NCBI GenBank assembly: GCA_003484955.1 | Contig: DMZH01000003.1 | Coordinates: forward strand, 47,815 to 111,814 | Source of the DNA: Candidatus Woesebacteria bacterium | GTDB taxonomy: Bacteria > Patescibacteriota > Microgenomatia > UBA8517 | DNA: 64,000 nt | Reading direction: 5' to 3' | Part shown: one piece after another, positions 1 through 64,000 of the stretch | How positions within the stretch are numbered: the first letter of the stretch is position 1 | Layout: each line of letters opens with the position of its first letter | Made by a program: the position numbers and the translations under genes | Notes under the pieces: generated by a model | What the model was told of the DNA's origin: nothing | Database searches by the model: none | What the model saw: the letters and a program-made list of their open reading frames with translations, nothing else

Positions 1-409
1 GTCGGGCGTTGTCGTTGTAAATACCAAAGGAACAAACAATAAAACTGTAAAACTAGCAGATATTGCAATCGGAGATTTTATAGTTGCGATGGGATACGTT
101 GACGGAGACGATGTACTCGATGCCCAAAGAATTCTTGTTACAGACTCCCCTGTCGAAACAAAAATTAGCGTATCGATACAAAAAGTTAATGATGTCACCA
201 AAAAATCTTTAACCCTTGTTTCTGAAAACGAAGGCCAGGCAACAACCATTACACCCGATAAAAATACGAGCATTGAATCTTTTTCCGACGGGAAAATAAA
301 ACAAATCAAGCTGACTGATATCTCTTCATCGGACACCGTGGTTGTAGTTTCCGACACGACAGGCACTCCGGCTCTCACACGTTCGCTTTTCAATCTTGAA
401 GAAGAATAA
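1..409 (+). CDS. C-terminal part of a larger protein (repetitive, Ser/Thr/Val-rich); reading frame is open from the window edge
   Basis: Frame 2 has no stop from nt 2 to the listed ORF at 89-409, so this is a 5'-truncated gene with no recognisable domain. Confidence 0.4.
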   Translation, partial: SGVVVVNTKGTNNKTVKLADIAIGDFIVAMGYVDGDDVLDAQRILVTDSPVETKISVSIQKVNDVTKKSLTLVSENEGQATTITPDKNTSIESFSDGKIKQIKLTDISSSDTVVVVSDTTGTPALTRSLFNLEEE

Positions 410-549
410 AGCCAAATACTTGCAGTTTTTCTTGAAAGCTGATATAATGCCCCTTTGTGAGTCAAGCCTCTCGCTCCTTGTCCCGATATTTTTCGGGACA
501 AAGACCGGGAGGTTTTTTATTACTCTCAAACTGATATATAATAACTATT

Positions 550-1455
550 ATGCAAAAGGGTCCTGTTACACCAAAAGGGTTTGGCGATATTATGCCCGCC
601 GAGGCCAAGAAAAGGCGTTTTATGATAAACGCTATTGCCCCTATTCTCGAAAAATACGGTTTTGAACCGCTTGAAACCCCAATCGTTGAGTTTGCAGATA
701 CGCTTCTGGGAAAATACGGCGAAGACGAAAAATTGATCTATAAATTTGAAGACAAAGGTGGAAGAGAACTTGCCTTAAGATACGACCTGACTGTTCCCCT
801 AGCCCGTTTTGTTGCCAATAATCTTGGTCTTCTCAAACCCACTTTTTCCCGGTACCAAGTAGGACAAGTTTTTAGAGGAGAAAATCCTCAAAAGGGCCGC
901 AAGCGAGAGTTTACCCAGTTCGACCTCGATTCTGTGGGGTCAAGTGACGTTTCTGAAGATGTAAGAGTAATTTCCGCAACAATCGAGGGGTCGCGTGCCA
1001 TCGGACTAACCGATGCCATTTTACAAATAAATGACCGTGAACTTTTTGACAAAATTGGCTTTTCCAAAGAAGGAATCAGGTCAATTGATAAGATCGATAA
1101 AATCGGGCGTGATCAGGTTGTCACACTTTTAAAAGAAATTAATTTAGACGAGGCCGAAAAGATGTTTGCCGATCTGGAAAAATCCGGCAAGACAGAAAGA
1201 CTAACCAAAATTTTTGAAGAACTTAAAATTAATGGATTCAAAGAAAATGTTGATTTTGTTTTTAACCCGTTTCTCGCCCGGGGCCTGGATTACTACACCT
1301 CAACAATTTTTGAGCTTAAGCTTGACAAAACACCAGGAGGACTTTCCGTTGGTGGCGGCGGAAGATATGACAACTTGATTGGAATGTTTGCCGGCCGCAC
1401 TATTCCTGCGGTTGGTTTTTCATTCGGAATTGATAGAATAATTGATCTTATATAA
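550..1455 (+). CDS. hisS: Histidyl-tRNA synthetase, catalytic core only (class II aaRS); no anticodon-binding domain
   Basis: HisRS motifs LRYDLTVPLARF and GGGRYDNLIGMF and AVGFSFGIDRI; the protein stops right after motif 3 at 301 aa. Confidence 0.75.
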   Translation: MQKGPVTPKGFGDIMPAEAKKRRFMINAIAPILEKYGFEPLETPIVEFADTLLGKYGEDEKLIYKFEDKGGRELALRYDLTVPLARFVANNLGLLKPTFSRYQVGQVFRGENPQKGRKREFTQFDLDSVGSSDVSEDVRVISATIEGSRAIGLTDAILQINDRELFDKIGFSKEGIRSIDKIDKIGRDQVVTLLKEINLDEAEKMFADLEKSGKTERLTKIFEELKINGFKENVDFVFNPFLARGLDYYTSTIFELKLDKTPGGLSVGGGGRYDNLIGMFAGRTIPAVGFSFGIDRIIDLI

Positions 1456-1460
1456 CTAGT

Positions 1461-2372
1461 ATGAGCCCTGCCCGAAAACGCGCCTATATAGAACTTCTTA
1501 TTGTGGCCGTGATTTGGGGAAGCGCCAGTCCTATCATTAAGTATACCCTGGGCGGTTTTTCCCCAGCCATATTTTTGGTCTACAGATTTTTTATTTCGGC
1601 AATCGTTGCCTTTGTCATTTTTGCATTTACCGGCATAAAATTTCCCAAAAAACCTAAGGTTCTTGCGGTAACCCTTTTAAACGGGTTTTTACTCTCAACT
1701 GTCGCGCTTGGACTTTTATTCCTGGGCACTGATAAGACCACCTCAATTGATTCTAATTTGATTTCCGCCATATCCCCCATTGTTATTGCCGTTGCCGGGG
1801 TTTTCTTCCTGAAAGAACATATCACCAAAAGAGAAAGTATCGGAATTCTGATTGCACTCACAGGAACTCTTATTACTATAGTCGAACCCATCCTTAAGTT
1901 TAATAACGGCTTCGGTGGGCTCGAAGGTAACCTCCTAGTTTTAGCCTCTGTGATAGTTGGTGCCATAACCGCAATACTTGCCAAAATACTTCTCAGGAAC
2001 AATGTTGATGCCATTTTTGCGACAAATATATCTTTTATTATCGGATTTGTGACAATGTTGCCGTTTACCCTTCCCCAGATTCTAAATTCCAGATTCCAAA
2101 TTCTTACTTCGGTTCCCTTTTCCTACCATCTCGGAGTTTTCTATATGGCACTTTTATCCGGAACTCTGGCTTATTTTCTCTGGCACAAAGCCGAAAAGAC
2201 AATTGAAGTCGGAGAGGTCAATCTTATCGCTTACCTCTACCCTCTTTTCGGTGCGCCGTTGTCAGTTTTCTGGCTGGGAGAAAAAATCGGCACGCCTTTT
2301 GTTATCGGGGGTATTTTAATAGCGGCTGGGGTTACCCTTGCCCAAATAAAGAAAAAAAGGTATAATTCCTAA
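1461..2372 (+). CDS. EamA/DMT-family transporter
   Basis: About 10 predicted TM helices in two EamA-like halves. Confidence 0.6.
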   Translation: MSPARKRAYIELLIVAVIWGSASPIIKYTLGGFSPAIFLVYRFFISAIVAFVIFAFTGIKFPKKPKVLAVTLLNGFLLSTVALGLLFLGTDKTTSIDSNLISAISPIVIAVAGVFFLKEHITKRESIGILIALTGTLITIVEPILKFNNGFGGLEGNLLVLASVIVGAITAILAKILLRNNVDAIFATNISFIIGFVTMLPFTLPQILNSRFQILTSVPFSYHLGVFYMALLSGTLAYFLWHKAEKTIEVGEVNLIAYLYPLFGAPLSVFWLGEKIGTPFVIGGILIAAGVTLAQIKKKRYNS

Positions 2373-2375
2373 GTT

Positions 2376-2681
2376 ATGAAGGCCACAATTCACCCAAAAT
2401 GGTTCCCTGAAGCCAAGGTCACTTGTGCTTGCGGCAACGTGTTTACAACAGGGGCAACCGTTCCTGAAATTCGTGTGGATGTCTGCTATAACTGTCATCC
2501 TTTCTATACAGGACAGATGAAGTTTGTAGACACCGCAGGTAGAGTCGACGCGTTCAAAGCCAGAATGGCAGGTGCCAAAAAACATATCACAAAAACCGAG
2601 AAGAGAATGGTTAAAAAACTTAAGAAACTTCAGGAAGAAGCAGCCAGGCCGGAATCGCTTGCCGAGCTTAGGAGTAAGTAA
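2376..2681 (+). CDS. rpmE: Ribosomal protein L31
   Basis: MKATIHPKW start, Cys ribbon CACGN...CYNCHPFYTG, VDTAGRVDAF. Confidence 0.85.
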   Translation: MKATIHPKWFPEAKVTCACGNVFTTGATVPEIRVDVCYNCHPFYTGQMKFVDTAGRVDAFKARMAGAKKHITKTEKRMVKKLKKLQEEAARPESLAELRSK

Positions 2682-2687
2682 TCGGAT

Positions 2688-3401
2688 TTGGGTAGTATGA
2701 ATAATAATCAACTCCAGGTAGTCTATTTAGAAATCAGGGGTGCCACCGGCGGTGATGAGGCTAAGCTTTGGGGTCAGGACCTACTTCGAATGTATATCCG
2801 CTTTGCCGGGAAAGTTGGCTGGAAAGTATACTCCGTATCCGACAATACTATAAAAATTTCAGGGTTTGGAGCTTTTGACAGTCTCAAAAACGAATCCGGT
2901 GTGCACCGTGTGCAAAGAGTACCTGTAACCGAAAAAAGAGGTAGAATCCACACATCCACTGCCACAGTGGTTGTACTTCCCGAAATTAAAGAAACCGAAA
3001 TTCAGATAAACCCCAATGACCTGGAATGGAGCTTTACCACAGGCGGAGGCCACGGAGGCCAAAACGTAAATAAAGTTTCGACAGCAGTGAGACTTGTCCA
3101 TAAACCTACCGGTACCGTCGCAGAAGCCCGCGAGGAGAGGTTCCAAGAGCAAAACCGCCAAATAGCGCTTTCTCTACTCAGATCCCGTCTTTGGGAGCGC
3201 CAGGAAGCCGAGAAAATGCGCACCGTTGCCGGCTATCGCTCAGTTATAGGCCGTGGAATGAGGTCAGAAAAAATACGCACTTACAATTTTCCCCAGGACA
3301 GACTCACTGACCACAGAATCGGTAAAAATTGGGGCAAACTTGAAGCTATTATGGACGGTGAATTGGAAAAAGTCGTAGAACTAACCCGAAATATTCAATA
3401 A
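2688..3401 (+). CDS. prfA: Class I peptide chain release factor, RF1-type, lacking the N-terminal domain 1
   Basis: PVT tripeptide (RVQRVPVTE) and GGQ (GGGHGGQNVNK). It aligns to E. coli RF1 from about residue 115 onward and is only 237 aa. Confidence 0.8.
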   Translation: MGSMNNNQLQVVYLEIRGATGGDEAKLWGQDLLRMYIRFAGKVGWKVYSVSDNTIKISGFGAFDSLKNESGVHRVQRVPVTEKRGRIHTSTATVVVLPEIKETEIQINPNDLEWSFTTGGGHGGQNVNKVSTAVRLVHKPTGTVAEAREERFQEQNRQIALSLLRSRLWERQEAEKMRTVAGYRSVIGRGMRSEKIRTYNFPQDRLTDHRIGKNWGKLEAIMDGELEKVVELTRNIQ

Positions 3402-4544
3402 TTACTGAACTATCTCAGTTAAAGTAACGTTAATATTTTTGGTTTCTCCGTTTCTCCAAATATCAAGTGAGATTGTGTCTCCGGGTTTTTTACCGGAAAT
3501 TATCGTACTCAAAGCCTCGCTATTGTCCCCAACCGTATTTCCATCAATTTTGAAAATTATGTCCCCCACCTGAATTCCGGCTTTTTCCGCGGGAGAACCG
3601 GAAACCACATTCACAACATACATTCCTTGAGGCACCTGATTAAGGAGTGCGATTTGTTGAGAAATAACCTGATACCCGACTCCGAGATATGCCTTGGCAG
3701 GAAACTTTCCGGTGGTTTTAAATACGTTCAAGGCTTCTTTCACTGTATTTATTGGGATTGAAAAAGCAATGTTATTGGCCCCCTCGGCTACTGCCACATT
3801 TATTCCGATTACTTGGCCCGCCGAGTTTAAAAGCGGACCACCGGAATTACCCGGATTTATGGCTGCGTCTGTCTGAATTACATTATCCAATCGTTCCACA
3901 TAACCCTGAAAGCTGCTCCCTGCATCAATTCCACGTCCGAGTCCTGAGATAACTCCTGTAGTAACGGTATTTCTAAACTCTCCCAGGGCAGTTCCTATTG
4001 CAATTACAAACTGCCCCACTTGCAAATTTGAGGAATCACCCAGATCAACCGGAGTAAGCCCAGAGGCATCAATTTTAATCACGGCAATATCATTATTCGG
4101 ATCCCGGCTTATCTGTCCGACATCATATGTCTTACCGTCCGATGTTGAAACTTTATAACTCAAGGCAGCGTCAGCAACTACATGCTTATTGGTTATTATC
4201 AAGCCATCGGAGGAAACAACAAATCCGCTTCCGATATCCTGCTCTTTCCCGCCTTGTGTACCGCTTGTAAAACCACTAAACGGTGAAAATTGTATTATTT
4301 GTCTTACCGGAGCTGTGGCCGAAACGGTCACCACTGAAGGTCCGACCTTTTTGACGACCTCAACAACGTCACTGCTTTCCGTAACTATTCTCTCTTGAAC
4401 AACGCCGGAAAGCTTGGGAAAGAATTTATCCAGGAGTTTAAATCCGAAGAGTCTGTCGGCCACCGCACCGGAAGTCGCTGCAGCTACAACTACTATTACT
4501 AATGCTGCAAAAATCAAAATTTTTTTCAAACCAATCTTTTTCAT
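3402..4544 (-). CDS. htrA: HtrA/DegP-family trypsin-like serine protease with a C-terminal PDZ domain
   Basis: N-terminal TM, GNSGGPL catalytic Ser motif, PDZ region. Confidence 0.8.
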   Translation of the reverse strand: MKKIGLKKILIFAALVIVVVAAATSGAVADRLFGFKLLDKFFPKLSGVVQERIVTESSDVVEVVKKVGPSVVTVSATAPVRQIIQFSPFSGFTSGTQGGKEQDIGSGFVVSSDGLIITNKHVVADAALSYKVSTSDGKTYDVGQISRDPNNDIAVIKIDASGLTPVDLGDSSNLQVGQFVIAIGTALGEFRNTVTTGVISGLGRGIDAGSSFQGYVERLDNVIQTDAAINPGNSGGPLLNSAGQVIGINVAVAEGANNIAFSIPINTVKEALNVFKTTGKFPAKAYLGVGYQVISQQIALLNQVPQGMYVVNVVSGSPAEKAGIQVGDIIFKIDGNTVGDNSEALSTIISGKKPGDTISLDIWRNGETKNINVTLTEIVQ

Positions 4545-4591
4545 AACCCAATTATCGTTTAACGGCTGTTATCAGTCAATTAATACAACAG

Positions 4592-5863
4592 CTAATTAAA
4601 GAGTTTTATCGCTGCATTAAGTTGAATGTCTTCCGTCGCGTCATCGGGATTGGCTACCTCAACATCAGGAATCAGTCCTTTTTCATGAACCCAAATTCCG
4701 TCCGGAGTCAGCCATTTTGCGGTAGTTACATGTATTCCGCTGCCGCCGTTTATGTCAATTGGTTCCTGTATCGTTCCTTTCCCAAAGCTTTTATCGCCAA
4801 CAAGTTTAATTCCTCTATTGTCTCTCAGGGCGCCGGATAAAATTTCGGATGCCGAGGCGCTTCCGCCGTTTATAAGGATAATTATCTGATAATTTTCAAG
4901 TCTTGGTAAAGAATTCGATTTATATTCTTGCTTAGTCCCGTCACCATTTTGTTGAATAACCACCGTTGTTCCTATCGGAACGAAATCCGAGGCCAGATCG
5001 ACAGCCGCCTGAAGATAACCACCGGGATTATTCCTCAGGTCAACTATCACTCCTTTTACATTATTCCTTTCCAAAATTTGAGATACTGCTTTATTCCACT
5101 CATCCTTGGTTTCCGCGCCGAATTTACTGATTTTAATATCGGCGATACTGGATTCATCACCGACCCATGTCAAGGTGACAGAGGAAACATTGATTTTTTC
5201 TCTGGATAATTCCACAACAATCGGATCGGAAACTCCCTCGCGCACCAAGGTCAAAGTAACTTTTGTTCCGGCAACGCCCCTAATATAAGTAACGGCATCA
5301 CTGGTGCTCATATTAGTGCTGTCCAAATCCACATTTTTTGCCTTATCGGTAATTTTCACTATGTAGTCCCCCGCTTTAACACCGGCTTTTTCAGCAGGGG
5401 TACCGGGAAGAGGGGCAATTACCGCCAAGTGTCCCCCTTTATAGCCTATTTCTATTCCAACTCCGCCAAAAGATCCGCTCAGATCCTCGTTCACAATTTT
5501 ATTCTGTGCCGGAGGAAGAAAAGTGGTATAGGGATCCCCGGCTGAAGCAACCATTCCCTCTATTGCCCCATAAATCATTTGGGATGGAATAAGCTTGGAT
5601 TTATCGTAATATTTTTGGGCCATCAAATCCCAAACCTGCCAAAAAAGAGAAAAGTCTATGTTCTTGTCGGGGGGAAGCTGCCTACTAATCGTAATGTTCA
5701 ATGCCTTTGTTACTTCGGCTTTATAACCCTCTACACCGAGAAAATACCCGCCGGTAAAAACAGCAACTAAGACAAATACGGACAGTATTATTTTTCTGGC
5801 CTTTAGAAAATTAATCTTTGCAGACATAAAATACATATTACCCTTAAGATTTGATCTACTCAA
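4592..5863 (-). CDS. ctpA: Carboxyl-terminal processing protease (peptidase S41) with a PDZ domain
   Basis: S41 motifs GGSASASEIL and FGKGTIQ; N-terminal TM. Confidence 0.8.
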   Translation of the reverse strand: MSRSNLKGNMYFMSAKINFLKARKIILSVFVLVAVFTGGYFLGVEGYKAEVTKALNITISRQLPPDKNIDFSLFWQVWDLMAQKYYDKSKLIPSQMIYGAIEGMVASAGDPYTTFLPPAQNKIVNEDLSGSFGGVGIEIGYKGGHLAVIAPLPGTPAEKAGVKAGDYIVKITDKAKNVDLDSTNMSTSDAVTYIRGVAGTKVTLTLVREGVSDPIVVELSREKINVSSVTLTWVGDESSIADIKISKFGAETKDEWNKAVSQILERNNVKGVIVDLRNNPGGYLQAAVDLASDFVPIGTTVVIQQNGDGTKQEYKSNSLPRLENYQIIILINGGSASASEILSGALRDNRGIKLVGDKSFGKGTIQEPIDINGGSGIHVTTAKWLTPDGIWVHEKGLIPDVEVANPDDATEDIQLNAAIKLFN

Positions 5864-5882
5864 GACTTAAATTTGATGGAGA

Positions 5883-6140
5883 TTAGTCCAATGACGGGGT
5901 GTAAGGAAGAAGACTTAGGTGCCTTGCTCTTTTAATGGCCAAGGAAATTCTTCTTTGATGTTTGGCACAAATTCCGGTTCTGGACTTTCCCAATACCTTT
6001 GCACGATCGTTCATGTATCTCGCAAGCACATCAACCTCTTTATAGTCCGGCATAGTTTTGCTTTTGCAAAAAGGGCAATTCCGGGGAACTACTATCTCAA
6101 TTTGTCTTCTTCTTTTTTTGTTGTCTTTTTTCTTTGCCAT
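5883..6140 (-). CDS. rpsR: Ribosomal protein S18
   Basis: CPFCK...DYKEVDVLARYM...GICAKHQRRISLAIKRAR. Confidence 0.9.
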   Translation of the reverse strand: MAKKKDNKKRRRQIEIVVPRNCPFCKSKTMPDYKEVDVLARYMNDRAKVLGKSRTGICAKHQRRISLAIKRARHLSLLPYTPSLD

Positions 6141-6143
6141 ATT

Positions 6144-6653
6144 TTAAAATGGGATGTCTTCCTCACCAGGTTCTTCCGCTTTTTCTTCTTTTACCTCGGT
6201 GGGGGCGGTTTCAGATTTACCGGATTTTTTTGCGGGTTTTCTGGCAGATACTTCCTCGGGTGAAACTTGAGGCTCTACTTCAGGTTCGGGAATGTCAATT
6301 CCGGAATCTCCAGAATCTTCCTTTTTATCCAAAATAACCATATCGCTTATCACTACTTCCGTTCTTTGTTTTTGGGTTCCGTCAGTACCTTGCCAAGAAC
6401 GTGTTGAGAGCCTGCCTTCAACGTAAACTTTTCTGCCTTTCTTCAAAAGCTGCGTGCAAATTTCGGCCAATTTATTCCAGGCTACAACATTATGAAACTC
6501 CACGTCTTCTTTCTTTTCTCCGCTTTCTGTTGTCCAGTTTCTGTTTGTAGCAACCCCGAAAGTACAAACCGCGGTTCCCTGGGGGGTATAACGCATTTCA
6601 GGATCGCGGGTTAAATTCCCTATCAACATTACTTTGTTTAAACTTCGTGCCAT
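6144..6653 (-). CDS. ssb: Single-stranded DNA-binding protein
   Basis: OB-fold N-terminus (MLIGNLTRDPE), acidic C-terminal tail ending DIPF. Confidence 0.9.
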   Translation of the reverse strand: MARSLNKVMLIGNLTRDPEMRYTPQGTAVCTFGVATNRNWTTESGEKKEDVEFHNVVAWNKLAEICTQLLKKGRKVYVEGRLSTRSWQGTDGTQKQRTEVVISDMVILDKKEDSGDSGIDIPEPEVEPQVSPEEVSARKPAKKSGKSETAPTEVKEEKAEEPGEEDIPF

Positions 6654-6941
6654 TTATTTATTTTTATTTATTAGTAAAAACCTAATTAAATCAGGGTCTA
6701 CTCTTAGTTTATCATTTAATGATTTTGCCCCTTTGGGGTCAAGTTCAATTTCGAAGAATAGGTAAAGCCCGGTCTCACTCTTTCCGATTTTGTAGGCAAG
6801 CTCTTTTACTCCCCAATCTTTAGACTCTTTAATTGATCCCTTAAAAATAGCCAAAACTTTTTCCAAAGTTTCGATTATTTTCTTTTTTTTGGCGGCTCCC
6901 GCCTTGCCGTCCAAAACCAGGGTTAATTCGTATTTATTCAT
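6654..6941 (-). CDS. rpsF: Ribosomal protein S6
   Basis: MNKYELTLVL start and length; rpsF-ssb-rpsR gene order. Confidence 0.85.
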   Translation of the reverse strand: MNKYELTLVLDGKAGAAKKKKIIETLEKVLAIFKGSIKESKDWGVKELAYKIGKSETGLYLFFEIELDPKGAKSLNDKLRVDPDLIRFLLINKNK

Positions 6942-6953
6942 GCTCAGATTATA

Positions 6954-6987
6954 GATTAGAAATTAGAAATTAGCAATTAGAAATTAG
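6954..6987. repeat. Heptamer tandem repeat (AAATTAG)n, about 5 units with one CAATTAG variant, between the ychF stop and the rpsF start codon
   Basis: Read directly: gattag aaattag aaattag caattag aaattag. Confidence 0.8.
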
Positions 6988-7983
6988 TTATGCTCCAATC
7001 TTAAATTCCACCACTTCTCCGTCTTTCATAATATAATCCCGCCCTTCGCTCCTTACTTTTCCGGCATCGCGAGCCGCCTTCCAACCGCCAAGGGTTACAA
7101 AATCGGTAAAAGCAACAACGTCAGCCTTAATAAACTTCTTAATAAAATCCGTATGAATTACTCCGGCCGCTTCTTGGGCGCTGATCCCTGCCGGAATGGT
7201 CCAAGCTCTAACTTCTTTTTCTCCCGCTGTTAAAAATGTTATTAAACCAAGCGTGGCAAATGCTTTTTGAATTAAACGCTCAAGGCCTGATTTCTCAACC
7301 CCCAAATCGGCCAAATATGCTTTTTGGTCTTCGGGTGAGAGTTCCGAAAGTTCCGCCTCGGTTCTGGCAGAAATTATCACAACCTGATTTTTATCTACCC
7401 CCAGCTCCTCTACATATTTATCTTCCAAACTGCCGGAATTCTTCAAATCGGCTTCATCTACATTCAGCACAATCAAAAAGGGTTTCTTTGAAAATAGCGG
7501 GAGGTTTTCGGGGTCCTGTTCTTTCTTTTTTTTATGATTTTCTATCGTTTCCGCATCTGCCAAATCAAGTTCCAATTTTAAAACTTCCAAGTCGGTTTTT
7601 GGGTTTTTTACCCCCTGCTTGATGATATCGGGGTCGGTAAAGGCTCTTAAAACGTAGCAAATCGCGCTGGTTTCCCTGATATGGCTTAGGAATTTATTTC
7701 CTAATCCCTCGCCTTTACTTGCACCTGCGATTAGCCCTGCGATATCTACGAATTCAACCGTGGCTGGAACTTCAGGAGGAAGATTAGACATACTTTCGGA
7801 TTTTTTTGTCACTTCAGCCAATTTTGAAAGCCGTTCATCAGGAACAGGAACTATCCCAATATTCGGCTCAATCGTTGCGAATGGGAAGTTCGCAACGTAA
7901 GCCTGCTGCTTTTTGAGAAGAGCATTAAAAAGTGTGCTTTTCCCTACGTTTGGTAAACCAACAATTCCTACAGAAAGACTCAT
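6988..7983 (-). CDS. ychF: Ribosome-binding ATPase YchF (Obg-family GTPase with a TGS domain)
   Basis: VGIVGLPNVGKSTLFNAL P-loop, FATIEPN, C-terminal TGS-like region. Confidence 0.85.
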   Translation of the reverse strand: MSLSVGIVGLPNVGKSTLFNALLKKQQAYVANFPFATIEPNIGIVPVPDERLSKLAEVTKKSESMSNLPPEVPATVEFVDIAGLIAGASKGEGLGNKFLSHIRETSAICYVLRAFTDPDIIKQGVKNPKTDLEVLKLELDLADAETIENHKKKKEQDPENLPLFSKKPFLIVLNVDEADLKNSGSLEDKYVEELGVDKNQVVIISARTEAELSELSPEDQKAYLADLGVEKSGLERLIQKAFATLGLITFLTAGEKEVRAWTIPAGISAQEAAGVIHTDFIKKFIKADVVAFTDFVTLGGWKAARDAGKVRSEGRDYIMKDGEVVEFKIGA

Positions 7984-8214
7984 ATGAAGCTATTTTAGCA
8001 CAGTTAATTTATCTTTTTTTTGTTTAACAATATCTAGCAATGATAACGTAGCGTTTTCTAAAATGTCATGGCGGGATGATATTTTTAAAACCATCATCCT
8101 ATAAGCGTCTGCTGCGCAAGCAATTAGATGAACCAATTTTCTGTCTGTGGGTATGTTAACTTTGCCCTGTAATTTGATAAAAACTAGCCTATATTATATA
8201 CTGCTCAACATACT

Positions 8215-9411
8215 ATGGGAAATGAGAGATATGTTCTACGTGATGAATCGTTCGGTGGCACACTCTACGATCGCAAACTGTTAAAGCATGACTTCTTATA
8301 CAAAGATCAAATAGACTCAACAGCCATCTCCATAAATGGACAGGAAATAAAATCTTTTGAACATTGGGAGGCTGAAGTGGAGAACTTAAGGACTGACATA
8401 TTATATTCCCCAATTCGTGTTTATATAGAAAGAACCCGTAAATGTAATTTAAGATGTGATACATGCTTTAATAGTTCTGGTGTGGAGCCAGAGGGTGAAT
8501 TAACAACAGACGAACTTAAAAAAAGTCTTGACGGCATGAGAAAAGATAACATATTAGACCTGCGTTTTTCAGGAGGTGAAATCACAACTAAACCCAATTG
8601 GCACGAAGAAGTGGGTTATGCAAAAGAGTTAGGATTTGCTGTATCAGTTAATACTAATGGTGTTTTCCAAAATCCTGACAAAACTGTAGAACAATTAGCC
8701 ACTCTGCATATTGATCAGATAACAATAAGTATTGACGGAAACCAAGAGCATCATGATAAAAACAGAGGACGGGGCACATACGAAAAGTCTCTAGAGGCGT
8801 TAAAAGAATTAAAACGTAGAGGCGCATCAACGAGAACAAACACCGTATTAACAACTCTTTCCATTAACGATCCTGAATCTATTATTCAAAGCGTTGCACC
8901 TTATGTTGATGAAATGGCATTTTTCCACATGAGACTTATCGGAAGAGCGCAAGGGATACAAAACAGAAGAGTTGATTTCTACAACTTAGTTGAATTTTAT
9001 AATCGTATGGAAATTTTGGAAAAAAGATACCCCAACATTCGGTTTTTTTATAAGGAAAGGGCTATACAAAATACATCAATAATGCCAAATGGATACGGAT
9101 TACGAGTTGGGTCTCCCGACGGATTAACCAGATTAAATTTGAATAATGGTGGATCTTTGTGGGCTGGCGGATATACTGCGTATATTGACCCAGATTTTAG
9201 ACTTGGAAATATAAAGGATGAAAATTACTCGCTTAGACAAATTTGGAACAACTCTCCTATTCTTGAGTCGTACAGAGATTTTGGACAAAAATTAGTTGAA
9301 AGATGTCTAAGTTGTGTCGAACTGGACACTCGTTGTCCCGGAGTAAATGTAGAAATGGAATTAATAAGAAAAAAATTTCCACTAATAGGAAATCCCAACT
9401 GTATTTATTAA
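8215..9411 (+). CDS. Radical SAM enzyme with an N-terminal ~70-aa extension (possibly a PqqD-like peptide-recognition element) and a Cys-containing C-terminal auxiliary (SPASM/twitch-like) region
   Basis: CNLRCDTC fits the CX3CX2C radical SAM cluster motif at about residue 76; C-terminal ERCLSCVELDTRC; the N-terminal YVLRDESFGGTLYD resembles a PqqD-family start. Confidence 0.7.
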   Translation: MGNERYVLRDESFGGTLYDRKLLKHDFLYKDQIDSTAISINGQEIKSFEHWEAEVENLRTDILYSPIRVYIERTRKCNLRCDTCFNSSGVEPEGELTTDELKKSLDGMRKDNILDLRFSGGEITTKPNWHEEVGYAKELGFAVSVNTNGVFQNPDKTVEQLATLHIDQITISIDGNQEHHDKNRGRGTYEKSLEALKELKRRGASTRTNTVLTTLSINDPESIIQSVAPYVDEMAFFHMRLIGRAQGIQNRRVDFYNLVEFYNRMEILEKRYPNIRFFYKERAIQNTSIMPNGYGLRVGSPDGLTRLNLNNGGSLWAGGYTAYIDPDFRLGNIKDENYSLRQIWNNSPILESYRDFGQKLVERCLSCVELDTRCPGVNVEMELIRKKFPLIGNPNCIY

Positions 9412-9412
9412 G

Positions 9413-10291
9413 ATGTCACTGACTAGAGCAGAATCCTCATATTATGTATATTTAACTGAACGCATGGATAAGGGCGAGAGTAAAAACATAGTTATTCCAA
9501 CAACTGTTGACCTTATCTCCAAACACTCACAACTCAAATCCGTAGTTAAAATATTAGATATTGGTTGTTTTAACGGAGCAATGCTTAATCAAATAAGACT
9601 CGGTACACCAGCTGAACTCAGGCAACGGGTTAGTTATACCGGAGCAGAAATTGACGGAAGTTTAATAGAAGATGGTAGAAAGAGATATCCAGAATTAAAT
9701 TTTCGTAAATTAAATTTGCAGGAACAATTACCAGACCTAGAACAATATGACATTGTTATATTATCAAATGTTTTACATGAAGTTATACCAAATAGCGAAA
9801 ATATAGATGTTGAGAAAGTAATTGGTGCATCATTAAAAAAGATTTCTTCACTTGTAACTGCAGATGGAGATTTGTTAATTTTAGACGGCTTAAGACCTGA
9901 CAACGATACTGATATTGTAGAGGTATGTTTTGCCACAAGTGAAGTTCATGAACTTTATAAGCAATTTGCCGAGAAATACACCGCTTTTAAAATATATGCA
10001 ACAGATCTTGGAGAAAATATAATTCAAACCAGAGTTAAGGATTTAGCAGCATTTCTTACTAAAGCAAGGTATTTGTTTGAAAGTTATTGGTCAATTGAAT
10101 CACAACAAATTTATCAATACTTCAACAAGCAGCAATTTACCAAAGCGCTACAATTATCAGGCTTCAGAATTGAAAGGCTTGAGCCGCAAAGATTTGATCA
10201 GGAGCATGTAGATAGAATGTTTTCCTCTATAACGCCTAAGATCGAATATCCTGCCAAAAATTTGTTAATTGTAGCGACTAAGAATAACTAA
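9413..10291 (+). CDS. Class I SAM-dependent methyltransferase
   Basis: Motif I ILDIGCFNG; post-I acidic residue; DIVILSNVLHEV. It is translationally coupled to the radical SAM gene by a 1-nt gap. Confidence 0.7.
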   Translation: MSLTRAESSYYVYLTERMDKGESKNIVIPTTVDLISKHSQLKSVVKILDIGCFNGAMLNQIRLGTPAELRQRVSYTGAEIDGSLIEDGRKRYPELNFRKLNLQEQLPDLEQYDIVILSNVLHEVIPNSENIDVEKVIGASLKKISSLVTADGDLLILDGLRPDNDTDIVEVCFATSEVHELYKQFAEKYTAFKIYATDLGENIIQTRVKDLAAFLTKARYLFESYWSIESQQIYQYFNKQQFTKALQLSGFRIERLEPQRFDQEHVDRMFSSITPKIEYPAKNLLIVATKNN

Positions 10292-11310
10292 CTTGCATTT
10301 AGAATGTCATGGATCGTCTTGGACACTTGGCCAAGATTTCCACCAGATACGCTCATTATTCCACTTTTTTTAACCATTTGGTTGATACAGTCTACTCGCC
10401 TATTGTGTTTATCTTCAGTATCCAACGAAGGCATGTAACCTAAAAACTTTGCTTCTTTACTAAATACACTTATAGCTGATCCTCTTACAATTCTAGACAT
10501 ATCTTCATACAATCGATACAAAAATGGAATTCCATCATCTTTTTCAACCAACAGAGGATCCTGTTCTTTACTGTCCAGGTGAATCTCAAAGATTGCATCT
10601 AATTTGTTAGGTTCTAGAGCTGAAACAAGACCTATTTGTTCGGGATTAACTGAAATTTTATCTTCCCAAGCCGATCCATTTGTCCCATGAAATAAGTCTG
10701 CTAAATCGGGAAAATTTCTTAAAACTGTTGACAGTCGTAATCTCAAATCCTTTGTACCATTAATTAAGTTTATGTCACCCGAGGCAGAATTATGCGATAC
10801 AACAGTTAAGTCGTTCGATACGACTTGCCCATTATATTTCCGACATAAATCAAGCATCACAGAAGTCTTTCCTGCACCACTATGCCCTAGTAACAACACT
10901 CCCTTACCATCAATGGTTAAGGCTGACGAGTGTAGCGTAAACAATGATTTCTCTTGTCTTTGAGCTTCCATTAACCAATAACTTGTCCACAAAACAGCCT
11001 GTCCATCTATGAAGTCGTCTTTACTTCCCATTAAGATGACTGAGGTTGTTTCTTCGTCAAACCTGAGTGATTTTGTATCACTTTCTATAAGAATTAATGA
11101 GGCCGAATTTTCCACTTTTGATTGGCCCACTATTAAACCAGGTACTATCCCTGAAAGATCTGCAATATTTGTTAATAAATCAACCTTTCGATCGTCAAAC
11201 TCTGTAAACAAATTGACACTCCCCTCTGGGGTTTGAAGATTGCCTTTAAAACCAGCTTGAGCAAATTTTTCTTTATCCTTGTTTCCGATTAAGCCTTCGC
11301 GTTCAGGCAT
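10288..11310 (-). CDS. HPr kinase/phosphorylase-like P-loop kinase (HprK-related family)
   Basis: LHSSALTIDGKGVLLLGHSGAGKTS matches the HprK C-terminal domain signature (LHG...GxGVLLxGxSGxGKS). Confidence 0.55.
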   Translation of the reverse strand: MPEREGLIGNKDKEKFAQAGFKGNLQTPEGSVNLFTEFDDRKVDLLTNIADLSGIVPGLIVGQSKVENSASLILIESDTKSLRFDEETTSVILMGSKDDFIDGQAVLWTSYWLMEAQRQEKSLFTLHSSALTIDGKGVLLLGHSGAGKTSVMLDLCRKYNGQVVSNDLTVVSHNSASGDINLINGTKDLRLRLSTVLRNFPDLADLFHGTNGSAWEDKISVNPEQIGLVSALEPNKLDAIFEIHLDSKEQDPLLVEKDDGIPFLYRLYEDMSRIVRGSAISVFSKEAKFLGYMPSLDTEDKHNRRVDCINQMVKKSGIMSVSGGNLGQVSKTIHDILNAS

Positions 11311-11342
11311 GGCCTGTATTATATCACTATAAGAAGATTAAA

Positions 11343-11831
11343 TTAATTTATTTCGCCCAAGTAGCCTATTGGACCATTAAAACCGTTTTTGTAGTCATTT
11401 AGAATTCTTCTTACAAGACCTTTTGGCTTTATGTTGTATTGATCAAGTTTGTTTAAATCTAGCCATATTTCCCTGTGTGTATCTTTGTATTCTTCATCTA
11501 CAACACCATCTATCTCTTCAAATTTATCAACATCGCCTAGAACAAAAAGTTCTAAACTATGTTCGTTTTCTTCAAGAATTATAAAATCTCTCACATATAA
11601 TATCTTTTTGAAAGTAAATTTTGCTTTACATTCTTCCTCTATTTCCCTTTCACAAGCACGTTTGATAGTCTCACCATATTCCATTTTGCCACCAATAAAG
11701 AAATAAAAATCCTCATCGCTCACATAGGACATAAGTATTTTATTATTTTTGATAATAACTAGTCTCATTCGTACTTTTATTTTTTTTGCAACTTCATCCA
11801 TACCGAGACAGTTTAATATACTCTGAACCAA
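11343..11831 (-). CDS. Nudix hydrolase
   Basis: Nudix box GGKMEYGETIKRACEREIEEE. Confidence 0.75.
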   Translation of the reverse strand: MVQSILNCLGMDEVAKKIKVRMRLVIIKNNKILMSYVSDEDFYFFIGGKMEYGETIKRACEREIEEECKAKFTFKKILYVRDFIILEENEHSLELFVLGDVDKFEEIDGVVDEEYKDTHREIWLDLNKLDQYNIKPKGLVRRILNDYKNGFNGPIGYLGEIN

Positions 11832-12031
11832 AATGAAATATCTTGAAAAAGTTAAGCTAAATAAATTTTAATGCAGGTAGTTTAGAATGGATGATTCTTC
11901 CTAAATAATCCATTTCAATAATTTGTCTAGCTCTTCTTGGCTTTGGCAACTTGAATTTAAATTTGAAGTTCAAAAATGGAGATGCAAATTGTGAATTCCC
12001 ACGGATAATCCCATACTCTGTATTTTATCAC

Positions 12032-12580
12032 TCACCGACTGAGATTGTTTTCGGATTCAAAATAGAGAAGTAAAACAGCTAAACTGATTCCACATTTTAT
12101 TTTGCCTGAATGTATCAAACTTATTATCTCTTGTTTACTATACTTCTCGACCGATAAAATATCTTTCTCCAAACCCAATGATCTTGTTTCTGTTAAATTC
12201 TGAGCTAAATAGGCAATAATTTTTGTTGTTTCGTGCCCGGGGGCCACATAAAACTCTCCAATTTTGTTCCACTTCATGGCCTTTATTCCAGTTTCCTCAA
12301 ACAATTCACGCTTGGCAGAAGCAAGATGTGTTCCTGAATCCACCATTCCTGCTGGCAATTGCAATATCCTCTTGTCTAAAGGATACCTATACTCTCTTAT
12401 AAAGACGATTTTGTTATCTTTAGTTTTGGCTATAACAAAAACAGCTGGTTTCTTTCTGATTAAGAAATAAATGTCATTTTCAGAAATTTTATGTTTCTCA
12501 ACAGAAAACCATGGATTTTTGTGGATTACTTTTTTTACAATCATATCTTTATTGGCTGACATCATGTTTCCTGAGGCCAT
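12032..12580 (-). CDS. Nudix hydrolase (ADP-ribose pyrophosphatase-like)
   Basis: Nudix box LPAGMVDSGTHLASAKRELFEETGI. Confidence 0.75.
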   Translation of the reverse strand: MASGNMMSANKDMIVKKVIHKNPWFSVEKHKISENDIYFLIRKKPAVFVIAKTKDNKIVFIREYRYPLDKRILQLPAGMVDSGTHLASAKRELFEETGIKAMKWNKIGEFYVAPGHETTKIIAYLAQNLTETRSLGLEKDILSVEKYSKQEIISLIHSGKIKCGISLAVLLLYFESENNLSR

Positions 12581-12630
12581 TTTAACACAATTGGTTTATT
12601 GTTTAACAAATCTCTCCTTAATTTTTGGTA

Positions 12631-12660
12631 ATATCTGGCAACATCTGGAAATATCTGGTA
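12631..12660. promoter_or_regulatory. Three 10-bp phased direct repeats (ATATCTGGCA / ACATCTGGAA / ATATCTGGTA) ending 10 nt upstream of the fic start codon
   Basis: Read directly; exact 10-bp periodicity. Confidence 0.5.
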
Positions 12661-12670
12661 GTATTAGGCA

Positions 12671-13657
12671 ATGTTGATTCCTCCAAAATATTTTCTCAAT
12701 ACTAATATCTCTAAACTTCTATCTAAAATAGAGGCTGCCAAAGAGATTGTTGAAAATATATCAATTCCCCCCGAAGTTGAATTAAACATCAGGCGCAAGT
12801 CAACTTTGAAAAGTTCCGTTTTTTCGGCAAGAATTGAGGGTAATCCCACACTTCTGGATGATTATTCAAGGCTTTCCTCAAAAGACAAAAAGAGAGTTGA
12901 AATAGAAAATATCTTAAAAGCAATAAATTGGATTCAGGAAAGGAACAAAAAAGATATTTCCGTAAAAGACATTTTGACTTTGCACTCAATCGTTATGAAA
13001 GGGATTGAATATGAAGAATTGGGAAAATTCAGAAAGAAGCATGAAGGTATATTCACAACTGCAGGGACTGTTGTCTATCATGCTCCCCCTCCTAGCCTAA
13101 TACCCAAGCTGATTGAAAGACTTTTGAAGTATACCAATGGCAACAAGGAAACCCTTGTTCCTGTTAAGGCGCTTCTTTCCCACTTTGTTTTCGAAAAAAT
13201 ACATCCATTTACAGACGGCAGCGGAAGGGTCGGAAGACTTTTTATCTTGATGGTACTGACAAAAAATGATTATGGACTTAAAGGAATTTTACCATTTGAA
13301 GAGAAAGTCGATAAAAGACGTGAGACTTATTACAAAATGCTTGAAGAGCCAGAACGTGACACCACAAATTACCTGGAATTTATGCTTGAATTGATTGCCG
13401 AGGCGGCCACAGAAGCAAAAGGGCTAGTGCTCAAAAAACAAAAGGTTGAAAGCTACGACACGCTTTTACCCAGAAGGGGTGAAATACTACGGCTTATAAA
13501 TGACCAAAAAATAATCAACTTTGACAGCATCAGAAGGAGATTTAAAAATGTTAACGAAAGGACGCTACGCTACGATTTAATGAGGTTGGCAAAAGAAGGT
13601 TTTATCCAAAAAATGGGTTCTACCCGTGGTGTGTATTATAAACCCAAGAACTCATAA
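12671..13657 (+). CDS. Fic-family protein (class II, with an N-terminal inhibitory helix motif) and a C-terminal winged-helix domain
   Basis: Fic motif HPFTDGSGRVGR; inhibitory motif SARIEGN near the N-terminus. Confidence 0.8.
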   Translation: MLIPPKYFLNTNISKLLSKIEAAKEIVENISIPPEVELNIRRKSTLKSSVFSARIEGNPTLLDDYSRLSSKDKKRVEIENILKAINWIQERNKKDISVKDILTLHSIVMKGIEYEELGKFRKKHEGIFTTAGTVVYHAPPPSLIPKLIERLLKYTNGNKETLVPVKALLSHFVFEKIHPFTDGSGRVGRLFILMVLTKNDYGLKGILPFEEKVDKRRETYYKMLEEPERDTTNYLEFMLELIAEAATEAKGLVLKKQKVESYDTLLPRRGEILRLINDQKIINFDSIRRRFKNVNERTLRYDLMRLAKEGFIQKMGSTRGVYYKPKNS

Positions 13658-13659
13658 AA

Positions 13660-14427
13660 TTATCCTTCTCGAGAATTTAAGTCGACTTCCATATTCCATT
13701 CTTTTTCATATTCCTTGGTAAACTGATCAAATCTTTCAAACTTTTCGCGTCGGTTTAGTCCCTGGTTCAAAAGCTCATCAACCATGCCTTTTACTTGTTC
13801 TATCTTTAGATTCAATTCCGATGAAATTCTATCAATTGCGCGATCATATTCGTTAAAGATTTCAAATGTGTCAAAAGTACAAACTCTCCTAACCAAAAAT
13901 TTGTAAAAACCATCGTTTACATGGGGATTCTTGCCTCTGGCTATGGGTAAACCAATCGAATTTCTTAATTCATTTTTTCTGTCCTGAACATCTTTTCTTA
14001 ACAATCTTTCGTAATCCTGATTAAAACGTCGAGAGGAAGACTTGTGTAATTTCATCAAATATTTTTCCGGGTCGTAGAAATCTTCAGGCTCCGATTCTGA
14101 TATACTTTTGAGGCTGGTTTCTTCCCAAAAAGCGGGTTGGAAAACCTTTTCTCCCGATGATTTTTTATGTTTCTTGTGGTCTTTTGCCCTTCCGAGTTCT
14201 CCGGATGTGTAAAGCGGAATTTTTCTGCCCTTCTCAAGCATTTGATTTTTTATGAGATTGACCCGCTCGGCAAACCTGGGATCATCCGACATTACCCCAA
14301 GATAAAAATCCATTACCATCTGGTTATTCTCATCCATATCTTCCCTTTTAATTTTTCCGGACAGAAAAAGAGCTAGTGTGTGAGCAATGTCTTGATTGTT
14401 GGTGCCTCTTTGTTGTTCAGAACTCAT
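13660..14427 (-). CDS. Hypothetical protein (charged, Lys/Glu-rich)
   Basis: Long ORF, no recognisable motif. Confidence 0.4.
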   Translation of the reverse strand: MSSEQQRGTNNQDIAHTLALFLSGKIKREDMDENNQMVMDFYLGVMSDDPRFAERVNLIKNQMLEKGRKIPLYTSGELGRAKDHKKHKKSSGEKVFQPAFWEETSLKSISESEPEDFYDPEKYLMKLHKSSSRRFNQDYERLLRKDVQDRKNELRNSIGLPIARGKNPHVNDGFYKFLVRRVCTFDTFEIFNEYDRAIDRISSELNLKIEQVKGMVDELLNQGLNRREKFERFDQFTKEYEKEWNMEVDLNSREG

Positions 14428-14567
14428 GAATTTCTCCTTATGCCCCCGTACTATACCAGATTTTTTTCCGTATGCAATTTTCCAACAAAAAACCGGAGAT
14501 AAACATCATCTTTTAAAAAACAAAGATGAAGCTTAGAGCTCCGGATTTGCTAAAACAATTTCAAAAA

Positions 14568-14918
14568 CTATTGAGAGGTGTCTCTTCCGACAGAACCTGT
14601 TAATATCAGTATCTGTCTGCCGTCTAAAACGACATAAACATTCCCAACTTCTTCAATATCAGGATCGGATGATCCGCAAGACGGTAAGTTAATAGCCTTA
14701 CCACCGGATCCGCCTTCACCTGTGGCAACAACTGCCCGTAAAATAAAAACAGGGCTGCCTGTCAGATCGTAGCCAATTCTGTTTGTCACGACTTGATAGC
14801 CATCGGGTGCAGTACATCCAGCGCCGTTTGCCAATGCTGGCAATATAAAGACAAAAAACGACACAAAAATAACTGCCACCAAAACTGCAAGGGATATCTT
14901 CAAACCTTTCTTTTCCAT
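14568..14918 (-). CDS. Small exported or membrane-anchored hypothetical protein
   Basis: N-terminal hydrophobic segment, GEGGSGG motif. Confidence 0.35.
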   Translation of the reverse strand: MEKKGLKISLAVLVAVIFVSFFVFILPALANGAGCTAPDGYQVVTNRIGYDLTGSPVFILRAVVATGEGGSGGKAINLPSCGSSDPDIEEVGNVYVVLDGRQILILTGSVGRDTSQ

Positions 14919-15026
14919 CGCGTCCTCCTTTGGACTAAAACTAAGTTCTTGAAATTTAAGGTACTAAAAAAACATTCCAGGCGCACGCCTAGATGGGCAA
15001 AATTCTAACACTATAAGTCTAAATTG

Positions 15027-15458
15027 TCAAGCTATAGGATCTGTTGGGATTGGCTTTGAAGCTTTACGGTTAAGGAGGATTCCCAAAATAAATACTGTTA
15101 TCATGTCCAGTTGACAGAGAACACAGACAGGACAAATTACATGAAGTTGGAATAGCTCACGGTAGGCAATATAAAGACAGAATGCCAGGCCAAAGGCAGC
15201 CATTCCTAAAACCAATTTGGCGTTTTTCTTGAATGCCGCGAAAAGAATTATTATGTAGCCAACAAGACCGATTAGAGGTGTCGGAATTCCTAAAGTCTTT
15301 GACACTTCCCCACTTATAACGGCGTCACAATTAACTGTCGCGTTTATGTTGCAAGGCTGAAAACTGGGGCGGAAAATTTGCTCCCAAAGAAGAAAAAGTG
15401 CTAGAAAAATTCCAAGTCCTGCTAAAATCTTAATCCAATTAAAAAACTTTTCTTTCAT
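15027..15458 (-). CDS. VKOR-family (vitamin K epoxide reductase-like) thiol oxidoreductase membrane protein
   Basis: Multi-TM protein with paired-Cys loop (CNINATVNC) and CPVCVLC in a TM helix. Confidence 0.55.
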   Translation of the reverse strand: MKEKFFNWIKILAGLGIFLALFLLWEQIFRPSFQPCNINATVNCDAVISGEVSKTLGIPTPLIGLVGYIIILFAAFKKNAKLVLGMAAFGLAFCLYIAYRELFQLHVICPVCVLCQLDMITVFILGILLNRKASKPIPTDPIA

Positions 15459-15505
15459 CTGTGTAATTCTATAACAACACTCAACAAAACCGCAAGCATT
15501 TTTAA

Positions 15506-15763
15506 TTACTTCTTGCAGCCATATGATAGAATGGCAGCATGAGCCAAGAACGTAGGCAGAATCACAATCAAAAACACGATTGGGGTGAATCCCCCATAAT
15601 AAGTCATCTTCTTGTTGTAAATTTTGACAGAATCAGGGAGATAAGAGATTTTGCCCGGCAACAAGAGGAGTTGCAAATATTTAGAAAGCTGCTGATATCC
15701 CCTCTCGTTATTAGTAACATACCTGACGATATTATAAAAAGCCTCAAAATAGACATCACCCAC
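15506..15763 (-). CDS. Small hypothetical membrane protein (uncertain; overlaps opposite-strand ORFs)
   Basis: TM segment FTPIVFLIVILPTFLAHAAIL; same strand as flanking HK and VKOR. Confidence 0.25.
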   Translation of the reverse strand: MGDVYFEAFYNIVRYVTNNERGYQQLSKYLQLLLLPGKISYLPDSVKIYNKKMTYYGGFTPIVFLIVILPTFLAHAAILSYGCKK

Positions 15764-15877
15764 CCCAAAACGGACGAGGAGGATCTGGTTCCTACCGAAC
15801 CAGTACTTTTTGGGGTCAGAGAAAATTTAATTAATGAGTTTGGCCATGAAGTAGTTCGCAGAATTAATATTTCTTTA

Positions 15878-16909
15878 TCAAACGGTACCGAAATTTGACG
15901 CAAACTGCACGCTAAAAGTACTTCCGTTCCCTATTTTGCTCTGAACCTTTATTTTTGCTCCTAACCTTTCCGCAATTGATTTGACAATAGAAAGCCCAAG
16001 TCCGAAGCCTTCTGTGTTTTCTTTTGATCTTGAAGAATCTGCCCTGTAAAATCTGTCGAAAACACGAGGAAGGTCATTTTTTGCTATCCCTATTCCGAAA
16101 TCGCGGACAACTAAAAATCCACCTTTTTTGGTTGAAACTTCTATTTTTTTAGCTTTCCCTGAATACTTTATGGCGTTTTCGATAAGAATACTTGCAAGCT
16201 CAGTTATATATTCCTCGTTGCTGTTCACGTAGACCTTAGCAATATTTTTAACAATCCTAATTTTATTTTGCTTGGCGTAAGAACCTTTACTTTTAATTAC
16301 TCTCGAGATTACGTTTCCAAGATCAATTTTGTCCATTTTCATATCAACTTCGGAGTTCTCAAATCTATGCAGTTTCAGAAGATAATTAGAAAGTTTTTGC
16401 ATGCCATTTATATCATCCAGATTGCTCTTCAAAATATTTTTGGCCTGCATCGGACTTAACTTCTTATCACGCAAGGCTACCTCAATTTCAGTTTTAAGCG
16501 AGGTCAGTGGTGTACGAAGTTCATGGCTGGCATTACTGATAAATTCTTTTTGTTCTTTGACCATCTTAGAGATAGGGTCCAGTGTCAAACCCGCCAAAAG
16601 ATACCCGCCAATCCCTGAAATAACCAAAATTGAGACATTAATAAGGCCAAGTGCGTAGATCACTCTAAGTCTTGCATGTTCTACTGTTTCCATCTCGAGA
16701 GACTGAGTCTCCAGTGGGAACGGAAGACTGTTTTGAATTAGAAATTCTCTTAGATCATCGAGTCTTGCTTCTCTCTCTTTCTGAAGATTATCTACCCGAA
16801 TCAGTTCTCTGTTTATACCAACATAAATAATTACAGAAAAAGAAAGGCTCACGATCATAATAATGACCGAGTACCAAACAGTTAACTTTATACGTGCTTC
16901 CTTAAACAT
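15878..16909 (-). CDS. Sensor histidine kinase (HisKA + HATPase_c)
   Basis: Two N-terminal TMs, H-box SHELRTPLTSL, N/G boxes. Confidence 0.85.
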   Translation of the reverse strand: MFKEARIKLTVWYSVIIMIVSLSFSVIIYVGINRELIRVDNLQKEREARLDDLREFLIQNSLPFPLETQSLEMETVEHARLRVIYALGLINVSILVISGIGGYLLAGLTLDPISKMVKEQKEFISNASHELRTPLTSLKTEIEVALRDKKLSPMQAKNILKSNLDDINGMQKLSNYLLKLHRFENSEVDMKMDKIDLGNVISRVIKSKGSYAKQNKIRIVKNIAKVYVNSNEEYITELASILIENAIKYSGKAKKIEVSTKKGGFLVVRDFGIGIAKNDLPRVFDRFYRADSSRSKENTEGFGLGLSIVKSIAERLGAKIKVQSKIGNGSTFSVQFASNFGTV

Positions 16910-16912
16910 TTT

Positions 16913-17563
16913 TCAAATCCTGTATCCAAACCCCCTTACGGTATGAATTAAATCGTTACCGAGCTTGTCGCGAAGATAGCCAATAAAAACCTCTACTGTG
17001 TTTGGTAGAATATCCGCTTCGTAATTCCATACATGGGCAATTATATTTTCTTTAGAAACCACCTTCCCGGAATTTCTCATTAAATACTCCAAGATTGCAA
17101 ATTCTTTTCTGGAAAGTTCGATGTTTTTACCATTCTTTTTTACTTCAAAAGTATTCGTGTTCAAAACTAAATCATTAACTCTTAGTTCTGAACTTTGAGT
17201 TTCTTTTGGACGCCTGACAAGTGCTCTAACTCTTGCCAAAAGCTCTTCAAATGCAAATGGTTTAACAAGATAGTCGTCGGCTCCGCTGTCCAAACCCTCA
17301 ACCCTATCCCCAACTGCACCCCTTGCCGTAAGCATGAGTATTGGGGTATGGTTGCCCGCTTTTCTCAACTTTTTACAAATCTCGATGCCGGGCATTTTTG
17401 GAAGCATCAAGTCCAGCACTATAACGTCATAATCCTCCGTTGAGGCCAGATCGTAACCTTCTTCACCATCATAGGCAACATCGGTAGCCCACGTTTCCTG
17501 TTCAAAACCGCGTTTTATGGAGTTTGCGATTTTATGCTCGTCTTCAATTACTAAAATTCTCAT
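16913..17563 (-). CDS. OmpR-family response regulator
   Basis: MRILVIEDE receiver start and C-terminal winged-helix; the ORF track extends to an upstream TTG, but the ATG at 17563 is more likely the start. Confidence 0.85.
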   Translation of the reverse strand: MRILVIEDEHKIANSIKRGFEQETWATDVAYDGEEGYDLASTEDYDVIVLDLMLPKMPGIEICKKLRKAGNHTPILMLTARGAVGDRVEGLDSGADDYLVKPFAFEELLARVRALVRRPKETQSSELRVNDLVLNTNTFEVKKNGKNIELSRKEFAILEYLMRNSGKVVSKENIIAHVWNYEADILPNTVEVFIGYLRDKLGNDLIHTVRGFGYRI

Positions 17564-17581
17564 AATATAAAGGGCAATGAT

Positions 17582-17599
17582 GTCTTGCCTTGGCAAGAC
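17582..17599. promoter_or_regulatory. Perfect palindrome GTCTTGCC-tt-GGCAAGAC about 20 bp upstream of the response-regulator start
   Basis: Read directly. Confidence 0.5.
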
Positions 17600-17714
17600 T
17601 GAATATGTTCATTTTCCATCACCAATAATCGCATAATGAGACTATATTATACCCCCACAGTCTTAAAACCAGCTGAAAATATTTTTGTGGTAAAAAGAAA
17701 AAACAAATCAAGAG

Positions 17715-18074
17715 TTGATTTTCTTACCGTTTTCAGACAAAATTTCCCATATGACCAAATACAAGGCGTATTTTGACAAGATGGTTTCAGAAAACAAAGA
17801 TGCTTTTAATAAATTCACCAAAGCGCACTTCGAATATTCAATTGATCAAGAGAAAAACCAGGAGGAATTTAATAAAATCGGTGCCGAAATCCTTAATATT
17901 ATCCATGAATGGGAAGACAGGCTCTGCAAACAATCCGAAAACGCCGGATTCGGTTCCTATACTTCAAATCTTGCTGAGAAATTTCAAACTGAAATAAAAA
18001 GTCATTTTCCTTTAATCGACCACATAGGAATAGTTGTCAATAAATTTTCAATTAAAAAAATTAAACTTCACTAG
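17715..18074 (+). CDS. Hypothetical protein
   Basis: ORF only; start may be the internal Met at about 17751. Confidence 0.35.
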   Translation: MIFLPFSDKISHMTKYKAYFDKMVSENKDAFNKFTKAHFEYSIDQEKNQEEFNKIGAEILNIIHEWEDRLCKQSENAGFGSYTSNLAEKFQTEIKSHFPLIDHIGIVVNKFSIKKIKLH

Positions 18075-18670
18075 AGCACTAGAAGAATTGATCCAATTAT
18101 TACTAATATTCCCACTGCTGTTCCAACTATTGTTGGCCAACTCATTCCTGTTACAGGAATCGGAACCGGCGTTGCCGAGCCTGTAGCTTGGGGTGTTGCA
18201 GAAGAGGTTGCGGTTCCTGTGGGTGTTGCACTGGCAGTCGCAGTGGCAGATGGTGTCGGAGTTAGTGTCGGCGTCGGGCTTGGCGTTGAACACATCGTTA
18301 AATCTGTAGTCCAGGAAGCACCCAGCGACGGACAGCAAAAATTTGTTGAACCGCAAAAAGTTGTGGCACCGACGTTAGTAATCGTTGAACAGCTTATATC
18401 CCTCGGTGAGTCCCCTGCATCCGCTGAATAGCAGCTTTTTAATAAAGTTGGATCCCCTGCGACAGGACAAGCTTCGGCTGCAGGGCAAACAAGAACTGCT
18501 TCTGCCTTTTCCCTAATATCTTGCTGCTGTCTGACAAGAATGACTCCTGCAACAACAGCTATAGCCAAAAAGACAACAACCAAAGCACCTATTATCAAAC
18601 CCTGTTTGGTGTTTTTACTTGGCTTGTTAGTTGTTACAACGTTAAAGCTCGGCTGATTATTTTGCTCCAT
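18071..18670 (-). CDS. Cys-rich surface protein with N-terminal TM, Thr/Pro/Ala-rich linker and C-terminal TM anchor
   Basis: TM LIIGALVVVFLAIAVVAGVILV, about 12 Cys, TPSPTPTLTPTPSATATASATPTGTATSSATP low-complexity, C-terminal hydrophobic tail. Confidence 0.5.
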   Translation of the reverse strand: MEQNNQPSFNVVTTNKPSKNTKQGLIIGALVVVFLAIAVVAGVILVRQQQDIREKAEAVLVCPAAEACPVAGDPTLLKSCYSADAGDSPRDISCSTITNVGATTFCGSTNFCCPSLGASWTTDLTMCSTPSPTPTLTPTPSATATASATPTGTATSSATPQATGSATPVPIPVTGMSWPTIVGTAVGILVIIGSILLVL

Positions 18671-18692
18671 GACTTAATGTTAATTCATTATC

Positions 18693-19340
18693 TCACAACT
18701 GGTCTATCGCTTGGGCTGTAATTTCGGAAAATCCCTCAACCACCAAATCTGCTTTTGAGAGAGCTTGTAAATCCCCGCCGGAAAAAATGGCAACAACTTT
18801 CATTCCGGCACGCCTTGCCGCCTCGACTCCTGAAGGTGAATCCTCTATAACCAAACATTCATACCTTTCAATACCAAGTTTATCCGCCGTTACAGTAAAA
18901 ATATCAGGATCGGGTTTGTTGTAAAGAACCTCATCGGCTGTCGTTATGACATCAAAGGCATCCCGTAAGTTGACCGTATCTAATATCTTTTCTGTCTGTT
19001 CCCAAATGTTCGAGGTGGCAAGCGCAACCCGTACTCCGCTGTCTTTTAATTTTTCAAGAAAATCATCAAACCCCGCTCTTACCGTTACCTCGCTAATACT
19101 GGCCAGGTATGCATTCTGAGTTTCTTTAGCTAGGGCTTCAGGAGTTTTATCCGTATTTATCGAATATTTCTTAATAAGAAGATCCCAGTTTTCTTTAACC
19201 CCAATTCCCTTTTCCTGAGGAGTGTCCGTCTTTGAATCAACATTTAAGTTTTTAAGAACTTTGTTAAATGCTTTTCCATACTCATCCTCATCTTCTAAAA
19301 TTGTCCCGTCCATATCAAAAATTACAGCAGAAAGTTTCAT
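18693..19340 (-). CDS. HAD-superfamily hydrolase (beta-phosphoglucomutase-like)
   Basis: DxD motif FDMDGTI, HAD motifs. Confidence 0.75.
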   Translation of the reverse strand: MKLSAVIFDMDGTILEDEDEYGKAFNKVLKNLNVDSKTDTPQEKGIGVKENWDLLIKKYSINTDKTPEALAKETQNAYLASISEVTVRAGFDDFLEKLKDSGVRVALATSNIWEQTEKILDTVNLRDAFDVITTADEVLYNKPDPDIFTVTADKLGIERYECLVIEDSPSGVEAARRAGMKVVAIFSGGDLQALSKADLVVEGFSEITAQAIDQL

Positions 19341-19341
19341 T

Positions 19342-20751
19342 TTATTTTAACGATTTATCACTTACATCAAAGCCGGCATCTTTTATTCGGTCACGTATCT
19401 TATCTGCCTCTTCAAATTTTCCTTCGCTTCGAAGTCTGTCTCTTTCCTCCATCAGAGAGGAAATATTTTCCGGGATTTCGATACTTTTTGTTTCATTCAA
19501 TTTCAGTCCCAATATTTCATCAAAACTCATGGCTAAATCGTATTTATCTCCGGACGGAATGTTACTGCCAAGCATTGACCACAATACCGCCAACCCCCTG
19601 GCAGTATTTAAATCGTCATTGATTGCCTCTGAAAATTCGTTTCTGTATTCCTCAATTTTTATCTCCTTATCCTCCGACAAAACGGTTCGATTCGGCTCCC
19701 CGGCGGAACTTTGGTGAAGCTGGAAAATTTGAGATTTAAGTTTTGAAAGTGCTGTCTGGGAAGCTTCCAGTGAATCCCAGGTAAAATTCAGAGGGTCGCG
19801 ATAGTGTGCTCCTAAATAAAGATATCTTAGATCCAGCGGGTCAAATCCCTTTTTCTCTACATCCTCCACTGTGTAAAAATTATTTAAGCTTTTACTCATC
19901 TTGCGTCCATCGACCATTAAAAATGCCGTATGCAGCCAATATTTTACAAAGGGAGTTTTGCCAGTTGCCGCTTCACTCTGGGCTATTTCGTTGGGATGGT
20001 GAATGCTTATGTGATCCTCCCCACCGGTGTGAATGTCAATCTGTTCTCCCAAATATTTCATACTCATCGCGGAACACTCTATATGCCAGCCGGGAAATCC
20101 ATCCCCCCATGGTGAATCCCAATGCATGGTGTGGTTTTCAAATCTGCCGATCCTTTTAAACCAAAGGGTAAAATCGGCGGGGTTTTTCTTGTGTTCCCCT
20201 GTTTGGACTTCACCTCTTACCGCAACTTTTTTATCTTCAAGTTTTTGTCCGAAAGCCTCACCGTATTTAGGAAATTTTGAAATATCAAAATAAACCGCTT
20301 CGGGAGTATCATAGGCAAACTCTTTATCCATTAATTTTTGTACCAGTTCAATTTGCTCCTTGATGTGGTCTGTGGCCTTACAGATAAAATTGGGTTTTTC
20401 TATGTTCAATTTATCCATCGATTCATAGAAATTATTAGTAAAGAATTCTGCAACTTCCCAGACTGTTTTACCCTGTTTAGCTGCTCCCTTTTCCAGTTTA
20501 TCTTCCCCTTCATCCGCATCGGACACTAAATGTCCGACATCGGTAACATTTTGAACATGTTCAACTTTATAACCATTTACAGTAAGCACCCTTTTAAGAA
20601 TGTCGTCCGTAACATATTTTCTGCCATGCCCTATGTGAGCGTAATCGTAAACTGTCATGCCGCAGGTATACATTCCAACCTTGGGAGGATTGATTGGTAT
20701 AAATTTTTCTTTTTTGTGAGTTAGTGTGTTGGTTAAAAAAATATCGGCCAT
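19342..20751 (-). CDS. cysS: Cysteinyl-tRNA synthetase
   Basis: HIGH (HIGHGR) and KMSKS motifs, Zn-binding Cys. Confidence 0.9.
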   Translation of the reverse strand: MADIFLTNTLTHKKEKFIPINPPKVGMYTCGMTVYDYAHIGHGRKYVTDDILKRVLTVNGYKVEHVQNVTDVGHLVSDADEGEDKLEKGAAKQGKTVWEVAEFFTNNFYESMDKLNIEKPNFICKATDHIKEQIELVQKLMDKEFAYDTPEAVYFDISKFPKYGEAFGQKLEDKKVAVRGEVQTGEHKKNPADFTLWFKRIGRFENHTMHWDSPWGDGFPGWHIECSAMSMKYLGEQIDIHTGGEDHISIHHPNEIAQSEAATGKTPFVKYWLHTAFLMVDGRKMSKSLNNFYTVEDVEKKGFDPLDLRYLYLGAHYRDPLNFTWDSLEASQTALSKLKSQIFQLHQSSAGEPNRTVLSEDKEIKIEEYRNEFSEAINDDLNTARGLAVLWSMLGSNIPSGDKYDLAMSFDEILGLKLNETKSIEIPENISSLMEERDRLRSEGKFEEADKIRDRIKDAGFDVSDKSLK

Positions 20752-20767
20752 GGGATCATTTTACATT

Positions 20768-20788
20768 GTTAATTGATAATTGTTAATT
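20768..20788. repeat. Heptamer tandem repeat (TTAATTG)x3 immediately upstream of the cysS start
   Basis: Read directly: cattg ttaattg ataattg ttaattg. Confidence 0.75.
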
Positions 20789-20789
20789 G

Positions 20790-21326
20790 TTATCCCGATG
20801 GAGGTATTGGTTTTTCGACTCTGGTTTGTTGTTTTTCCGCTTCATGTCTTTGCCCGGCACCAAACCGGCGGCTTGGTTTTGAGTGAATGGCAGGAATTTC
20901 GTTCAAACCGGTATTTTGTTCCTCATCAATCCGGTTTTTGACAGCCTCTTCTTGAGCTTTCAGAACCTGTCTTTGCTCCATGGAAAGCTCTGTATAATTT
21001 TCCAGTGGAATATCTTCCCCTTCTGCAATTCTACTTTGAAGATCGTTGAATAAATCCTGTTTACGAATGTCTGCAATCTCTTGATTAAGAGCCTCCATTC
21101 TACGGCTTGATTTGGCTTTATCCTGAAGTTCGTTTTGATAATGGGTGGTTTTTGGTCGGCTTTCAGAACTCTGGATATCCGGAGGTTGTATAATATCTTG
21201 GCTTTTTGTATCTTGCTCACCACCGGCAACCTGTTTTCCCGCTTCCCTTAATATTTCCAGTGGTTCCTGCGCAATTTGCTTTGCCAGATCCTGTGCAAGT
21301 TGTTGTGTATTTTTGGCAGTACCCAT
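20790..21326 (-). CDS. Hypothetical Glu/Gln-rich coiled-coil protein
   Basis: ORF only; start set to an internal Met to limit overlap with recR. Confidence 0.35.
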   Translation of the reverse strand: MGTAKNTQQLAQDLAKQIAQEPLEILREAGKQVAGGEQDTKSQDIIQPPDIQSSESRPKTTHYQNELQDKAKSSRRMEALNQEIADIRKQDLFNDLQSRIAEGEDIPLENYTELSMEQRQVLKAQEEAVKNRIDEEQNTGLNEIPAIHSKPSRRFGAGQRHEAEKQQTRVEKPIPPSG

Positions 21327-21330
21327 ATGA

Positions 21331-21939
21331 TCACAATTCTCTCCTTCCCTCAAGCGCGCGGGCCAGAGTCACCTCATCGGCATACTCCAGATCGGCACCG
21401 GTCGGAATCCCCATTCCCAATCTTGTAATTTTTACTTCTGAATTATTAATTTTTAACTGCTTCATCAGAAACATGCTCGTTGCTTCACCCTCCATTGTTG
21501 GGTTTGTGGCAATTATAGCCTCCTTTATGTCATCTTTATTGTCCTTTACCCTATTTAAAAGATCCTGTATATAAATTTCATCGGGACCAATATTTTCCAA
21601 CGGATTAATGGCACCATGCAAGACATGGTAAACCCCTTTGAACCTACCCATTCTTTCAAAAGCCAGAACATCCAGGGGTTCTTCAACAACCATTATCACC
21701 GAGTGGTCTCGGCTGTTATCTGAACAAATTGAACAGGGATCGGTCTCATTCACATTTTTACAAACCGAGCAAAGGACCGTATCTTTTTTAAGTCTTGAAA
21801 TACTTTCCGAGAAATCGTCAAGTTCTCGCTGAGGAACATGGAGAAGATAATAAGTTAGCCTCTGGGCCGATTTTGGTCCAATTCCGGGAAGTTTTTGAAA
21901 AGATTCAATAAGTGCTGCAATCGGGCGCGCTATTTTCAT
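21331..21939 (-). CDS. recR: Recombination protein RecR
   Basis: HhH N-terminus (LPGIGPKSAQRL), C4 zinc finger, Toprim. Confidence 0.9.
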   Translation of the reverse strand: MKIARPIAALIESFQKLPGIGPKSAQRLTYYLLHVPQRELDDFSESISRLKKDTVLCSVCKNVNETDPCSICSDNSRDHSVIMVVEEPLDVLAFERMGRFKGVYHVLHGAINPLENIGPDEIYIQDLLNRVKDNKDDIKEAIIATNPTMEGEATSMFLMKQLKINNSEVKITRLGMGIPTGADLEYADEVTLARALEGRREL

Positions 21940-21956
21940 AATGTTATTCTAGCAGA

Positions 21957-22232
21957 TTACTTTAGTCCACCCAGAAGCCCGCCCAAACCCCCTCCCATTT
22001 CCATCATTTTCCTTGCCGATTCTTTTTGAACTTTCTTCATCGCTTCATTTATAAGTTCTGTCAATTCTTTCATATCTTCATCACCGTTTTTGATGTAGCG
22101 AAGTTTTTGGTCCCCCGTCACAGAAACAGTCCAACCGTGTTTTTCCTCGGTTTGGATAATTTTCTCAAGTTCTTTCTGCAGCTCTTTTGCCTGACGCTGC
22201 ATATTTGCCAGGTTTTTAACTTTGTCAAACAT
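21957..22232 (-). CDS. ybaB: Nucleoid-associated protein YbaB/EbfC
   Basis: Start NLANMQRQAKELQKELE; dnaX-ybaB-recR synteny. Confidence 0.85.
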   Translation of the reverse strand: MFDKVKNLANMQRQAKELQKELEKIIQTEEKHGWTVSVTGDQKLRYIKNGDEDMKELTELINEAMKKVQKESARKMMEMGGGLGGLLGGLK

Positions 22233-22290
22233 ATATATCGATTTTACTTCGTAAAATTACAAATTACAATTTTGAATTTAAAGTTGGCTA

Positions 22291-23793
22291 CTAATTGCTG
22301 AATATTTTTTCGGCAATTTCAACAATATCTTTGTCTTTTCCTTCAGTTAAAATAGTTTCTATTTTTGTCTCTTCAACAATTTTCTTGGGTGGCGGCTCGA
22401 CCAGTACACAATTTACTTTTGTCGGCGACTGCAGTACTTTTGCAACAATCTCCTCCAGAGTTTTTCTGTGACGCGCTTCTTCAATCCTCTCTTTATGAAA
22501 TTTATAATAAACGCCCAGGGTGAGAATTTTTCCATTATAAGAAATTGGCTTAGCGGCACGAAGAAGGGCTTCCATTGTGGCGTTAACCGGTTTAACGAGA
22601 GCCAAAATATTCTTCCACACATCGTCTCGAATCTCCAATATCTCACCCGATAGGCTTTCCTGAAATTCAGTCTCAGATCCAACCTTGTCATTTTTTTCTT
22701 CCCTGGTCTCCTCTGCCTTAGGAATCTCTTTGGATTTGTTTTTTTTGCTTTCATCATCATCTTTTTCGTCTTCACCACACCAGGAAATAAGTGCCAGCTC
22801 CAAAGGCAGTTCCTCGACAGGACTTGATCCAATTTCCCGAAAAGCCCCGGTTAGAAGATCGATGAGGGTAATGAGCTCGGCCTTTGATAAACTTTCCAAG
22901 TTGTCATTTCCGACACCGACTTTGGATAAAAGGCTGCTTCTTAGTTTTTTTATTAAAGATTCCAAAAAGTTTTCAATCGTTACCCCCTTTGTGCCCAGTT
23001 CCTCGACCTCCGAAAGAAGTTTCTTCAAATCTTTCACTGCAAGGAGTTTTGTAAAATTATCCAAATCAAAAGATTTATTTTTAAAGAGAAACTCTTCAAG
23101 AGACTCCTCGGTAAGTTCTTTTTCTTCTGCCGTCAACTGTTCCAAAATCTTAATTGCATCCCTGAATGATCCGTCTGAAGCCTCAGCAATAAGTGTTAGT
23201 GCCGATTCCTCAATTTTTATTTTCTCCCCATCAACCACCCTTTTAAGAGATCTTATTATTTCGGGAATACTCGCCTTTCGAAAAGGAATCAGTGTGGTTC
23301 TGGAACGAATCGTGCCAATTAATTTTTCAGGGTTAGTTGTCGCTAAAATAAAAACCACATGTTCGGGAGGTTCTTCTAGGGTTTTTAAAAGAGCATTGCT
23401 TGCTTCGGCAGTTAACATGTGTACCTCATCAATAATGTAAATTTTCTTTTTACCGGACACAGGAGCAAGTTTAACTGCATCCCGCAGAACCCGAACATCA
23501 TCAATACCCCGATGGGATGCCGCATCCATTTCAACAACATCAAGGTTTGACCCGTTGATTATAGAAATACATTGCCCGCACTTATCGCACGGTTTGGTAT
23601 CTTTCAAATCCTGGCAATTAATTATTTTGGCAAGAATTCTTGCAGCTGAAGTTTTACCCGTACCCTTTGGTCCTGCAAACAAAAATGCATGAGGGATAGA
23701 TTTTTTGGAAACTATTTTTTTGAGAGATTCACTGACATCAGTTAAATCCAGTTCATCCAAATTTTTTGACCGGTATTTAAGATATAATGTCAT
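22291..23793 (-). CDS. dnaX: DNA polymerase III subunit gamma/tau
   Basis: AAA+ P-loop GPKGTGKTS, zinc module CDKCGQC, sensor motifs. Confidence 0.9.
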   Translation of the reverse strand: MTLYLKYRSKNLDELDLTDVSESLKKIVSKKSIPHAFLFAGPKGTGKTSAARILAKIINCQDLKDTKPCDKCGQCISIINGSNLDVVEMDAASHRGIDDVRVLRDAVKLAPVSGKKKIYIIDEVHMLTAEASNALLKTLEEPPEHVVFILATTNPEKLIGTIRSRTTLIPFRKASIPEIIRSLKRVVDGEKIKIEESALTLIAEASDGSFRDAIKILEQLTAEEKELTEESLEEFLFKNKSFDLDNFTKLLAVKDLKKLLSEVEELGTKGVTIENFLESLIKKLRSSLLSKVGVGNDNLESLSKAELITLIDLLTGAFREIGSSPVEELPLELALISWCGEDEKDDDESKKNKSKEIPKAEETREEKNDKVGSETEFQESLSGEILEIRDDVWKNILALVKPVNATMEALLRAAKPISYNGKILTLGVYYKFHKERIEEARHRKTLEEIVAKVLQSPTKVNCVLVEPPPKKIVEETKIETILTEGKDKDIVEIAEKIFSN

Positions 23794-24179
23794 TCTTTGT
23801 GATGAATTCCCATCAGATGCATGGCTCCATGTTCTATTAGTTTATAAACTCTTTGGTCAATCAGTATATTTTCCTCAATTGCCTCTTTCACTGCCAACGG
23901 GTAGCAAACAATAATCTCACCCAGATGAATCTTTCCGTTCGGCGGGTAGATGAATCCTCCTTTTGTTTCCTCGGTTACAAATGATAAAACATTGTGAAGT
24001 TTTTTGTCCTTCAAAAACTTTTTCCCTATCTCAAGCATTCTTTTTTCTCCAACTATCGCGACAGAAACTTCGGCATCGGAAACAATTCCCTTTTTTGTAA
24101 AAAATTCCGCCAGCTTTTTTTTGATAACCGCTGATTTGACCGGATAGTTAGATTGTTTAGTAATTAAAACTTTAATCAT
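23790..24179 (-). CDS. ybeY: Endoribonuclease YbeY
   Basis: C-terminal HGAMHLMGIHH metal-binding motif, about 130 aa. Confidence 0.75.
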   Translation of the reverse strand: MIKVLITKQSNYPVKSAVIKKKLAEFFTKKGIVSDAEVSVAIVGEKRMLEIGKKFLKDKKLHNVLSFVTEETKGGFIYPPNGKIHLGEIIVCYPLAVKEAIEENILIDQRVYKLIEHGAMHLMGIHHKE

Positions 24180-24197
24180 GATATACGAAGCTCCACC

Positions 24198-24635
24198 CTA
24201 ACCAAGTTCTCCTCTTACCAGTTGAGCAATTTTTCCTCCATCAGCATTTGGTGCTTTACCTTTTACGAATCCGATTACTTTCCCCATATCACCCATTCCT
24301 GCAGGTTTGATTTCGGCAACTGCTTCATCAATCAATTTCGCAAGTTCTTCATCGCCCATTTCCGGAGGTAGATATTCCTGAAGGATTTTTAGCTCATCTT
24401 CTTCTTTTTGGGCGCGGTCGGACGATCCGGCATTTTTATACATCTCAACCGCTTCCTTTCTTTTTTTTGCTTCACGCCTTATAACCACAAGTTCTTCCTC
24501 GTCTGTTAGTTCATGCTGTTTCTCAATTTTTTCGTAATTAAAGGCGGAAAGAAGAAGCCTCAGTGTGGAAGTTCTCGTTTCATCATGGGCTTTCATCGAC
24601 TCACCAATCTTTTGCTGTAAGGTTTGTGTAATCAT
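24198..24635 (-). CDS. GatB/YqeY-domain protein
   Basis: Typical YqeY N-terminus and length. Confidence 0.7.
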   Translation of the reverse strand: MITQTLQQKIGESMKAHDETRTSTLRLLLSAFNYEKIEKQHELTDEEELVVIRREAKKRKEAVEMYKNAGSSDRAQKEEDELKILQEYLPPEMGDEELAKLIDEAVAEIKPAGMGDMGKVIGFVKGKAPNADGGKIAQLVRGELG

Positions 24636-24952
24636 ATTTTTTTATCACTCGAGATTTCACCCAGCAGGTGCATGTGCATGTGGTGCACAGCAGCCGCGTC
24701 ACCTGCATTCGTTGTCATCCTAAAGTTAGTTATACCCTTTTCTCCCATCAGTTCCAACCCCAATTTTTTGATTTCAGTCCAAAGCAAATCGTCCAACCCA
24801 TTCACGTCTTTGATATGCCTTTTGGGAATAATTAAGATGTGTGTACTCGCCTGTGGATTGATATCATTAATCGCAATTAGACTGTCTGTCTCTTTAATTT
24901 TGTCAGACGGAATTTCCCGGTTTACAATTTTACAAAAAACACAATCTTCCAT
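24632..24952 (-). CDS. HIT-family (histidine triad) hydrolase
   Basis: HxHxHxx motif AVHHMHMHLL. Confidence 0.8.
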   Translation of the reverse strand: MEDCVFCKIVNREIPSDKIKETDSLIAINDINPQASTHILIIPKRHIKDVNGLDDLLWTEIKKLGLELMGEKGITNFRMTTNAGDAAAVHHMHMHLLGEISSDKKI

Positions 24953-26182
24953 CTATTTTTTAAGTCGTTTAATGACCTCATCGAAATCCAAAAGTTCGGA
25001 TGCGTCTGTCGTTCTTTCCTTCCACTCGATTTTATCTCCATTACGTTCCGATACAACTAAGCGAACGGGAATTCCGATTAGGTCGGCATCCGCAAATTTT
25101 TCTCCCGGAGCAACATCCCGATCGTCCCACAAAACATCGATATTGTTTTCTTTCAATTTTTCGTATATCTCTTTTCCATTTCCTCCAGGAAGTTCCACTA
25201 AGTGAATGTCAAACGGAGCGATTTGCGGATACCAAATAATCCCTTTGTCATCGTGTGACACTTCCACCAAAGTTCCCATAACACGTGTGGGGCCAATTCC
25301 ATAACTGGCAAACCAAATCGGTTTTTTAAGTCCTTTTTCATCCGTGTAATAAACATGCATCCGTTCCGCATACCATGTGCCAAGAGGAAATATGTTTCCA
25401 ACCTCCACCGTTCCTTCAATTTTTTCAATTTTCCCCTCTTTACATTTTGGACATTTTTCTCCCTCGTTTCCTTCGAATATTTCCTTATTTACGGAATAAT
25501 CACACTTATTACAAGTAAATATTGTATCCTCGCCATTTGCGCCGATTACTTGAAATTCGTGGGTGTGTCTTTCGGTAAAAACCCCTCCTGATGCCTCAGC
25601 GACTTTAAAATCAAATCCTAGTCTTTTGAAAATTTTTACATAAGCTCCTTTTACCTTCTCGTAATAATTCATCATATCTTCTTCATTTGCATGTGCAGAA
25701 TAAAGGTCTTTCATCATAAATTCCTTCCCTCTTAATATTCCGCTTTTGGCTCTTGCCTCATTTCTAAATTTGGTTGAGAGCTGATATATGGCAACCGGTA
25801 AATCCTGATAACTTTTGATATTTTTGCGAAGTAAATCCATTACTATTTCTTCATGGGTGAAAGATAAAACATATTCCTTTTTCCTGGTATCGGATAATTT
25901 ATACATTATCTCGTCAGCTTTATCCCACCTCCCTGTTTCACTCCAAATTTCTTTCGGATGAAGAAGGGGCATTAGCATTTCCTGCCCACCAACCGCATTA
26001 ATTTCTTCTCTGATGATCTGGTTTATTTTTGTGACAACCCTAAGTCCAAGTGGAAGAAGAGTCCAACTTCCGGACATCAGCTGATCAATAAATCCTGCGC
26101 GAACAAGAAGTTTATGGTTTAAACTTTGTGCGTCTTTCGGAGCTTCTTTTCTTGTTTTTGGAAAGAGTTGTGATTGTTTCAT
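24953..26182 (-). CDS. proS: Prolyl-tRNA synthetase, compact form with no INS editing domain and a Cys4 insert
   Basis: HKLLVRAGFIDQL...LPLGLRV class II motifs; CNKCDYS...CPKCKEG insert; start taken at the MKQSQ Met. Confidence 0.8.
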   Translation of the reverse strand: MKQSQLFPKTRKEAPKDAQSLNHKLLVRAGFIDQLMSGSWTLLPLGLRVVTKINQIIREEINAVGGQEMLMPLLHPKEIWSETGRWDKADEIMYKLSDTRKKEYVLSFTHEEIVMDLLRKNIKSYQDLPVAIYQLSTKFRNEARAKSGILRGKEFMMKDLYSAHANEEDMMNYYEKVKGAYVKIFKRLGFDFKVAEASGGVFTERHTHEFQVIGANGEDTIFTCNKCDYSVNKEIFEGNEGEKCPKCKEGKIEKIEGTVEVGNIFPLGTWYAERMHVYYTDEKGLKKPIWFASYGIGPTRVMGTLVEVSHDDKGIIWYPQIAPFDIHLVELPGGNGKEIYEKLKENNIDVLWDDRDVAPGEKFADADLIGIPVRLVVSERNGDKIEWKERTTDASELLDFDEVIKRLKK

Positions 26183-26195
26183 CGAGCCTATTGTA

Positions 26196-27308
26196 TCATT
26201 TTCCCAACGAGTTAATGAATCCGTCAATTCCACCGTTTGTTACAAGTCTTCGCACATCCCCGACTGTAATTACCAGAAGAAGAGTTAAAAGCAGGAGAAA
26301 GCCTATGTTGTTAATTGTCGCTTCAACTTTTCTGGAAACTTTTTTTCTGGTAACCGTCTCAATTCCTATAAAGACGAGTCTTCCTCCATCAAGCGCCGGG
26401 AAAGGTATAACATTCAAAATTGCCAGGTTGACGGAAAGAATACCGACAAAATTGAGAAGAGTCAGAAAACCGCTCTTTGAAGCTTCTGTAGTCACCGCAT
26501 AAATCCCGATCGGTCCTGAAACCCCTTGAGGGGTCTTTCCTTCAAAAATCCCGGACAGTAGACCCCACAGCCCCGTCGCAATGGTTTTACCCCAAAAAAT
26601 ACCGTCTTTAAATCCGTAATAAATTCCATAAAAAGGTCTGAGCAGTACGGGCGGATAATAAATTTCCATTGTTGTAATCGTCACCCCAACCGATCCCTCG
26701 CCGGAGGGTGGATTCTCTCTGGGAATAAGGCTAACCGTCAGGGTTTTTGTCTGACCGTTTATATCCCTCTGAACCTCATAAGTTACCCTTTTACCCTTAT
26801 AAGTGGCTGTTTTTGCAACAAACTCGTCAGACAGAACAATTGTTTCACCACCAACTTTAGTGATAATATCGCCAACCACAATTCCGGCATTTGCCGCGGG
26901 AGACCCTGATGCCACGTCGATTACTTTCACTTTTCCTCCGTCTCGGGGTATTCCGGAGAATGAGTAAACAATTGCAAAAACTATAATTGCCAAAAGGAAG
27001 TTCATAACAACTCCGGCAATTACAACCATAGCTCTTACTTTTTTGCTTTTATGCAAAAATGAATGTTTAACATTCGTTCCCTCATCCTCCTCCTGTTCCC
27101 CATGAAGTCTTACAAAACCACCAAAAGGAAGGGCATTAATCGAGTAGACAGTTTCACCTATCTTCTTGCTGAAAAGTCTTGGAGGAAGTCCGAAGCCAAA
27201 TTCTTCAACTTTTATTCCGGACTTTCTAGCAACAATAAAGTGTCCGAATTCATGGGATATAATTAACACCGAAAGCACAAGTATAAAAACAAGAATAGAG
27301 ACCAACAT
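26196..27308 (-). CDS. rseP: RIP metalloprotease RseP (site-2 protease, peptidase M50 with PDZ domain)
   Basis: HEFGH zinc motif in TM1, PDZ domain, LDGG motif. Confidence 0.85.
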   Translation of the reverse strand: MLVSILVFILVLSVLIISHEFGHFIVARKSGIKVEEFGFGLPPRLFSKKIGETVYSINALPFGGFVRLHGEQEEDEGTNVKHSFLHKSKKVRAMVVIAGVVMNFLLAIIVFAIVYSFSGIPRDGGKVKVIDVASGSPAANAGIVVGDIITKVGGETIVLSDEFVAKTATYKGKRVTYEVQRDINGQTKTLTVSLIPRENPPSGEGSVGVTITTMEIYYPPVLLRPFYGIYYGFKDGIFWGKTIATGLWGLLSGIFEGKTPQGVSGPIGIYAVTTEASKSGFLTLLNFVGILSVNLAILNVIPFPALDGGRLVFIGIETVTRKKVSRKVEATINNIGFLLLLTLLLVITVGDVRRLVTNGGIDGFINSLGK

Positions 27309-27372
27309 ATATGGATGTATTATGTATTAGGTATCACTCAGAAGCAAGAAGATCATGGACACGGGAAGAATG

Positions 27373-27927
27373 TTATATTTGAAGAAGTTCCGCTTTTTTC
27401 TTCCCACCCATCTCCTCAATCTTACCGACAAATTCATCGGTAATTTCCTGAAGTTTTTTCTCAAACAAAAATTTATCATCTTCCGTAATTTCTTTTGCCT
27501 CAAATTTATTTTTAATTTCATGCATCTCGTCTCCCCTTACTTGACGTATTGCAACTTTGCCATTCTCAAGTTTTCCGGAGAGAAGTTTGACATACTTTTC
27601 TCTGTCTTCCGTGGTCATTGGAGCAATAATAATTCTTATTACCTCGCCATCGATTGAAGGATTCAGGCCGATACCGGCTTCGGCTATTCCCTTTTTAATG
27701 TCTCCGATTATGGATTTATCCCAAGGATTAATAACTATCTGGGTAGGATCCGGAGTAGAAATCGAGGCAAGTTCCACAACCTTTAATCTTTGTGTTCCGC
27801 CATATGCAGGGCAAATAATATTTTCTACAAGTGCCGAAGATGCTCTACCGGTTCTTATTCCTGAAATATCAGAAGCAACAACGTCTAGAGTTGACTGCAT
27901 TTTAGAACGTATCGAAGATTCGTCCAT
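27373..27927 (-). CDS. frr: Ribosome recycling factor
   Basis: Full-length RRF similarity. Confidence 0.9.
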   Translation of the reverse strand: MDESSIRSKMQSTLDVVASDISGIRTGRASSALVENIICPAYGGTQRLKVVELASISTPDPTQIVINPWDKSIIGDIKKGIAEAGIGLNPSIDGEVIRIIIAPMTTEDREKYVKLLSGKLENGKVAIRQVRGDEMHEIKNKFEAKEITEDDKFLFEKKLQEITDEFVGKIEEMGGKKKAELLQI

Positions 27928-27941
27928 TTTGTGGAATTGTA

Positions 27942-28394
27942 CTACTTTCCTAATTCTACACGAAAAACCCGGCCCAAGCGAACGTTTTCCCCTGTCCTGG
28001 CAATAAGTTCCTTAATTAAATCCGAAACTTTTTTGCCGGAGTCTTTTACGAAATCCTGTTTTTCCAGATTAGCTTCTCCCATTGAGGCAACCTGCATAGC
28101 AAGGTCTTTTCCTAATGCTTCAAAAAGCTCATTTCTGGCGACAAAGTCAGTTTCGCAAAGAAGTTCCACTATACCAACAACTTTTCCTGTGTGGTGTGTG
28201 TAAACAAAAACCTTTCCCTCGGAAGTATTTCTTCCCTCACGCTTCGAGGCTTTTTCAAACCCTTCTTTTTTAAGAACCTCTAGTGCCTTTTTTTTGTCCC
28301 CGCCAACCTCTTCCAAAACTTCACGGATCCGAATTATGGCAACCCCCGTTTCTTCTCTGAGTTTTTTAATAAGTTCAATATCTATTTTGGCCAT
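27942..28394 (-). CDS. tsf: Elongation factor Ts (short form)
   Basis: UBA-like N-terminus LIKKLREETGVAI, about 150 aa. Confidence 0.85.
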   Translation of the reverse strand: MAKIDIELIKKLREETGVAIIRIREVLEEVGGDKKKALEVLKKEGFEKASKREGRNTSEGKVFVYTHHTGKVVGIVELLCETDFVARNELFEALGKDLAMQVASMGEANLEKQDFVKDSGKKVSDLIKELIARTGENVRLGRVFRVELGK

Positions 28395-28396
28395 TT

Positions 28397-29095
28397 TTAC
28401 TTTTCGGTCTGCGTTTTTTCTTGTCCGATAGCCCGTCCCACCAAATCCAGAATATATGTCAGGGCTTTGCTGGCGTCGTCATTCATTGGAATCGGATAAT
28501 CAATAAAGTCCGGATCTGCGTTGCTGTCTACTATTCCCACTACAGGAATTTTTCTTTCAGCTGCCTCACGGACTGCGGCTGATTCTCTCTTAGTATCAAT
28601 CACAAAAAGAACATCAGGAACACCGGTCAAGGATTTTATGCCACCGAAAAATTTTTCAAGGCGTACGATTTCACGGTCAATAAGAAGTTTTTCTTTTTTT
28701 GTGTACTTGTTATAGAAACCGGTCGCGAGATTTTCTTTCATCTCTTCCATCTTATCGATGGATCTTTTCATTTGACCAAAGTTGGAAACTGTTCCACCAA
28801 GCCATCTTTCATTAACATAAGGGATTCCAACTTTTTCCGCAACTTCTGCTACTTTATCTTTAATTTGTTTTTTAGTTCCAAGAATTAATATTTTCTTTCC
28901 TTCTTTGGCAGACTTTGCCAAAAACTCCAAAGCTTCTTCAATTAGGGGTTTAGTTTTTGTCAGATCAAAGATGTGGACACCTTCCTCTTGTCCATAAAGA
29001 TACTCCTCCATTTTGGGATTCCAACGTTTTGTTTGGTGCCCAAAATGGGCCCCCGCATCCATCAAATCTTCAAGTGAAATGTTTATTTTAGACAT
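28397..29095 (-). CDS. rpsB: Ribosomal protein S2
   Basis: LMDAGAHFGHQTKRWNPKM. Confidence 0.9.
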   Translation of the reverse strand: MSKINISLEDLMDAGAHFGHQTKRWNPKMEEYLYGQEEGVHIFDLTKTKPLIEEALEFLAKSAKEGKKILILGTKKQIKDKVAEVAEKVGIPYVNERWLGGTVSNFGQMKRSIDKMEEMKENLATGFYNKYTKKEKLLIDREIVRLEKFFGGIKSLTGVPDVLFVIDTKRESAAVREAAERKIPVVGIVDSNADPDFIDYPIPMNDDASKALTYILDLVGRAIGQEKTQTEK

Positions 29096-29123
29096 TTAAA
29101 ATCAAATTGCTTTCTTTTTCCGC

Positions 29124-29159
29124 CATCGATCGGAAGTTATCCAGAAAGCACGATCGATG
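29124..29159. promoter_or_regulatory. 9-bp inverted repeat (CATCGATCG...CGATCGATG, 18-nt spacer) in the rpsB upstream region
   Basis: Read directly; lies between the rpsB start and the folD stop. Confidence 0.4.
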
Positions 29160-29202
29160 TGTGACTCTCACCAGGGTCAAATTATATATGAAGGGTGTTA
29201 AA

Positions 29203-29997
29203 TTAGCAAGCCAGAATCAGATTTTCCAACAGACAGGAAATCGTTACGGGACCTACTCCCCCGGGCACAGGTGTAATAAAGCTGGCTTTTGCCGATACTG
29301 ATGGATCAACGTCTCCATTTGGTGAACCCACATCTATAACAATAGCACCGTCTTTTATCATATCCGGCTTAATTAAGTGTGCAACCCCTGTTGCACTTAC
29401 GACAATTTCTGAAGTTTTGAGTTTTTCCGTCAGATTTTCCGTTTCGGTACTCACCTCGGCAACAGTGTAGTCCTCTTTCCTTAATTCTTTTACAAGGGGT
29501 GTTCCCACCATTCCGGTGGCACCAACAACACACACAGATTTTGGATTGGTTTTTAAAGATCTTTCAGCTTCTTTGAGAATATCAATAACGGCTTTTGACG
29601 TTGGATGTAAAAATTGACTGTCATATCTTAAACCATCGATGTCTTTGCCGGGATCAATCGCGCCAAGTATCTTTTCTTTAAATTCAGAAAGCGATTCCGG
29701 AAGCGGAAGTTGAATCATTATTCCGTTGAAATTATCGTCGCTATTTAACGACTCTATTAACTGTAAAATTTCGGAGAACTTAGAGTTTTCCGGCAAAAAA
29801 TATACGTCTATTTCCGCCCCTATTCTCTCGGCAGCCTTTTTCTTGAGATTTACATAAAGCTCGCTTGCGGGATTATCGCCAATCAAAATTGACGCCAATT
29901 TAGGATAAACCCCTCTTGCCTTAAGCCCCAAAACTCTGATGCCTAAAGAGAATTCTTTTTCCGCCGCAAAGGCTCTACCATCAAAAATTATTGCCAT
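29203..29997 (-). CDS. folD: Bifunctional methylene-THF dehydrogenase/cyclohydrolase FolD
   Basis: AIIFDGRAFAAE...YVNLKKKAAE, Rossmann GATGMVG. Confidence 0.85.
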   Translation of the reverse strand: MAIIFDGRAFAAEKEFSLGIRVLGLKARGVYPKLASILIGDNPASELYVNLKKKAAERIGAEIDVYFLPENSKFSEILQLIESLNSDDNFNGIMIQLPLPESLSEFKEKILGAIDPGKDIDGLRYDSQFLHPTSKAVIDILKEAERSLKTNPKSVCVVGATGMVGTPLVKELRKEDYTVAEVSTETENLTEKLKTSEIVVSATGVAHLIKPDMIKDGAIVIDVGSPNGDVDPSVSAKASFITPVPGGVGPVTISCLLENLILAC

Positions 29998-30052
29998 AAC
30001 CTGTATTATATTACATTCTGAGGCTAAGTGCAGACAGGAAAGGATCACCTTC

Positions 30053-31354
30053 TTAGGGCATGGGGAATTTTTTACATAAGTCCCTGACCTCGGAAGCGAT
30101 ATTTTTTAAGAACTCATCATTGGCAACTTTAATTCTAAAAGATTTAATATATTCTCCTCTTTTTTCTTTTACCTCGGGTAGTTTTTCATCTTTAACATGA
30201 TCAAGAACTTTTAAAATCCAGCCGGCAATAATTTTCATTTCAGGTTCGGTCATTCCGCGGGTTGTAATACCGGGAGTACCGAGTCTGATACCGGATGGAT
30301 AAAACGGAGGCGCCGAGTCATTTGGAACTGAGTTTCTGTTAACAATAATTCCTGCTGCTTCCAGCACTTCAGCGGCAATATTGCCGGATAGTCCAATCGG
30401 CCTCAGATCGACAACCATTAAATGACACTCGGTTCCTCCTGTTACCAATGTAAGTCCCCCATTTTTAAGTTCTTCTGCCAGGTATCTGGCATTAATAACA
30501 ATTTGTTTTCCATATTTCTTAAAGTCCCCAGAATCGGCCTCGATTAAGGCCTGTGCAATACCGGCGGTTGTGCCATTGTGAGGTCCACCCTGAAGCCCTG
30601 GAAAAACCGCTTTATCTATTTTGGAGGCTGTTTCAGGATCTTTTTCGATTCCTTTCTTGGTAACCATAATCATTGCCCCTCTCGGACCCCTTAGTGTTTT
30701 ATGCGTCGTGGTTGTGACAATATGGGTAAACGGAACCGGAGAAGGATATTCTCCTGCCAAAACTAAACCTGAAACGTGAGAGATGTCTGCCACCAGCCAT
30801 GATCCGACCAAATCGGCAATTTCTCCCAGCTTCTTCCAGTCAAGAATTAAAGGATATGCAGTCGTACCGATTATCATAAGTGCCGGTTTTTCCTTTCGAG
30901 CCAGATTTTCAACCTCGTTATAATCAATAATTCCATCGTCTTTAGTCCCAAACTGAACCGATTTATAAAATCTTCCAGAAAAAGTTATATCCGGATGTCC
31001 ATGGGTCAGATGCCCACCTGAAGAAAGTTTAAGTCCCATTATTGTGTCACCCGGATTAAGTAGCGCAAAAAGAACTTCAGCGTTTGCGGGAGAACCGGAA
31101 TATGGTTGGACATTTACGTGTTCAACTTTAAAAAGTTCCTTTGCTTTATCGATTGCAAACGTCTCGATCTCGTCGATAATTTTATTGCCTTGATAATAGC
31201 GCCTGCCGGAGTAGCCCTCGGAATATTTGTTCATAAGGACAGACCCAACAGCTTCGCGGACCTCTTTTGAGGCATAATTTTCCGACGGGATCAACATCAG
31301 GGTCTCCTCCTGACGCTTCTGCTCTTCTTTAATTAAATCGGAGATTATAACCAT
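30053..31354 (-). CDS. glyA: Serine hydroxymethyltransferase
   Basis: PLP motif TTTTHKTLRGPRG. Confidence 0.9.
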   Translation of the reverse strand: MVIISDLIKEEQKRQEETLMLIPSENYASKEVREAVGSVLMNKYSEGYSGRRYYQGNKIIDEIETFAIDKAKELFKVEHVNVQPYSGSPANAEVLFALLNPGDTIMGLKLSSGGHLTHGHPDITFSGRFYKSVQFGTKDDGIIDYNEVENLARKEKPALMIIGTTAYPLILDWKKLGEIADLVGSWLVADISHVSGLVLAGEYPSPVPFTHIVTTTTHKTLRGPRGAMIMVTKKGIEKDPETASKIDKAVFPGLQGGPHNGTTAGIAQALIEADSGDFKKYGKQIVINARYLAEELKNGGLTLVTGGTECHLMVVDLRPIGLSGNIAAEVLEAAGIIVNRNSVPNDSAPPFYPSGIRLGTPGITTRGMTEPEMKIIAGWILKVLDHVKDEKLPEVKEKRGEYIKSFRIKVANDEFLKNIASEVRDLCKKFPMP

Positions 31355-31363
31355 ATCTAACTA

Positions 31364-32017
31364 TTATAGACGTTCAAGCTTTCTTTCGAAAATCTCTTCA
31401 AGGACTTTGGCGACAGATTCAGCTACTACCTCAGGTTTGGCCTCACCGTCTACAATATACCACTTAAGACCTCCCCATCCTGTTTTGACCATTTCTCTGT
31501 ACCCTGCTATAAGTCGGTCAAAATATTCCGAAGATTCTTTATCAAACGGGTCGCCATTTACGTTTTTACCACGCCTCTCAATGGAGGTTTCCTTCGAAAT
31601 ATCAAGAAGTATTATGGCATCGGGTTTATAATCTCCCAAAATTACATCGGCAATTGCCAGAATTTGTTTTTGATCTCCACTTTCCGCATAACCTTGATAA
31701 GCCCCTGTTGATGTGTGACATCTATCCGTTAAAACGTTCGCTCCTTTGTCTAAGTTTGGTACAACTACACCGTCGACCCAAAGCTTTCGTGCCGCAAAAA
31801 AAAGAACCATTTGTCCCTCCGCCTTTATAAGTTTCTTATCTCTGAGAGTAAAAATTAATTCTCTGATTTTCTCCGCCGGTTCAATTCCACCCGGTTCCCT
31901 CGTGTAGATTGCCTTAATCCCGTTTCTGTCGAGGAGATCTTTTGCAAGTTCTATCTGGGTTCCTTTACCGCTTCCTCCGATTCCTTCAAAAACAATAAAT
32001 TTTCCTCTTTCTTTCAT
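31364..32017 (-). CDS. tmk: Thymidylate kinase
   Basis: P-loop FIVFEGIGGSGKGTQ and dTMP kinase motifs. Confidence 0.85.
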   Translation of the reverse strand: MKERGKFIVFEGIGGSGKGTQIELAKDLLDRNGIKAIYTREPGGIEPAEKIRELIFTLRDKKLIKAEGQMVLFFAARKLWVDGVVVPNLDKGANVLTDRCHTSTGAYQGYAESGDQKQILAIADVILGDYKPDAIILLDISKETSIERRGKNVNGDPFDKESSEYFDRLIAGYREMVKTGWGGLKWYIVDGEAKPEVVAESVAKVLEEIFERKLERL

Positions 32018-32781
32018 CTTCTTAATCTTGATACATCACCACCACTTCCGGGAAAAATATCGTAGTTTTCTACCACAAGCGCTGGCTTAATTTTGGGTAA
32101 AACAAACTTTCCGTTTGTCCCAAATTCGCGACAAATATGGCTCTCAACCCTGTCAGCCAACTGTTCAACATTACCGGATGATCCCCCGGCTGATGTGTTG
32201 GCAATAAATTTATAGGAGTTGTTCTCTCCCTTCATTCCCCATTCATGCACTGATTCTGACAATCTTTCCAAGTATTCCGGATAATTTTTTAAGATCCCCA
32301 TCTCATAATTTCTTCCCCTATCAATTATTCTTTGTTTTAGTTCTTCCTGATCTGCGGCAACAACAATATGCATATCGGGATAAACCAAACTATCTTTAGT
32401 TGTGATTGTAAAAAAAATGTTTTGATATAAATTCCACTCGTTTTCATTCATCCAGCCCATTTTGAAATGAGTTTTGGCATAAATAAAATCCATATTTAAT
32501 TCCGGGTCAATTAGGGAAACTTTGCTTCTATCAATACTTTTAAGTTGTTCAACTTTTGAAGATAAAAAGAACACCTGAGATTTGAAGCTGTATTCTTTGG
32601 GGTCCTTGTAAAACTTTTCCAAAAACGGATTGGCGGGGTAGTTTTCTTCAATTGGCTCAATTCCCCATCTCCGAGCGAGTTCTTCAGAGAGAGTGGTCTT
32701 TCCACTGGCAAGGCATCCAACCAGTCCGATGACCAAGGGCTTTTTTTCCAATGTTTCTTTCCCTTCAATACTTTCTACCAT
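32014..32781 (-). CDS. Deoxynucleoside kinase (dAK/dGK/dCK family)
   Basis: P-loop IGLVGCLASGKTT, ERS-like region. Confidence 0.7.
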   Translation of the reverse strand: MVESIEGKETLEKKPLVIGLVGCLASGKTTLSEELARRWGIEPIEENYPANPFLEKFYKDPKEYSFKSQVFFLSSKVEQLKSIDRSKVSLIDPELNMDFIYAKTHFKMGWMNENEWNLYQNIFFTITTKDSLVYPDMHIVVAADQEELKQRIIDRGRNYEMGILKNYPEYLERLSESVHEWGMKGENNSYKFIANTSAGGSSGNVEQLADRVESHICREFGTNGKFVLPKIKPALVVENYDIFPGSGGDVSRLRR

Positions 32782-32838
32782 TTAATTAATCCCTTTACCC
32801 CTTTTCATCTTGTTCTTTATATTTTATTATCCTAATTA

Positions 32839-33783
32839 ATGTCAACTGGTAAAGTCTCCAAAAATAATGCCGACAGGGAGTATCAAACTCTTCTTAAAGA
32901 TATTCTAAAAAATGGGGTTAAAAGCAGCGACAGGACCGGAACCGGAACAAAAAAAGTTTTCGGTAGAATGCTTAAATTTGATCTCTCCGAAGGTTTTCCC
33001 CTTCTCACCACAAAAAAGGTCTGGTTCCACGGAGTTAAAGAAGAGCTTCTCTGGTTTATAAGGGGTGAGCGGAATTTACGGCCTCTTGTTTTAACTGGTG
33101 TAAACATCTGGAATGAATGGCCATATCAAAGATATTTGGTTGCCAATAAATTGGATAAAAAATATCCAAAATATACGCCAATCTGGGAAGGGAAAATGAA
33201 AGAGTTTATTGAAAAAATTGAAGCTGATGAAAAATTTGCGAATAAGTACGGAGATCTCGGTCCGGTTTACGGATATAAATGGCGAAACTGGAAAGGTGCA
33301 AATGGCAAGGGTGTAGACCAGCTCGCAGCTGCTGTTAAAGATATCAAAGAAAATCCAAATTCTAGAAGAATAATTGTAACAGCTTGGGACCCCTCGGTCC
33401 TTTCCGAAGTGGCCCTGCCCCCTTGTCATATGGAATTCCAATTCCAAGTGGTCGGTAAGAAACTAAATTGCTTCATGGTCCAGAGATCGGTGGACACATT
33501 TCTGGGGCTACCTTTTAATATCGCCTCATATGCGCTTTTAACCCATATTGTTGCCAGGGTAACTGGGAAAGTGCCGGGAATATTAACCATGGCTCTTGCT
33601 GACACCCATATTTACTTAAACCACATAAAACAAGCAAAGGAACAAACCACAAGGAAACCTAGGCCTCTCCCTAAACTAAGAATCAGCTCCAAACTTAAGA
33701 ATGTTGATCACATTGAATCGGACTGGATAAAGGTTGTGGGCTACGATCCGCACCCCGCAATTGCCGCACCCATATCCGTATAA
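32839..33783 (+). CDS. thyA: Thymidylate synthase ThyA
   Basis: RTGTGT, catalytic PPCH (ALPPCHMEFQFQV), DxxLGxPFN. Confidence 0.9.
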   Translation: MSTGKVSKNNADREYQTLLKDILKNGVKSSDRTGTGTKKVFGRMLKFDLSEGFPLLTTKKVWFHGVKEELLWFIRGERNLRPLVLTGVNIWNEWPYQRYLVANKLDKKYPKYTPIWEGKMKEFIEKIEADEKFANKYGDLGPVYGYKWRNWKGANGKGVDQLAAAVKDIKENPNSRRIIVTAWDPSVLSEVALPPCHMEFQFQVVGKKLNCFMVQRSVDTFLGLPFNIASYALLTHIVARVTGKVPGILTMALADTHIYLNHIKQAKEQTTRKPRPLPKLRISSKLKNVDHIESDWIKVVGYDPHPAIAAPISV

Positions 33784-33791
33784 AATATATT

Positions 33792-34274
33792 ATGAAAATT
33801 TCAATAATTGTAGCGGTCGCCCAAAACAATGTGATAGGAGGAAAAGGAAAGCTTCTCTGGCATATTTCTGATGACCTGAAACATTTTAAAGAAGTTACCA
33901 TGGGGCATCATATTTTGATGGGTAAGACAACTTACGAATCAATCGGACGTATTCTCCCGGGAAGGACAAGTTTGATTTTATCCCATGACAAGAATCTCAA
34001 AGTCCCCGACGGATATGTTTTTGAAAATGAGAAAGAAGCAATCGATTTCGCGGAAAAAAATGGTGAGAATGAATTAATGATAATTGGTGGCGAAAGTATC
34101 TATAAATTGTTTTTTTCAAAAGCAGACAAGATCTATTTAACCAAAGTTCTGAAAGAGTTCGATGGAGATGTGACTTTTCCGGAAATTAATATGGAAGAGT
34201 GGCGTCAAACCAAAAAAGAACCTCACCCAGACGAAAACCCTCCTTTTGAATTTATCGAACTGGAAAGAAAATAA
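33792..34274 (+). CDS. folA: Dihydrofolate reductase
   Basis: IVAVAQNNVIGGKGKLLWH...MGHHILMGKTTYESIG. Confidence 0.9.
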   Translation: MKISIIVAVAQNNVIGGKGKLLWHISDDLKHFKEVTMGHHILMGKTTYESIGRILPGRTSLILSHDKNLKVPDGYVFENEKEAIDFAEKNGENELMIIGGESIYKLFFSKADKIYLTKVLKEFDGDVTFPEINMEEWRQTKKEPHPDENPPFEFIELERK

Positions 34275-34275
34275 T

Positions 34276-34632
34276 CTATCTATTGTCGCCGTCTCCGTGA
34301 ATTTTTCCTCGTATTTTTCTTGAGGCGAGTTTTTTTAAGTTTCCCTTGGCAACGTCTGAAAATTTTATTCCGAGTTCCTTGGAAAGCTGGGCCAAATACC
34401 AAAGAACATCCCCCAACTCTTTTGCAATTTCCTCTTTTCTTTCCTTAGTTAATTTTCCCCCATCATCCCTGAAAAGTTTTTTGATTTTTTCCGAAACCTC
34501 ACCTGTCTCTCCTTGTAAACCCAGAAGCGGATAAACAAATTTTTCTCCGATTTTAGGATAGACTGCAGTTTTTCCACATTCCTTTTGGTACTTATCAAAG
34601 TCCGAGAATCCCATTGCAAAAGATTTTAGCAT
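34276..34632 (-). CDS. MazG-like nucleotide pyrophosphohydrolase (all-alpha NTP-PPase)
   Basis: EExxE-type motif and ELGDVLWYLAQL. Confidence 0.7.
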   Translation of the reverse strand: MLKSFAMGFSDFDKYQKECGKTAVYPKIGEKFVYPLLGLQGETGEVSEKIKKLFRDDGGKLTKERKEEIAKELGDVLWYLAQLSKELGIKFSDVAKGNLKKLASRKIRGKIHGDGDNR

Positions 34633-34650
34633 AATATATTAATATACAGA

Positions 34651-35202
34651 ATGTTAATTATCGGTATTACGGGAACTCTCGGTGCAGGTAAAGGAACTGT
34701 GGTTGACTTTTTAGTAGCCAGTAGAAACTTCAAACACTACTCCGTGTCGGAATATTTAACCGGGGAATTAATTAAACAAGGCAGAACTGTTGACAGAAAC
34801 GGTATGAGGGAAATTGCCAATGAAATAAGAACCAAACACGGACCTGATTTTATTGTTAAAAAACTTTTTGAAAAAGCAAAAAAAGAAAGTACGAACGCAA
34901 TTATAGAAAGTATCAGAAATCCTAAAGAAGCGGAATTTATTAAAAATAATGGTGGCCACCTTTTTGCGGTTGATGCTGATCAAATGACAAGATATAAAAG
35001 AATAAAATCCCGGAGTTCCGAAAAAGACAATGTCACGTTCGAAGAATTTAAACTGCAGGAGGAAAAAGAAAAACAATCGCGTGATCCAAATGCTCAAAAT
35101 TTATCAAAGTGTATATTGATTGCCGACTATAAATTTGATAACAATGACAGCATCGAAGATCTGTATGACAAAGTCGAAAAAACCGTCAACAAAATCAATT
35201 AA
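34651..35202 (+). CDS. P-loop nucleoside/nucleotide kinase (putative dNMP kinase)
   Basis: GITGTLGAGKGT Walker A; small kinase fold; sits in a nucleotide-metabolism cluster. Confidence 0.55.
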   Translation: MLIIGITGTLGAGKGTVVDFLVASRNFKHYSVSEYLTGELIKQGRTVDRNGMREIANEIRTKHGPDFIVKKLFEKAKKESTNAIIESIRNPKEAEFIKNNGGHLFAVDADQMTRYKRIKSRSSEKDNVTFEEFKLQEEKEKQSRDPNAQNLSKCILIADYKFDNNDSIEDLYDKVEKTVNKIN

Positions 35203-35692
35203 AGAAAAATATACCCGTCCGACTTGGGATGATTATTTCATGGAGGTTGCAGATGCCGTTTCCAAAAGAGCTACGTGCGACCGGGGTAGAAGTGGATGTG
35301 TTATAGCCAAAGACAAACAAATTTTGGCAACAGGCTACGTCGGTTCCCCGATAGGCTTTCCCCACTGTGACGAAGCCGGACATGACCTTAGACGCGCTTT
35401 TAATGAAGACGGCACTGTCTCAAACCATTGTGTCAGGACGGTTCACGCGGAGCAAAATGCAATCTGCCAAGCAGCTAAGCGCGGTGTTGCAATAGACGGA
35501 GCAACCGTATATTGCAGAATGACCCCATGCCGAATTTGTGCAATGCTTTTAATTAACTCCGGAATAAAAAGAATCTATGCTGAAAGAAAATATCACACAG
35601 GTAGTGAATCAGAAAAAATGTTTAGAAAAGCCGGTATTAAATTAGAATATAAATTCAAAGAGATAGTTAAATATAAAAATCAAAAAGGTTAA
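35165..35692 (+). CDS. dCMP deaminase
   Basis: HAEQNAI and PCRICA zinc motifs; RPTWDDYFM start region. Confidence 0.85.
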   Translation: MTKSKKPSTKSIKEKYTRPTWDDYFMEVADAVSKRATCDRGRSGCVIAKDKQILATGYVGSPIGFPHCDEAGHDLRRAFNEDGTVSNHCVRTVHAEQNAICQAAKRGVAIDGATVYCRMTPCRICAMLLINSGIKRIYAERKYHTGSESEKMFRKAGIKLEYKFKEIVKYKNQKG

Positions 35693-37653
35693 TTTGAAGG
35701 TTCTTCTTTTTTAGGGCTTCTCCAAGAAGCATATTTACACTCCGGATACCTTGAGCAGCCAAAGAATTTTCTGCCTTTTGAAGTTTTCTTAACAATAACG
35801 TCTCCGATTTTACACTCCGGACACTTTACACCGACTTTTTCCAAATATTTTTCTGTGTATTTACAGTCGGGAAATCTGGAACAGGATATGAATTTTCCAA
35901 ACCTACCGATACGGATAACCAGCTCTCCCTCCTTACATTCGGGGCATTTTTTACCAAGTTTTTCCGTTTCTATTTTTACCCTTTCGGCTTTTTTATCAAC
36001 TATTCCAATTTTACTTGCAAAGGGTTTGTAAAAATCTTTAATTATTCCGGTCCATTTGGCCTCTCCGTTAGCCACTTTATCAAGACTGTCTTCCATTCCG
36101 GCAGTGAATTCATATTCAAAAATATCCGTAAAATTTTTAACCAAAAAGTCGGTTACCGCCTCTCCGATTGAGGTCGGAAAAAACTTACCTTCGGTCTTTT
36201 CGACATAATTTCTGATCTGTATTGTAGAAATGGTAGGTGCATAAGTCGAAGGCCTGCCAATTCCCAATTTTTCCAAAGTTTTAATAAGAGAGGCCTCGTT
36301 ATATCTCGCCGGAGGTTGTGTAAACTTCTGTTCACCCCAGGTCTTTATATGATCCAATTTTTCATCTTTTGAAACCTCCGGTAATTTAACAACACTGTCA
36401 ACTTCAAGTTTTGCCGGAATTACTTTTCTCCAACCGTCAAATTTCATTATTTGCCCACCCGCGCGCAACAAATAATTTCCGGGTGCAGCCGCAACATCGA
36501 TAACTGTCTCGTCATAAAGACTCGGGTTCATTTGGCAAGCAATAAAGCGGGACCAAATAAGTTTATAAAGAGTCTCTTCATCGTGACCCCATTTGTCATC
36601 CGCAATTTGCAACTTGGAATTTATATTTGTTGGCCTTATGGCTTCGTGTGCCTCCTGGGCAACTTTTGATTGAGTTTTGTAGGCCCTGGGGGTATCCGGC
36701 AAATAATTCCGGCCAAATTCTTTTTCGATATATTTTCGGACAGTATCCACCGCCTGACTTGAAAGATTAAAGGAGTCCGTCCTGTGGTATGTAATCAGTC
36801 CCTCTTCATAAAGTTTCTGGGCTATCGACATTGTTCTTTTGGAAGACCAACCAAAAATACGGGAAGCTGCCTGAGTCATTGTGGAAGTCGTAAACGGTGG
36901 GTATGGATTTTTGGAAACTTCCTTTTTTCTTACATCAAAAACCGTGTATTTCGCCTTTTCCAAATCCGAAACGATTCCATCGGCATCCTTTTTATTTTTA
37001 ACTTCAGCAGTTTTCTCATTTATTTTGACCAGCTCGATATCAAAATCTTTTATTTCTTGCCTTTCGCCTTTCACCTTTGAATAGATTTCCCAATATTCTT
37101 CCGACTTAAAAGCTTTGATTTCCCGCTCTTTCTCCACAATAAGCTTAACTGCAACAGACTGCACACGTCCGGCCGAAAGACCCCGTCTTATTTTTTTCCA
37201 AAGTAGCGGTGAAAGTTTATACCCCACAAGCCGATCCAATACTCTTCTTGCGATTTGTGCATCAACCAGATTTTTATCAACTTCTCTAGGGTTTTGAATC
37301 GCCTTCTCAACCGCTTCTTTTGTGATTTCATGAAAAACAATGCGTTTTATCTTGGAGTCTGCATTTAAAATCTCGGCAACATGCTCCGCAATAGCTTCTC
37401 CTTCACGATCAGGGTCAGTTGCCAAATAAACAATTTTTGCTTTTTTTCCTTCGGTTTTGAGATTCTTGATAATATCTTTTTTCTTTGGAATATCAGCAAA
37501 GTCCGGTTTAAAATTATTTTCTACTTCTATTCCAAGTTTGCTTTTTGGTAAGTCTTTAATATGTCCCGCGGTTGCCTCAACAACATATGATCCACCCAAA
37601 AAACGGCCTAGGGTTCTGGCTTTTGTTGGTGACTCAACTATTATCAATTCCAT
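35689..37653 (-). CDS. topA: DNA topoisomerase I with C-terminal zinc ribbons
   Basis: Toprim start ELIIVESPTKA, catalytic Tyr region, CPECK...CSR[FY]P[DE]C ribbons. Confidence 0.9.
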   Translation of the reverse strand: MELIIVESPTKARTLGRFLGGSYVVEATAGHIKDLPKSKLGIEVENNFKPDFADIPKKKDIIKNLKTEGKKAKIVYLATDPDREGEAIAEHVAEILNADSKIKRIVFHEITKEAVEKAIQNPREVDKNLVDAQIARRVLDRLVGYKLSPLLWKKIRRGLSAGRVQSVAVKLIVEKEREIKAFKSEEYWEIYSKVKGERQEIKDFDIELVKINEKTAEVKNKKDADGIVSDLEKAKYTVFDVRKKEVSKNPYPPFTTSTMTQAASRIFGWSSKRTMSIAQKLYEEGLITYHRTDSFNLSSQAVDTVRKYIEKEFGRNYLPDTPRAYKTQSKVAQEAHEAIRPTNINSKLQIADDKWGHDEETLYKLIWSRFIACQMNPSLYDETVIDVAAAPGNYLLRAGGQIMKFDGWRKVIPAKLEVDSVVKLPEVSKDEKLDHIKTWGEQKFTQPPARYNEASLIKTLEKLGIGRPSTYAPTISTIQIRNYVEKTEGKFFPTSIGEAVTDFLVKNFTDIFEYEFTAGMEDSLDKVANGEAKWTGIIKDFYKPFASKIGIVDKKAERVKIETEKLGKKCPECKEGELVIRIGRFGKFISCSRFPDCKYTEKYLEKVGVKCPECKIGDVIVKKTSKGRKFFGCSRYPECKYASWRSPKKEEPSN

Positions 37654-37672
37654 AATTTATAATGCTTTAGGT

Positions 37673-37888
37673 TTACAAGCTTCGCTTATATTCCCCGCCT
37701 CCTAAACTCCTGACTTGTCCTTTCATTTCCATGATAGTCAGTCTAGCAGAAATCTCGGAGGTTTGGATACCTGTTATTCTAACAAGCTCGTCAAGGTGCA
37801 GGGTTTCGTTTTCCAAAAGTTCTATAAGTTTAGTCCCTTCAAGTATACCCGGCCCAACTTTTTTCATTAGCTCTAACCTCCATATCAA
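37673..37888 (-). pseudogene. dprA: DprA C-terminal winged-helix (DprA_WH-like) segment, frame-shifted from dprA (50-nt overlap)
   Basis: LHLDELVRITGIQTSEISARLTIMEMKGQVRSLGGGEY resembles the DprA C-terminal domain. Confidence 0.5.
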
Positions 37889-38747
37889 GTTCGTCTAAAA
37901 TATCCCGAGTTTCGGTCGCCATTCTCGCTCCGTTTTTCAGGAGATAAAACGGGGCTTTCGAAAGGGGTGATGTAATTGGTCCCGGAACCGCAAACACGGT
38001 TTTACCTTGTTCGGCTGCGTGAGATGCTGTTAAAAGTGTTCCGCTTTTTTCCGCCCCTTCAATTACGAGGACACATGTCGCAAGTCCAGAAACAATTCTG
38101 TTTCTGATAGCAAAATTAGCAGGGAGTACGGGGTAGCCAAGCGGATACTCACTAATAACTGCACCGCCTTTTTGAATGATTTCCTCCGCCAGAGTTTTAT
38201 TTTCGGGAGGATAGACACTGTCCAAACCGTTTCCCAATACTGCAATCGTAATACCACCCGCTAAAAGAGATGCTTTATGCGCCGTTGTATCAACTCCTCT
38301 GGCAAGACCGGAAATTATAGTTACACCGAATGAGGACAGCTCTGAAGAAAACTTTTCAGTGACTTCCTTTCCATAAGAAGTCATCCTCCTTGTCCCTACA
38401 ATTGCAACCGAATTTGTTTTCAAACCGTTGAGTGATCCGCGGTAATACAAGACAACGGGCGCTCCGTCCAAGATTTTAAAAATCTCGGGAAATTTATTAT
38501 CCAAAAATGTCGTAACTTTTATATTTAACTTTGTTAACCTTTCAAAATAAGATTCGATATTAAAATTTTTCCGAAAATTTAAAAACTCTATTGTTTTCTT
38601 TTCAGGTAAACCGACTTCGGCAAGCTCTCTCAAAGTGCTTTCCCATACTTTTTTGGGGCTCTTAAAATATGAGGTCAAAAGTCTCACCCTGGCAGGTCCA
38701 AAATAAGTAAATGCACAAATTGCGGTTAGATATTCACTTTCTGTCAC
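37839..38747 (-). CDS. dprA: DNA processing protein DprA (Rossmann domain); C-terminal winged-helix domain lies in a separate overlapping frame
   Basis: GLARGVDTTAHKASL, GNGLD motifs. Confidence 0.8.
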   Translation of the reverse strand: MTESEYLTAICAFTYFGPARVRLLTSYFKSPKKVWESTLRELAEVGLPEKKTIEFLNFRKNFNIESYFERLTKLNIKVTTFLDNKFPEIFKILDGAPVVLYYRGSLNGLKTNSVAIVGTRRMTSYGKEVTEKFSSELSSFGVTIISGLARGVDTTAHKASLLAGGITIAVLGNGLDSVYPPENKTLAEEIIQKGGAVISEYPLGYPVLPANFAIRNRIVSGLATCVLVIEGAEKSGTLLTASHAAEQGKTVFAVPGPITSPLSKAPFYLLKNGARMATETRDILDELDMEVRANEKSWAGYT

Positions 38748-38785
38748 AATACCAGATTAGAACCAAATACTTTCTAAGAAAAGGG

Positions 38786-40420
38786 TTAATTGGCAAAAGA
38801 AGCGTAATAATAGTCTGCAATTTTGCGGGCGATGGGCCCGGCGGCGGATGAGCCCTCGCCGCCTTTTTCAATCAAAACAGTGGCAACAATTTGGGGTTTA
38901 TCGGCAGGGGCAAAAAAAGTAAACCAGGCGTGTGGCGTCCCGTCTGTACCAACCTCTGCGGTTCCAGTCTTACAGGCAACATTTACCCCTCCGTGTCTTT
39001 CTGAAAAATCAAAAAAGGTATATGCCGTTCCCCCTTGAGAACAGGCTTTGCCCATTCCCTCTTTCACCAAGTCAAGGTTTTGTTTACTAACCCCTATTTT
39101 TTTACATTTAGCCGGTAATGATTCATTAAATCTTGGTTGACACAAATTTCCGTTTGCGGCAACAGCTGAAATATATGTATTTATCTCGGCAGGGGTCACA
39201 GAAACATCTCCCTGTCCGATTGACATGTGATAAGTGTTTCCTAAAAACCAGGGTTCATTTTTCGTCAGTTCTTTCCAAGATGGGGTTGGTATTAGTCCTT
39301 TCACTTCACCGGAAATGTCAATTCCGGTTTGACTGTCAAGGCCAAAAGTATTTGCCCATTTGGCAATTGCATCCGGCCCAACCATTTGTCCAATGGTATA
39401 GAAAAACGTGTCTGTTGAACGCGCTATGGCCTTTGTCAAGTCTATTGATCCTTCGGTCCGTCCATATTCACTAAAGTACCAATTCGAATAGGAATAATTG
39501 TTTATCGTTATTACACCCTGGTCATTATAGATAAAGTTTTTATCGATCGCCCCTTCCTCAAGAGCTGTAATTGATACGAGTGGTTTAAAGACCGATCCGG
39601 GATGAAAGGTACCGCTTATCACCCTATTAAAAAAGGGGAGGTTATCATCATTTAATAGGGAACTTATTTCATTATTGTTGCCTTTGTTGATGAAAATATT
39701 CGGATCAAATGATGGATAAGAATAAAAAGCCAAAATCCGACCCGTTGTGTCGGTAACAATAGCAGCACCTTTTTTGCCGTTCATTTCATTTGCAATTTCA
39801 GTTTGGAGACCATAATCAATGGTTGTCTGCAGATCCTGTCCCGGAACAGGATCTTTTTTACCAAGCATTCTAAGTTCATATCCAGACGCATCAACTTCGA
39901 TAATCTCCTCGCCGGGGGTACCGGAAAGAAGGCACTCGTACTTCTCTTCCAGTCCTGTTTTCCCAATTAGAGAATCTGAAGATATTGGACCTTTCTCCGG
40001 ACAATCAGGGTTTATTTTATCTACCTCATTTTCACCGACTCGTGCCAAATACCCTAAAGCGTGAGAAAATTTATCACCCATCGGATAATATCTTTTATAG
40101 TCTGTTATTACTTCTTCTTCCGCCGCTCCAGTTAAATCCTCAGAAAGGGTAAAACCACCGGTATCTGTAAACTCAATGCGTTTTTTGATTTCCGTATTTC
40201 CAGTCAAAATTTCTCCTCCGCGTGCCAAGATTTTTCCTCTTGGTGCAGGAATAACTACACGCCTAATCCTATTTTCTTCGGAAAGGTTTCTGAAGTAGCT
40301 ACCCTTTATTACTTGCACTTCTATAAGTTTGGCTATAAGAACCATAAACAGAAGTATCAAAACTCCCCTTAAAGACCATGATAACCATGATTGAGATTTG
40401 TCCGAAGATAAAGAATGCAT
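38786..40420 (-). CDS. mrdA: Penicillin-binding protein 2 (elongasome transpeptidase)
   Basis: N-terminal TM, SxxK-type transpeptidase fold, KTGTA motif; adjacent to mreB. Confidence 0.8.
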   Translation of the reverse strand: MHSLSSDKSQSWLSWSLRGVLILLFMVLIAKLIEVQVIKGSYFRNLSEENRIRRVVIPAPRGKILARGGEILTGNTEIKKRIEFTDTGGFTLSEDLTGAAEEEVITDYKRYYPMGDKFSHALGYLARVGENEVDKINPDCPEKGPISSDSLIGKTGLEEKYECLLSGTPGEEIIEVDASGYELRMLGKKDPVPGQDLQTTIDYGLQTEIANEMNGKKGAAIVTDTTGRILAFYSYPSFDPNIFINKGNNNEISSLLNDDNLPFFNRVISGTFHPGSVFKPLVSITALEEGAIDKNFIYNDQGVITINNYSYSNWYFSEYGRTEGSIDLTKAIARSTDTFFYTIGQMVGPDAIAKWANTFGLDSQTGIDISGEVKGLIPTPSWKELTKNEPWFLGNTYHMSIGQGDVSVTPAEINTYISAVAANGNLCQPRFNESLPAKCKKIGVSKQNLDLVKEGMGKACSQGGTAYTFFDFSERHGGVNVACKTGTAEVGTDGTPHAWFTFFAPADKPQIVATVLIEKGGEGSSAAGPIARKIADYYYASFAN

Positions 40421-40451
40421 AGTTTAATTATCAATTAACAGCTTACAATTT

Positions 40452-41528
40452 TCAAAGACCTTTAGTGACTCTTATTCTTTTTAGTAAACCATTGTCCTCA
40501 AGACAGAGTCCACAACCTCTAACCACACACGTCAGAGGATCGTCCGCAATATAAACCGGCATTTTTGCAGCTTCAGATATGGCTTTATCTATTCCGGGAA
40601 TAAGCGATCCGCCCCCTGCCAGGGTAATTCCCTTTTTCATGATATCACCAGTCAGCTCCGGCGGGGTTTCTTCGATAGTGTCAACAATATTGCTAATTAT
40701 TTCCTGCAAGATGGGGCTTAGAGCCTCCTGGATTTCTTCGCTTGTCAGCTTTATGGATTTCGGAAGTCCTGTTTCAAGGTCACGTCCCCTCACAACGGTA
40801 AGTTTTGTTTCCTTTTGCGCGTCTTTGTCTTCACCCATTTCTACTCCGCCGACACCTATTTTGACAGCCTCTGCGGTTGGTTGGCCCAAAAGCAGCGAGT
40901 ATTTCAGTCTTACATAATTAATTATTGCCTCATCCATTTCGTCTCCGGCAATTCTGACACTCCTTCCCAAAACTATTCCCCCAAGTGAAATTACAGCAAT
41001 CTCACTTGTCCCTCCTCCAATATCAACGATAAAATTTCCTTCCGGACCTTCAATTAAAAGACCCGCACCAATTGCGGCGGCCATAGGTTCTTCAATTAAA
41101 TTAGCCTCCCGGGCTCCTGCATCAATTGCTGCCTCAGCAACAGCCCTTCTTTCAACTTCAGTTACACCTGAGGGAATTCCGATTACAACTCTTGGTCTTG
41201 GAATTTTTGGAAAAGTACTTTCTGTTTCGTGAACTTTTTTAATATAGTGGGAAAGCATGGCGGCGGTCGCATCAAAATCTGCAATAACACCGTTTCTTAA
41301 AGGTCTTATTACCTCAATCGCCACAGGAGCTCTACCCATCATTTTTTTGGCTGAAGTTCCGATTGCCAAAATTTCTTTTGTTTTTTTATGTCTGGCCACG
41401 GCCGAAGGTTCTCTTATAACAACCCCTTTTCCTCTAACATAAACCAGCGTGTTTGCGGTTCCCAAATCAATGCCGATGTCGTGTGAGAAAATTCCCAAAA
41501 ATCTATCGATGGGATTCATGATCTTCAT
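40452..41528 (-). CDS. mreB: Rod shape-determining protein MreB
   Basis: DIGIDLGTANTLVYV actin-fold motifs. Confidence 0.9.
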   Translation of the reverse strand: MKIMNPIDRFLGIFSHDIGIDLGTANTLVYVRGKGVVIREPSAVARHKKTKEILAIGTSAKKMMGRAPVAIEVIRPLRNGVIADFDATAAMLSHYIKKVHETESTFPKIPRPRVVIGIPSGVTEVERRAVAEAAIDAGAREANLIEEPMAAAIGAGLLIEGPEGNFIVDIGGGTSEIAVISLGGIVLGRSVRIAGDEMDEAIINYVRLKYSLLLGQPTAEAVKIGVGGVEMGEDKDAQKETKLTVVRGRDLETGLPKSIKLTSEEIQEALSPILQEIISNIVDTIEETPPELTGDIMKKGITLAGGGSLIPGIDKAISEAAKMPVYIADDPLTCVVRGCGLCLEDNGLLKRIRVTKGL

Positions 41529-41605
41529 AATAGTAGCAACAGGAGTATACCTATTTAACGAAAAGTTGCAAAGGGTCTATGAGAGATCGTGTGTTAAAAT
41601 GAATT

Positions 41606-43654
41606 GTGAAATCATTTCAAAAAATAATTTTCTTTCTTTTTGGAATTCTTCTTTTCCTGGTGCCGTTAATTTTATGGCCTTACACATCTGAACTTTTCGA
41701 GTTTAACAAAATAGTAATTACATACTTTTCGACCATCTTAATAATTGCTTTCTGGACGATGCGAATGGTCTCGGAAAGAAAACTTATCTTTCGTCGCACA
41801 ATATTAGACATCCCTCTCATTGTTTTTTTGGGGTCGCAGTTAATTTCAACACTTATATCAATTGACACCCAAACTTCTTGGCTCGGATACTATTCAAGAT
41901 TTAACGGCGGGTTTTTATCCACCCTCTCCTATTTGCTTCTTTACTGGGCATTTGTTTCAAATATTGATAAGGGTGATGCCAGAAAATTAATTAATATTAC
42001 ACTTGGCTCGGCGGTAATTGTTTCTATCTACGGCGTTCTGGAACGTCTTGGAATCGACAAGGATATTTGGCAACAGGCTGTTCAACAAAGGGTTTTCTCG
42101 ACGTTGGGACAGCCCAACTGGTTAGCCGCATGGCTTACCGCTTTATTACCAATAACCTGGGTGTTAATAATTAAGCGTGAGGAGAGTAAAATTACTTTTT
42201 TCTCGGTAGTTCCCTATCTTCTGAGTTTGCTCTTTTTTACGGTCTTACTTTTTACGGGTTCGCGTTCAGGAATTCTTGGTTTCGCTGTAGCCGAAATTGT
42301 ATTCTGGGGAATTATATTTTTAAAAAGTAGATTTAAATATCTTAAAAGGTTTTTCATTTCCAATATGCTCCTGGCAGTTGCGGCTTTAATTTTTGGAACA
42401 CAATTTACACCAAGTATTTTTAAGATTATCGAAGGATCTCAGAACAACCAACCGGCAATATATGCTCAAACAGGAGCAACAGCTTTAGAAACCGGCGGAA
42501 CAGAATCCGGAACAATCCGAAAAATTGTTTGGCAGGGTGCAATCGAAGTTTGGAAACACTATCCCATATTCGGAACCGGCGTTGAAACTTTTGCCTATTC
42601 TTACTATCTCTACCGCCCGGCAGCACACAATATGACCACAGAATGGGATTTTATTTACAATAAAGCACACAACGAATATCTCAATTTTCTCGCAAATACG
42701 GGGATCATAGGTATTATCGCTTACCTGACGATGATCGGGTTTTCAATTTATTTGATTGTCAAAAATTTTCATCCCAAATCAAGTGATCAAAATGATTTAT
42801 TTCCGTTAATATCAATCGCACTTGTTTCCGGATATGTTTCAATTCTTGTCACCAACTTTTTCGGGTTTTCCGTCGTGCCAATACAGCTTTTATTCTTCCT
42901 ATATCCCGCTTTCTCTATGGTTCTGGCTACGGAAGATATGATGAAAAAAGAACAAAAAATAAATTTAACCCCGAATCAGAAAATTTTAAACTGGGTTGTA
43001 ATCTCCGCCGCCGTATATCTTCTCTTCGCCGCCTCCAGATACTGGTATGTAGATTATCTTTACGCAAAAGGTCTTAACTACAACAAGGTAGGAAGACAGG
43101 ACCTTGCGTCACAATACTTAAACCAAGCAATAAAACTGGAGCCGAATCAAAGCATTTATTATGCAGAACTCGCGAAATCATATGCCAATCTTGCCCTTTC
43201 CTATAATCAGGCAAAAGAGTCTACGGTAGCTTCACAATTAACCGAGCTTGCGATCGACGATTCCATAAAAGCAGTCGATCTTTCTCCGGCAAATTTAAAT
43301 CTCAAAAGAATGGAGTTTGGGGTTTTTGTTATGCTTTCTGTAATTGATCCAAACTATCTCCTGAATGCCAGAGATGTTCTTGTTACCGCAGCCATGCAAG
43401 CACCAACTGACGCTAAAATCCGCTACAACTTAGGTTTAATTTATTCCAGAATCGGACAAAATGATTTGGCGCTTCAAACCCTCAAGGAGACCGTTGAGTT
43501 AAAACCAAATTATAAGGATGCCAGACTTGCTTATGCCATCCTCCTCATTGACGCAAAGGAAAACTCAGAAGCAAGGACCCAACTTGAATATATACTGACA
43601 AACATAGACCCCACGGACTCCATGTCAAAACAATATCTGGAAAGTATTAATTAA
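41606..43654 (+). CDS. O-antigen ligase/polymerase-like polytopic membrane protein with C-terminal TPR repeats
   Basis: About 12 TMs, Wzy_C-like region, then TPR repeats. Confidence 0.6.
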   Translation: MKSFQKIIFFLFGILLFLVPLILWPYTSELFEFNKIVITYFSTILIIAFWTMRMVSERKLIFRRTILDIPLIVFLGSQLISTLISIDTQTSWLGYYSRFNGGFLSTLSYLLLYWAFVSNIDKGDARKLINITLGSAVIVSIYGVLERLGIDKDIWQQAVQQRVFSTLGQPNWLAAWLTALLPITWVLIIKREESKITFFSVVPYLLSLLFFTVLLFTGSRSGILGFAVAEIVFWGIIFLKSRFKYLKRFFISNMLLAVAALIFGTQFTPSIFKIIEGSQNNQPAIYAQTGATALETGGTESGTIRKIVWQGAIEVWKHYPIFGTGVETFAYSYYLYRPAAHNMTTEWDFIYNKAHNEYLNFLANTGIIGIIAYLTMIGFSIYLIVKNFHPKSSDQNDLFPLISIALVSGYVSILVTNFFGFSVVPIQLLFFLYPAFSMVLATEDMMKKEQKINLTPNQKILNWVVISAAVYLLFAASRYWYVDYLYAKGLNYNKVGRQDLASQYLNQAIKLEPNQSIYYAELAKSYANLALSYNQAKESTVASQLTELAIDDSIKAVDLSPANLNLKRMEFGVFVMLSVIDPNYLLNARDVLVTAAMQAPTDAKIRYNLGLIYSRIGQNDLALQTLKETVELKPNYKDARLAYAILLIDAKENSEARTQLEYILTNIDPTDSMSKQYLESIN

Positions 43655-43701
43655 TTAAAGCTTTTCTTACAGATTGGCCGATTTTTTGATATAATTCGGG
43701 T

Positions 43702-44235
43702 ATGATTAGAAAAATTGTCCTCTCAAATAACCCTATTTTACGAAAGAAATCTAGACCGGTTCCTAAGATCGATAAAAAGATTAAGGATCTTATAAAAGAC
43801 CTTAGAGACACGCTGAGTATACAAAAAGATCCGGAAGGTGTTGGTCTTGCCGCCCCCCAAATAGGAAAAAATTTAAGGATTTTTGTGGCTAAATATAAAG
43901 ATTTTGAAAAAGTTGTCATTAATCCGGAAATTGTCAGAGTGGAAAACAAATCCCGTTCGGCTAAATCTAGACAAAGCAAAAAGGAAATTCTCGAAGGGTG
44001 TCTTTCGCTTCCTTATTACTACGGCCCTTTAAAACGTGCTGCTAAAATAACAATTAAATATTTAGATGAAAAAGGAAAAACACTGACGGAAACTTTTGAT
44101 GGGTTCCACGCCCAAATAATTATGCATGAAATTGACCACCTTGAGGGAATTCTTTTTATAGACCATCTTTTAAGCGAGGGGAAACCTCTCTACAAAGTGG
44201 AGGGTGATGAATGGGAGGAGGTTGAGCTTTCGTAG
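43702..44235 (+). CDS. def: Peptide deformylase
   Basis: GVGLAAPQIG, EGCLS, HEIDHLEG. Confidence 0.9.
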   Translation: MIRKIVLSNNPILRKKSRPVPKIDKKIKDLIKDLRDTLSIQKDPEGVGLAAPQIGKNLRIFVAKYKDFEKVVINPEIVRVENKSRSAKSRQSKKEILEGCLSLPYYYGPLKRAAKITIKYLDEKGKTLTETFDGFHAQIIMHEIDHLEGILFIDHLLSEGKPLYKVEGDEWEEVELS

Positions 44236-44280
44236 GAAAGCGAAATCCTGAGGCAGCAGCTGAAGGATTATTTAAATAAT

Positions 44281-45162
44281 ATGAAAATAGTTTTCTTTGG
44301 TACACCGGTTTACGTTTTACCTATCTTGACTGCGATTCACAAAAAATTTGTGACCGGGCCGGGAAAATCTCCCATAACTGCCGTTGTAACTCAGCCACCA
44401 AAGCCCATCGGCAGAAAGCAAATTCTTGCATATTCTCCTATCGATAAATGGGCGCATGAGCATAAAATTCCAATTTATTATTCTGCGAATGATCTGATTG
44501 ATAGTCCCCCTGACGCTAACTTAGGAATACTGGCATCATATGGCGAAATTATCAAAAAAGATGTCATCGATCTTTTTCCCCAAGGAATTTTAGTAATTCA
44601 CCCCTCTCTTTTGCCAAAATACAGAGGTGCCTCTCCCGTTCCTGCCGCCATTACCAATGGTGATCAAATTACAGGTGTTTCAATTATTAAAATGGATGAA
44701 AAAATGGATCATGGACCAATTATTTCTCAATCAAAAGAAGAAATACTCATAGACGATACCGCGGAAACTTTAAGAAATCGCCTATTTGAAAAATCAGCTG
44801 ATGTTTTAGTTGAGCTACTGGAGCCTTACATCAGGGCGAAAATTAATTTAAAACCACAAAACGATGAAGATGCAACATTTACAAAAATTATGAAAAGGGA
44901 AGACGGCTTTTTCAACATAGACGAAAAAACTCCGGCTGAGGTTGAAAAACTTGTAAGGGCCATGTATCCCTGGCCGGGAGCTTGGACATTTATCCGTTTA
45001 TCAGCCACGGATGAAAAGAGTAAGAGATTAAAAATATTAAAAGTACATCTTGAAGATGAAAAACTAATTCTGGACGAAGTTCAACTGGAAGGCAAAGAGC
45101 CTGTAACCTGGAAACAATTTAAAGAAGGTTACAAGGAAGCAACTTTTGAGGAAGCTGCCTGA
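44281..45162 (+). CDS. fmt: Methionyl-tRNA formyltransferase
   Basis: HPSLLPKYRGASP formyltransferase motif. Confidence 0.85.
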   Translation: MKIVFFGTPVYVLPILTAIHKKFVTGPGKSPITAVVTQPPKPIGRKQILAYSPIDKWAHEHKIPIYYSANDLIDSPPDANLGILASYGEIIKKDVIDLFPQGILVIHPSLLPKYRGASPVPAAITNGDQITGVSIIKMDEKMDHGPIISQSKEEILIDDTAETLRNRLFEKSADVLVELLEPYIRAKINLKPQNDEDATFTKIMKREDGFFNIDEKTPAEVEKLVRAMYPWPGAWTFIRLSATDEKSKRLKILKVHLEDEKLILDEVQLEGKEPVTWKQFKEGYKEATFEEAA

Positions 45163-45392
45163 GGTTTTTTAATTTTTCCGATCTTTCTGAACCTGGAAAT
45201 ACAGCTTGCACAAAGCTTCATCTGAGTTTTTTTGCCGGCAACCACCACTGAAATCTTTTGAAGATTGGGCTTAAATAATCGAGGTGTTTTCTGTGCCCTT
45301 TTCTTCCATCTTTTTCCAGCAACACCTCTGCCGTGTGTGCTCTGACGGCCATGAACTGTTCCTTTTCCACAATTGTCGCAAATATATGCCAT
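45129..45392 (-). CDS. rpmB: Ribosomal protein L28
   Basis: CDNCGKG...NPNLQK L28 signature. Confidence 0.75.
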   Translation of the reverse strand: MAYICDNCGKGTVHGRQSTHGRGVAGKRWKKRAQKTPRLFKPNLQKISVVVAGKKTQMKLCASCISRFRKIGKIKKPQAASSKVASL

Positions 45393-45443
45393 ATTTTTAT
45401 TTTTAGCTTCCGTAGATTATACTATTAACTACTTTAAACCGCA

Positions 45444-46094
45444 ATGGATATCCTGATACTAATAATCGGAATTGCAGGCTTTGCCCTGGCAATCATTTTA
45501 CATGAAGTTGCCCATGGACTTGTGGCTGAAAGACTGGGAGACCCAACCGCAAGACTCATGGGACGCCTTACTCTTAACCCAATTTCCCATATCGATATTG
45601 TTGGCAGTATTATCCTTCCCCTGACTCTTTTGATACTCCGCTCACCTTTTCTTTTCGGTTGGGCAAAACCGGTACCCGTCGATCCGTACAATCTTCAGCA
45701 TCCAAAAAAAGATCTGGCACTTATCTCTCTTGCAGGACCTCTTGCGAACATTTCTTTCGCACTTGTTTTATCCATATTCTTGAGAATCATTTTAACGGTC
45801 TTTCCCAACACAAACATTTTTGCAATGTTTTTCTACGTTATCGAATTCAATATTGCCCTTGCAGTCTTCAACCTAATCCCGGTTGGCCCCCTTGATGGTG
45901 CAAAAATCCTCACCGGCCTTCTTCCTAATAAACAGGCCAAAGCTTTTGGTGATTTTTTGGACAAGTTTGGAATGATTCTGATTTTGGCTTTAATCTTTCC
46001 TATTTTCGGTGGAAGTTCCTTGGTTACACTTGTTATTAGTCCTGTAATTAACGTTTTTCTCAAACTTCTTATTCCCGGGTTCTCATCCATCTGA
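45444..46094 (+). CDS. Peptidase M50-family (site-2 protease-like) membrane metalloprotease
   Basis: HEVAHG zinc motif in a TM helix and LDGG motif. Confidence 0.75.
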   Translation: MDILILIIGIAGFALAIILHEVAHGLVAERLGDPTARLMGRLTLNPISHIDIVGSIILPLTLLILRSPFLFGWAKPVPVDPYNLQHPKKDLALISLAGPLANISFALVLSIFLRIILTVFPNTNIFAMFFYVIEFNIALAVFNLIPVGPLDGAKILTGLLPNKQAKAFGDFLDKFGMILILALIFPIFGGSSLVTLVISPVINVFLKLLIPGFSSI

Positions 46095-46316
46095 CTTGTG
46101 CACCTCTGATATAATTAATGTGGACCCTGTCGAAAAGTGTTCGGTTTAAATTTCCTGATCAAATAAAAGTGCTTTGGGAAAGCGGAGTCCAACCAAAGCT
46201 TTCATGCCGAGGAAGGCAGCTTACCCACCTGGTTTATCCAGGAATGCAGCCGGACTTTTTGAGGCAGGGTCTTTTTTCCTCGTAAATAGCTTCATTTATT
46301 GATATAATTCATTAGC

Positions 46317-46388
46317 GCCGGCGTAACTCAGTGGTAGAGTAGCTGTTTTGTAAACAGCAAGTCAGAGGTTCGAATCCTCTCGTCGGCT
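46317..46388 (+). tRNA. tRNA-Thr (anticodon TGT)
   Basis: Cloverleaf folded by hand: acceptor gccggcg/cgtcggc, anticodon loop tttgtaa, TPsiC GGTTCGAATCC. Confidence 0.8.
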
Positions 46389-46392
46389 CAGC

Positions 46393-46477
46393 GCTGAGGT
46401 GGCGGAGCGGTCAAACGCACGAGACTGTAAATCTCGCGTCCGAAAGGGCTACTCAGGTTCGAATCCTGACCTCAGCA
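46393..46477 (+). tRNA. tRNA-Tyr (anticodon GTA), long variable arm
   Basis: Acceptor gctgagg/cctcagc, anticodon loop ctgtaaa, long extra arm, TPsiC GGTTCGAATCC. Confidence 0.75.
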
Positions 46478-46489
46478 CTTGTTTTATTT

Positions 46490-46549
46490 GCCTGGGTAGC
46501 TCAGTGGTAAGAAAATCTTGCCACTTTCTCTACCCAGGTTCGGTGACTC
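46490..46549 (+). other. Duplicated 5' fragment of tRNA-Thr(GGT) (20 nt identical) that continues into a 9-bp hairpin
   Basis: gcCTGGGTAGctcagtggtaagaaaatcttgccactttctCTACCCAGGttcggtgactc; the first 20 nt equal the start of the downstream tRNA. Confidence 0.7.
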
Positions 46550-46621
46550 GCCTGGGTAGCTCAGTGGTAGAGCACGTACTTGGTAAGTACGGGGTCGTGA
46601 GTTCAATCCTCACCTCAGGCT
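46550..46621 (+). tRNA. tRNA-Thr (anticodon GGT)
   Basis: Acceptor gcctggg/ctcaggc (one G-U pair), anticodon loop ttggtaa, TPsiC GAGTTCAATCC. Confidence 0.8.
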
Positions 46622-46627
46622 CAAATT

Positions 46628-46657
46628 ACTATTCACTATTCACTATTCACATATAAT
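46628..46657. promoter_or_regulatory. Heptamer tandem repeat (ACTATTC)x3 directly followed by a TATAAT-like -10 box, upstream of rpmG
   Basis: Read directly: actattc actattc actattc ac atataat. Confidence 0.6.
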
Positions 46658-46673
46658 TTGCTAGAATATCCCC

Positions 46674-46865
46674 ATGGCTAAAAAAGGTGCTAGAGAAATT
46701 GTGGCTTTGATTTGTTCTGTTTGCAAAAACCAAAATTATATTACAGAAAGAAACAAAGTTAATATGGAGTTAAAAGGAAAAAAAGACTCAAAACTTGAAC
46801 TGAAGAAGTACTGTCACAATTGCAGAAAAGTTCAGATCCACAAGGAATCTTCAAAGCTAAAGTAA
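46674..46865 (+). CDS. rpmG: Ribosomal protein L33
   Basis: CSVCKNQNY...CHNCRK zinc ribbon, 63 aa. Confidence 0.85.
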   Translation: MAKKGAREIVALICSVCKNQNYITERNKVNMELKGKKDSKLELKKYCHNCRKVQIHKESSKLK

Positions 46866-46875
46866 TTTACAACCG

Positions 46876-47343
46876 TCAGATCTTGGTGGGAACAATGCGT
46901 TCAACTGTTTCGCGGATAAAGTCCATGCCCTTTTTGACTTCGCTGCTTATTTCATTTCCAAAGTAATTGTCAAGACTTGAGCTTAGAAAAGCGTATAATC
47001 TTTCGTCAGACAATCTATTTTCTTTAATCGAAAGTGAATCACATACCGTTTTTTTCAGATTTTCAAACATCACGGTAGAGCCGCTCTGATATAAAGAAAC
47101 CAATCTGTCCAGCACTATCACATTCATGTGATCTCTCACGTCTTGGCTTTGTTGTAATATTCCTTGCAGAGAGTCTGCCTTATTATCAACTAAATTTGAG
47201 GCAAATTCAGTTGCGATTCCAAAAACAGAATTTTTTTCCACATCGTTCATAGCCTCTCCCGATAATAGCTTTTTTCCTACCAACTCATAATTAACTTGTG
47301 ACCGTGATTGTAATTCTACATTTGCCATTCGTTTGGGACACAT
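46876..47343 (-). CDS. Hypothetical protein
   Basis: ORF only. Confidence 0.35.
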   Translation of the reverse strand: MCPKRMANVELQSRSQVNYELVGKKLLSGEAMNDVEKNSVFGIATEFASNLVDNKADSLQGILQQSQDVRDHMNVIVLDRLVSLYQSGSTVMFENLKKTVCDSLSIKENRLSDERLYAFLSSSLDNYFGNEISSEVKKGMDFIRETVERIVPTKI

Positions 47344-47483
47344 TGTATACCATTAAAGCTACTTAATCCAAAAATCCTCATATACCTTATAGTTAATTGA
47401 CTTTTGAAGCTATTTGGGATATCATCTCCCCATTCACCAATTGCGGTGAAAATTCGCACCTACACATTGAGGAGGAAAAGGAA

Positions 47484-47828
47484 ATGTCACGGAAAAGTTT
47501 GTCAGAAAAAGTCATTTTGGAAAATCGGGCTGGCGGAAAGGAAAGTAAAGTCGAAATATATATTGAAGCAGCCAAGGGACATCGGTCAATCAACCTTTGG
47601 GACTGGTCGGTTAAGATCACAGTCACCAGAAATGGGCATCCCTTTTCCAGCCAAGGCAACAATAAGCCAAATGAAAGTTTGGTCCACTTGATTAATCGGT
47701 TATTTGATGACATTCGCAGTGATATTTGTAATGCATACAAAAATTCGAATGTTGATTATGACCCGGTCTGTAGGTTTATTTCAGAAGCCCAGAAGAAATT
47801 TATGGCAGAACTATCTGCTGAAAAATAA
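47484..47828 (+). CDS. Hypothetical protein (start set at the Met after a strong GGAGG Shine-Dalgarno)
   Basis: gaggaggaaaaggaaATG; the listed ORF 47397-47828 has an earlier in-frame Met with no ribosome-binding site. Confidence 0.45.
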   Translation: MSRKSLSEKVILENRAGGKESKVEIYIEAAKGHRSINLWDWSVKITVTRNGHPFSSQGNNKPNESLVHLINRLFDDIRSDICNAYKNSNVDYDPVCRFISEAQKKFMAELSAEK

Positions 47829-47847
47829 ATTCTAGGCACCATTTATT

Positions 47848-47895
47848 GGGCGTTTTTATACAAGAAATTTTTGTGTAGAAACGCCCTTTATTTTT
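47848..47895 (+). terminator. Rho-independent terminator candidate
   Basis: gggcgttt...aaacgccc stem followed by a T-run. Confidence 0.5.
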
Positions 47896-47947
47896 CCTTC
47901 CTTTGCCCTCACAGGCTACATAAGGTAAAATTAGTAGTTGTTAACAA

Positions 47948-48018
47948 AGGGGCGTAGTTAAACGGCAGAACAGCGGTCTCCAAAACCGTTAATGGGGGTT
48001 CAATTCCCTCCGCCCCTG
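47948..48018 (+). tRNA. tRNA-Trp (anticodon CCA)
   Basis: Acceptor aggggcg/cgcccct, anticodon loop ctccaaa, TPsiC GGTTCAATTCC. Confidence 0.75.
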
Positions 48019-48102
48019 CTTAGTGAATTTAGCTTCAAAATATTAGATGCCTGGACGGAAGTTTGAACCTATACATAAAATTGATAATCGGGCTTGGATT
48101 TG

Positions 48103-48615
48103 ATGCAATCAGCCCGTGGTAAACAAAAATAACTATATCGTAAAAGCTCTCAGCGACTAGAGGCATCTTTTAGATGCTCTAATTGTCGCGCCATCCTTTC
48201 GGCTGATCCGCTAGGCACAAGACACAGAAACCATTGCCCGCTTTGCCTGTGGTCTAAACATGTAGACCTGAATACACCAGGAGATCGTAGGTCAAGCTGT
48301 TGTGCCAGAATGAGGCCACTAGCTCTAGCCTTTAAGAATTACGAAATCAACCCGTTTACTGGAAGGGGCGGAGGTGAACTGATGCTAATTCATCAGTGTG
48401 CTAACTGTGGCAAATTATCCCCTAACCGAATTGCTGGAGATGATAATGAGTATCAACTTCTTTCTATTTTGAGGGAATCGCTTAATCTAAACAGGGATAT
48501 TTCTAACCAACTTCAAAATTTGGGGTTAGAGCTTATCGTGTCTAAAAACAAAGAGGAGGCTTTGATTTCATTATTCGGAATCAATTACAAAAACTATTTG
48601 TCTCAAGAAGTTTAG
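48103..48615 (+). pseudogene. RNHCP-domain (zinc-ribbon) protein; the conserved N-terminal domain lies upstream of the only downstream ATG and is separated from the upstream ATG by an in-frame TAA
   Basis: In-frame translation gives FRCSNCRAILSADPLGTRHRNHCPLCLWSKHVD...SSCCARM...CANCG. The ATG at 48103 is followed by TAA at 48130; the ORF track only calls 48310-48615. Confidence 0.45.
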
Positions 48616-48730
48616 ATCAATCTGCGGAGAACGATAAACCAGTGATTGTTACTAAACTAATGACCCATTCAATAGGCATAGTAAGTTCGAATGGCTTCCA
48701 TCCAGGGCTGCAAAATTCTTTGAAGTAATG

Positions 48731-49222
48731 TTAGGCTAACAAATCTAGTGCTGCTTTACACGTATCTTCTAATGTACTCAAGATTTGTACGTCTGGACAA
48801 TCTTGAGAAAATCTTCTTTTAATATACTTCGTTCCCGAAAAACCCTCTTCTATTCCTATCACTATTTTTGCCCCATCTCTTTCGTGTTTTACTTTCCACT
48901 CGAACAATTCTCCTCTGGTCGTCTGTGCATAAGCCCTTTCGCAAACATGCGTTTCTTCCTTTGCCAACCAAAAAATGATTACACCGTTTCCTCCAGCTCT
49001 TCTGAGATGATACGTTTCCCAATCAACTTGTTCATTATATTGAACATCTTTATTAAAAGGTCTTTTTGGCGAAGCAATAGTGATTTCAGGATTTATTCCA
49101 TTAATAATTTCTTGAGCTTTAGATTGCCAATCAGGCGCTCCCTGTATTGGACCAGCCAAAAAGATTATTGATTTTCCCCCTTCTACATATTCGGGTGGAA
49201 TATATACACTTCTTTCAGACAT
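48731..49222 (-). CDS. Nucleoside 2-deoxyribosyltransferase-like (NDT/PTD-family) protein
   Basis: IIFLAGPIQGAPDWQ N-terminal motif typical of the NDT-like Rossmann family. Confidence 0.45.
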   Translation of the reverse strand: MSERSVYIPPEYVEGGKSIIFLAGPIQGAPDWQSKAQEIINGINPEITIASPKRPFNKDVQYNEQVDWETYHLRRAGGNGVIIFWLAKEETHVCERAYAQTTRGELFEWKVKHERDGAKIVIGIEEGFSGTKYIKRRFSQDCPDVQILSTLEDTCKAALDLLA

Positions 49223-49365
49223 ACACGGATTTTATATCGTAGGTGATATTTTTTGAAGTGTTGGAATATAACAAGGCTCTTGAAGCTCAAGGTAATAAGT
49301 TCTAACATCCCTTACGACTTTCTGCCACACACTTCTCCATAAATTCCATTTGATATAATGCTCAC

Positions 49366-49821
49366 ATGCCGATAACACCAGAGGAATTCAGATCTTTTCC
49401 GGAGCCAATCAAAACTTGTCTCGAACAATTTAATGTTACATTAGTGCTTGAGGGTAATTTTCCGGAGGATCTTTACAAAAAACCTATCGCTATGTACTTA
49501 CCCAATATCACTGCTGAGCTGGTTGATAATTGTGTTGAAAAAGGGGCAAAAAGAGTTGTTCTAACCACCACTTCAAATTCTATGAAAATCGAGGATGACG
49601 TTATAGAAACGTATCCCGAAAAAACACTTAGGCTTCTAAATAAAATAAAGTCTTCATGTAAACCAATATCCACCAAAGACCTGCAAAGAAAAGGTACACC
49701 GATTCCTGCACATGGAGGTATAGGCATATTCCAAACAATGAATTTTCTAAAACGCGTTGGGGGTGACTTGAACTACTATATTGTTAATCAAAAAATTGTT
49801 GCAGAAGTTACCTGGGAATAA
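49366..49821 (+). CDS. Hypothetical protein
   Basis: ORF only. Confidence 0.35.
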   Translation: MPITPEEFRSFPEPIKTCLEQFNVTLVLEGNFPEDLYKKPIAMYLPNITAELVDNCVEKGAKRVVLTTTSNSMKIEDDVIETYPEKTLRLLNKIKSSCKPISTKDLQRKGTPIPAHGGIGIFQTMNFLKRVGGDLNYYIVNQKIVAEVTWE

Positions 49822-49833
49822 ATAACTGAGGTT

Positions 49834-50472
49834 TTATATCTTAACCATTCCCAACTTTCTGGGCCAGGTTTCATTTTTGGGAGTAATCACAAACATCATC
49901 TTTTTATCAACAATATTCTTTCCTTTGATTTTGTTCGTATCCCACCATCTTTTTTCAAAATCTTTGATTCGAAATCTTCTATCCACTCCCACAAAATCGG
50001 AATAGGAATCGCAAAGTCTCAAATAGTTGGCTTTTTTGTCGACCTTGGTAATAACCGCATAATGCCCATTATCCTCATCCTCATCTTCGTAAAAAACACC
50101 CTGCCATTCTACCCCGACCGGATAGCCATATTTATTTATAGCCAAGGAGATGTCATTGATGGTAGATCGGTGTTTCCTCCAAAAAACAACCTCATTTTTA
50201 CCTAAGATGTTGGTAGCACGAGCCAGGTCGTGAATATTAAGACCCAACCGTCTGATTTTGTTTTTTGCTCTTAAAGACCTAACAATTGCAATTTGTGAGA
50301 CGTTTTTCCCCAAAAACGAAAACAACTCCAAAATTACAGCCGGGCCGCAGTGATAGCTGGAAATTTGCCTGACACGCTTCATTCCCGGAAAGGGCTTGCC
50401 GACAACCTTATCCTCAAGCTTAAGAAGCCTTTGAAGCAATTTCCTGGTTTTAATGTTTTTCTCGAGTTCCAT
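49834..50472 (-). CDS. Stand-alone C39-like (papain-fold) cysteine peptidase
   Basis: RQISSYHCGPAVILELF (Q...CGPA) and later GHYAVITKVD...CDS match the C39 Q/C/H/D arrangement. Confidence 0.5.
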   Translation of the reverse strand: MELEKNIKTRKLLQRLLKLEDKVVGKPFPGMKRVRQISSYHCGPAVILELFSFLGKNVSQIAIVRSLRAKNKIRRLGLNIHDLARATNILGKNEVVFWRKHRSTINDISLAINKYGYPVGVEWQGVFYEDEDEDNGHYAVITKVDKKANYLRLCDSYSDFVGVDRRFRIKDFEKRWWDTNKIKGKNIVDKKMMFVITPKNETWPRKLGMVKI

Positions 50473-50518
50473 AATCGGTCTATTTTACGACTCAAACCGG
50501 GTTTTGTCCAGGTGTAAG

Positions 50519-51595
50519 CTAGGAGATATTTTTGGCGTATTTTGAAAGCAGACTGGCCATGGTGTCTGAAAATTCCACTCCATGCATTGCCATTACTTCG
50601 GTCATGGGAAGCCCCATGTCTGGCCCGAAAGCCGTATTTGGGTTGCTGTCTGTAAAATACGGCATACCGGTTTCTTCATCTACTCTGACATCGAATTTTG
50701 CATAATCTTTATGTTGCAGTGCTCCGAAAGCTCTCACTGCAAGCTTGGTAATCTCATAACGCAAATCGTCTTCAACGAAAACATATTTGTATGCCCTTAA
50801 ATCATCGTATGATTCAAAGCTTGTAAAATAATGCTTCCCGTCGGGCTTGGTTCTAAATACCTTTTGTCCCATAAAAACGTGCCTTTTTCCTCCATCATCA
50901 AAAACGACAACGGTTATCTCAGGACCATCTATAAATTTTTCCACAATTACAGGAACATGGTACGTAGAAATTAAGTTGTTTGCCCTGAGCTTAGCAGCCC
51001 GATAAGTTTCCTTGACGGCGTGATTGTTTATTCCCACACTTCCCCCACCCTCATTTAGTTTTACTATTAAAGGCAAGCCCAAATCTTCATCAATGCTCGC
51101 CCCCACCCTTCTAATAAACTGAAATGGTGGCGTATGAACATCGTAGGCCATGAGAAGTCTTTTGGTCAGATTTCTGTTATTGCCGATTATCAGACCTTCC
51201 ATCCCTGCTCCCGTATAGGGAATATTTGCCAGTTCAAGAGCTGCAGGCACTGACGGCTGGAGCTTATCTCTTCCTTTTAGGGTATCAACAAGATTTACAA
51301 CCAGATCGGGTTTATCCACCAATAGGTTTGTGTAAAAATACTGATCCCCCGGTAAAGTCCGTACAGGAATCCCCAATTTTCTGATTTCTTCGGAAACCTC
51401 AATTGCCCGTTCTTCCACTTCAACCTCTGCTTCGTAAGCTGACTGTGTAGCAAAATGCTCTCTTTGAACGCTTGAGTAGGCTACTACCACAAGTCTGAAC
51501 TTTTTTAGTGTTTCTTTATCAATATTAAGTTTGATCTTCTCTTTAGAGGAGGCTTTCTTTACTTGCGCTTCGTCTTCGTTTTTGGCAGTGGGCAT
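50519..51595 (-). CDS. ATP-grasp enzyme of the D-Ala-D-Ala ligase family (divergent N-domain)
   Basis: PLIVKLNEGGGSVGI and FDVRVDEETGMPYFTDSNPNTAFGP resemble the Ddl central and C-terminal domains; the N-terminus has REHFATQS in place of GGxSxEHxVS. Confidence 0.6.
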   Translation of the reverse strand: MPTAKNEDEAQVKKASSKEKIKLNIDKETLKKFRLVVVAYSSVQREHFATQSAYEAEVEVEERAIEVSEEIRKLGIPVRTLPGDQYFYTNLLVDKPDLVVNLVDTLKGRDKLQPSVPAALELANIPYTGAGMEGLIIGNNRNLTKRLLMAYDVHTPPFQFIRRVGASIDEDLGLPLIVKLNEGGGSVGINNHAVKETYRAAKLRANNLISTYHVPVIVEKFIDGPEITVVVFDDGGKRHVFMGQKVFRTKPDGKHYFTSFESYDDLRAYKYVFVEDDLRYEITKLAVRAFGALQHKDYAKFDVRVDEETGMPYFTDSNPNTAFGPDMGLPMTEVMAMHGVEFSDTMASLLSKYAKNIS

Positions 51596-51637
51596 AAATA
51601 TATACTAGCAAATAGTAAAAAGAAAAAATAGGAGCTG

Positions 51638-52288
51638 GTGTATAATCTTGTTGTGGAAATCGGGGTATTAATCATATTTACTGGTGCCTCCGGCGCCGGA
51701 AAGGATTCTGTTATGGATGAATTTTTGAAAAATCCCATTGTCCAAAAATTTAACCTTAAAAAAGTGGTTACTTGTACAGACCGTCCTCCGCGACCCGGCG
51801 AGACGGACGGAATTCAATATCATTTTGTAAGTAGCACCCGACTTCAAAAAATGGCTGAAGATAATGAACTTGTTGAACCAATCACAAAATATGGAACATC
51901 AAATAAAGCAACTCCTAAGGTTGAAATTGAGAGACTTCTGGCCGGTGAAAATTTAGTTTGGAGAATTGATCCTTCCCGCGCGGCTGAAGTTGCTTCGGGG
52001 AAATTTTTCCAAAGAATTTTCCCTGAGAAGGCACATTTGCTTCAAAGTCATACAATTGTGTTTTTTGTAACTGCACCAAAAGAAGTCATTGCCGAAAGAA
52101 GAAAAAGAAGAGATCTTGATAAATATGACCCGGAAGAATATAAGGTCCGTGATGATCAAGACCAAATTTATTTAAACATACTTCAAGAAAAAGCCATTCT
52201 TATAGAAAATATTAACAGCAGACTTAATGAGGCAGTAGACACAGCCGTAAAATCCGCCGTGGGCATATATGACAAAATCAAAAACTAA
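51638..52288 (+). CDS. Guanylate kinase-like P-loop kinase (Gmk/PhnN family)
   Basis: TGASGAGKDS P-loop and TDRPPRPGETDGIQYHFVS. Confidence 0.6.
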   Translation: MYNLVVEIGVLIIFTGASGAGKDSVMDEFLKNPIVQKFNLKKVVTCTDRPPRPGETDGIQYHFVSSTRLQKMAEDNELVEPITKYGTSNKATPKVEIERLLAGENLVWRIDPSRAAEVASGKFFQRIFPEKAHLLQSHTIVFFVTAPKEVIAERRKRRDLDKYDPEEYKVRDDQDQIYLNILQEKAILIENINSRLNEAVDTAVKSAVGIYDKIKN

Positions 52289-52700
52289 AGTAATTCTAAC
52301 CGGCGGGTGCTTTGACATTCTCCACTACGGACATGTTTACTTTTTGAAAAAGGCAAAATCTTTGGGAGATTACTTGGTTGTTGCCATAGAATCGGATGAA
52401 AGAATAAGAGAGTTAAAGGGTAAAGGGCGGCCTTTTCATTCACAAAAACAAAGAAAAGAAACACTTGAGTCTTTGAAATTTGTCGATAAGGTAATTATTT
52501 TAAAAGATAAAATGACTCATCAAGATTACATTGACCTGGTTAATAAGGTTAACCCTTGTATAATCGCGGTAACCGAAGGTGACCCTATTCTTGACAAGAA
52601 AAAGGAGCAAGCAGAAATGGTTGGAGCCAAAATTGTCCAAATACCCCACATCAGAACCCACTCAACTACCCAAATATCCAAATTTTTAAATTTAGATTAA
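52269..52700 (+). CDS. Cytidylyltransferase-like nucleotidyltransferase (TagD / HldE domain II / RibL-like)
   Basis: HxGH motif GGCFDILHYGH, 143 aa; overlaps the upstream kinase by 20 nt. Confidence 0.65.
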   Translation: MTKSKTKVILTGGCFDILHYGHVYFLKKAKSLGDYLVVAIESDERIRELKGKGRPFHSQKQRKETLESLKFVDKVIILKDKMTHQDYIDLVNKVNPCIIAVTEGDPILDKKKEQAEMVGAKIVQIPHIRTHSTTQISKFLNLD

Positions 52701-53939
52701 TTATTCCCAAGTTTTGATTTCCGTCTGGGGTAATTTCAATTTTCTTGGCGTAACAAAAAGTAATATTATCGAGAACGTCAACACGATGACCCCTAACCAA
52801 CTAAATGTTAATCTTTCCCCAACCTTAGACGAGATTAGTCCGGCAAAAACTGGCCAAATTATATAGGAAAGGTTCATCACCGACCCGGTCAGTCCTATCA
52901 TGTCTTTCTTCTCACTTCCCATTCTGGTAAGAATATCCGTGTAAACCCCCTGCAGAAGCGGATAACAAACTGCCAACGCACTTGATGCTAAGCAAATTAT
53001 TGCAAGCTGCCAGGAAACGCTCGAGGAAAAAGCGATGGCTATAAAAAATATTCCGGACAAACCCAAAAATTTTTCAGCTAACTTTTTCTTACCGTTCGAA
53101 ATATTCCACCTGGAAAGTGGAATTCCTAAACAAATAGAAGGAAGAAGGTATAAAGGCAAAAACCATATACCCCAAGGATTAACCAAAGTTAATTTCTCCG
53201 TCCAAACCGCGCCAACTGTATAAAATGTTGCATCGATAAAACCCAACACTAGACCGATAGCCAGAGCCGGCCAAACTGTTCTGGAAAGGGTCAGCCAGTG
53301 CCTAAGTTCCGCCCACGGATTTGCATGAGAAAAATCAACAGCAGTTGGAACATCATGTCTATTTTTGTTCAGTGTTAAAAGCACTAAAGCGACAACAAGA
53401 AAAATTATTATCGTCCCCTGGGTAATCAAGATTCCGTTGGATAAAAGCTCTGCGGCAATAAACGGTCCCAGGAAATATGCCAGATTGACAAAAATTCCGG
53501 TAAATCCCCAGGCAGCGGCTCTCATTTGACTGGGAACAACCGTTCCCATAAATTGAAAGTTGGCAAAATTTACAAGTTCATAATAAATTCCCCAGAGAGT
53601 CATTGTGGCAATAAAAATAGCCAGTAAAGGTTTAAACGTAGACGCGCTTAAGAAAAACGACGTTAAGGCAGAAACCAATATTGCCCAAAAAATCAGGCGT
53701 CTTGTACGAACAGTCTTAAAAATTCTGGGGAAAATCAAATCGGCAGAAAACCCCACAATTGATTGAAAACTGATAATAGCACCCATAATAACCGGGTTTT
53801 GCAATGAATTTTGAATTTGATTCGGAGCCCAAAAAGCAATAATAGAGTCAGACAAACGTAGAAAAAATAAAATCAAAGAGAAAGTAAGAAGCCTATTCCA
53901 AACAAGATTCTCTTTAAACATCAAAATATACCTTTTCAC
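52701..53939 (-). CDS. MFS transporter
   Basis: About 12 predicted TMs. Confidence 0.6.
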   Translation of the reverse strand: MKRYILMFKENLVWNRLLTFSLILFFLRLSDSIIAFWAPNQIQNSLQNPVIMGAIISFQSIVGFSADLIFPRIFKTVRTRRLIFWAILVSALTSFFLSASTFKPLLAIFIATMTLWGIYYELVNFANFQFMGTVVPSQMRAAAWGFTGIFVNLAYFLGPFIAAELLSNGILITQGTIIIFLVVALVLLTLNKNRHDVPTAVDFSHANPWAELRHWLTLSRTVWPALAIGLVLGFIDATFYTVGAVWTEKLTLVNPWGIWFLPLYLLPSICLGIPLSRWNISNGKKKLAEKFLGLSGIFFIAIAFSSSVSWQLAIICLASSALAVCYPLLQGVYTDILTRMGSEKKDMIGLTGSVMNLSYIIWPVFAGLISSKVGERLTFSWLGVIVLTFSIILLFVTPRKLKLPQTEIKTWE

Positions 53940-53965
53940 AAACTAATAATGAGGCAAGTGAGAAG

Positions 53966-54973
53966 TTATTTCAACCTTGCAATTTGCGCATCAACCATCA
54001 GGTGAACTAAATCCTTGAATGTAGTTTTTGGAGTCCAACCTAAAACTTTCTTTGCTTTTGAAGGATTGGCAACGAGTGGTCCTGTTTCTGTAGGGCGGAT
54101 AAATCTGTCATCAACTACCACATGATCTTTCCAGTTAAGCCCCACATAGCCATATGATTCCTCACAAAGTTCCTGAATTGTGTGGGTTTCCCCGGTTCCG
54201 ATTACGAAATCGTCCGGTTTGTCCTGCTGTAGTATAAGCCACATGGCTTCAACATAATCCCCGGCAAATCCCCAATCGCGCTTTGCCTGAAGATTTCCAA
54301 GAGCTACTTTTCCGTTTTTGACAATTGGCTCGCCTTCTTCGTTGAGATGTTCGGAACTTTTAACTCCAAGTTTCGCACAGGCTGCAGCATATGTAACTTT
54401 TTGAGTTACAAAACCAAGATGTCTTCGGGGCGACTCGTGATTAAACAAAATTCCGTTTGAAGCAAACATATTATAGCTTTCCCTGTATATTTTGGTCATG
54501 GCATGAGCATAAAGCTTTGAAGCCGCATAGGGATTGGCCGGATTAAATGGAGTTTCTTCGTTTTGAGGAATTTCTCTTACCCACCCGAACATTTCGCTGC
54601 TGCTGGCTTGATAGAATCTTGATTTTGGAACAACATCCAGAGTCGCATCCAGAACTCTGTGAGCTCCAATTGCGGTAATCTCTGCCGTATGAATCGGCTG
54701 CCTAAAGCTTTCCGCGGGGTGACTTTGAGACGCTAGATTATAAACTTCATCGGGTTTAGATTTTTGCAACGCCTCACGAATCGAAATCGGGTCCAGTAGA
54801 TCCGCCTGAATCAAATTTAACTCTTCTTGAATGTGGGAAATGTTGGCATAAGCCATATTACTGGTTTTTCTCACAATCCCTGTAACAATATAATCTTTCT
54901 TAAGAAGAAGTTCCGCAAGGTAACTTCCGTCCTGGCCGGTAATTCCTGTAATTAATGCTACTTTTTTAGACAT
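53966..54973 (-). CDS. gmd: GDP-mannose 4,6-dehydratase
   Basis: ALITGITGQDGSYLAELLL N-terminus, SDR extended family. Confidence 0.85.
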   Translation of the reverse strand: MSKKVALITGITGQDGSYLAELLLKKDYIVTGIVRKTSNMAYANISHIQEELNLIQADLLDPISIREALQKSKPDEVYNLASQSHPAESFRQPIHTAEITAIGAHRVLDATLDVVPKSRFYQASSSEMFGWVREIPQNEETPFNPANPYAASKLYAHAMTKIYRESYNMFASNGILFNHESPRRHLGFVTQKVTYAAACAKLGVKSSEHLNEEGEPIVKNGKVALGNLQAKRDWGFAGDYVEAMWLILQQDKPDDFVIGTGETHTIQELCEESYGYVGLNWKDHVVVDDRFIRPTETGPLVANPSKAKKVLGWTPKTTFKDLVHLMVDAQIARLK

Positions 54974-55074
54974 TACAAGAAATCATAACATATGTTAAAA
55001 TTACAAGCTAGTATCACCAGGAAGGAGGCGATTTAAATTTATGTTTACCGCATAAGCGGAGATATATTCAAAAT

Positions 55075-55269
55075 ATGTTTATTATTAAAAAGAAAAAAGG
55101 AGAAAGCGACGACAAGCTTATTGCCCGCTTTCGTAAAAAAACGATAGTCGAAGGTGTCATGCAGGAGTATCGCGACCGCGAACACTACAAAAAACCGGCT
55201 GAAAGAAGAAAAGAGGCCAAGTATCGCATCGCCCACTCTATCGAGCTTGAGAAAAAGAGGAGTTATTAA
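55075..55269 (+). CDS. rpsU: Ribosomal protein S21
   Basis: Basic 64-aa protein with S21-like REHYKKPAERRKEAK. Confidence 0.7.
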   Translation: MFIIKKKKGESDDKLIARFRKKTIVEGVMQEYRDREHYKKPAERRKEAKYRIAHSIELEKKRSY

Positions 55270-55894
55270 AATAGCTTTCCACAAATTTCTTTCTGTGCAA
55301 TCTGGTCAGTCCGTATTTTTGGATAACATTTCTGTGAATAAGCGTGCCGTAGCCTTTATTTTTATCCCACCCGTATTTTTTGTATTTACGGTTATTAGAT
55401 AATTTGGCCATAAGCTTATCACGGTAAACTTTGGCTATGATTGAGGCCGCAGCAATTGAAATTGATTTAGTATCCCCTTTTATAATCGGTTTTTGATTCT
55501 TTCGGCGCAACCCTCTTACATAAGGAACGTAAAAAGCATCAATTAAAATATAATTTATCTCGATCCCACAGTTTTTTATCGCTTTCCTAAAAGCTATCTC
55601 ACTGGCTTTTTTGATTCCAAATTTATTAATTTGAGCAACACTCGACTTTCCAATTCCAAAAACCAGTGCGTTTTTTCTGATCCATTTATCAGCAATTTCT
55701 CTTTGTCTAGGAGTTAATTTCTTCGAGTCATTAATCTTAGGTGGGTTTTCCCATTTATCATTAAGACCAAAAACAACAGCCCCTGCCACAACCGGTCCCG
55801 CAAAACAACCTCTTCCAACCTCATCCATGCCGGCAATAATTCTGTATCCTTTTTTAGAGACTGTCTTTTCGAAAGAAAAATCCGGAAGATTCAT
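55238..55894 (-). CDS. rnhB: Ribonuclease HII
   Basis: GMDEVGRGCFAGPVVAGAVV catalytic motif. Confidence 0.9.
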   Translation of the reverse strand: MNLPDFSFEKTVSKKGYRIIAGMDEVGRGCFAGPVVAGAVVFGLNDKWENPPKINDSKKLTPRQREIADKWIRKNALVFGIGKSSVAQINKFGIKKASEIAFRKAIKNCGIEINYILIDAFYVPYVRGLRRKNQKPIIKGDTKSISIAAASIIAKVYRDKLMAKLSNNRKYKKYGWDKNKGYGTLIHRNVIQKYGLTRLHRKKFVESYFNNSSFSQAR

Positions 55895-56286
55895 TTTTTA
55901 ATCCGTTCCCTATACTTTCTGGGATACCTGTCATACAAAAAAGTGGCAAACCTGTCTACTAATTCATTCCGTTCTCCTGTAGACATTTCACCAAGACTGA
56001 TTTTGACCCTTATTGCCGAATTGCTGTTTACTACCCTTCCGGCCAATGTTACGTGCCCTACCCCGGCCAGAAAATACTGAAAACAGGCTTTCTTTAAGCT
56101 CATCGTCGCCTTCTCTTCAATTTCCTCCCAATAATCCATATCTGCAACACCAAATACACTTTCCGGGTACTCACCCTTTAATCCAACCAAAACAGATTCC
56201 CACGAACCCTCGGCAATTTTAAACTTAGGCTTTTTTTCATCCTCAAATCGGATGGGTCTTTTCTCACTTTCAGCTCCCATGGCCAA
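55891..56286 (-). CDS. Hypothetical protein
   Basis: ORF only, 4-nt overlap with rnhB. Confidence 0.4.
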   Translation of the reverse strand: MAMGAESEKRPIRFEDEKKPKFKIAEGSWESVLVGLKGEYPESVFGVADMDYWEEIEEKATMSLKKACFQYFLAGVGHVTLAGRVVNSNSAIRVKISLGEMSTGERNELVDRFATFLYDRYPRKYRERIKK

Positions 56287-56349
56287 TTATACACCGAGAG
56301 GCAATCTATCTTGTGCGCTTCAGAATAATTTGATACAATTCACATCTAG

Positions 56350-56535
56350 ATGAAATCGGTCGTTACTTTCTTTTCAGAAGTAAGAAGTGAACTTTCCAAG
56401 GTTACCTGGCCAAAGAAAAATGAAGTCGTCAGACTTACGAGTATCGTTCTTTTGGTTTCGGTGATTGTTGGATTTTACGTAGGAGGACTCGATTATTTGT
56501 TCACAACAGTTTTGACAAGAATATTAACTAAATAA
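56350..56535 (+). CDS. secE: Preprotein translocase subunit SecE
   Basis: 61 aa, single TM, VTWPKKNEVV motif; followed by nusG. Confidence 0.8.
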   Translation: MKSVVTFFSEVRSELSKVTWPKKNEVVRLTSIVLLVSVIVGFYVGGLDYLFTTVLTRILTK

Positions 56536-56544
56536 ACAATAACT

Positions 56545-57174
56545 ATGAACGAAGACACAAAACAGCAAGAAACAGTTGCAGGAGTAGCAGAAAGAGGTAT
56601 CGGACATAAAAAGATCCAGGGCCACATGATCCTTGCCCAGACAACCGATCCTAAAGCAAAGTGGTATGTAGTTCATACCTCTTCGGGCCATGAGGTACGT
56701 GTCATGGACACCCTCCGCCAGAGAGTTGAAACCATGAACCTGGAAGGTAGGGTTTTTGAAATGTTGGTTCCGACACAAGACAGAGTTATTATCAGAAGTG
56801 GTAAAAAAGCAACCATCAAGGAAAAGATTTTTCCGGGATACCTTCTTGTAAAGATGATTTTGGACGATCCGACTTGGCTTGCCGTCAGGACAACTGCCGG
56901 AATTACGGGGTTTGTAGGAGCGGGAAATAAACCCACCCCTCTTTCCGATGCTGAAGTTGCAAACATCCAGAAATTTATCAGCTCTCCCGCTCCCAGATTT
57001 AAGACCAAATTTAGTGTTGGTGAGGCTATTAAAATCGTCGACGGGCCTTTTTCGGATTTTCTTGGAACAATCCATGAAATTGATGAGGAAAAAGGTAAAG
57101 TCAAAGTTTTGGTTTCAATTTTCGGCCGCGAAACACCGGTCGAGCTTGATTTTCTACAAATTCAGAAAGTTTAA
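56545..57174 (+). CDS. nusG: Transcription antiterminator NusG
   Basis: NGN domain (WYVVHTSSGHE), KOW (GEAIKIVDGPF). Confidence 0.9.
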   Translation: MNEDTKQQETVAGVAERGIGHKKIQGHMILAQTTDPKAKWYVVHTSSGHEVRVMDTLRQRVETMNLEGRVFEMLVPTQDRVIIRSGKKATIKEKIFPGYLLVKMILDDPTWLAVRTTAGITGFVGAGNKPTPLSDAEVANIQKFISSPAPRFKTKFSVGEAIKIVDGPFSDFLGTIHEIDEEKGKVKVLVSIFGRETPVELDFLQIQKV

Positions 57175-57470
57175 TGTCTGAAAATTTAAATAAAAAAGAG
57201 GGGTTCGATTCTCCAGACTATCCCACAGTTCTTGACGTTGTTATTTGGAAAGACACCCATTATCAAGTAGTTGGCATTGCGCAGACAAAATCTTACAAAA
57301 ATGACCTGTTCACTGTTCAGGGGCTGGAGGATAAAGATACACCTTTCCGAATTAAAGGTGCTAGATTCCATCGTACAATAAGCCAAGACCCACCGGAAGG
57401 AAGGGTTTATAAAAGAGAAGAAGGCGTGAGAGTTACAGGAGAACTTCTTGGCGGAAAACGACACATTTAA
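57174..57470 (+). CDS. Small hypothetical protein inserted between nusG and rplK
   Basis: ATG overlaps the nusG stop (TAATG); no homology recognised. Confidence 0.4.
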   Translation: MSENLNKKEGFDSPDYPTVLDVVIWKDTHYQVVGIAQTKSYKNDLFTVQGLEDKDTPFRIKGARFHRTISQDPPEGRVYKREEGVRVTGELLGGKRHI

Positions 57471-57685
57471 GGTTTTGTTGGGTCTTTCCTCGGAGCAGGC
57501 ATGCCTTCAACAACCTCTTGATAAATATCTGCTACGATTTTTCCGTCTTTTCCGGTTTTGATATCAAGTCTTACTCCGTGTTGCTCGGCCGCTTTAGACA
57601 GCTTAGATGAAGAAACACTTCCTATTGGCACATCCTTAGCGACTGGTATTACCCAATCAACCTTTTCGCTAGCGTCTTCTGACAT
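57467..57685 (-). CDS. Small hypothetical protein (opposite strand within the nusG-rplK spacer)
   Basis: ORF only. Confidence 0.25.
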   Translation of the reverse strand: MSEDASEKVDWVIPVAKDVPIGSVSSSKLSKAAEQHGVRLDIKTGKDGKIVADIYQEVVEGMPAPRKDPTKP

Positions 57686-57822
57686 ACGTATATATTACAA
57701 TAATTCTACTTTACTCCGCAACTTTCCAATGATACAATGCCCTTACCTCGGTTAAATCTGAGGTAGACCACCAGGTCGAAACTTCATAATCGGTTTCCCT
57801 GTGTCTTTCTAACTAAGTTAAA

Positions 57823-58245
57823 ATGGCAAAAAAGATCAAAACAGTAGTTAAAATCAATCTTAAGGCGGCTGAGGCTACCCCTGCTCCTCCCGTAGGAACA
57901 GCTCTTGGGCAGCACGGAGTTGCCATCATGGATTTTGTCAAACAGTACAACGACAAAACAAAAGACATGAAGGGACAAGTTGTCCCCGCGGTCATCACTA
58001 TTTACGAAGACAGATCATTCGATTTTACAATCAAGAAAGCCCCTGTTTCCGACATGATTAAAAAGGCTTTGGGAATTGAAAAAGGAAGCGGTAAAACCCC
58101 GAGAGAGCCAGCAGGAACCATAACTCACGAGCAGGTCAAAAAGATTGCTGAGGAAAAATTGGTTGATTTAAACACAACTGATGTTGAAGCAGCAGCCAGA
58201 ATTGTTGAAGGAACAGCAAGAAGTATGGGAGTAAAAGTAGAGTAA
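57823..58245 (+). CDS. rplK: Ribosomal protein L11
   Basis: KINLKAAEATPAPPVGTALGQHGV, PPVGPALG-like motif. Confidence 0.9.
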   Translation: MAKKIKTVVKINLKAAEATPAPPVGTALGQHGVAIMDFVKQYNDKTKDMKGQVVPAVITIYEDRSFDFTIKKAPVSDMIKKALGIEKGSGKTPREPAGTITHEQVKKIAEEKLVDLNTTDVEAAARIVEGTARSMGVKVE

Positions 58246-58259
58246 AAGACACAAAAATT

Positions 58260-59042
58260 ATGGGAAAAATGAAAACAGCGTTTGTCGGAGAAGACTCCAA
58301 TAAAAAGAAAGAAAAAGAACAAGAAAAGGTTCACTTGGCCGGACTTAAAGGTGGTCAAAAAGTTAAAGTGGTTGAGGCAGCACCCGGCGAAGAGTCCCCG
58401 ATTATTGAAGAAGGAGCTCAGAACACCGAAGTCACCAAAAAATCAAAAAAGATCGAACACATAAGGGGTAAAAAATATAAAGAATCTAAAGCTAAATTTG
58501 ATCATGAAAAATTGTACAAAGTTTCTGAAGCAGTCAAACTTGTAAAAGAAACCTCTTATTCAAAATTTGACGGAACAATGGAACTACACCTTGTTGTCAA
58601 AAAGACGGGAACGTCCATCCAGATTACTCTTCCCCATCAGGCGGGTCGGGTTAAGAAAGTCGAAATCGCCAGTGAAGATACCATTACCAAACTTAAAGAA
58701 GGAAAAATTGATTTTGATATCTTAGTGGCAACACCCGATATGATGCCAAAACTTGTCCCGTTCGCGAAACTTTTAGGACCTAAAGGCCTTATGCCAAATC
58801 CCAAAAATGGAACTTTAATAAACGATCCCAAAAAGGTTAAGTCGTTTTCAACCGCAACGGTTACGTTAAAAACAGAAAGAGAAGCCCCTCTTGTACACAC
58901 TGTAGTCGGCAAAACAATTCAGGCGGATTCAGAGTTGGTTGAAAATCTTGAAGCCATTCTCAAGGCTTTTGGAGGTATAAAACAAATAGAAAAAGCATAT
59001 ATCAAAGCCACAATGGGCCCATCAGTGAAAGTTAAGGTATAA
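58260..59042 (+). CDS. rplA: Ribosomal protein L1 with about 50-aa Lys/Glu-rich N-terminal extension
   Basis: The L1 core starts about KESKAKFDHEKLYKVSEAVKLVKE. Confidence 0.85.
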   Translation: MGKMKTAFVGEDSNKKKEKEQEKVHLAGLKGGQKVKVVEAAPGEESPIIEEGAQNTEVTKKSKKIEHIRGKKYKESKAKFDHEKLYKVSEAVKLVKETSYSKFDGTMELHLVVKKTGTSIQITLPHQAGRVKKVEIASEDTITKLKEGKIDFDILVATPDMMPKLVPFAKLLGPKGLMPNPKNGTLINDPKKVKSFSTATVTLKTEREAPLVHTVVGKTIQADSELVENLEAILKAFGGIKQIEKAYIKATMGPSVKVKV

Positions 59043-59046
59043 CTTT

Positions 59047-59289
59047 TTGGATTTGATGAATTTTGGTTTTTTGATAAACTATAACCAAATGACAGAAGAA
59101 TCGACGGAAAGAGCCTTTAATCAATTGCCCCAAAAACCGATTTTAACCACCAAGGTGCTGGAAACTCCCGACTCAATTCAGAGAGAGTTTGATGTGGCTA
59201 AACTAAACCCAACTAGACTACAGGAAAAATTGGATGCCCAAAGAAGAATTGAAAAATTAAAAAAGAGTCAAATCGATAATCCCAGTTGA
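59047..59289 (+). CDS. Questionable small ORF in the rplA-rplJ spacer (more likely the L10 leader RNA region)
   Basis: ORF only. Confidence 0.15.
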   Translation: MDLMNFGFLINYNQMTEESTERAFNQLPQKPILTTKVLETPDSIQREFDVAKLNPTRLQEKLDAQRRIEKLKKSQIDNPS

Positions 59290-59377
59290 CTTTGCGCTTC
59301 AAAAATTAGATAATACCTCTGTCCTAAGAAAGTATGCTCCAGGCAAAACTTGGCATAAGTCATACCGAGGCAAAAGC

Positions 59378-59408
59378 GATTTTCGCGCCTCGTGCGCGAT
59401 TTTTTTTG
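59378..59408 (+). promoter_or_regulatory. GC hairpin plus T-run (attenuator-like) just upstream of and overlapping the rplJ start region
   Basis: gcgattttcgcgcctcgtgcgcgatttttttt. Confidence 0.35.
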
Positions 59409-59961
59409 GACAAAATATAAAAATATGAAAAAATTGGAAAAGATAGTATTTGTAGACAATTTAAAAGTTGAGCTAAAAGACGCCAAGTCGGTAATCCTTG
59501 TCAATTATGCAGGACTTGCCGTTAAACCCCAACAAGAACTTAAAAGAAGACTGGCCGAAGTTGGTGGAAAAATGGTTGTTGTTAAAAACACGCTCCTCTC
59601 CCGTGCCGGCGATGCGGCAGGATTTGACAGTAAAAATCTAACCGGCGAAATTCTTTCCGGTCAAACCGCTCTTATTATTGCAACCGACGATCCTGTTGCC
59701 CCAATTCAAGTTTTAGGAAAATTTGCCAAAGAATTTGTCAGTGCAGCCGGCGAATCAGTTCCGAAATTTAAAATCGGTATTGTTGAAGGATTATTCCAGG
59801 ATTCTCAATCTCTCTCTCAAATCTCGCTTCTTCCAGGACGCGATGCACTTCTTGGACAATTCCTTGGAACGTTAATGGGTACCCAATACGGGTTAGTTGG
59901 AACATTGAATGCAAATTTGCAGAAACTGGTTTATGTGTTAGACACAGCCAGTAAAAAGTAA
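59392..59961 (+). CDS. rplJ: Ribosomal protein L10
   Basis: L10 family similarity; position before rplL. Confidence 0.85.
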   Translation: MRDFFWTKYKNMKKLEKIVFVDNLKVELKDAKSVILVNYAGLAVKPQQELKRRLAEVGGKMVVVKNTLLSRAGDAAGFDSKNLTGEILSGQTALIIATDDPVAPIQVLGKFAKEFVSAAGESVPKFKIGIVEGLFQDSQSLSQISLLPGRDALLGQFLGTLMGTQYGLVGTLNANLQKLVYVLDTASKK

Positions 59962-59982
59962 GGATCGGAGGTGAATTATTAA

Positions 59983-60387
59983 ATGGCAGAAGAATCTAAA
60001 AAAGTATCAGAAAAAGTTGAAAAGATTGTGGAGGAAGTTTCTAAACTTTCTGTTTTGGAACTTTCCGAACTAGTCACAGCTTTGCAAGACAAGCTTGGTG
60101 TTTCCGCCGCGCTTCCGGTTGCAGCAGCAGCCCCAGCAGCCGCAGGAGAAGCTCCAGCAGAAGATGCCGGCAGTGCTAATAAAACAGTAGTCATGACCGA
60201 TTCCGGTGCAAATAAAATTGCAGTTATTAAGGCTTTGAGGGAAATAAATCCCAACCTAACCTTAATGGATGCCAAAGGAATGACAGACACTGTTCCAGCT
60301 GAAGTTTTGAAAGATGCTAAAGCAGAAGATGCTAAGTCAGCTTCCGACAAACTTACCGCAGCAGGAGCAAAAGTGGAACTTAAATAA
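59983..60387 (+). CDS. rplL: Ribosomal protein L7/L12
   Basis: Ala-rich hinge AAAAPAAAGEAPAE, C-terminal domain KIAVIKALREI. Confidence 0.9.
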   Translation: MAEESKKVSEKVEKIVEEVSKLSVLELSELVTALQDKLGVSAALPVAAAAPAAAGEAPAEDAGSANKTVVMTDSGANKIAVIKALREINPNLTLMDAKGMTDTVPAEVLKDAKAEDAKSASDKLTAAGAKVELK

Positions 60388-60427
60388 TTTTAATTAATTT
60401 GAAGTTATTGACAGTTCTACAACAAAA

Positions 60428-60455
60428 GGTCCCGCCAAAAAGGCGGGATTTTTTG
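60428..60455 (+). terminator. Rho-independent terminator after rplL
   Basis: ggtcccgcc-aaaaa-ggcggga followed by tttttt. Confidence 0.75.
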
Positions 60456-60547
60456 TTGGGTAAATTCTTTGCTTCGTATTTTCTTTGGGGTGTGAAAGCC
60501 ACTATCTTTTTATAAAATGAAGGGTAAGTATTATAATCAAAATACTG

Positions 60548-61444
60548 TTAATTAGCCAAATAATCGACTATTTTAGATGCAACATTAATTCCTGTTGATT
60601 CCTCAAATCCTTCAAATTGACAGGCTCTATTTACTTCAAGCACAACCCACTTACCTTCTTCGTTTTTCATAAGATCTATACCACAATAATCCAATTTGAA
60701 AAGTTTTGAAGTTTCTAAAGCAATACTGTTCGCCTCTAAATCTTCTCCGATTTTATATGATTCGACCTTACCTCCTTGCGAATAATTACTCAAAAAGTTC
60801 CCGGGTAGGGCAATTCGTTTCATCGCCCCAACTATTTTTCCATTCAAAACAATAACACGCAAATCTTCAGCTTTGGGTAAAAGTCTTTGGAAAAGAAGGG
60901 TTTTAATTTTAAAGTTCGAATTAAATGTTTTAAAAAGTTTAAGAAGGTCGGAGTCTTCTGATATTTTGAAAACCCCAATTCCACTACTTCCGATAATGTC
61001 CTTAGCGATATACGGATACGCGTCTACACTCCATTTTTTGAGTTCTTCAATTGATGTAAAACTAAAACTCTCGACAACCGGAATGCCTGCCAGGGCTAAA
61101 TTAATATATTGAGTGGTTTTATCTAATGAAGGCCATTTACTAAATGATTTTTCATTTAATAATTTTGATCCTTTTAATTTAGACCACACAATAATCGCAG
61201 TCCGGATTGGATTATATACACTATCCTCCCCCAACCCCCGCAAAAAAATCCCATGAGGGACAGGCATTTCTTCACCTTTTAATTTGAGTTCGAATTCCCC
61301 TGTTGTATAAACAATGTTTATGTCGTTGTATTTAATCACCCGAAGATTGATGTTCTTATTTTTTGCTTCCTCGATCAACCTTTTTGGGGCATAAGCTTTC
61401 GGGCCGTGGGTAAATAGAATAATATCCAAATCAAATTTTTTCAT
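60548..61444 (-). CDS. RimK-like ATP-grasp ligase
   Basis: VVLEVNRACQFEGFEESTG C-terminal RimK-type motif; ATP-grasp fold length. Confidence 0.65.
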   Translation of the reverse strand: MKKFDLDIILFTHGPKAYAPKRLIEEAKNKNINLRVIKYNDINIVYTTGEFELKLKGEEMPVPHGIFLRGLGEDSVYNPIRTAIIVWSKLKGSKLLNEKSFSKWPSLDKTTQYINLALAGIPVVESFSFTSIEELKKWSVDAYPYIAKDIIGSSGIGVFKISEDSDLLKLFKTFNSNFKIKTLLFQRLLPKAEDLRVIVLNGKIVGAMKRIALPGNFLSNYSQGGKVESYKIGEDLEANSIALETSKLFKLDYCGIDLMKNEEGKWVVLEVNRACQFEGFEESTGINVASKIVDYLAN

Positions 61445-61458
61445 AACTCGCCATTATA

Positions 61459-62400
61459 TTATATTTTTGACGAAAAATTTTGGACAAGTGCATTCAAAAA
61501 ATTATCTCTATTTTTCATCTCCCACTTTGGAAAACCTATCTGATCATTTATCTCAAATATTTTGGGATTGCCATCTTTGTCTATACCAAAATCGAGACTG
61601 AATATCGGGTTGTCGTATTCTTTGTAAAAAATTTTGGAAATTATTTTAACTATTTTCTTAACAGATTCCGGAACCTTGGAATAATCAACCTCCGTTAAAC
61701 TACCTCCCTGAGCAGCATTGGCTAAAAGTGATCCTTCGGCGGGAACTCTTACGTGACACCAAACAGCCTTTCCATTAACTACAACTATTCTTAAATCATG
61801 TCTTCCCGAAGTTATATTAGGAACTCCATTTGAAGTATCAATAAATTCCTGAAGTATGTATTTTTTTCCTTCTTTTTCCGGACTAAAATTTTTCAAATCC
61901 TCTTTTAACCCTATAAAAATCCCCTTGCCACGAAGACCGTCATATGGTTTTAAAACGACATTGTCAGTTGTTATTTTGCTAACTAGTTTAGCAGCGTTTT
62001 TTAAATTTCCTACCCAATACGTTTTGGGCATATAACTCGATAACTTAAGATATGTTTCCCATTTATTACAGGTCAATTCCTTAAACTTTCTGATATTTAC
62101 AACTTTTAGGCTTTTCTCATTTTTGGGTGGGAATAACAAATTTCCTACCCAATCAAAAACTAAATCTAGTCTAACCGTTTCTTCTACTCTCACAAATTTT
62201 CCATTTTTAAATAACCATGCACCATCAAAACCGTTGCCTCCCTTGTACGTTTTTCTGGTAAGAATATATACTTTCCAACCCTCGGCCTGGCATAATTCTA
62301 ATAGCCGAAGATAAACCGGTAATTTCTTCCCGATGTGGCTTAGTGGAGCAACCCCTTCAAAACTTCTGGAAAAACACATTCCAAATCTAATCATTGACAT
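61459..62400 (-). CDS. YheC/YheD-like ATP-grasp ligase
   Basis: VVLKPYDGLRGKGIFI, DLRIVVVNGKAV, LANAAQGG, IFEINDQIGF. Confidence 0.65.
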   Translation of the reverse strand: MSMIRFGMCFSRSFEGVAPLSHIGKKLPVYLRLLELCQAEGWKVYILTRKTYKGGNGFDGAWLFKNGKFVRVEETVRLDLVFDWVGNLLFPPKNEKSLKVVNIRKFKELTCNKWETYLKLSSYMPKTYWVGNLKNAAKLVSKITTDNVVLKPYDGLRGKGIFIGLKEDLKNFSPEKEGKKYILQEFIDTSNGVPNITSGRHDLRIVVVNGKAVWCHVRVPAEGSLLANAAQGGSLTEVDYSKVPESVKKIVKIISKIFYKEYDNPIFSLDFGIDKDGNPKIFEINDQIGFPKWEMKNRDNFLNALVQNFSSKI

Positions 62401-63283
62401 TTTCCTTATTTAAAAATTTGGAAACCTCATCAATTTCCGGACTAACGGTTTTATCGTAATTAAATCCTGGCCCCCTATTAACTTCGAGAACAAAAACTTT
62501 TCCTGTTCCTTTTTCAATTGCGATATCAACTCCACCTATTTGAATATTTAAACTTTTTACCGCACTGACCGCGATTTTCTGGATTTCGCGACTTATAGAG
62601 CTAACATCCAGATATTCTTCATTCTGATTTAGATTGGAATAATTTAATTTTAGTGAACTGTAATCTCTTGGAACTTTTGTGTGAACAACTTTTACCGCGT
62701 CTCCCAAAACCAAGAACCTGTATTCACTTTCTAATGGGATATATTTTTGAAAAAGATATTTTGCGGTTCTTTGCTTTTCTCCAATTTTTTTGGGTAACTG
62801 GTCAAACTGTTTCTTATTAGAAATGGAGTAAATTCCGGTCATATGTTGACCAACCAACTCTTTGGCAATGATCGGAAAACCCATTTTGTTAATAATATAG
62901 TCTTCATATCTCTTTATACTTTCGCCCATACAAAAAATTGTTTGCGGCACAGGAATTCCAGCAATCGATAACTTTAAATATGATGTTAGTTTATCCCCCG
63001 AAGCTCCAATTTCACTAAAACTTCTATCAAAATAGGTAATTCCCAATTTATCAAGACATCGGGCAAGACTTCCTGCTAAGGAAAAATGAGAATGGTCTGC
63101 CCTACGGATGTAAACCAATTTATATTCGGTTACATCAATTCCTTTTACAAGAATTTTTATATTCTGCCCATCAACATTGAACATAAGATCTGTGAAACAT
63201 GCAACCTGCGCATTTGCTTCGTTACCAAGAAATTTGACCTTAGGACCAATTTTATCAACAAGAATTAATATTTTTTTCATCAT
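62387..63283 (-). CDS. RimK-like ATP-grasp ligase
   Basis: FPIIAKELVGQHMTGIY, RFLVLGDAV, VFVLEVNRGPGF. Confidence 0.65.
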   Translation of the reverse strand: MMKKILILVDKIGPKVKFLGNEANAQVACFTDLMFNVDGQNIKILVKGIDVTEYKLVYIRRADHSHFSLAGSLARCLDKLGITYFDRSFSEIGASGDKLTSYLKLSIAGIPVPQTIFCMGESIKRYEDYIINKMGFPIIAKELVGQHMTGIYSISNKKQFDQLPKKIGEKQRTAKYLFQKYIPLESEYRFLVLGDAVKVVHTKVPRDYSSLKLNYSNLNQNEEYLDVSSISREIQKIAVSAVKSLNIQIGGVDIAIEKGTGKVFVLEVNRGPGFNYDKTVSPEIDEVSKFLNKENVND

Positions 63284-63296
63284 TTTATGTAAACAC

Positions 63297-64000
63297 TTAG
63301 TTTGTCTGATCGTCTACCTTAACTAAAAAACCCTGAAGATCACGTCGTCCAATAATAAAGATCTTTTTCAAACCTTTTCTGTTTGATACGGAGGCTATTG
63401 TATTAATCCTTCTTCCCGCCAGGTAGAAACTAATATTAATAACCGCTCTTTCCTCAGATCCCAAAGCGCTTTTAAAAACTTTTGTCCAAAGAATATTATT
63501 TTTTTGCAGAAGACCATTATTCTCTGCAAAAGTTTTATCTATTGAGCTTCTCCATGCACCCGTATCGATCTTCGCAGTTACCTCTACTCTGCGTCTTTCT
63601 GGTGTCACAATTTTGACTGTTTCGTCATTTCTGATTGTCTTAATACCCTCTTGAGCGGCCTTTCTGTTCTCAAATCTTCCTGCAAAAAGCGCCTTAGCAA
63701 GCATTACTCCTCGTTCTGCATCGGTAACATCTAGGTCTTCGACCCTTTCCAGTCTCTTTTTAAGTCCCTCCCCATTAGCCAGCTGAATTTGAAGCCCGGG
63801 TTGAGCGTTAAGTTCCAAAACCATAGGGCCTTTTTCCGGATGAATTACAATATCAACCCCTAAATATCCCAAATGCGAAGCTTCCTGGGCTCTGACCGCA
63901 GTTTCCAAAACCGCATCCCAACCGGGTATTTTTATTCCCCGAAGTTTACGTTCTGTCCCCGGTTTGAATACAATTTCCTCTCCATGCCAAATAGCTTTTG
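63297..64000 (-). CDS. RimK-like ATP-grasp C-terminal domain fused to a retropepsin-like (DTGA) aspartic-protease-type domain; N-terminus lies beyond the window edge
   Basis: LGYLGVDIVIHPEKGPMVLELNAQPG (ATP-grasp C-terminus) then VEVTAKIDTGAWRSSID; the frame stays open to nt 64000 upstream of the TTG the ORF finder chose. Confidence 0.6.
   Translation of the reverse strand, partial: KAIWHGEEIVFKPGTERKLRGIKIPGWDAVLETAVRAQEASHLGYLGVDIVIHPEKGPMVLELNAQPGLQIQLANGEGLKKRLERVEDLDVTDAERGVMLAKALFAGRFENRKAAQEGIKTIRNDETVKIVTPERRRVEVTAKIDTGAWRSSIDKTFAENNGLLQKNNILWTKVFKSALGSEERAVINISFYLAGRRINTIASVSNRKGLKKIFIIGRRDLQGFLVKVDDQTN

What the first reader, a model, noticed from the sequence alone, without database searches (positions are those of the whole stretch)
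48103..48615. RNHCP-domain gene whose conserved domain is cut off from any start codon by an in-frame TAA
In frame with the annotated 101-aa ORF, the upstream 180 nt encode a clear zinc-ribbon RNHCP domain (FRCSNCRAIL...GTRHRNHCPLCLWSKHVD...SSCCARM). There is no ATG, GTG or TTG between the TAA at 48130 and the first Cys. The only upstream ATG (48103) is 9 codons before that TAA. The domain-coding stretch is also GC-richer than its surroundings. Possible explanations are a point-mutated pseudogene, a sequencing error, or stop-codon readthrough or recoding.
Basis: seen in the sequence. Interest (0 to 1): 0.5.

Follow-up and report, generated by a model that had tools for sequence, protein, structure and literature searches.

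The report
Conserved -1 frameshift starts RNHCP gene
The zinc-ribbon gene is not broken: its first ten codons lie in a different reading frame, and the ribosome most likely slips back one base at a conserved AAAA run to reach the rest, an arrangement kept in 84 related genes from two bacterial phyla that gene callers routinely miss.

Summary
The RNHCP domain (Pfam 94.9 bits) extends 180 nt upstream of the called 101-aa ORF. It is closed by TAA 48130 and has no ATG, GTG or TTG in frame.

It is not a pseudogene, an assembly error or TAA readthrough. The uncalled part is under strong purifying selection (11 synonymous to 1 non-synonymous change against the nearest relative). The identical sequence occurs in independent assemblies.

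84 of 138 distinct RNHCP loci share one anatomy, and they form one clade. They come from Patescibacteria and Anaerolineae, including the cultured Pelolinea submarina. The anatomy has four parts:
- A start codon in the +1-offset frame, usually 6-9 nt after a TATAAT-like box (window GTG 48116).
- 8-14 codons in that frame.
- A Z_ZZN slippery tetramer at a fixed position (window A_AAA 48142-45; elsewhere T_TTT or T_TTC).
- A hairpin 6-8 nt downstream (window 48153-48189), which is absent from relatives that have ordinary in-frame starts.

The best explanation is an obligatory -1 programmed ribosomal frameshift near the 5' end of a probably leaderless mRNA. The product would be a 166-aa protein, MVNKNNYIVK|SSQRLEASFRC... 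The mechanism is of a known kind (tetramer plus stem-loop, as in IS3 and IS1). I found no description of this gene family using it. Nothing here is experimentally verified.

The parts
48081..48086 (+). Candidate -35 hexamer TTGATA, 17 nt upstream of the -10 box.
   Evidence: Read from the sequence. The same place in group-1 relatives reads CCTATAGTTGATAA or TTGTTA. The consensus scanner did not call this promoter, so this part is inferred.
48101..48109 (+). Candidate extended -10 box TGaTGCAAT.
   Evidence: Relatives have TGnTATAAT or TACAAT at the same place, 6 nt before the frame-A start. The window has G at hexamer position 2, so it scores 4 of 6. An alternative promoter, TGGACG-18-TAAAAT at 48052-48081, was found by the scanner.
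48116..48118 (+). GTG start codon of the short ORF in the +1-offset frame ('frame A'). This is the proposed true initiation codon, probably at or near the 5' end of the mRNA.
   Evidence: The same position is ATG in L001, L011, L092, L012, L013, L014 and L016, and GTG in L017, L091 and L097. Across the 84 frameshift-type loci the start is ATG in 65, TTG in 10 and GTG in 9.
48116..48160 (+). Frame-A ORF of 14 codons plus TAG, encoding MVNKNNYIVKALSD*. This is what a ribosome that does not shift would make.
   Evidence: The first 10 codons are conserved as a peptide in group 1 (M-x-N-K-x-N-Y-I-V/A-K). Past the tetramer, frame A is not conserved as protein: the synonymous fraction is 0.11-0.14, against 0.40-0.49 in the RNHCP frame.
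48130..48132 (+). TAA in the RNHCP frame.
   Evidence: A stop in this frame lies 7-37 nt upstream of the slip codon in all 84 frameshift-type loci.
48142..48145 (+). Slippery tetramer A_AAA. The frame-A codon is AAA 48143-45 and the -1 codon is AAA 48142-44. This is the proposed site where tRNA-Lys re-pairs one base back.
   Evidence: It is the only Z_ZZN motif between the last RNHCP-frame stop and the frame-A stop. It is invariant in group 1 (alignment A2). The equivalent site in other loci is T_TTT or T_TTC. All 84 loci have one at a fixed distance from the first Cys codon. Z_ZZ.N tetramers are established -1 shift sites (PMC4066793).
48153..48189 (+). Predicted stem-loop of 15 pairs: GCGACUAGAG-G-CAUCU / UUU / AGAUGCUCUA-AUU-GUCGC. 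It starts 7 nt after the slip codon and is the proposed frameshift stimulator. It overlaps the codons for ...RLEASFRCSNCR.
   Evidence: MFE -17.4 kcal/mol, z -2.56. In 18 group-1 sequences 91.5% of cells are paired, against 24-46% with slid partners. The equivalent hairpin in 45 group-2 sequences is 88.1% paired, with a C:G to G:C swap in 11 of them. It is present in frameshift-type loci (mean MFE -15.6) but not in in-frame-type loci (-5.5).
48145..48615 (+). RNHCP reading frame from the first codon after the shift (AGC, Ser) to TAG 48613-15, 156 codons. The predicted full product is 166 aa: MVNKNNYIVK + SSQRLEASFRC...SQEV.
   Evidence: Purifying selection on 48145-48309 gives synonymous:non-synonymous counts of 11:1, 14:5, 14:3 and 22:8 against four relatives.
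48163..48462 (+). RNHCP domain (PF12647), full length.
   Evidence: hmmscan gave 94.9 bits and E 2.9e-27, covering profile positions 2-90 of 90.
48310..48615 (+). The mechanically called 101-aa ORF. It is a 5'-truncated call that starts at a conserved internal Met of the domain.
   Evidence: 59 of the 120 best database homologs cover only 51-74% of the query. Those I read start at this Met or at other internal positions.

Best explanation
The gene is intact and is expressed through an obligatory -1 programmed ribosomal frameshift about ten codons into the message.

Transcription probably starts at or just before GTG 48116, six bases after a -10-like box. The mRNA is therefore probably leaderless, or has a very short leader, like many genes in this genome. 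Ribosomes initiate at GTG 48116 in a frame offset by +1 from the RNHCP frame and translate MVNKNNYIVK. At the tetramer A_AAA (48142-45), tRNA-Lys re-pairs one base back. A 15-pair hairpin that begins 7 nt downstream (48153-48189) probably promotes this. Translation then continues in the RNHCP frame from AGC 48145 to TAG 48613-15. The product is a 166-aa protein with two zinc-binding motifs. Ribosomes that do not shift stop at TAG 48158 after 14 codons.

The following are shown by the analysis: the two-frame anatomy, its conservation, selection on both parts, the fixed tetramer, and a hairpin specific to this clade. The following are inferred: that the shift is ribosomal, how efficient it is, where the transcript starts, and whether the shift is regulated or merely sets a low expression level.
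For: 1. The N-terminal zinc-ribbon part, which has no start codon, is translated. Synonymous:non-synonymous counts over 48145-48309 are 11:1 (L001), 14:3 (L013), 14:5 (L091, L094) and 22:8 (L012). This is at least as strong as in the annotated part. The synonymous fraction in the RNHCP frame downstream of the tetramer is 0.40-0.60, against 0.05-0.22 in the other frames.

2. The anatomy recurs. 84 of 138 distinct loci lack an in-frame ATG after the last stop. All 84 have a frame-A start (ATG 65, TTG 10, GTG 9), then 8-14 codons, then one Z_ZZN tetramer (T_TTT 61, A_AAA 20, T_TTC 3) at -26 or -32 (rarely -35 or -38) nt from the first Cys codon.

3. The base before the slip codon is a third codon position in frame A. 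It always equals the run base (GAT, ATT, GCT, GGT or GTT before TTT; GTA, GCA, GAA or TTA before AAA).

4. 79 of the 84 loci have 1-4 stops in the RNHCP frame between the frame-A start and the first Cys. A different start or single-stop readthrough therefore cannot rescue them.

5. All 85 frameshift-type sequences form one clade in a neighbour-joining tree of the domain, with one in-frame exception, L132. The clade spans Davies-, Woese-, Gottesman-, Roizman-, Collier-, Dojka- and Kaiserbacteria and Anaerolineae. It includes the complete genome of the cultured Pelolinea submarina MO-CFX1.

6. The hairpin supports a ribosomal mechanism. It starts 7 nt after the slip codon in the window and 8 nt after it in Pelolinea. 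It is 88-92% paired across sequences, against 18-46% in slid controls, with some compensatory change. Mean MFE is -15.6 kcal/mol in frameshift-type loci and -5.5 in in-frame relatives.

7. Z_ZZ.N tetramers with a downstream structure are an experimentally established -1 frameshift signal. A_AA.G, U_UU.C, U_UU.U and A_AA.A are the tetramers used in the IS1 and IS3 families (PMC4066793).

8. A TATAAT-like box (at least 5 of 6 matches in 55 of 68 loci) sits mostly 6-9 nt before the frame-A start. Many other genes in this window have the same box-to-ATG spacing and no Shine-Dalgarno sequence.
Against: There is no experimental or proteomic evidence for the trans-frame product.

A_AA.A was the weakest of the six active tetramers in E. 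coli. Tetramers gave only 0.26-5.6% shifting there, even with a strong pseudoknot. Efficiency could therefore be low unless the hairpin or the host tRNA-Lys behaves differently.

The hairpin overlaps conserved codons (SFRC). Part of its conservation is therefore protein-driven, and the covariation signal is modest and not phylogenetically independent.

In the window the -10 box is TGCAAT, with G at the usually invariant second position, and the consensus scanner did not call it. The scanner found another promoter-like site at 48052-48081. That site would give a leader of about 30 nt, so a leaderless start is inferred for this locus, not shown.

Selection on the ten frame-A codons is only weakly resolved (synonymous fraction 0.30 against 0.24 in the RNHCP frame). 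The case for frame A upstream rests mainly on its open frame and conserved start codon, set against the stops in the RNHCP frame.
Confidence: 0.8

Rival explanations
1. The frame change is made in the RNA, not on the ribosome. RNA polymerase stutters on the AAAA or TTTT run and inserts one extra base, so a fraction of transcripts carry the two parts in one frame.
For: The conserved feature is a homopolymer run, and a one-base insertion there gives the same protein. One relative contig (L171) reads AAAAA and has the frames fused.
Against: The runs are only 4-5 bases. From my own knowledge of the literature, productive transcriptional slippage in bacteria uses runs of about 8-9 or more; the paper read notes only that A7 and U7 are avoided. 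A conserved hairpin 6-8 nt downstream is the signature of ribosomal, not transcriptional, slippage. L171 also carries a second homopolymer indel that breaks the conserved domain (GELM... becomes GEFND...). Its extra A therefore looks like sequencing noise.
Confidence: 0.07
2. Translation starts in the RNHCP frame itself, downstream of TAA 48130, at a non-standard codon or by an unknown initiation mechanism. The short frame-A ORF would then be a separate leader peptide or a coincidence.
For: A few relatives have TTG 7-8 codons before the first Cys, and gene callers use it (for example P0001 and P0010: MRQ(E)ASFRC).
Against: That position is not conserved as a start. In other sequences it is CAG, TCG, CCG, CAT, GAT, CGG, CTT or TTA. 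The window has no ATG, GTG or TTG and no single-base near-cognate start between the TAA and the first Cys. This rival also does not explain the invariant tetramer, the fixed distance of the frame-A start, or the -10 box placed for the frame-A start.
Confidence: 0.05
3. Only the called 101-aa ORF from Met 48310 is made. The upstream zinc-ribbon sequence is a decaying remnant (a pseudogenised 5' part) or an assembly error.
For: Gene callers produce this model here and in about half of the close homologs.
Against: The upstream part evolves mostly by synonymous change (11:1, 14:3). It contains the most conserved residues of the family: F9, C11, C14, RNHC and C34 are invariant in 35 sequences. The 101-aa ORF carries only a third of the Pfam domain. 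The arrangement is kept throughout a clade of 85 sequences down to about 45% identity. Identical sequence occurs in independent assemblies and in a finished isolate genome.
Confidence: 0.02
4. This is the first reader's version: ribosomes start at ATG 48103 and read through TAA 48130.
For: In this window ATG 48103 is in frame with the domain, nine codons before the TAA.
Against: The ATG is ATA in the closest relatives, which keep the TAA. It lies inside the -10-like box and would not be transcribed from that promoter. Other members have 2-4 stops in this frame (for example HA**R*, YE**I*). No readthrough context is conserved.
Confidence: 0.01

Closest known systems
-1 programmed frameshifting on Z_ZZ.N tetramers with a downstream stem-loop or pseudoknot, as in IS3- and IS1-family transposase genes (Sharma et al. 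2014, PMC4066793)
   Same: There are two overlapping ORFs, with the downstream one in the -1 frame. The slippery tetramer is of the same types (A_AA.A, U_UU.U, U_UU.C). An RNA structure lies a few nucleotides downstream. The functional protein is the trans-frame fusion.
   Different: The gene is not a transposase, and no IS ends were seen. The upstream ORF is only 8-14 codons up to the shift, so it contributes no domain. The shift sits at the very 5' end of a probably leaderless mRNA. The unshifted product is a 14-20 aa peptide that is not conserved past the shift site.
prfB (release factor 2) +1 frameshift at codon 26 (my own knowledge; mis-annotation of its N-terminus is mentioned in PMC3711429)
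   Same: The frameshift is early in the ORF and is obligatory for making the only functional product. It is conserved across many bacteria and is routinely mis-annotated as a truncated protein or a pseudogene.
   Different: The direction is -1, not +1. There is no stop codon in the A site at the shift site and no upstream Shine-Dalgarno stimulator. The autoregulatory logic is known for prfB and unknown here.
dnaX -1 frameshift (A_AAA_AAG heptamer, upstream SD, downstream hairpin; my own knowledge, reviewed in PMC5009743)
   Same: It is a cellular, non-mobile bacterial gene that uses -1 slippage of tRNA-Lys with a downstream hairpin.
   Different: dnaX uses a tandem heptamer and produces a second, shorter product alongside the full-length one. 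Here the site is a tetramer and the shift is needed for any functional product.
RNHCP domain family (Pfam PF12647), function unknown
   Same: There is a full-length domain match. The CxxC...RNHCPxC...C...CxxC pattern is conserved.
   Different: About 60% of the loci fetched here belong to a clade whose gene needs a frameshift. Members outside that clade have ordinary in-frame ATG starts, no tetramer and no hairpin.

Membership tests
RNHCP domain protein (PF12647) | The Pfam HMM match is above the gathering score and covers the whole profile. | tested here: met
   The match scores 94.9 bits against a cutoff of 24 and covers profile positions 2-90 of 90. This holds only when the 180 nt upstream of the called ORF are included.
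RNHCP domain protein (PF12647) | The cysteine pairs and the RNHCP motif are conserved. | tested here: met
   The window has C-SN-C, HRNHCPLC, CC and C-AN-C. C11, C14, R28-N-H-C31, C34, C52, C85 and C88 are invariant in the 35-sequence alignment A4.
-1 programmed ribosomal frameshift (tetramer type) | There are two overlapping ORFs. The downstream one is in the -1 frame relative to the one that carries the start codon. | tested here: met
   Frame A runs from GTG 48116 to TAG 48158-60. The RNHCP frame is open from 48133 and is offset by -1. The same holds in all 84 frameshift-type loci.
-1 programmed ribosomal frameshift (tetramer type) | A slippery Z_ZZN motif lies inside the overlap and allows cognate re-pairing in the -1 frame. 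| tested here: met
   The window has A_AAA at 48142-45. The loci have T_TTT (61), A_AAA (20) or T_TTC (3), at a fixed position.
-1 programmed ribosomal frameshift (tetramer type) | A stimulatory RNA structure lies about 5-9 nt downstream of the motif. | tested here: met
   A hairpin is predicted at 48153-48189 after a 7-nt spacer, with MFE -17.4. It is conserved and specific to the frameshift clade. That it actually stimulates the shift is inferred.
-1 programmed ribosomal frameshift (tetramer type) | The frameshift is conserved across divergent homologs, with selection on both sides. | tested here: met
   One clade of 85 sequences from two phyla keeps it. Selection downstream is clear. Upstream, the frame is open, the start codon is conserved and the group-1 peptide motif is conserved.
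-1 programmed ribosomal frameshift (tetramer type) | The trans-frame protein is detected and depends on the motif. | not testable with these tools
   This needs a reporter assay, mass spectrometry or ribosome profiling.
Stop-codon readthrough | An in-frame upstream start and a single leaky stop are conserved among relatives. | tested here: not met
   ATG 48103 is ATA in L001, L011, L091 and L092. 44 of 84 loci have 2-4 stops in that frame.
Pseudogene or assembly error | Selection is relaxed, and the lesion is sporadic and lineage-specific. | tested here: not met
   Synonymous:non-synonymous counts are 11:1 to 22:8 in the 'orphan' part. The same anatomy is in 84 loci. The sequence is identical in independent assemblies.
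Transcriptional slippage | The homopolymer run is long (about 8-9 bases or more; my own knowledge). | tested here: not met
   The runs are 4-5 bases. Transcripts themselves were not examined.
Leaderless mRNA | The transcription start lies at the start codon, with the -10 box about 6-8 nt upstream and no Shine-Dalgarno sequence. | tested here: inconclusive
   Relatives have TGnTATAAT 6-9 nt before the start, and many other genes in the window show the same pattern. In the window itself the box is the weaker TGCAAT, the scanner did not call it, and a second promoter-like site lies upstream. There is no 5'-end mapping.

The most novel reading that the evidence does not exclude
The frameshift is a regulatory device and not just a fixed throttle. 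The hairpin that stimulates slippage is built from the very codons of the protein's first zinc knuckle (SFRCxxC). The zinc-ribbon RNHCP protein, or zinc availability or a tRNA state, might therefore act on this hairpin to tune its own synthesis. That would be an autoregulatory -1 frameshift on leaderless mRNAs, maintained across Patescibacteria and Anaerolineae. The gene with its signal also behaves as a small cassette. It is found in different contexts with a junction at a tRNA 3' end.
Probability: 0.15. Interest if true: 0.85.

Novelty: new member of a known kind. Interest (0 to 1): 0.7.

Why it matters
Conserved -1 frameshifts in cellular (non-mobile, non-phage) bacterial genes are few. This would add a whole gene family spread over two phyla. 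One of its organisms, Pelolinea submarina, is cultured, so the prediction can be tested directly.

The case also shows a blind spot. The upstream ORF is only about 10 codons, so ab initio frameshift finders and gene callers cannot see it. As a result, about half of the close RNHCP homologs in the protein databases are truncated and lack their first zinc-binding motif. Domain-level analyses and structure predictions of this family inherit that error.

A frameshift placed about 30 nt from the 5' end of a leaderless message is also an unusual setting for studying how early-elongating ribosomes respond to slippery sites and structures.

Tried and rejected
- Rfam scans of 47800-48700 and 48600-48780 at E up to 10 found only tRNA-Trp. 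No known RNA family covers the element.
- Literature searches for RNHCP, for PF12647 and for programmed frameshifting plus Patescibacteria found nothing relevant. The GeneTack survey and the 2016 recoding review do not mention this family; the searched terms zinc, Chloroflexi, leaderless and Anaerolinea turned up no mention of it.
- P0024/L171 looked like a natural in-frame version, with AAAAA in place of AAAA. The same contig has a second homopolymer indel that breaks the domain, so I treat it as noisy sequence, not evidence.
- I tested a +1 shift from the third frame at TTT TAG (48169-74). That frame has no start codon and has stops throughout (the B-start and B-stop columns), so I rejected it.
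- I considered tRNA adjacency as a functional clue. tRNA-His is next to several group-1 loci and to Pelolinea's gene. However, only about a third of 60 further loci have any tRNA within 3 kb, which is near my rough expectation for small genomes. The sub-threshold Thg1C hit (E 0.09) is most likely chance.
- Phase-of-variation analysis upstream of the tetramer in group 2 was uninformative, because the short N-terminal peptides are too diverged and differ in length.
Full report
**1. The observation**

Read in one frame, 48103-48615 gives MQSARGKQK*LYRKSSQRLEASFRCSNCRAIL...CCARMRPLALAFK...SQEV*. TAA is at 48130-32, the first Cys codon is at 48175, and the Met of the mechanically listed 101-aa ORF is at 48310. 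No ATG, GTG or TTG lies in frame between the TAA and the first Cys, and no single-base near-cognate start lies there either.

Pfam RNHCP (PF12647) matches the stretch that begins after the TAA. It scores 94.9 bits and covers profile positions 2-90 of 90. The 101-aa ORF alone keeps only profile positions 58-90. The region is richer in G+C than its surroundings (0.47-0.50 against 0.396).

Three independent assemblies are identical to the window over 48020-48309, and the exact ORF is on at least 23 contigs. An assembly error at 48130 is therefore excluded without looking at reads.

**2. The orphan part is translated**

Against the nearest relative (L001), the 55 codons at 48145-48309 differ at 12 codons, and 11 of the differences are synonymous. 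Against L013 the count is 14:3, against L091 and L094 it is 14:5, and against L012 it is 22:8. The annotated 101 codons show 9:9, 36:30, 28:8, 32:27 and 34:29 against L001, L013, L091, L094 and L012.

Across 18 and 50 related sequences, the fraction of differing codons that are synonymous is 0.40-0.60 in the RNHCP frame downstream of position -30 relative to the first Cys. In the other two frames it is 0.04-0.22. The most conserved residues of the family lie in this part. This excludes a pseudogene and excludes a protein that begins at Met 48310.

**3. The same anatomy recurs in a large clade**

A protein search returned 505 homologs. Of the best 120, 59 cover only 51-74% of the query. Those I read begin at the same internal Met (M[RQK]P[LIV]A[LI]AFK) or at other internal positions. 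That was the first sign that the truncation is systematic.

I fetched DNA for 160 related loci, 80 from metagenomes and 80 from species-representative genomes, plus 10 contigs that carry the closest homolog. Of 138 distinct loci with enough upstream sequence, 84 have no in-frame ATG after the last upstream stop.

All 84 share the following layout:
- A start codon in the frame offset by +1 ('frame A'): ATG in 65, TTG in 10 and GTG in 9.
- 8-14 codons up to and including the slip codon.
- One Z_ZZN tetramer: T_TTT in 61, A_AAA in 20 and T_TTC in 3. It sits at a fixed distance from the first Cys codon: -26 in 64 loci, -32 in 17, -35 in 2 and -38 in 1.
- A stop in the RNHCP frame 7-37 nt upstream of the slip codon.
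- Termination of frame A 4-40 codons after the slip codon.

The base that precedes the slip codon is a third codon position in frame A. Without exception it matches the run base (GAT, ATT, GCT, GGT or GTT before TTT; GTA, GCA, GAA or TTA before AAA). In 79 of the 84 loci the RNHCP frame has 1-4 stops between the frame-A start and the first Cys.

In the window's subgroup the frame-A peptide is conserved as M-x-N-K-x-N-Y-I-(V/A)-K. The same bases read in the RNHCP frame give strings such as HA**R*LHRK.

**4. Phylogenetic distribution**

In a neighbour-joining tree of the first 100 residues of the domain, all 85 frameshift-type sequences fall in one clade. That clade contains a single in-frame exception, L132, on a long branch. 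The 50 other in-frame sequences form the rest of the tree.

By the record titles, the clade includes Davies-, Woese-, Gottesman-, Roizman-, Collier-, Dojka- and Kaiserbacteria, Minisyncoccales and Anaerolineae. It includes the complete genome of the cultured Pelolinea submarina MO-CFX1 (sequence).

Within the clade, the A_AAA type (the window, Daviesbacteria and Woesebacteria) is a subclade nested among T_TTY types. One member, L023, carries both motifs. The slip site has therefore been replaced while the frameshift itself was kept.

**5. The hairpin**

In the window, 48153-48189 folds into a 15-pair stem-loop with MFE -17.4 kcal/mol and z -2.56. It begins 7 nt after the slip codon. In Pelolinea, a 9-pair stem begins 8 nt after U_UUU.

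On the 18-sequence alignment of the window's subgroup, 91.5% of cells form standard pairs, against 24-46% when partners are slid by 1-3 columns. Four pairs show changes on both sides. On 45 sequences of the T_TTY type, 88.1% are paired, against 18-42% slid. There is a C:G to G:C exchange in 11 sequences and G:U, A:U and G:C alternation at a pair that joins the first position of the Ala/Thr codon to the third position of the Cys codon.

The structure overlaps the conserved codons for (Q/E)(A/T)SFRC(L/S), so protein constraint contributes to its conservation. The sequences are also related, so these counts are supportive rather than decisive. A cleaner contrast comes from comparing the two gene types. 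The 42-nt segment around the first Cys codon folds to a mean of -15.6 kcal/mol in the 84 frameshift-type loci and -5.5 in the 54 in-frame loci. The eight core pairs are all present in 60 of 84 frameshift-type loci and in 0 of 54 in-frame loci. The hairpin therefore goes with the frameshift, not with the protein family as such.

**6. Initiation**

In 55 of 68 frameshift-type loci, a box matching TATAAT in at least 5 of 6 positions, often preceded by TGn, lies mostly 6-9 nt upstream of the frame-A start. That spacing places the transcription start at or next to the start codon.

In the window itself many unrelated genes have the same spacing and no Shine-Dalgarno sequence. Examples are the genes starting at 550, 43702 and 49366 and the minus-strand genes at 10288-11310, 19342-20751 and 30053-31354. 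Leaderless initiation therefore appears to be common in this genome.

For this locus the box is TGaTGCAAT (48101-09). It has G where the nearest relatives have A (TACAAT). The consensus scanner did not call this box. It reported TGGACG-18-TAAAAT at 48052-48081 instead. The leaderless start is therefore an inference for this locus.

**7. Mechanism and comparison with known systems**

The parts are a short ORF with the start codon, a downstream ORF in the -1 frame, a Z_ZZN tetramer in the overlap and a structure 6-8 nt downstream. These are the defining parts of tetramer-type -1 programmed ribosomal frameshifting.

Sharma et al. measured all 16 tetramers in E. coli. With a strong downstream pseudoknot, six were active, in the order A_AA.G >> U_UU.C > U_UU.U > C_CC.U = C_CC.C > A_AA.A, at 0.26-5.6%. 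A_AA.G, U_UU.[U,C] and A_AA.A are the tetramers that predominate in IS1 and IS3 elements (PMC4066793). The motifs found here are U_UU.U, A_AA.A and U_UU.C.

I therefore propose that tRNA-Lys re-pairs from AAA 48143-45 to AAA 48142-44 and that decoding continues with AGC 48145. The product would be MVNKNNYIVK-SSQRLEASFRC... (166 aa). Ribosomes that do not shift would release MVNKNNYIVKALSD.

Four things differ from the IS paradigm. The gene is not a transposase. The upstream ORF contributes about 10 residues and no domain. The site lies about 30 nt from the probable 5' end. The shift is obligatory for any functional product, which in that respect resembles prfB, although the direction and trigger differ.

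**8. Rivals**

- Transcriptional slippage gives the same protein. However, the runs are only 4-5 bases, and it would not need a hairpin at ribosomal spacing. I give it 0.07.
- Initiation within the RNHCP frame has no conserved candidate codon. The TTG used by some gene callers is CAG, TCG, CCG, CAT, GAT, CGG, CTT or TTA elsewhere. I give it 0.05.
- A truncated protein or pseudogene is contradicted by the selection data (0.02).
- Readthrough from ATG 48103 is contradicted by the loss of that ATG in the nearest relatives and by multiple stops in others (0.01).

**9. What the protein does**

**10. Novelty and verdict**

No Rfam family covers the element. I found no paper in the searchable library on RNHCP or PF12647, and none linking frameshifting to these phyla. 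The large frameshift survey and the 2016 review do not mention the family in the text searched.

The mechanism is of a known kind, and the gene family is a new case of it. My confidence that a -1 ribosomal frameshift at the tetramer is how the gene is expressed is about 0.8. The remaining uncertainty is that everything rests on comparative sequence analysis.

Noticed in passing
window 48012-48019 (3' end of tRNA-Trp 47948-48019); L172 and L001: Homology between the window, L172/L173 and L001 starts exactly at ...CCTGCT, the 3' end of tRNA-Trp. L172/L173 are identical from 48020 onward but have a UDG gene upstream instead of the tRNA. L001 has a 97-aa ORF upstream. The RNHCP gene and its promoter behave like a small cassette with a junction at a tRNA end.
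   Followed up: partly
window 48685-48712; L001 2337-2364; L011 1014-1041: A 28-nt element, GTTCGAATGGCTTCCATCCAGGGCTGCA, lies about 70 nt downstream of the RNHCP gene in the window, L172, L173 and L174. In the L001/L011 type it lies about 450 nt upstream, before the 97-aa ORF. It has no Rfam match, and ARAGORN calls no tRNA there. It is unexplained.
   Followed up: partly
L014, L018, L021, L095, L096, L019, L171, L119, L127, L133, L135: tRNA-His(gtg) lies next to or near RNHCP genes in many loci. In Pelolinea submarina and UBA5211 it is immediately downstream. The C-terminal half of the window protein gives a sub-threshold Pfam hit to Thg1C, the tRNA-His guanylyltransferase C-terminal domain (E 0.09). 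Overall tRNA adjacency is near my rough expectation for small genomes, so this is probably chance plus synteny.
   Followed up: partly
window, many genes (e.g. starts at 550, 43702, 49366; minus-strand genes 10288-11310, 19342-20751, 21331-21939, 30053-31354): TGnTATAAT-like boxes sit 6-8 nt upstream of ATG starts, and Shine-Dalgarno motifs are almost absent. Leaderless mRNAs appear to be common in this genome (G+C 39.6%; stop usage TAA 49, TGA 20, TAG 12 among ORFs of at least 120 aa).
   Followed up: partly
L171 1501-1820 (Logan SRR28521206 contig): This relative reads GGAAAAAGT (five A) at the slip site, which fuses the two frames (P0024: MSKHRFSANKHKDFGKSSSRQESSFRC...). The same contig has an extra T that breaks the conserved GELMIIHQC segment. 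This is probably homopolymer sequencing noise rather than a natural in-frame allele.
   Followed up: yes
L132 (CAYIUD010000072.1), about 1680-1700: This is the only member inside the frameshift clade that has ordinary in-frame ATG codons 7-8 codons before the first Cys (MMVGSSFLCGQC) and no tetramer. It may be a reversion to a standard start. It sits on a long branch.
   Followed up: no
L023 (JABAOH010005667.1), -32 and -26 nt from the first Cys codon: This locus carries both A_AAA and T_TTT tetramers in the overlap. It may be an intermediate in the replacement of one slip site by the other between subclades.
   Followed up: no
window 46317-46865 and 47848-47886: A tRNA-Thr, tRNA-Tyr, tRNA-Thr cluster is followed by a 63-aa ORF that I read as ribosomal protein L33 by eye (46674-46865). 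A strong terminator-like hairpin (18 pairs plus a T-run) at 47848-47886 follows the ORF at 47397-47828, just upstream of tRNA-Trp.
   Followed up: no
record titles of L091, L094, L102, L110, L118, L126 and others: Several species-representative MAGs that carry Patescibacteria-type RNHCP loci are titled 'uncultured Gammaproteobacteria', 'Pseudomonadales', 'Spirochaetia' or 'Pacearchaeota archaeon'. These labels look unreliable, so taxon statements here rest on the better-labelled records.
   Followed up: no

What the first reader, a model, noticed from the sequence alone, without database searches (positions are those of the whole stretch)
49834..52700. C39-like peptidase next to a Ddl-family ATP-grasp, a Gmk-like kinase and a cytidylyltransferase-like gene
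A 212-aa stand-alone protein has the C39 bacteriocin-processing peptidase active-site arrangement (Q...CGPA...HY.V...D) with no ABC-transporter domain. The adjacent ATP-grasp has Ddl-like central and C-terminal motifs, but its N-terminal GGxSxEH is replaced by YSSVQREH. It may be a divergent Ddl for peptidoglycan or a ligase with a different substrate. Divergently transcribed are an overlapping Gmk/PhnN-like kinase and a small HxGH nucleotidyltransferase, which could form a two-step phosphorylate-then-nucleotidylate activation pair.
Basis: partly seen in the sequence, partly recalled or inferred. Interest (0 to 1): 0.55.

Follow-up and report, generated by a model that had tools for sequence, protein, structure and literature searches.

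The report
Conserved ATP-grasp ligase plus cysteine peptidase pair
A candidate-phyla-radiation bacterium (Microgenomates) carries a tightly linked, strongly conserved gene pair, an ATP-dependent amide ligase that resembles but is not the cell-wall D-Ala-D-Ala ligase and a cytoplasmic papain-type cysteine peptidase, whose substrate is unknown; the neighbouring kinase and nucleotidyltransferase genes are ordinary and unrelated to it.

The parts
50519..51595 (-). ATP-grasp 'A': a Ddl-superfamily carboxylate-amine ligase that is not Ddl. It is the first gene of the conserved pair.
   Evidence: Pfam Dala_Dala_lig_C 63.6 bits with no Dala_Dala_lig_N hit. NCBIfam Ddl 95.7 bits against a cutoff of 243. 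Best PDB hits are Ddl at E 1e-15 or weaker. The residue table against E. coli DdlB shows ATP/Mg residues kept and D-Ala-site residues changed. The family is 62-95% identical across 83 Microgenomates loci.
49834..50472 (-). Stand-alone, predicted cytoplasmic C39-like Cys-His-Asp peptidase. It is the second gene of the pair, starting 46 nt after the ATP-grasp stop.
51638..52288 (+). Divergent guanylate-kinase-like P-loop kinase. It is a neighbour, not part of the conserved module.
   Evidence: Guanylate_kin 50.7 bits. TIGR03263 70.9 bits against a cutoff of 160. The best PDB hits are all guanylate kinases. It is near the ATP-grasp in only 7 of 83 loci.
52269..52700 (+). Small HxGH cytidylyltransferase-family nucleotidyltransferase. 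It is a neighbour, not part of the conserved module.
   Evidence: CTP_transf_like 64.3 bits. TIGR00125 71.1 bits, above its cutoff of 27.7. rfaE_dom_II 110 bits and TagD 73 bits are both below their cutoffs. Best PDB hits are ethanolamine-phosphate and glycerol-3-phosphate cytidylyltransferases. It is near the ATP-grasp in 17 of 83 loci.

Best explanation
The core of the finding is a two-gene operon, ATP-grasp then peptidase, that is specific to and conserved across Microgenomates (CPR). The first enzyme is a Ddl-superfamily ATP-grasp. By the family's established chemistry it activates a carboxylate as an acyl-phosphate and joins it to an amine. It keeps the ATP/Mg2+ machinery and the Glu that binds a free alpha-amino group in Ddl, but it has lost the residues that hold the second D-alanine, so its acceptor is not D-Ala. 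The second enzyme is a cytoplasmic C39-like Cys-His-Asp peptidase. Through a thioester acyl-enzyme it hydrolyses, or transfers to another amine, an amide bond in the same pathway: either the ligase's product or its precursor. In some lineages the module gains a RimJ/RimL-type GNAT domain fused to the peptidase and a second Ddl-like ATP-grasp. Shown here: the folds, the conserved catalytic residues, the non-Ddl status, the gene linkage and the fusion. Inferred: that both enzymes act on one substrate, the direction of the pathway and the identity of the substrate. The Gmk-like kinase (probably the housekeeping guanylate kinase) and the cytidylyltransferase (probably envelope sugar or polyol activation, beside an MFS transporter, Gmd and Wzy-type genes) are unrelated neighbours.
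For: Linkage. A C39-like ORF occurs in 67 of 83 loci, and 62 of the 69 such ORFs lie directly downstream of the ATP-grasp on the same strand; 26 overlap its stop codon by 17-20 nt. This holds while the other neighbours change between Woese-, Collier-, Shapiro- and Cerribacteria. At least 25 contig lengths are shared between the two independent homologue lists. P0242 (524 aa) fuses the ATP-grasp to the peptidase, with C39_2 at 33.2 bits and C39 at 31.3 bits, both above cutoff.

Not Ddl. NCBIfam Ddl scores 95.7 bits against a cutoff of 243. There is no PF01820 N-domain hit, whereas the canonical Microgenomates Ddl proteins have it. Relative to E. coli DdlB the changes are H63K, E68L, S150G, R255K, G276A, S281P and L282M, while K144, E180, E187, D257, N272 and E15 are kept. 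A canonical Ddl (334 and 345 bits) lies 1.3-2.3 kb away in L061 and L058.

Precedents for ATP-grasp plus papain-fold pairs. Trypanothione synthetase-amidase (PMC2427367). CtaD/CtaG and BtrH (PMC7183216). CtaG is among the fold hits.
Against: No substrate is identified, and nothing shows that the two enzymes touch the same molecule. The loci are all from one class with deep synteny (nusG lies within 8 kb in 24 of 83 loci), so part of the adjacency could be inherited gene order. Sixteen of 83 loci have no detectable C39-like gene. A few of these end within about 1 kb of the ATP-grasp. Six carry an unrelated 416-444-aa gene in that position. Four Gottesmanbacteria-type loci have RsmB, AAT-family and polyprenyl-synthase genes there instead. 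The nearest outgroup ATP-grasps (about 35% identity; Dojkabacteria, Aenigmarchaeota) are not next to a C39-like gene. The window's own peptidase scores just under both Pfam cutoffs. The fusion protein is a single sequence on a 2.2-kb contig.
Confidence: 0.6

Rival explanations
1. Protein-modification system. The ATP-grasp adds one or more amino acids to a protein terminus or side chain, as RimK does on ribosomal protein S6 or tubulin-tyrosine ligases do. The C39-like peptidase trims or removes the addition, and the RimJ/RimL-type GNAT caps an amino group. The target may be ribosomal or otherwise part of the translation machinery.
For: The ATP-grasp is about as conserved as NusG (62-95% against 51-100%). 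It is far more conserved than the peptidase (30-87%) or the canonical Ddl (about 50-88% among its top 120 hits). That fits a macromolecular partner. The module sits inside the L33-tRNA-Trp-secE-nusG-L11-L1-L10-L12 string. An Acetyltransf_3 (RimJ/L-type) GNAT is fused to the peptidase in seven loci. C39 and related papain-fold enzymes cut peptides or proteins. The peptidase is basic, with pI 10.
Against: By sequence the ligase belongs with Ddl and the L-amino-acid ligases, which use small substrates, not with RimK. It keeps the Glu that binds a free alpha-amino group. No candidate target was identified. Conservation and location are circumstantial.
Confidence: 0.2
2. Peptidoglycan-peptide metabolism. 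The ATP-grasp makes an alternative dipeptide or adds a residue to a stem peptide or bridge, or re-ligates salvaged muropeptide fragments. The cysteine peptidase is a cytoplasmic murein-peptide amidase.
Confidence: 0.12
3. The ATP-grasp is simply this organism's divergent housekeeping D-Ala-D-Ala ligase.
For: Ddl models and Ddl structures are its best hits. JGI annotates homologues as D-alanine-D-alanine ligase. No other Ddl-like gene occurs in the 64-kb window.
Against: It scores 95.7 bits against a cutoff of 243. The N-domain is not recognised. Seven Ddl substrate or catalytic-loop positions are changed in every family member. It coexists with a canonical Ddl in L058 and L061.
Confidence: 0.04
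4. RiPP or bacteriocin maturation cassette. The ATP-grasp modifies a ribosomal precursor peptide (graspetide- or pheganomycin-like) and the C39 peptidase removes a double-glycine leader.
For: The closest solved folds include the double-glycine leader peptidases ComA, LahT150 and PCAT1. ATP-grasp enzymes and C39 domains co-occur in graspetide clusters (PMC8939145, listed).
Against: No conserved small ORF lies next to the pair in 83 loci, although the clustering only covered ORFs of 60 aa or more. There is no ABC exporter among the recurrent neighbours. The ligase is Ddl-type. The pair sits at a fixed housekeeping position across a whole class and is very conserved, unlike typical secondary-metabolite clusters.
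Confidence: 0.04

Closest known systems
Glutathionylspermidine / trypanothione synthetase-amidase (GspSA, TryS)
   Same: It combines an ATP-grasp C:N ligase with a papain-like Cys amidase that acts on the same amide bond (PMC2427367). Here the two activities are adjacent genes and, in P0242, one polypeptide.
   Different: The domain families differ: a CHAP amidase and a GspS-type ATP-grasp there, a C39-like peptidase and a Ddl-type ATP-grasp here. The domain order is reversed. The substrates here are unknown.
CtaD/CtaG (closthioamide) and BtrJ/BtrH (butirosin)
   Different: Those pathways use carrier-protein thioesters. The Pfam-annotated genes of the loci looked up include no carrier-protein or phosphopantetheinyl-transferase domain, but I did not search the 83 loci for one. 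The module is a conserved core gene pair, not a sporadic biosynthetic cluster.
Peptidase family C39 (ComA, LahT, PCAT1 double-glycine leader peptidase domains) and C39_2
   Same: It has the same fold and the same Q-x5-C...H...D arrangement. ComA superposes at rmsd 1.8 A over 132 residues with 23% identity. The Q and C align in HMMER.
   Different: There is no ABC transporter and no evident leader-peptide substrate. It has an extra N-terminal helix (residues 1-24) and a roughly 55-residue C-terminal extension carrying invariant R165, R175, W176, W177, D178 and N180. It is predicted to be cytoplasmic.
D-alanine--D-alanine ligase (Ddl) and VanA-type ligases
   Same: It has the ATP-grasp fold, the Ddl C-terminal domain, and conserved K144, E180, E187, D257, N272 and E15 equivalents.
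   Different: It falls far below the family cutoffs. The D-Ala-site residues are replaced. It coexists with a true Ddl, and it has no alr/mur gene context.
Phytochelatin-synthase-like Alr0975 (with glutathione synthetase as the ATP-grasp partner)
   Different: Sequence similarity is marginal. There is no evidence for glutathione metabolism here.

Membership tests
Peptidase C39 / C39-like (Pfam PF03412, PF13529; clan CA) | Papain-like fold with the nucleophile Cys at the N-terminus of a helix and His on a beta-strand | tested here: met
Peptidase C39 / C39-like (Pfam PF03412, PF13529; clan CA) | Conserved Gln (oxyanion hole), Cys, His and Asp | tested here: met
   Q36, C42, H137 and D155 are invariant in 106 homologues. 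Q and C align with ComA's Q and C in HMMER. The G-H-Y motif aligns with G-H-Y of PDB 22oc. The fold tools did not print a residue-level structural superposition of His and Asp.
Peptidase C39 / C39-like (Pfam PF03412, PF13529; clan CA) | Score above the curated Pfam gathering cutoff | tested here: inconclusive
   The window protein scores 20.8 against 22 and 18.8 against 24. However, 105 of 106 homologues match C39 (best E 2.2e-10), and relatives P0242 and L029:9083-10327 exceed both cutoffs.
Bacteriocin-processing C39 peptidase in the strict sense | N-terminal domain of, or genetic link to, an ABC exporter, together with a double-glycine leader peptide substrate | tested here: not met
   It is a stand-alone 212-aa protein. 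There is no exporter or conserved small ORF among the recurrent neighbours in 83 loci, for ORFs of 60 aa or more. No ABC-transporter domain appears among the window's neighbours.
D-alanine--D-alanine ligase (EC 6.3.2.4) | Score above the NCBIfam/TIGRFAM Ddl cutoffs, and presence of the Ddl N-terminal domain (PF01820) | tested here: not met
   95.7 against 243 and 92.1 against 245.65. Only PF07478 is found. The canonical Microgenomates Ddl proteins carry PF01820 and score 334-345 bits.
D-alanine--D-alanine ligase (EC 6.3.2.4) | D-Ala-binding and catalytic-loop residues (E. coli DdlB H63, S150, K215, R255, G276, S281, L282) | tested here: not met
   In the MAFFT alignment with DdlB these are K, G, gap, K, A, P and M in the window protein, and the same or similar in all family members examined. 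Its length and all named residues checked out.
D-alanine--D-alanine ligase (EC 6.3.2.4) | It is the genome's Ddl orthologue (no other Ddl; alr/murF context) | tested here: inconclusive
   Not met in relatives: a canonical Ddl lies 1.3-2.3 kb away in L061 and L058, and a canonical Ddl of another Microgenomates genome sits with alr and a Mur ligase. For the window's own genome only 64 kb could be searched, and no other Ddl was found there.
ATP-grasp superfamily (carboxylate-amine ligases) | ATP- and Mg2+-binding residues (DdlB K144, E180, E187, D257, E270, N272 equivalents) | tested here: met
   These positions are K, E, E, D, D and N in all family members examined.
Guanylate kinase | P-loop plus GMP-binding motif, and a score above the equivalog cutoff | tested here: inconclusive
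   GASGAGKD and TDRPPRPGETDGIQYHF are present. All PDB hits are guanylate kinases. TIGR03263 scores 70.9 bits against a cutoff of 160.45.
Cytidylyltransferase-like nucleotidyltransferases (PF01467 / TIGR00125) | HxGH motif and a score above the domain cutoff | tested here: met
   H19-Y-G-H22. PF01467 scores 64.3 against a cutoff of 21, and TIGR00125 scores 71.1 against 27.7. Subfamily assignment (RfaE domain II 110 against 181.5; TagD 73 against 165) is not met.
Glutathionylspermidine / trypanothione synthetase-amidase | CHAP-type amidase domain and GspS-type synthetase domain | tested here: not met
   The Pfam and NCBIfam hits are C39 and Ddl types, and no CHAP or GSP_synth hit appears. The resemblance is one of functional logic only.

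The most novel reading that the evidence does not exclude
The pair is a lineage-specific (Microgenomates) system that reversibly tags or extends a macromolecule. A Ddl-derived ATP-grasp, as conserved as NusG, would ligate an amino acid or short peptide onto a protein (possibly of the translation apparatus, given its genomic position) or onto an envelope polymer. A dedicated C39-like peptidase would remove or transfer it. In some lineages a fused RimJ/L-type GNAT would cap it. This would be a new kind of post-translational 'writer/eraser' pair built from a cell-wall ligase scaffold.
Probability: 0.2. Interest if true: 0.75.

Novelty: new variant of a known kind. Interest (0 to 1): 0.5.

Why it matters
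CPR bacteria have tiny genomes, so a gene pair kept by a whole class, with the ligase as conserved as NusG, is probably important to their biology. Public records annotate it as 'D-alanine-D-alanine ligase', 'ATP-grasp domain-containing protein' or 'hypothetical protein'. Separating this family from the true Ddl corrects cell-wall pathway reconstructions for Microgenomates. It also defines a tractable two-enzyme target for biochemistry: a soluble ligase plus a soluble peptidase, with a natural fusion. If the substrate proves to be a protein or an envelope polymer, it would be a new modification system. If it is a small peptide or conjugate, it would add a new ATP-grasp/papain-fold pathway alongside trypanothione and closthioamide chemistry.

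Tried and rejected
1. Single-sequence AF2 of the peptidase gave pLDDT 34 and was discarded. It was repeated with a 106-sequence alignment.
2. I looked for a second Ddl-like gene in the window by tblastn with ATP-grasp A, ATP-grasp B and a canonical Microgenomates Ddl. None was found. B's only weak hit fell in a RimK-type gene.
3. I tried to show canonical Ddl on the same large contigs as ATP-grasp A by matching contig lengths. No lengths matched among the top 120 hits, so this stays unresolved for Woesebacteria-type genomes.
4. The six 416-444-aa proteins that replace the peptidase in some loci gave no Pfam, NCBIfam or PDB sequence hit. hhalign against the AAT/C45 family gave only 13.7% probability (E 0.002), although the Cys and H-x-E-D motifs aligned. 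This is a lead, not a result.
5. That family is unrelated to the 451-aa gene downstream of the Aenigmarchaeota outgroup ATP-grasp.
6. The promoter and terminator scan of 49200-52900 found fewer sites than shuffled sequence and was uninformative.
7. The Rfam and tRNA scans found only four tRNAs.
8. Literature searches for ATP-grasp with Microgenomates, and for the 'P210 CD lyase' of PDB 22oc, found nothing. Iyer et al. 2009 on amidoligases (PMC3268129) is not held.
9. The afdb50 fold library was unavailable.
10. I rejected the four-gene cassette idea on the neighbourhood counts.
Full report
OBSERVATION. They are a 212-aa protein at 49834-50472(-), a 358-aa protein at 50519-51595(-), a 216-aa protein at 51638-52288(+) and a 143-aa protein at 52269-52700(+). 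The last two overlap by 20 nt and are transcribed divergently from the first two across a 42-nt gap. The quoted motifs are present: Q36, HCGPA at 41-45, GHY at 136-138 and D155 in the peptidase; AYSSVQREH at 39-47 in the ATP-grasp; HYGH at 19-22 in the transferase. The window is about 40% G+C. Its closest relatives are Woesebacteria-type Microgenomates MAGs, for example L004 with 95% ATP-grasp identity.

THE ATP-GRASP. It carries the Ddl C-terminal domain (63.6 bits) but no recognisable Ddl N-domain. It reaches only 95.7 bits against the 243-bit cutoff of the NCBIfam Ddl model. Its best solved relatives are Ddl enzymes at E 1e-15 or weaker. I aligned it with E. coli DdlB. The family keeps the ATP/Mg2+ residues (K144, E180, E187, D257, E270 as Asp, N272) and the E15 equivalent. 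It replaces H63 with K or R, E68 with L, S150 with G, R255 with K, G276 with A, S281 with P and L282 with M or F, and it has a gap at K215. The same table separated two other Ddl-like classes found in the related loci. The first is an 'ATP-grasp B' of about 340 aa (181-190 bits on the Ddl model; E68R, Y216W, L282Y). The second is a fully canonical Ddl in two Shapirobacteria loci, L061:5808-6671(-) and L058:1071-1919(-). That canonical Ddl scores 334 and 345 bits, above the cutoff, and lies 1.3-2.3 kb from ATP-grasp A. A third Microgenomates canonical Ddl sits with alanine racemase and a Mur ligase between the L1 and L10 genes. In the window the corresponding ORFs at 58260-59042 and 59392-59961, which I took to be L1 and L10 from gene order without scanning them, are adjacent with no such insertion. 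ATP-grasp A is therefore a paralogous family, not the Ddl orthologue, in the genomes where this can be seen. The window's own genome could not be examined beyond 64 kb, and no other Ddl-like gene occurs in that stretch.

FAMILY SIZE AND CONSERVATION. An exhaustive HMMER search of 1.84 billion representative proteins found only 50 with E below 1e-30. Identity drops sharply from 54% or more inside the family to about 35% in the nearest outgroups. Two of those outgroups are from Dojkabacteria and Aenigmarchaeota. Within Microgenomates the ligase is 62-95% identical. That is similar to NusG (51-100%) and much higher than the peptidase (30-87%) or the canonical Ddl (about 50-88% among its top 120 hits).

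NEIGHBOURHOOD. A pattern scan of 185,579 species genomes with the ATP-grasp alignment returned 80 loci. By their record titles these are Woese-, Collier-, Shapiro-, Gottesman- and Cerribacteria and unclassified Microgenomates/Patescibacteria, plus a number filed under evidently wrong names such as 'uncultured Gammaproteobacteria' or 'Pseudomonadales'. Together with three loci fetched earlier this makes 83.
- A C39-like ORF (local HMM, E below 1e-5) is present in 67 loci. Of the 69 such ORFs, 62 lie directly downstream of the ATP-grasp on the same strand, and 26 overlap the ATP-grasp stop by 17-20 nt.
- The cytidylyltransferase is nearby in 17 loci, the Gmk-like kinase in 7, Gmd in 22-23 and the MFS transporter in 16-19. 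All of these are Woesebacteria-type loci.
- The kinase and transferase even change order between loci: kinase then transferase in the window, transferase then kinase in L001.

VARIATIONS OF THE MODULE.
- One metagenomic protein, P0242 (524 aa), is a direct fusion of ATP-grasp A to the peptidase. Both C39 models score above cutoff.
- In seven Collierbacteria-type loci the downstream gene is a fusion of about 415 aa: a RimJ/RimL-type GNAT (Acetyltransf_3, 42 bits) followed by the C39-like domain. Three further loci have an extra gene between the two; in L045 and L057 it clusters with the GNAT-containing ORFs. Many loci carry a GNAT-like gene just upstream of the ATP-grasp.
- In about 11 loci ATP-grasp B follows the peptidase.
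- Six loci lack the peptidase. In five of them a 416-444-aa protein with an invariant Cys sits directly downstream of the ATP-grasp; in L073, whose contig ends just after the ATP-grasp, a sixth member lies upstream on the opposite strand. It shows only weak profile similarity to the AAT/C45 Ntn-hydrolase family (hhalign E 0.002, probability 13.7%). I treat this as a lead.
- The outgroup ATP-grasps are not next to C39-like genes.

INTERPRETATION. What is shown: (1) a catalytically intact C39-like peptidase; (2) an ATP-grasp with intact nucleotide and metal sites but a remodelled acceptor site; (3) tight, recurrent and once-fused linkage of the two; and (4) independence from the kinase and transferase. 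From the established chemistry of the two superfamilies I infer a two-step amide module. ATP-grasp enzymes form an acyl-phosphate that is attacked by an amine. Clan CA peptidases form a thioester acyl-enzyme that is resolved by water or an amine. In the module one enzyme would make an amide bond and the other would hydrolyse or transfer it. Known precedents with the same logic are trypanothione/glutathionylspermidine synthetase-amidase (an ATP-grasp fused to a papain-like amidase; PMC2427367) and CtaD/CtaG and BtrH (an ATP-grasp plus a C39/BtrH-like transacylase; PMC7183216). A 2023 survey of papain-like enzymes notes that the related DUF3335 family is often fused to GNAT domains (PMC10318531). 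The retained E15 equivalent suggests the acyl donor has a free alpha-amino group, as an amino acid does. The lost D-Ala2 carboxylate site suggests the acceptor is not a simple alpha-amino acid bound as in Ddl. Both points are inference. The substrate remains unknown. Alternatives are a protein-modification system, peptidoglycan-peptide metabolism, a plain divergent Ddl, and RiPP maturation. They are weighed in the rival list. The first is the most interesting and is favoured by the unusual conservation, the RimJ/L-type GNAT and the position inside the secE-nusG ribosomal-protein string. None of these is a direct test.

THE KINASE AND THE TRANSFERASE. The kinase hits only guanylate kinases in the PDB and has the P-loop and the GMP-binding motif, but it scores below the equivalog cutoffs. 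It is most simply a divergent housekeeping Gmk. The transferase is a bona fide cytidylyltransferase-family domain whose best relatives act on ethanolamine-phosphate, glycerol-3-phosphate or heptose-1-phosphate. It lies beside an MFS transporter and GDP-mannose 4,6-dehydratase, and Wzy-type genes occur in the syntenic loci. That fits envelope glycopolymer precursor activation. Nothing links either gene to the ATP-grasp/peptidase pair beyond local gene order.

NOVELTY AND VERDICT. I found no paper on this pair. Public records call the ligase 'D-alanine-D-alanine ligase', 'ATP-grasp domain-containing protein' or 'hypothetical protein'. They call the peptidase 'hypothetical protein', 'C39 domain-containing protein', 'predicted double-glycine peptidase' or 'ABC-type bacteriocin/lantibiotic exporter with double-glycine peptidase domain'. 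The combination of an ATP-grasp with a papain-fold enzyme is a known kind. This Ddl-derived, C39-type, Microgenomates-wide version is a new variant. Interest is moderate (0.5): the module is real, conserved and mis-annotated with an open function, but the present evidence does not reach a substrate.

Noticed in passing
window 60548-64000 (- strand): Directly after the two ORFs I took to be rplJ/rplL (59392-60387; inferred from gene order, not scanned) lie four tandem RimK-type ATP-grasp genes at 60548-61444, 61459-62400, 62387-63283 and 63297 onward. The last runs off the window end and fuses an ATPgrasp_ST C-terminus to a PF05618 'Zn_protease' retropepsin-like domain with a D-T-G motif. This is a second, different ATP-grasp plus peptidase association in the same window.
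   Followed up: partly
window 46317-57174: The ATP-grasp/peptidase pair and its neighbours occupy an 8.3-kb block inserted between tRNA-Trp (47948-48019) and secE (56350-56535). The surrounding string is tRNA-Thr/Tyr/Thr - L33 - tRNA-Trp - secE - nusG - L11 - L1 - L10 - L12; NusG was confirmed by homology, while L33, S21, SecE, L11, L1, L10 and L12 were recognised by eye or from gene order. In another Microgenomates genome a different insertion (alr, a Mur ligase and ddl) sits between L1 and L10.
   Followed up: partly
L003:12123-13148, L005:9813-10847 and about 9 other loci: A second Ddl-like ATP-grasp 'B' of about 340 aa follows the peptidase, giving the order A - C39 - B. It scores 181-190 bits on the Ddl model (cutoff 243). 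It keeps S150, K215, R255, G276 and S281 but has E68R, Y216W and L282Y. It is absent from the window. Related tandem or fused double ATP-grasp proteins of about 650-730 aa exist.
   Followed up: partly
L029:9083-10327 and six similar loci; L045:9106-9852; L029:7207-7887: In Collierbacteria-type loci the peptidase is fused to an N-terminal Acetyltransf_3 (RimJ/RimL-type) GNAT domain. Other loci have a separate GNAT-like gene between the ATP-grasp and the peptidase, or just upstream of the ATP-grasp.
   Followed up: partly
L012:4999-6282, L062:5586-6836, L076:9028-10362, L080:5052-6371, L082:9021-10331, L073:664-1902: Six loci lack the C39-like gene. In five a 416-444-aa protein of no known family takes its place directly downstream of the ATP-grasp; in L073, whose contig ends just after the ATP-grasp, the sixth member lies upstream on the opposite strand. 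It has an invariant G-C-Q and H-x-E-E-D. hhalign aligns these with the nucleophile Cys and the H-N-E-D motif of an AAT/C45 Ntn-hydrolase family, but only at 13.7% probability.
   Followed up: partly
P0242 (JGI metagenome contig of 2207 bp): A single 524-aa protein fuses ATP-grasp A to the C39-like peptidase through a short linker, and it lacks the peptidase's N-terminal helix. Only one sequence is known, so an assembly or gene-calling artefact is not excluded.
   Followed up: partly
L086:5431-8888 (Aenigmarchaeota), L084:7395-9086 (Dojkabacteria): The nearest outgroup ATP-grasps (about 35% identity) have different partners. In the archaeon these are a 451-aa protein with a weak MurL-like hit (25.8 bits) followed by a ThiF/E1-like gene. 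In Dojkabacteria it is a divergently transcribed PF20603 'Bact_hydrolase' gene.
   Followed up: no
window 48310-49821: Between tRNA-Trp and the peptidase lie three small genes: one with an RNHCP domain (48310-48615), a nucleoside 2-deoxyribosyltransferase-like gene (48731-49222; 33 bits against a cutoff of 30), and a 151-aa ORF of no family (49366-49821), convergent with the peptidase and found in only one other locus, L013.
   Followed up: no
window 46876-47900: A 155-aa ORF (46876-47343, -) has no family hit. Next to it are two long ORFs overlapping on opposite strands (47393-47740 - and 47397-47828 +); the + strand ORF has no family hit and the - strand one was not scanned. It is unclear which of them, if either, is a gene.
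   Followed up: no
L005 compared with the window: Divergence is uneven between two close relatives. NusG is 100% identical, Gmd 97% and the M50 protease 96%, but ATP-grasp A is only 87%, the peptidase 87%, the kinase 89% and the nucleotidyltransferase 73%. This may reflect recombination in this block.
   Followed up: no

What the first reader, a model, noticed from the sequence alone, without database searches (positions are those of the whole stretch)
60548..64000. Four tandem RimK/YheCD-like ATP-grasp ligases, the last fused to a retropepsin-like DTGA domain, immediately after rplL
Four consecutive same-strand ATP-grasp peptide-ligase paralogs with 1-14 nt gaps or overlaps look like an operon. 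The terminal gene carries a C-terminal domain with IDTGAWRSSID, a retropepsin-like aspartyl-protease signature that is known to be associated with RimK-like ligases as the so-called ATP-dependent zinc protease family. RimK normally adds glutamates to the C-terminus of ribosomal protein S6, but S6 here ends in KNK rather than acidic residues. So the target is unclear and could be another ribosomal or secreted peptide. Four ligases plus a protease suggests several amino acids are ligated, or a processed peptide product.
Basis: partly seen in the sequence, partly recalled or inferred. Interest (0 to 1): 0.7.

Follow-up and report, generated by a model that had tools for sequence, protein, structure and literature searches.

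The report
Compact Rlo-like peptide ligase–protease operon
Four adjacent ATP-dependent amino-acid ligase genes, one fused to a retrovirus-type protease, form with an upstream membrane-protein gene a streamlined version of the recently described bacterial Rlo cell-envelope stress system, here in a tiny-genome groundwater bacterium (Woesebacteria), and it most likely makes, trims and exports an acidic peptide rather than modifying the ribosome.

Summary
Window 60548-64000 carries four tightly packed ATP-grasp ligase genes on the minus strand, convergent with rplL. The gene cut by the window end has a C-terminal retropepsin-fold domain.

An identical contig extends the window and changes the picture. 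The fused gene (430 aa) is the first ligase gene, not the last. A 7TM_transglut membrane-protein gene precedes it. Together these are the three components of the rloABC system of Pseudomonas (mBio 2025), rearranged:
- an RloC-type ATP-grasp (PF14397) fused to an RloA/RimB-type peptidase that keeps the catalytic Asp and three polyglutamate-binding basic residues;
- an RloB-type 7TM protein without its transglutaminase domain.

In 79 of 81 Patescibacteria loci this pair is conserved, about as strongly as ribosomal protein L12. The three downstream RimK-clade ligases belong to a variable accessory cassette (0-3 ligases, sometimes a methyltransferase or GNAT). Natural fusions link the ligase to the 7TM, to extra ATP-grasps and to MATCAP peptidases.

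S6 ends in KNK, so ribosomal glutamylation is unlikely. My best reading, which is inferred, is membrane-docked synthesis, trimming and export of an acidic (poly-alpha-glutamate-like) peptide.

Verdict: a new variant of a known, biochemically unsolved kind. Interest is moderate.

The parts
63297..64000 (-). geneA, the 3' part (residues 198-430 of a 430-aa protein; the 5' part lies beyond the window end). It is an RloC-type ATP-grasp ligase fused to a C-terminal retropepsin-like peptidase.
   Evidence: Translation. The full gene is on L001 8695-9987, and L001 is identical to the window over 8000 nt. PF14397 230.7 bits and TIGR02291 272.8 bits.
63738..63998 (-). C-terminal part of the ATP-grasp catalytic domain of geneA, including the Mg-binding E-x-N motif (VLELNAQPG).
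   Evidence: PF14397 covers residues 12-284. D246, E259 and N261 are invariant in 34-56 homologues. The model's nearest solved folds are ArgX/LysX/RimK, E about 1e-10.
63315..63644 (-). Retropepsin-like (PF05618, RloA/RimB-type) peptidase domain of geneA, residues about 316-425. Catalytic D342-T-G-A is at 63566..63555. The GRRDL motif lies near the C-terminus.
   Evidence: Profile against PDB: 9g59 E 4e-9, 9g58 E 1.8e-7, 2pma E 6e-6. AF2 model pLDDT is about 90 in the domain. Foldseek top hits are RloA2, RloA and Lpg0085, then retroviral and Ddi1 proteases. D342, G344, A345, R381 and R404 are invariant and K340 is at least 90% conserved.
62387..63283 (-). geneB, an accessory RimK-clade ATP-grasp ligase (298 aa).
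   Evidence: PF08443 E 3.7e-11 and TIGR00768 E 1.6e-25, below cut-off. Nearest solved sequences are Ddl (2e-8) and RimK (2e-6). The catalytic K/R/D-E-N set is conserved in 47 relatives.
61459..62400 (-). geneC, an accessory divergent ATP-grasp ligase (311-313 aa) and its own subfamily (g1).
   Evidence: PF14398 E 4e-13, PF14397 E 5.6e-12, PF02955 E 1.9e-10. The only solved-sequence hit is GshB at 1.6e-4. The subfamily is present in 26 loci. Catalytic residues are conserved.
60548..61444 (-). geneD, an accessory RimK-family alpha-L-glutamate-ligase-like ATP-grasp (298 aa).
   Evidence: TIGR00768 156.9 bits against a 143.4 cut-off, but the S6-ligase equivalog PRK10446 reaches only 65.5 of 331. 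Nearest solved sequences are Pseudomonas RimK 7qyr/7qys at 1e-17.
60430..60448 (-). Terminator-like G+C-rich hairpin followed by a T-run, between the stop of geneD and the stop of the convergent rplL. It is the probable end of the operon.
   Evidence: Consensus scan on L001 12836-12854, converted with window = 73284 - L001. This is a pattern match only.
6654..6941 (-). rpsF (ribosomal protein S6, 95 aa), the canonical RimK target. Here it lacks an acidic C-terminus (ends INKNK). It is listed as an excluded candidate substrate, not as part of the operon.
   Evidence: tblastn with E. coli S6. ORF translation.

Best explanation
The four genes are the last four of a five-gene operon in a Woesebacteria-like (Patescibacteria/CPR) genome. 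In transcription order it encodes:
1. a 7TM membrane protein of the RloB family that lacks the extracellular transglutaminase-like domain (just outside the window);
2. an RloC-type ATP-grasp ligase fused at its C-terminus to an RloA/RimB-type retropepsin peptidase (geneA);
3. three RimK-clade ATP-grasp ligases (geneB, geneC, geneD).

It is a compact variant of the Rlo system, with the ligase-plus-peptidase logic of RimK/RimB.

Proposed mechanism (inferred, not shown):
- The ligase docks on the conserved basic C-terminal tail of the 7TM protein.
- It uses ATP to build an alpha-linked acidic peptide, most likely oligo- or poly-glutamate. It starts from free amino acid or from an unidentified acceptor.
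- The fused peptidase must dimerise to form its two-Asp active site. It cuts or releases the chains on the cytoplasmic side, as RimB does for RimK.
- The 7TM protein passes the product to the cell envelope.
- The accessory ligases extend or decorate the product. Their number and type vary between relatives, and some loci add a methyltransferase or a GNAT.

The system does not glutamylate ribosomal protein S6.

Shown here: domain identities, the retropepsin fold, conserved catalytic and substrate-binding residues, gene order, conservation, and natural fusions.
Inferred: the amino acid used, the polymeric product, export, and the envelope role.
For: Gene order and identity:
- An identical contig shows 7TM_transglut, then geneA, geneB, geneC and geneD.
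- The 7TM protein scores PF14402 95.7 bits and matches NF052267 RloB only over profile positions 312-507 of 508.
- geneA scores PF14397 230.7 bits and TIGR02291 272.8 bits.

Peptidase domain:
- The profile hits RloA2 and RloA structures at E 4e-9 and 1.8e-7, and the fold search puts the same entries on top.
- K340, D342, R381 and R404 align with RloA K46, D48, R114 and R137. In the paper, D48 is the catalytic Asp. R114 and R137 are needed for polyE cleavage and for complementation. K46 is modelled as contacting polyE (PMC12239564, read).

Published precedents:
- RimB stimulates free poly-alpha-Glu synthesis by RimK, and a natural RimB-RimK hybrid is proteolytically active (PMC11957791).
- Deleting rloB or rloC suppresses the triple rloA-protease mutant, so the ligase and the 7TM protein act in the same pathway as the peptidase. 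This fits their making what the peptidase removes, which is my inference.

Conservation:
- The 7TM + geneA pair is present in 79 of 81 loci.
- geneA identity tracks rplL identity (mean 68% against 68%, r 0.86, 43 loci).

Natural fusions:
- 7TM+ATP-grasp, peptidase+7TM+ATP-grasp, and ATP-grasp+peptidase+second ATP-grasp, +MATCAP or +YdjC.
- The 7TM C-terminal motif GLR..E..RFRKL is conserved, and in the fusions the ligase N-terminus follows it directly.

Ligases:
- All four keep the catalytic residues.
- geneB and geneD score best against the RimK/LysX/MptN clade models. geneC scores best against RimK_fam and MptN, followed by glutathione synthase. The characterised members of that clade ligate acidic amino acids (established knowledge).

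S6 ends in KNK.
Against: - No product or substrate is known, even for the Pseudomonas Rlo system.
- The peptidase sits on the opposite side of the membrane from secreted RloA, so its role may differ.
- TIGR02291 is below its equivalog cut-off (272.8 against 314.2).
- PF05618 is below its gathering score for the single sequence.
- No transport activity has been shown for any 7TM_transglut protein.
- A ligase fused to a peptidase of opposite activity in one compartment looks futile unless it is regulated.
- Glycosyltransferase, GH18 and PBP neighbours in distant loci fit amidation of a glycopolymer equally well.
- Specificity for glutamate is extrapolated from conserved basic residues. It has not been measured.
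Confidence: 0.5

Rival explanations
1. A cytoplasmic protein-tail modification system of the RimK/RimB type. The ligases add glutamates (or other residues) to the C-terminus of a specific protein, ribosomal or not. The fused peptidase trims them back, tuning that protein's activity. The 7TM protein would then be a sensor or regulator rather than an exporter.
For: - geneD passes the RimK-family cut-off and is closest to the Pseudomonas RimK structures.
- The peptidase is cytoplasmic like RimB, and the RimBK hybrid is a precedent.
- MATCAP carboxypeptidase fusions recall eukaryotic tubulin tail editing.
Against: - S6 ends INKNK.
- No ORF in the 64-kb window has an acidic tail. The only run of six acidic residues is internal (EDEDED, 49834-50472).
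- The PRK10446 equivalog reaches 65.5 of 331 bits.
- The invariant partner is a membrane protein, and covalent 7TM-ligase fusions exist.
- The rplL neighbourhood is limited to one lineage.
Confidence: 0.15
2. Amino-acid amidation of a cell-envelope glycopolymer or of peptidoglycan. The ATP-grasp ligases attach amino acids to carboxyl groups of uronic acids or muropeptides, and the 7TM protein links this to envelope assembly.
For: - PF14397 is named 'sugar-transfer associated ATP-grasp'.
- GT4 glycosyltransferases, a GH18 and a class A PBP lie next to the core in Moranbacteria- and Shapirobacteria-like loci.
- A YdjC deacetylase fusion exists.
- The Pseudomonas phenotypes are cell shape, beta-lactam sensitivity and hypo-osmotic lysis.
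Against: - The peptidase domain keeps the polyE-binding residues of RloA. That points to a peptide chain of several acidic residues, not to single amide-linked residues.
- No sugar-handling gene lies in this window's operon.
- The neighbours in distant loci may be plain synteny.
Confidence: 0.15
3. A small non-ribosomal peptide natural product (L-amino-acid-ligase type), such as an antibiotic, signal or metal binder. It would be built stepwise by four ligases, tailored in some strains by a methyltransferase or GNAT, and exported by the divergent ABC transporter.
For: - Several different ATP-grasp ligases sit in a row.
- Methyltransferase and GNAT genes sit inside the cassette in related loci.
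- The accessory cassette has been swapped between genomes whose flanks are 94% identical, and the ABC exporter lies in the same divergent block.
Against: - The core pair is inherited vertically and is as conserved as L12 across many CPR lineages. That is unusual for secondary metabolism.
- Twenty of 81 loci carry no gene of the main accessory ligase cluster. Some of these hold fused or divergent ATP-grasp genes instead, and several have none.
- The ABC transporter is near the core in only about 21-24 Woesebacteria-like loci.
- The peptidase resembles polyE-specific enzymes.
Confidence: 0.12
4. Unrelated housekeeping ligases (Ddl, glutathione synthetase, PurK, cyanophycin synthetase) that merely happen to be adjacent.
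For: There are weak hits of geneB to Ddl (PDB 3r23 at 1.9e-8) and of geneC to GshB (1gsa at 1.6e-4).
Against: - All equivalog scores are far below their cut-offs: Ddl 41.5 of 243, GshB 40.4 of 272, CphA 32.8 of 850.
- The genes are tightly packed.
- They recur with the 7TM-ligase core in 61 of 81 loci and are fused to it in some genomes.
Confidence: 0.02

Closest known systems
rloABC operon of Pseudomonas aeruginosa / P. fluorescens (Lormand et al., mBio 2025, PMC12239564); NCBIfam RloB NF052267, RloA3 NF052264, TIGR02291
   Same: The same three protein families are adjacent: a 7TM_transglut membrane protein, an ATPgrasp_ST/TIGR02291 cytoplasmic ligase and a PF05618 retropepsin-like peptidase. 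The peptidase keeps the catalytic Asp and three of the basic residues that bind polyglutamate in RloA.
   Different: - The peptidase is fused to the C-terminus of the ligase and has no signal peptide, so it is cytoplasmic rather than secreted.
- The 7TM protein lacks the inactive transglutaminase domain. A Pro/Thr-rich stretch of about 65 aa takes its place.
- Gene order differs, and three more ATP-grasp ligases follow.
- The host is a Patescibacteria genome without an outer membrane, whereas the paper reports RloB as 96% proteobacterial.
- TIGR02291 is below its equivalog cut-off.
RimK/RimB and the natural RimBK hybrid (Little et al., JBC 2025, PMC11957791; Grenga et al. 2020, PMC7343187)
   Same: A cytoplasmic ATP-grasp glutamate ligase is paired, and in RimBK fused, with a PF05618 retropepsin endopeptidase. 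RimB both trims polyE and stimulates free poly-alpha-glutamate synthesis. geneD belongs to the RimK family.
   Different: - The domain order is reversed (ligase N-terminal, peptidase C-terminal).
- The fused ligase belongs to a different ATP-grasp family (PF14397, no significant similarity to geneD).
- The target S6 lacks the acidic tail.
- An obligatory 7TM partner is present.
- There is no RimA.
The three-gene neighbourhood '7TM inactive transglutaminase + ATP-grasp + aspartyl peptidase' predicted by Iyer, Abhiman, Burroughs and Aravind 2009 (Mol Biosyst 5:1636). This paper is the origin of Pfam PF14402, PF14397 and PF14400. It is cited from memory and from the reference lists, because the paper itself could not be read.
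   Same: The same domain families and the same idea of a peptide-making amidoligase coupled to a peptidase and a membrane protein.
   Different: I could not check whether that paper described the ligase-peptidase fusion, the transglutaminase-less 7TM form or the extra ligase cassettes.
Poly-gamma-glutamate synthesis and export complex PgsBCA/CapBCA with its depolymerase (own knowledge; a 'works like' comparison only)
   Same: A membrane-associated, ATP-dependent, non-ribosomal polymerisation of glutamate, coupled to export and to a dedicated hydrolase.
   Different: The proteins are unrelated (a Mur-ligase-like PgsB, not an ATP-grasp). The linkage is gamma. There is no homology with any component here.
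Eukaryotic tubulin tail editing: TTL/TTLL ATP-grasp ligases against MATCAP/CCP peptidases (own knowledge, plus Pfam PF08014 and PF03133 hits)
   Same: ATP-grasp ligases that add amino acids to a peptide C-terminus are opposed by dedicated peptidases. Relatives of geneA are fused to a MATCAP-family domain.
   Different: This window has no MATCAP gene in the operon, and the acceptor is unknown. The resemblance is one of logic, not of membership.

Membership tests
Rlo system (rloABC) | RloC-type cytoplasmic ATP-grasp ligase (Pfam PF14397 ATPgrasp_ST) | tested here: met
   geneA full length scores PF14397 230.7 bits against a cut-off of 31.4, residues 12-284.
Rlo system (rloABC) | Ligase reaches the NCBIfam TIGR02291 equivalog cut-off | tested here: not met
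   272.8 bits against a cut-off of 314.2. It is clearly related but below the curated threshold.
Rlo system (rloABC) | RloB: seven-transmembrane module (PF14402) | tested here: met
   L001 7798-8682 scores PF14402 95.7 bits against a cut-off of 25. The hydropathy scan gives an N-terminal anchor and five clear hydrophobic peaks between residues 94 and 280. More helices were judged by eye, and the count of seven was not established.
Rlo system (rloABC) | RloB: N-terminal extracytoplasmic inactive transglutaminase domain | tested here: not met
   The protein is 294 aa. NF052267 matches only profile positions 312-507 of 508. The N-terminus is a signal/anchor followed by a Pro/Thr-rich segment. The median length in 79 loci is 295 aa.
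Rlo system (rloABC) | RloA: PF05618 retropepsin fold with D-T/S-G-A and basic polyE-binding residues | tested here: met
   Profile against PDB: 9g59 E 4e-9 and 9g58 E 1.8e-7. The Foldseek top hits are the same entries. K340, D342, R381 and R404 are conserved. As a single sequence, PF05618 is below its gathering score (24.0 bits on the window fragment and 21.9 on the full length, against 27).
Rlo system (rloABC) | RloA: separate secreted protein with an N-terminal signal peptide | tested here: not met
   The domain is residues about 316-425 of the ligase polypeptide. No hydrophobic segment separates it from the ATP-grasp domain.
Rlo system (rloABC) | The three components are encoded adjacently on one strand | tested here: met
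   The 7TM gene and geneA are 12 nt apart on L001. The pair is present in 79 of 81 loci.
Rlo system (rloABC) | Role in hypo-osmotic tolerance, cell shape and antibiotic tolerance | not testable with these tools
   Known only from Pseudomonas genetics.
RimK/RimB ribosomal protein S6 glutamylation | RimK-family ligase (TIGR00768) and the S6-ligase equivalog (PRK10446) | tested here: inconclusive
   geneD scores TIGR00768 156.9 against 143.4 (met), but PRK10446 65.5 against 331 (not met). geneA, geneB and geneC are below the TIGR00768 cut-off.
RimK/RimB ribosomal protein S6 glutamylation | S6 with a C-terminal glutamate acceptor | tested here: not met
   S6 (window 6941..6654, minus strand) ends ...RFLLINKNK.
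RimK/RimB ribosomal protein S6 glutamylation | RimB peptidase separate from, or fused N-terminally to, RimK (RimBK) | tested here: not met
   Here the peptidase is C-terminal to a PF14397 ligase. That ligase has no significant similarity to geneD, the RimK-family member.
Housekeeping ATP-grasp ligases (Ddl, GshB, CphA, PurK) | Reaches the curated equivalog score | tested here: not met
   Best scores: Ddl 41.5 of 243, GshB 44.6 of 272 (geneD; 40.4 for geneC), CphA 32.8 of 850, PurK 19 of 326.
Graspetide (RiPP) ATP-grasp maturases | Maturase family score and an adjacent precursor peptide gene | tested here: not met
   TIGR04187 scores 39 of 350 and MvdC/MvdD 27 and 24 of 425 and 475. The operon has no small ORF, because the gaps are 14 nt or less.

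The most novel reading that the evidence does not exclude
The conserved 7TM + ligase-peptidase pair is a housekeeping, membrane-coupled, template-free peptide synthase/exporter. It would supply an acidic peptide component of the Patescibacteria cell envelope. The swappable downstream cassettes (extra ATP-grasp ligases, methyltransferase, GNAT, MATCAP) would give each strain a chemically different version, as O-antigen or capsule loci do for sugars. That would be a new class of envelope polymer. It would also reveal the long-sought product of the Rlo system.
Probability: 0.25. Interest if true: 0.75.

Novelty: new variant of a known kind. Interest (0 to 1): 0.5.

Why it matters
The Rlo system was named only in 2025. 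It affects antibiotic tolerance, biofilm formation and cell shape in Pseudomonas, yet neither its product nor its substrate is known.

This Patescibacteria version reduces the system to two polypeptides: a bare 7TM protein and a ligase-peptidase fusion. Across Woesebacteria-like genomes of roughly 0.8-1.1 Mb (complete records), geneA is conserved about as strongly as a ribosomal protein. Natural fusions tie the ligase to the membrane protein, to further ligases and to a second kind of peptidase.

That gives three things:
- comparative evidence on which parts are essential (the 7TM core, the ligase and the peptidase, but not the transglutaminase domain and not secretion of the peptidase);
- a small, tractable system for in-vitro reconstitution;
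- a hint that organisms with almost no biosynthetic capacity invest four ATP-dependent ligases in one peptide product, possibly part of their poorly understood envelope.

Tried and rejected
- Rfam scan of L001 5000-15500: no RNA family at gathering score.
- PADLOC defence models on all five proteins: nothing meaningful.
- Search for candidate acceptors. The window has no ORF with an acidic C-terminal tail and only one internal EDEDED run. The 72-aa upstream ORF is an HTH_17 DNA-binding protein ending KEE, and I did not treat it as a carrier.
- The C-termini of the 7TM protein and of geneB, geneC and geneD are not acidic, so self-modification is unlikely.
- The promoter scan was uninformative: 23 hits against 15 expected.
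- Iyer et al. 2009 (PMC3268129) is not held, so its predictions could not be checked.
- A literature search for Patescibacteria with RimK or ATP-grasp found no paper on this system in CPR.
- I considered and rejected the idea that closeness to rplL means L7/L12 is the target. The genes are convergent and separated by a terminator-like hairpin, and the linkage is confined to one lineage.
- I considered recent tandem duplication. It is rejected by 28-29% or non-significant pairwise identity.
- No other paralogues of these genes occur in the window.

Full report
**1. What is in the sequence**

Window 60548-64000 holds four ORFs on the minus strand:
- geneD, 61444..60548 (298 aa);
- geneC, 62400 or 62394..61459 (313 or 311 aa);
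- geneB, 63283..62387 (298 aa);
- an ORF open at the window end, geneA, 63998..63297 (233 aa visible).

The spacings are a 13-nt gap, an 8-14-nt overlap and a 14-nt gap. rplL (59983-60387) is on the plus strand, so the block converges on it. A terminator-like G+C hairpin with a T-run lies between the two stop codons (window 60430-60448). In transcription order the fused gene is therefore the first of the four, not the last.

All four match ATP-grasp families:
- geneD passes the RimK-family cut-off (TIGR00768, 156.9 against 143.4 bits).
- geneB and geneC are weaker members of the same broad clade.
- geneA's visible part is the C-terminal end of PF14397/TIGR02291.

They are not recent duplicates. 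B-D share 29% identity, C-D 28%, and A has no significant similarity to the others. All four keep the Mg-binding E-x-N motif. The relatives of geneB, geneC and geneD keep the Lys/Arg/Asp-Glu-Asn catalytic set. No housekeeping equivalog (Ddl, GshB, CphA, PurK, RimK-S6 ligase) comes near its cut-off.

**2. Extending the window**

An exact-protein look-up found contigs that carry geneB. L001 (JGI 3300025011, 62.5 kb) is identical to the window over all 8000 compared bases.
- geneA is 430 aa. PF14397 covers residues 12-284 (230.7 bits). TIGR02291 gives 272.8 bits, under its 314.2 cut-off.
- Twelve nucleotides upstream of geneA lies a 294-aa gene with PF14402 7TM_transglut (95.7 bits). It matches NCBIfam 'RloB' only over profile positions 312-507 of 508.
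- Its N-terminus is a signal/anchor followed by a Pro/Thr-rich stretch of about 65 aa, and then the transmembrane bundle.

The operon therefore has five genes, and its first gene lies outside the window.

**3. The DTGA domain**

As a single sequence the C-terminal 140 aa match PF05618 and NF052264 (RloA3) only below threshold. Three stronger tests followed.
- A 40-sequence alignment from related loci has invariant D, G, A (of DTGA), D, R, R and G, and a nearly invariant K two residues before the catalytic Asp.
- The profile of that alignment hits PDB 9g59 (E 4e-9), 9g58 (1.8e-7) and 2pma (6e-6), followed by Ddi1 and Rickettsia retropepsins.
- An AlphaFold model of the window's own 140 residues (mean pLDDT 83.4, about 90 or more in the domain) finds RloA2, RloA and Lpg0085 first. 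Retroviral proteases (HIV-1, SFV, HTLV, EIAV) and Ddi1 follow, with 52 hits at E <= 1e-3.

In the HMM alignment, K340/D342/R381/R404 of geneA line up with K24/D26/R94/R117 of RloA2. By spacing these correspond to K46/D48/R114/R137 of RloA. In the paper, D48 is the catalytic Asp, and R114 and R137 are required for polyglutamate cleavage and for complementation. K46 is modelled as a polyE contact (PMC12239564).

The full-length model, built on P0001 (91% identical, pLDDT 82.9), places the ligase part nearest ArgX/LysX and RimK (E about 1e-10). No solved structure of the PF14397 family was found by sequence.

**4. What the literature says**
- Lormand et al. 2025 (PMC12239564) named the rloABC operon of Pseudomonas. 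RloA is a secreted retropepsin-like peptidase that cuts runs of 8 or more Glu. RloB is an inactive transglutaminase fused to 7TM. RloC is a cytoplasmic ATP-grasp.
- In that work, deleting rloB or rloC suppresses the lethality of the triple peptidase mutant in low-salt medium. The product is unknown, and RloB was reported as 96% proteobacterial.
- Little et al. 2025 (PMC11957791) showed that RimB is an endopeptidase that trims polyE. It also stimulates free poly-alpha-glutamate synthesis by RimK. A natural RimB-RimK hybrid (peptidase N-terminal) is proteolytically active.
- The three-gene neighbourhood was first predicted by Iyer et al. 2009. I could not read that paper.

**5. Distribution and conservation**
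- geneA homologues are numerous: 5790 hits, the best 120 at 73-91% identity, nearly all about 430 aa.
- A scan of species-representative genomes returned 80 loci labelled Woesebacteria, Microgenomates, Blackburn-, Collier-, Beckwith-, Shapiro-, Levy-, Moran-, Kaiserbacteria and Paceibacterota.
- The 7TM + geneA pair is present in 79 of 81 loci.
- Over 43 loci, geneA identity to the window protein equals that of L7/L12 (mean 68% against 68%, r 0.86). The 7TM protein follows at 66%.
- The core therefore behaves like a vertically inherited, strongly constrained gene.

What follows the core varies:
- 0-3 single ATP-grasp genes (121 proteins in 61 loci);
- a double ATP-grasp fusion of 613 aa, and a roughly 780-aa protein in which only one ATP-grasp domain was detected;
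- a SAM methyltransferase in 13 loci and a GNAT in 4;
- GT4 glycosyltransferases, a GH18 and a class A PBP in distant lineages.

The B-C-D arrangement of this window occurs in 5-6 loci.

The closest genome (L007) is about 94% identical in flanking DNA. It is only 81.5% identical over 7TM + geneA and 77.6% over the divergent ABC exporter. It is nearly unalignable over the accessory ligases, and geneD is absent. More distant genomes (L013, L015, L060) carry orthologous B-C-D at 70-78%. So the cassette has been exchanged.

**6. Natural fusions**

A search of 50%-identity representatives with Pfam annotation showed these architectures:
- ATPgrasp_ST + PF05618 + MATCAP (about 790 aa, many representatives);
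- ATPgrasp_ST + PF05618 + a second ATP-grasp (926 aa);
- ATPgrasp_ST + PF05618 + YdjC;
- Transglut_core + 7TM + ATPgrasp_ST;
- 7TM + ATPgrasp_ST;
- TM anchor + PF05618 + 7TM + ATPgrasp_ST.

Gene contexts of two of them repeat the theme. One locus runs PKD-PKD-7TM, the triple fusion, two ATP-grasps, a MATCAP gene and another ATP-grasp.

The 7TM proteins of all CPR loci end in a conserved basic motif, G(K/R)Y.GLR..E..RFRKL. In the 7TM-ligase fusions the ligase N-terminus follows this motif directly. This argues for direct docking of the ligase on the cytoplasmic tail of the 7TM protein.

The extracellular part of the 7TM protein is interchangeable: transglutaminase-like, PKD, Pro/Thr linker or nothing. 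The peptidase occurs on either side of the membrane. It is outside in RloA and in P0328, and inside in the CPR fusions and in RimB.

**7. Mechanism**

*Shown:*
- a five-gene operon;
- four predicted-active ATP-grasp ligases;
- a retropepsin-fold domain with catalytic and acidic-substrate-binding residues conserved;
- an obligatory 7TM partner.

*Inferred:*
- The ligase makes an alpha-linked acidic peptide. Glutamate is the best guess for two reasons. The RimK/LysX/MptN clade uses acidic amino acids, and the peptidase keeps the polyE-binding arginines.
- The fused peptidase, as a dimer, cuts or releases chains, as RimB does for RimK.
- The 7TM protein passes the product to the envelope.
- The accessory ligases elaborate it.

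S6 cannot be the acceptor, because it ends INKNK. No acidic-tailed ORF is in the window. I put about 0.85 on 'Rlo-type module, new architecture' and about 0.5 on the mechanism as a whole.

Rivals:
- protein-tail editing of an unknown cytoplasmic protein (0.15);
- amino-acid amidation of an envelope glycopolymer (0.15);
- a small peptide natural product (0.12);
- unrelated housekeeping ligases (0.02, refuted).

**8. Novelty and verdict**

Every domain family is known, and the closest system was published in 2025. The following appear undescribed in the papers I could search:
- the ligase-to-peptidase fusion in this order;
- the loss of the transglutaminase domain;
- the cytoplasmic location of the peptidase;
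- the variable multi-ligase cassette;
- the wide, housekeeping-like conservation in Patescibacteria.

I file it as a new variant of a known kind, with interest 0.5. It is not a surprise in kind. It is a useful comparative handle on an unsolved system and a possible clue to the CPR envelope.

Noticed in passing
L001 5450-12790 (= window 60494-64000 and beyond the window end) compared with L007: Between two genomes whose flanks are about 94% identical in DNA, one block is much more divergent. It comprises the ABC exporter, the 7TM gene, geneA and the accessory ligases, at 65-81% identity. geneD is missing in L007. More distant genomes keep orthologous B-C-D. The locus looks like a recombination or replacement island.
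   Followed up: partly
L001 8590-8682 (C-terminus of the 7TM protein, outside the window); all 79 related loci: A strongly conserved basic tail motif, G(K/R)Y.GLR..E..RFRKL, ends every CPR 7TM_transglut protein. In natural 7TM-ligase fusions (P0328, P0329) the ligase starts right after it. It is probably the docking site.
   Followed up: partly
L087 1870-10678; P0217, P0239, P0264: Relatives carry a MATCAP (PF08014) metallopeptidase domain fused behind the ligase-retropepsin unit, plus a second free MATCAP gene. The 7TM partner there has extracellular PKD repeats instead of a transglutaminase domain. This pairs ATP-grasp ligases with MATCAP, as in eukaryotic tubulin tail editing.
   Followed up: partly
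Loci L007-L012, L017, L020, L022, L023 and others (record titles): Many MAG records that carry this Patescibacteria-type locus, next to Woesebacteria-like ribosomal genes, are titled 'uncultured Gammaproteobacteria bacterium' or 'uncultured Bdellovibrionales'. These are probably placeholder or wrong taxonomy in the deposited records.
   Followed up: no
L001 685-5242 (beyond the window end, upstream of the ABC exporter): A run of mevalonate-pathway-like genes: two GHMP kinases, diphosphomevalonate decarboxylase, NUDIX and a prenyltransferase. This is notable for a tiny-genome bacterium.
   Followed up: no
window 58260-59042 (+) and 59047-59289 (+): Ribosomal protein L1 is 260 aa. It has a Lys/Glu-rich N-terminal extension of about 65 aa before the usual start of the L1 fold, judged by eye. 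An 80-aa ORF sits between L1 and L10 and recurs in the closest relatives. It may be a real small gene, or just the L10 leader region.
   Followed up: no
window 6144-6941 (-): S6 (95 aa) lacks any acidic tail. The adjacent SSB keeps the usual acidic C-terminal tip (…EEPGEEDIPF).
   Followed up: yes
L027 10095-10745, L042 11625-12131, L033 6249-6824: In related loci a SAM methyltransferase (13 loci), a GNAT acetyltransferase (4 loci) and a roughly 195-aa protein with no Pfam match sit among or just after the accessory genes downstream of geneA. This suggests tailoring of the product.
   Followed up: partly
L001 5525-5743 (outside the window): A 72-aa HTH_17 (excisionase/MerR-like) gene lies just upstream of the ABC exporter or of the 7TM gene in 20 loci. 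It could be a local regulator.
   Followed up: no
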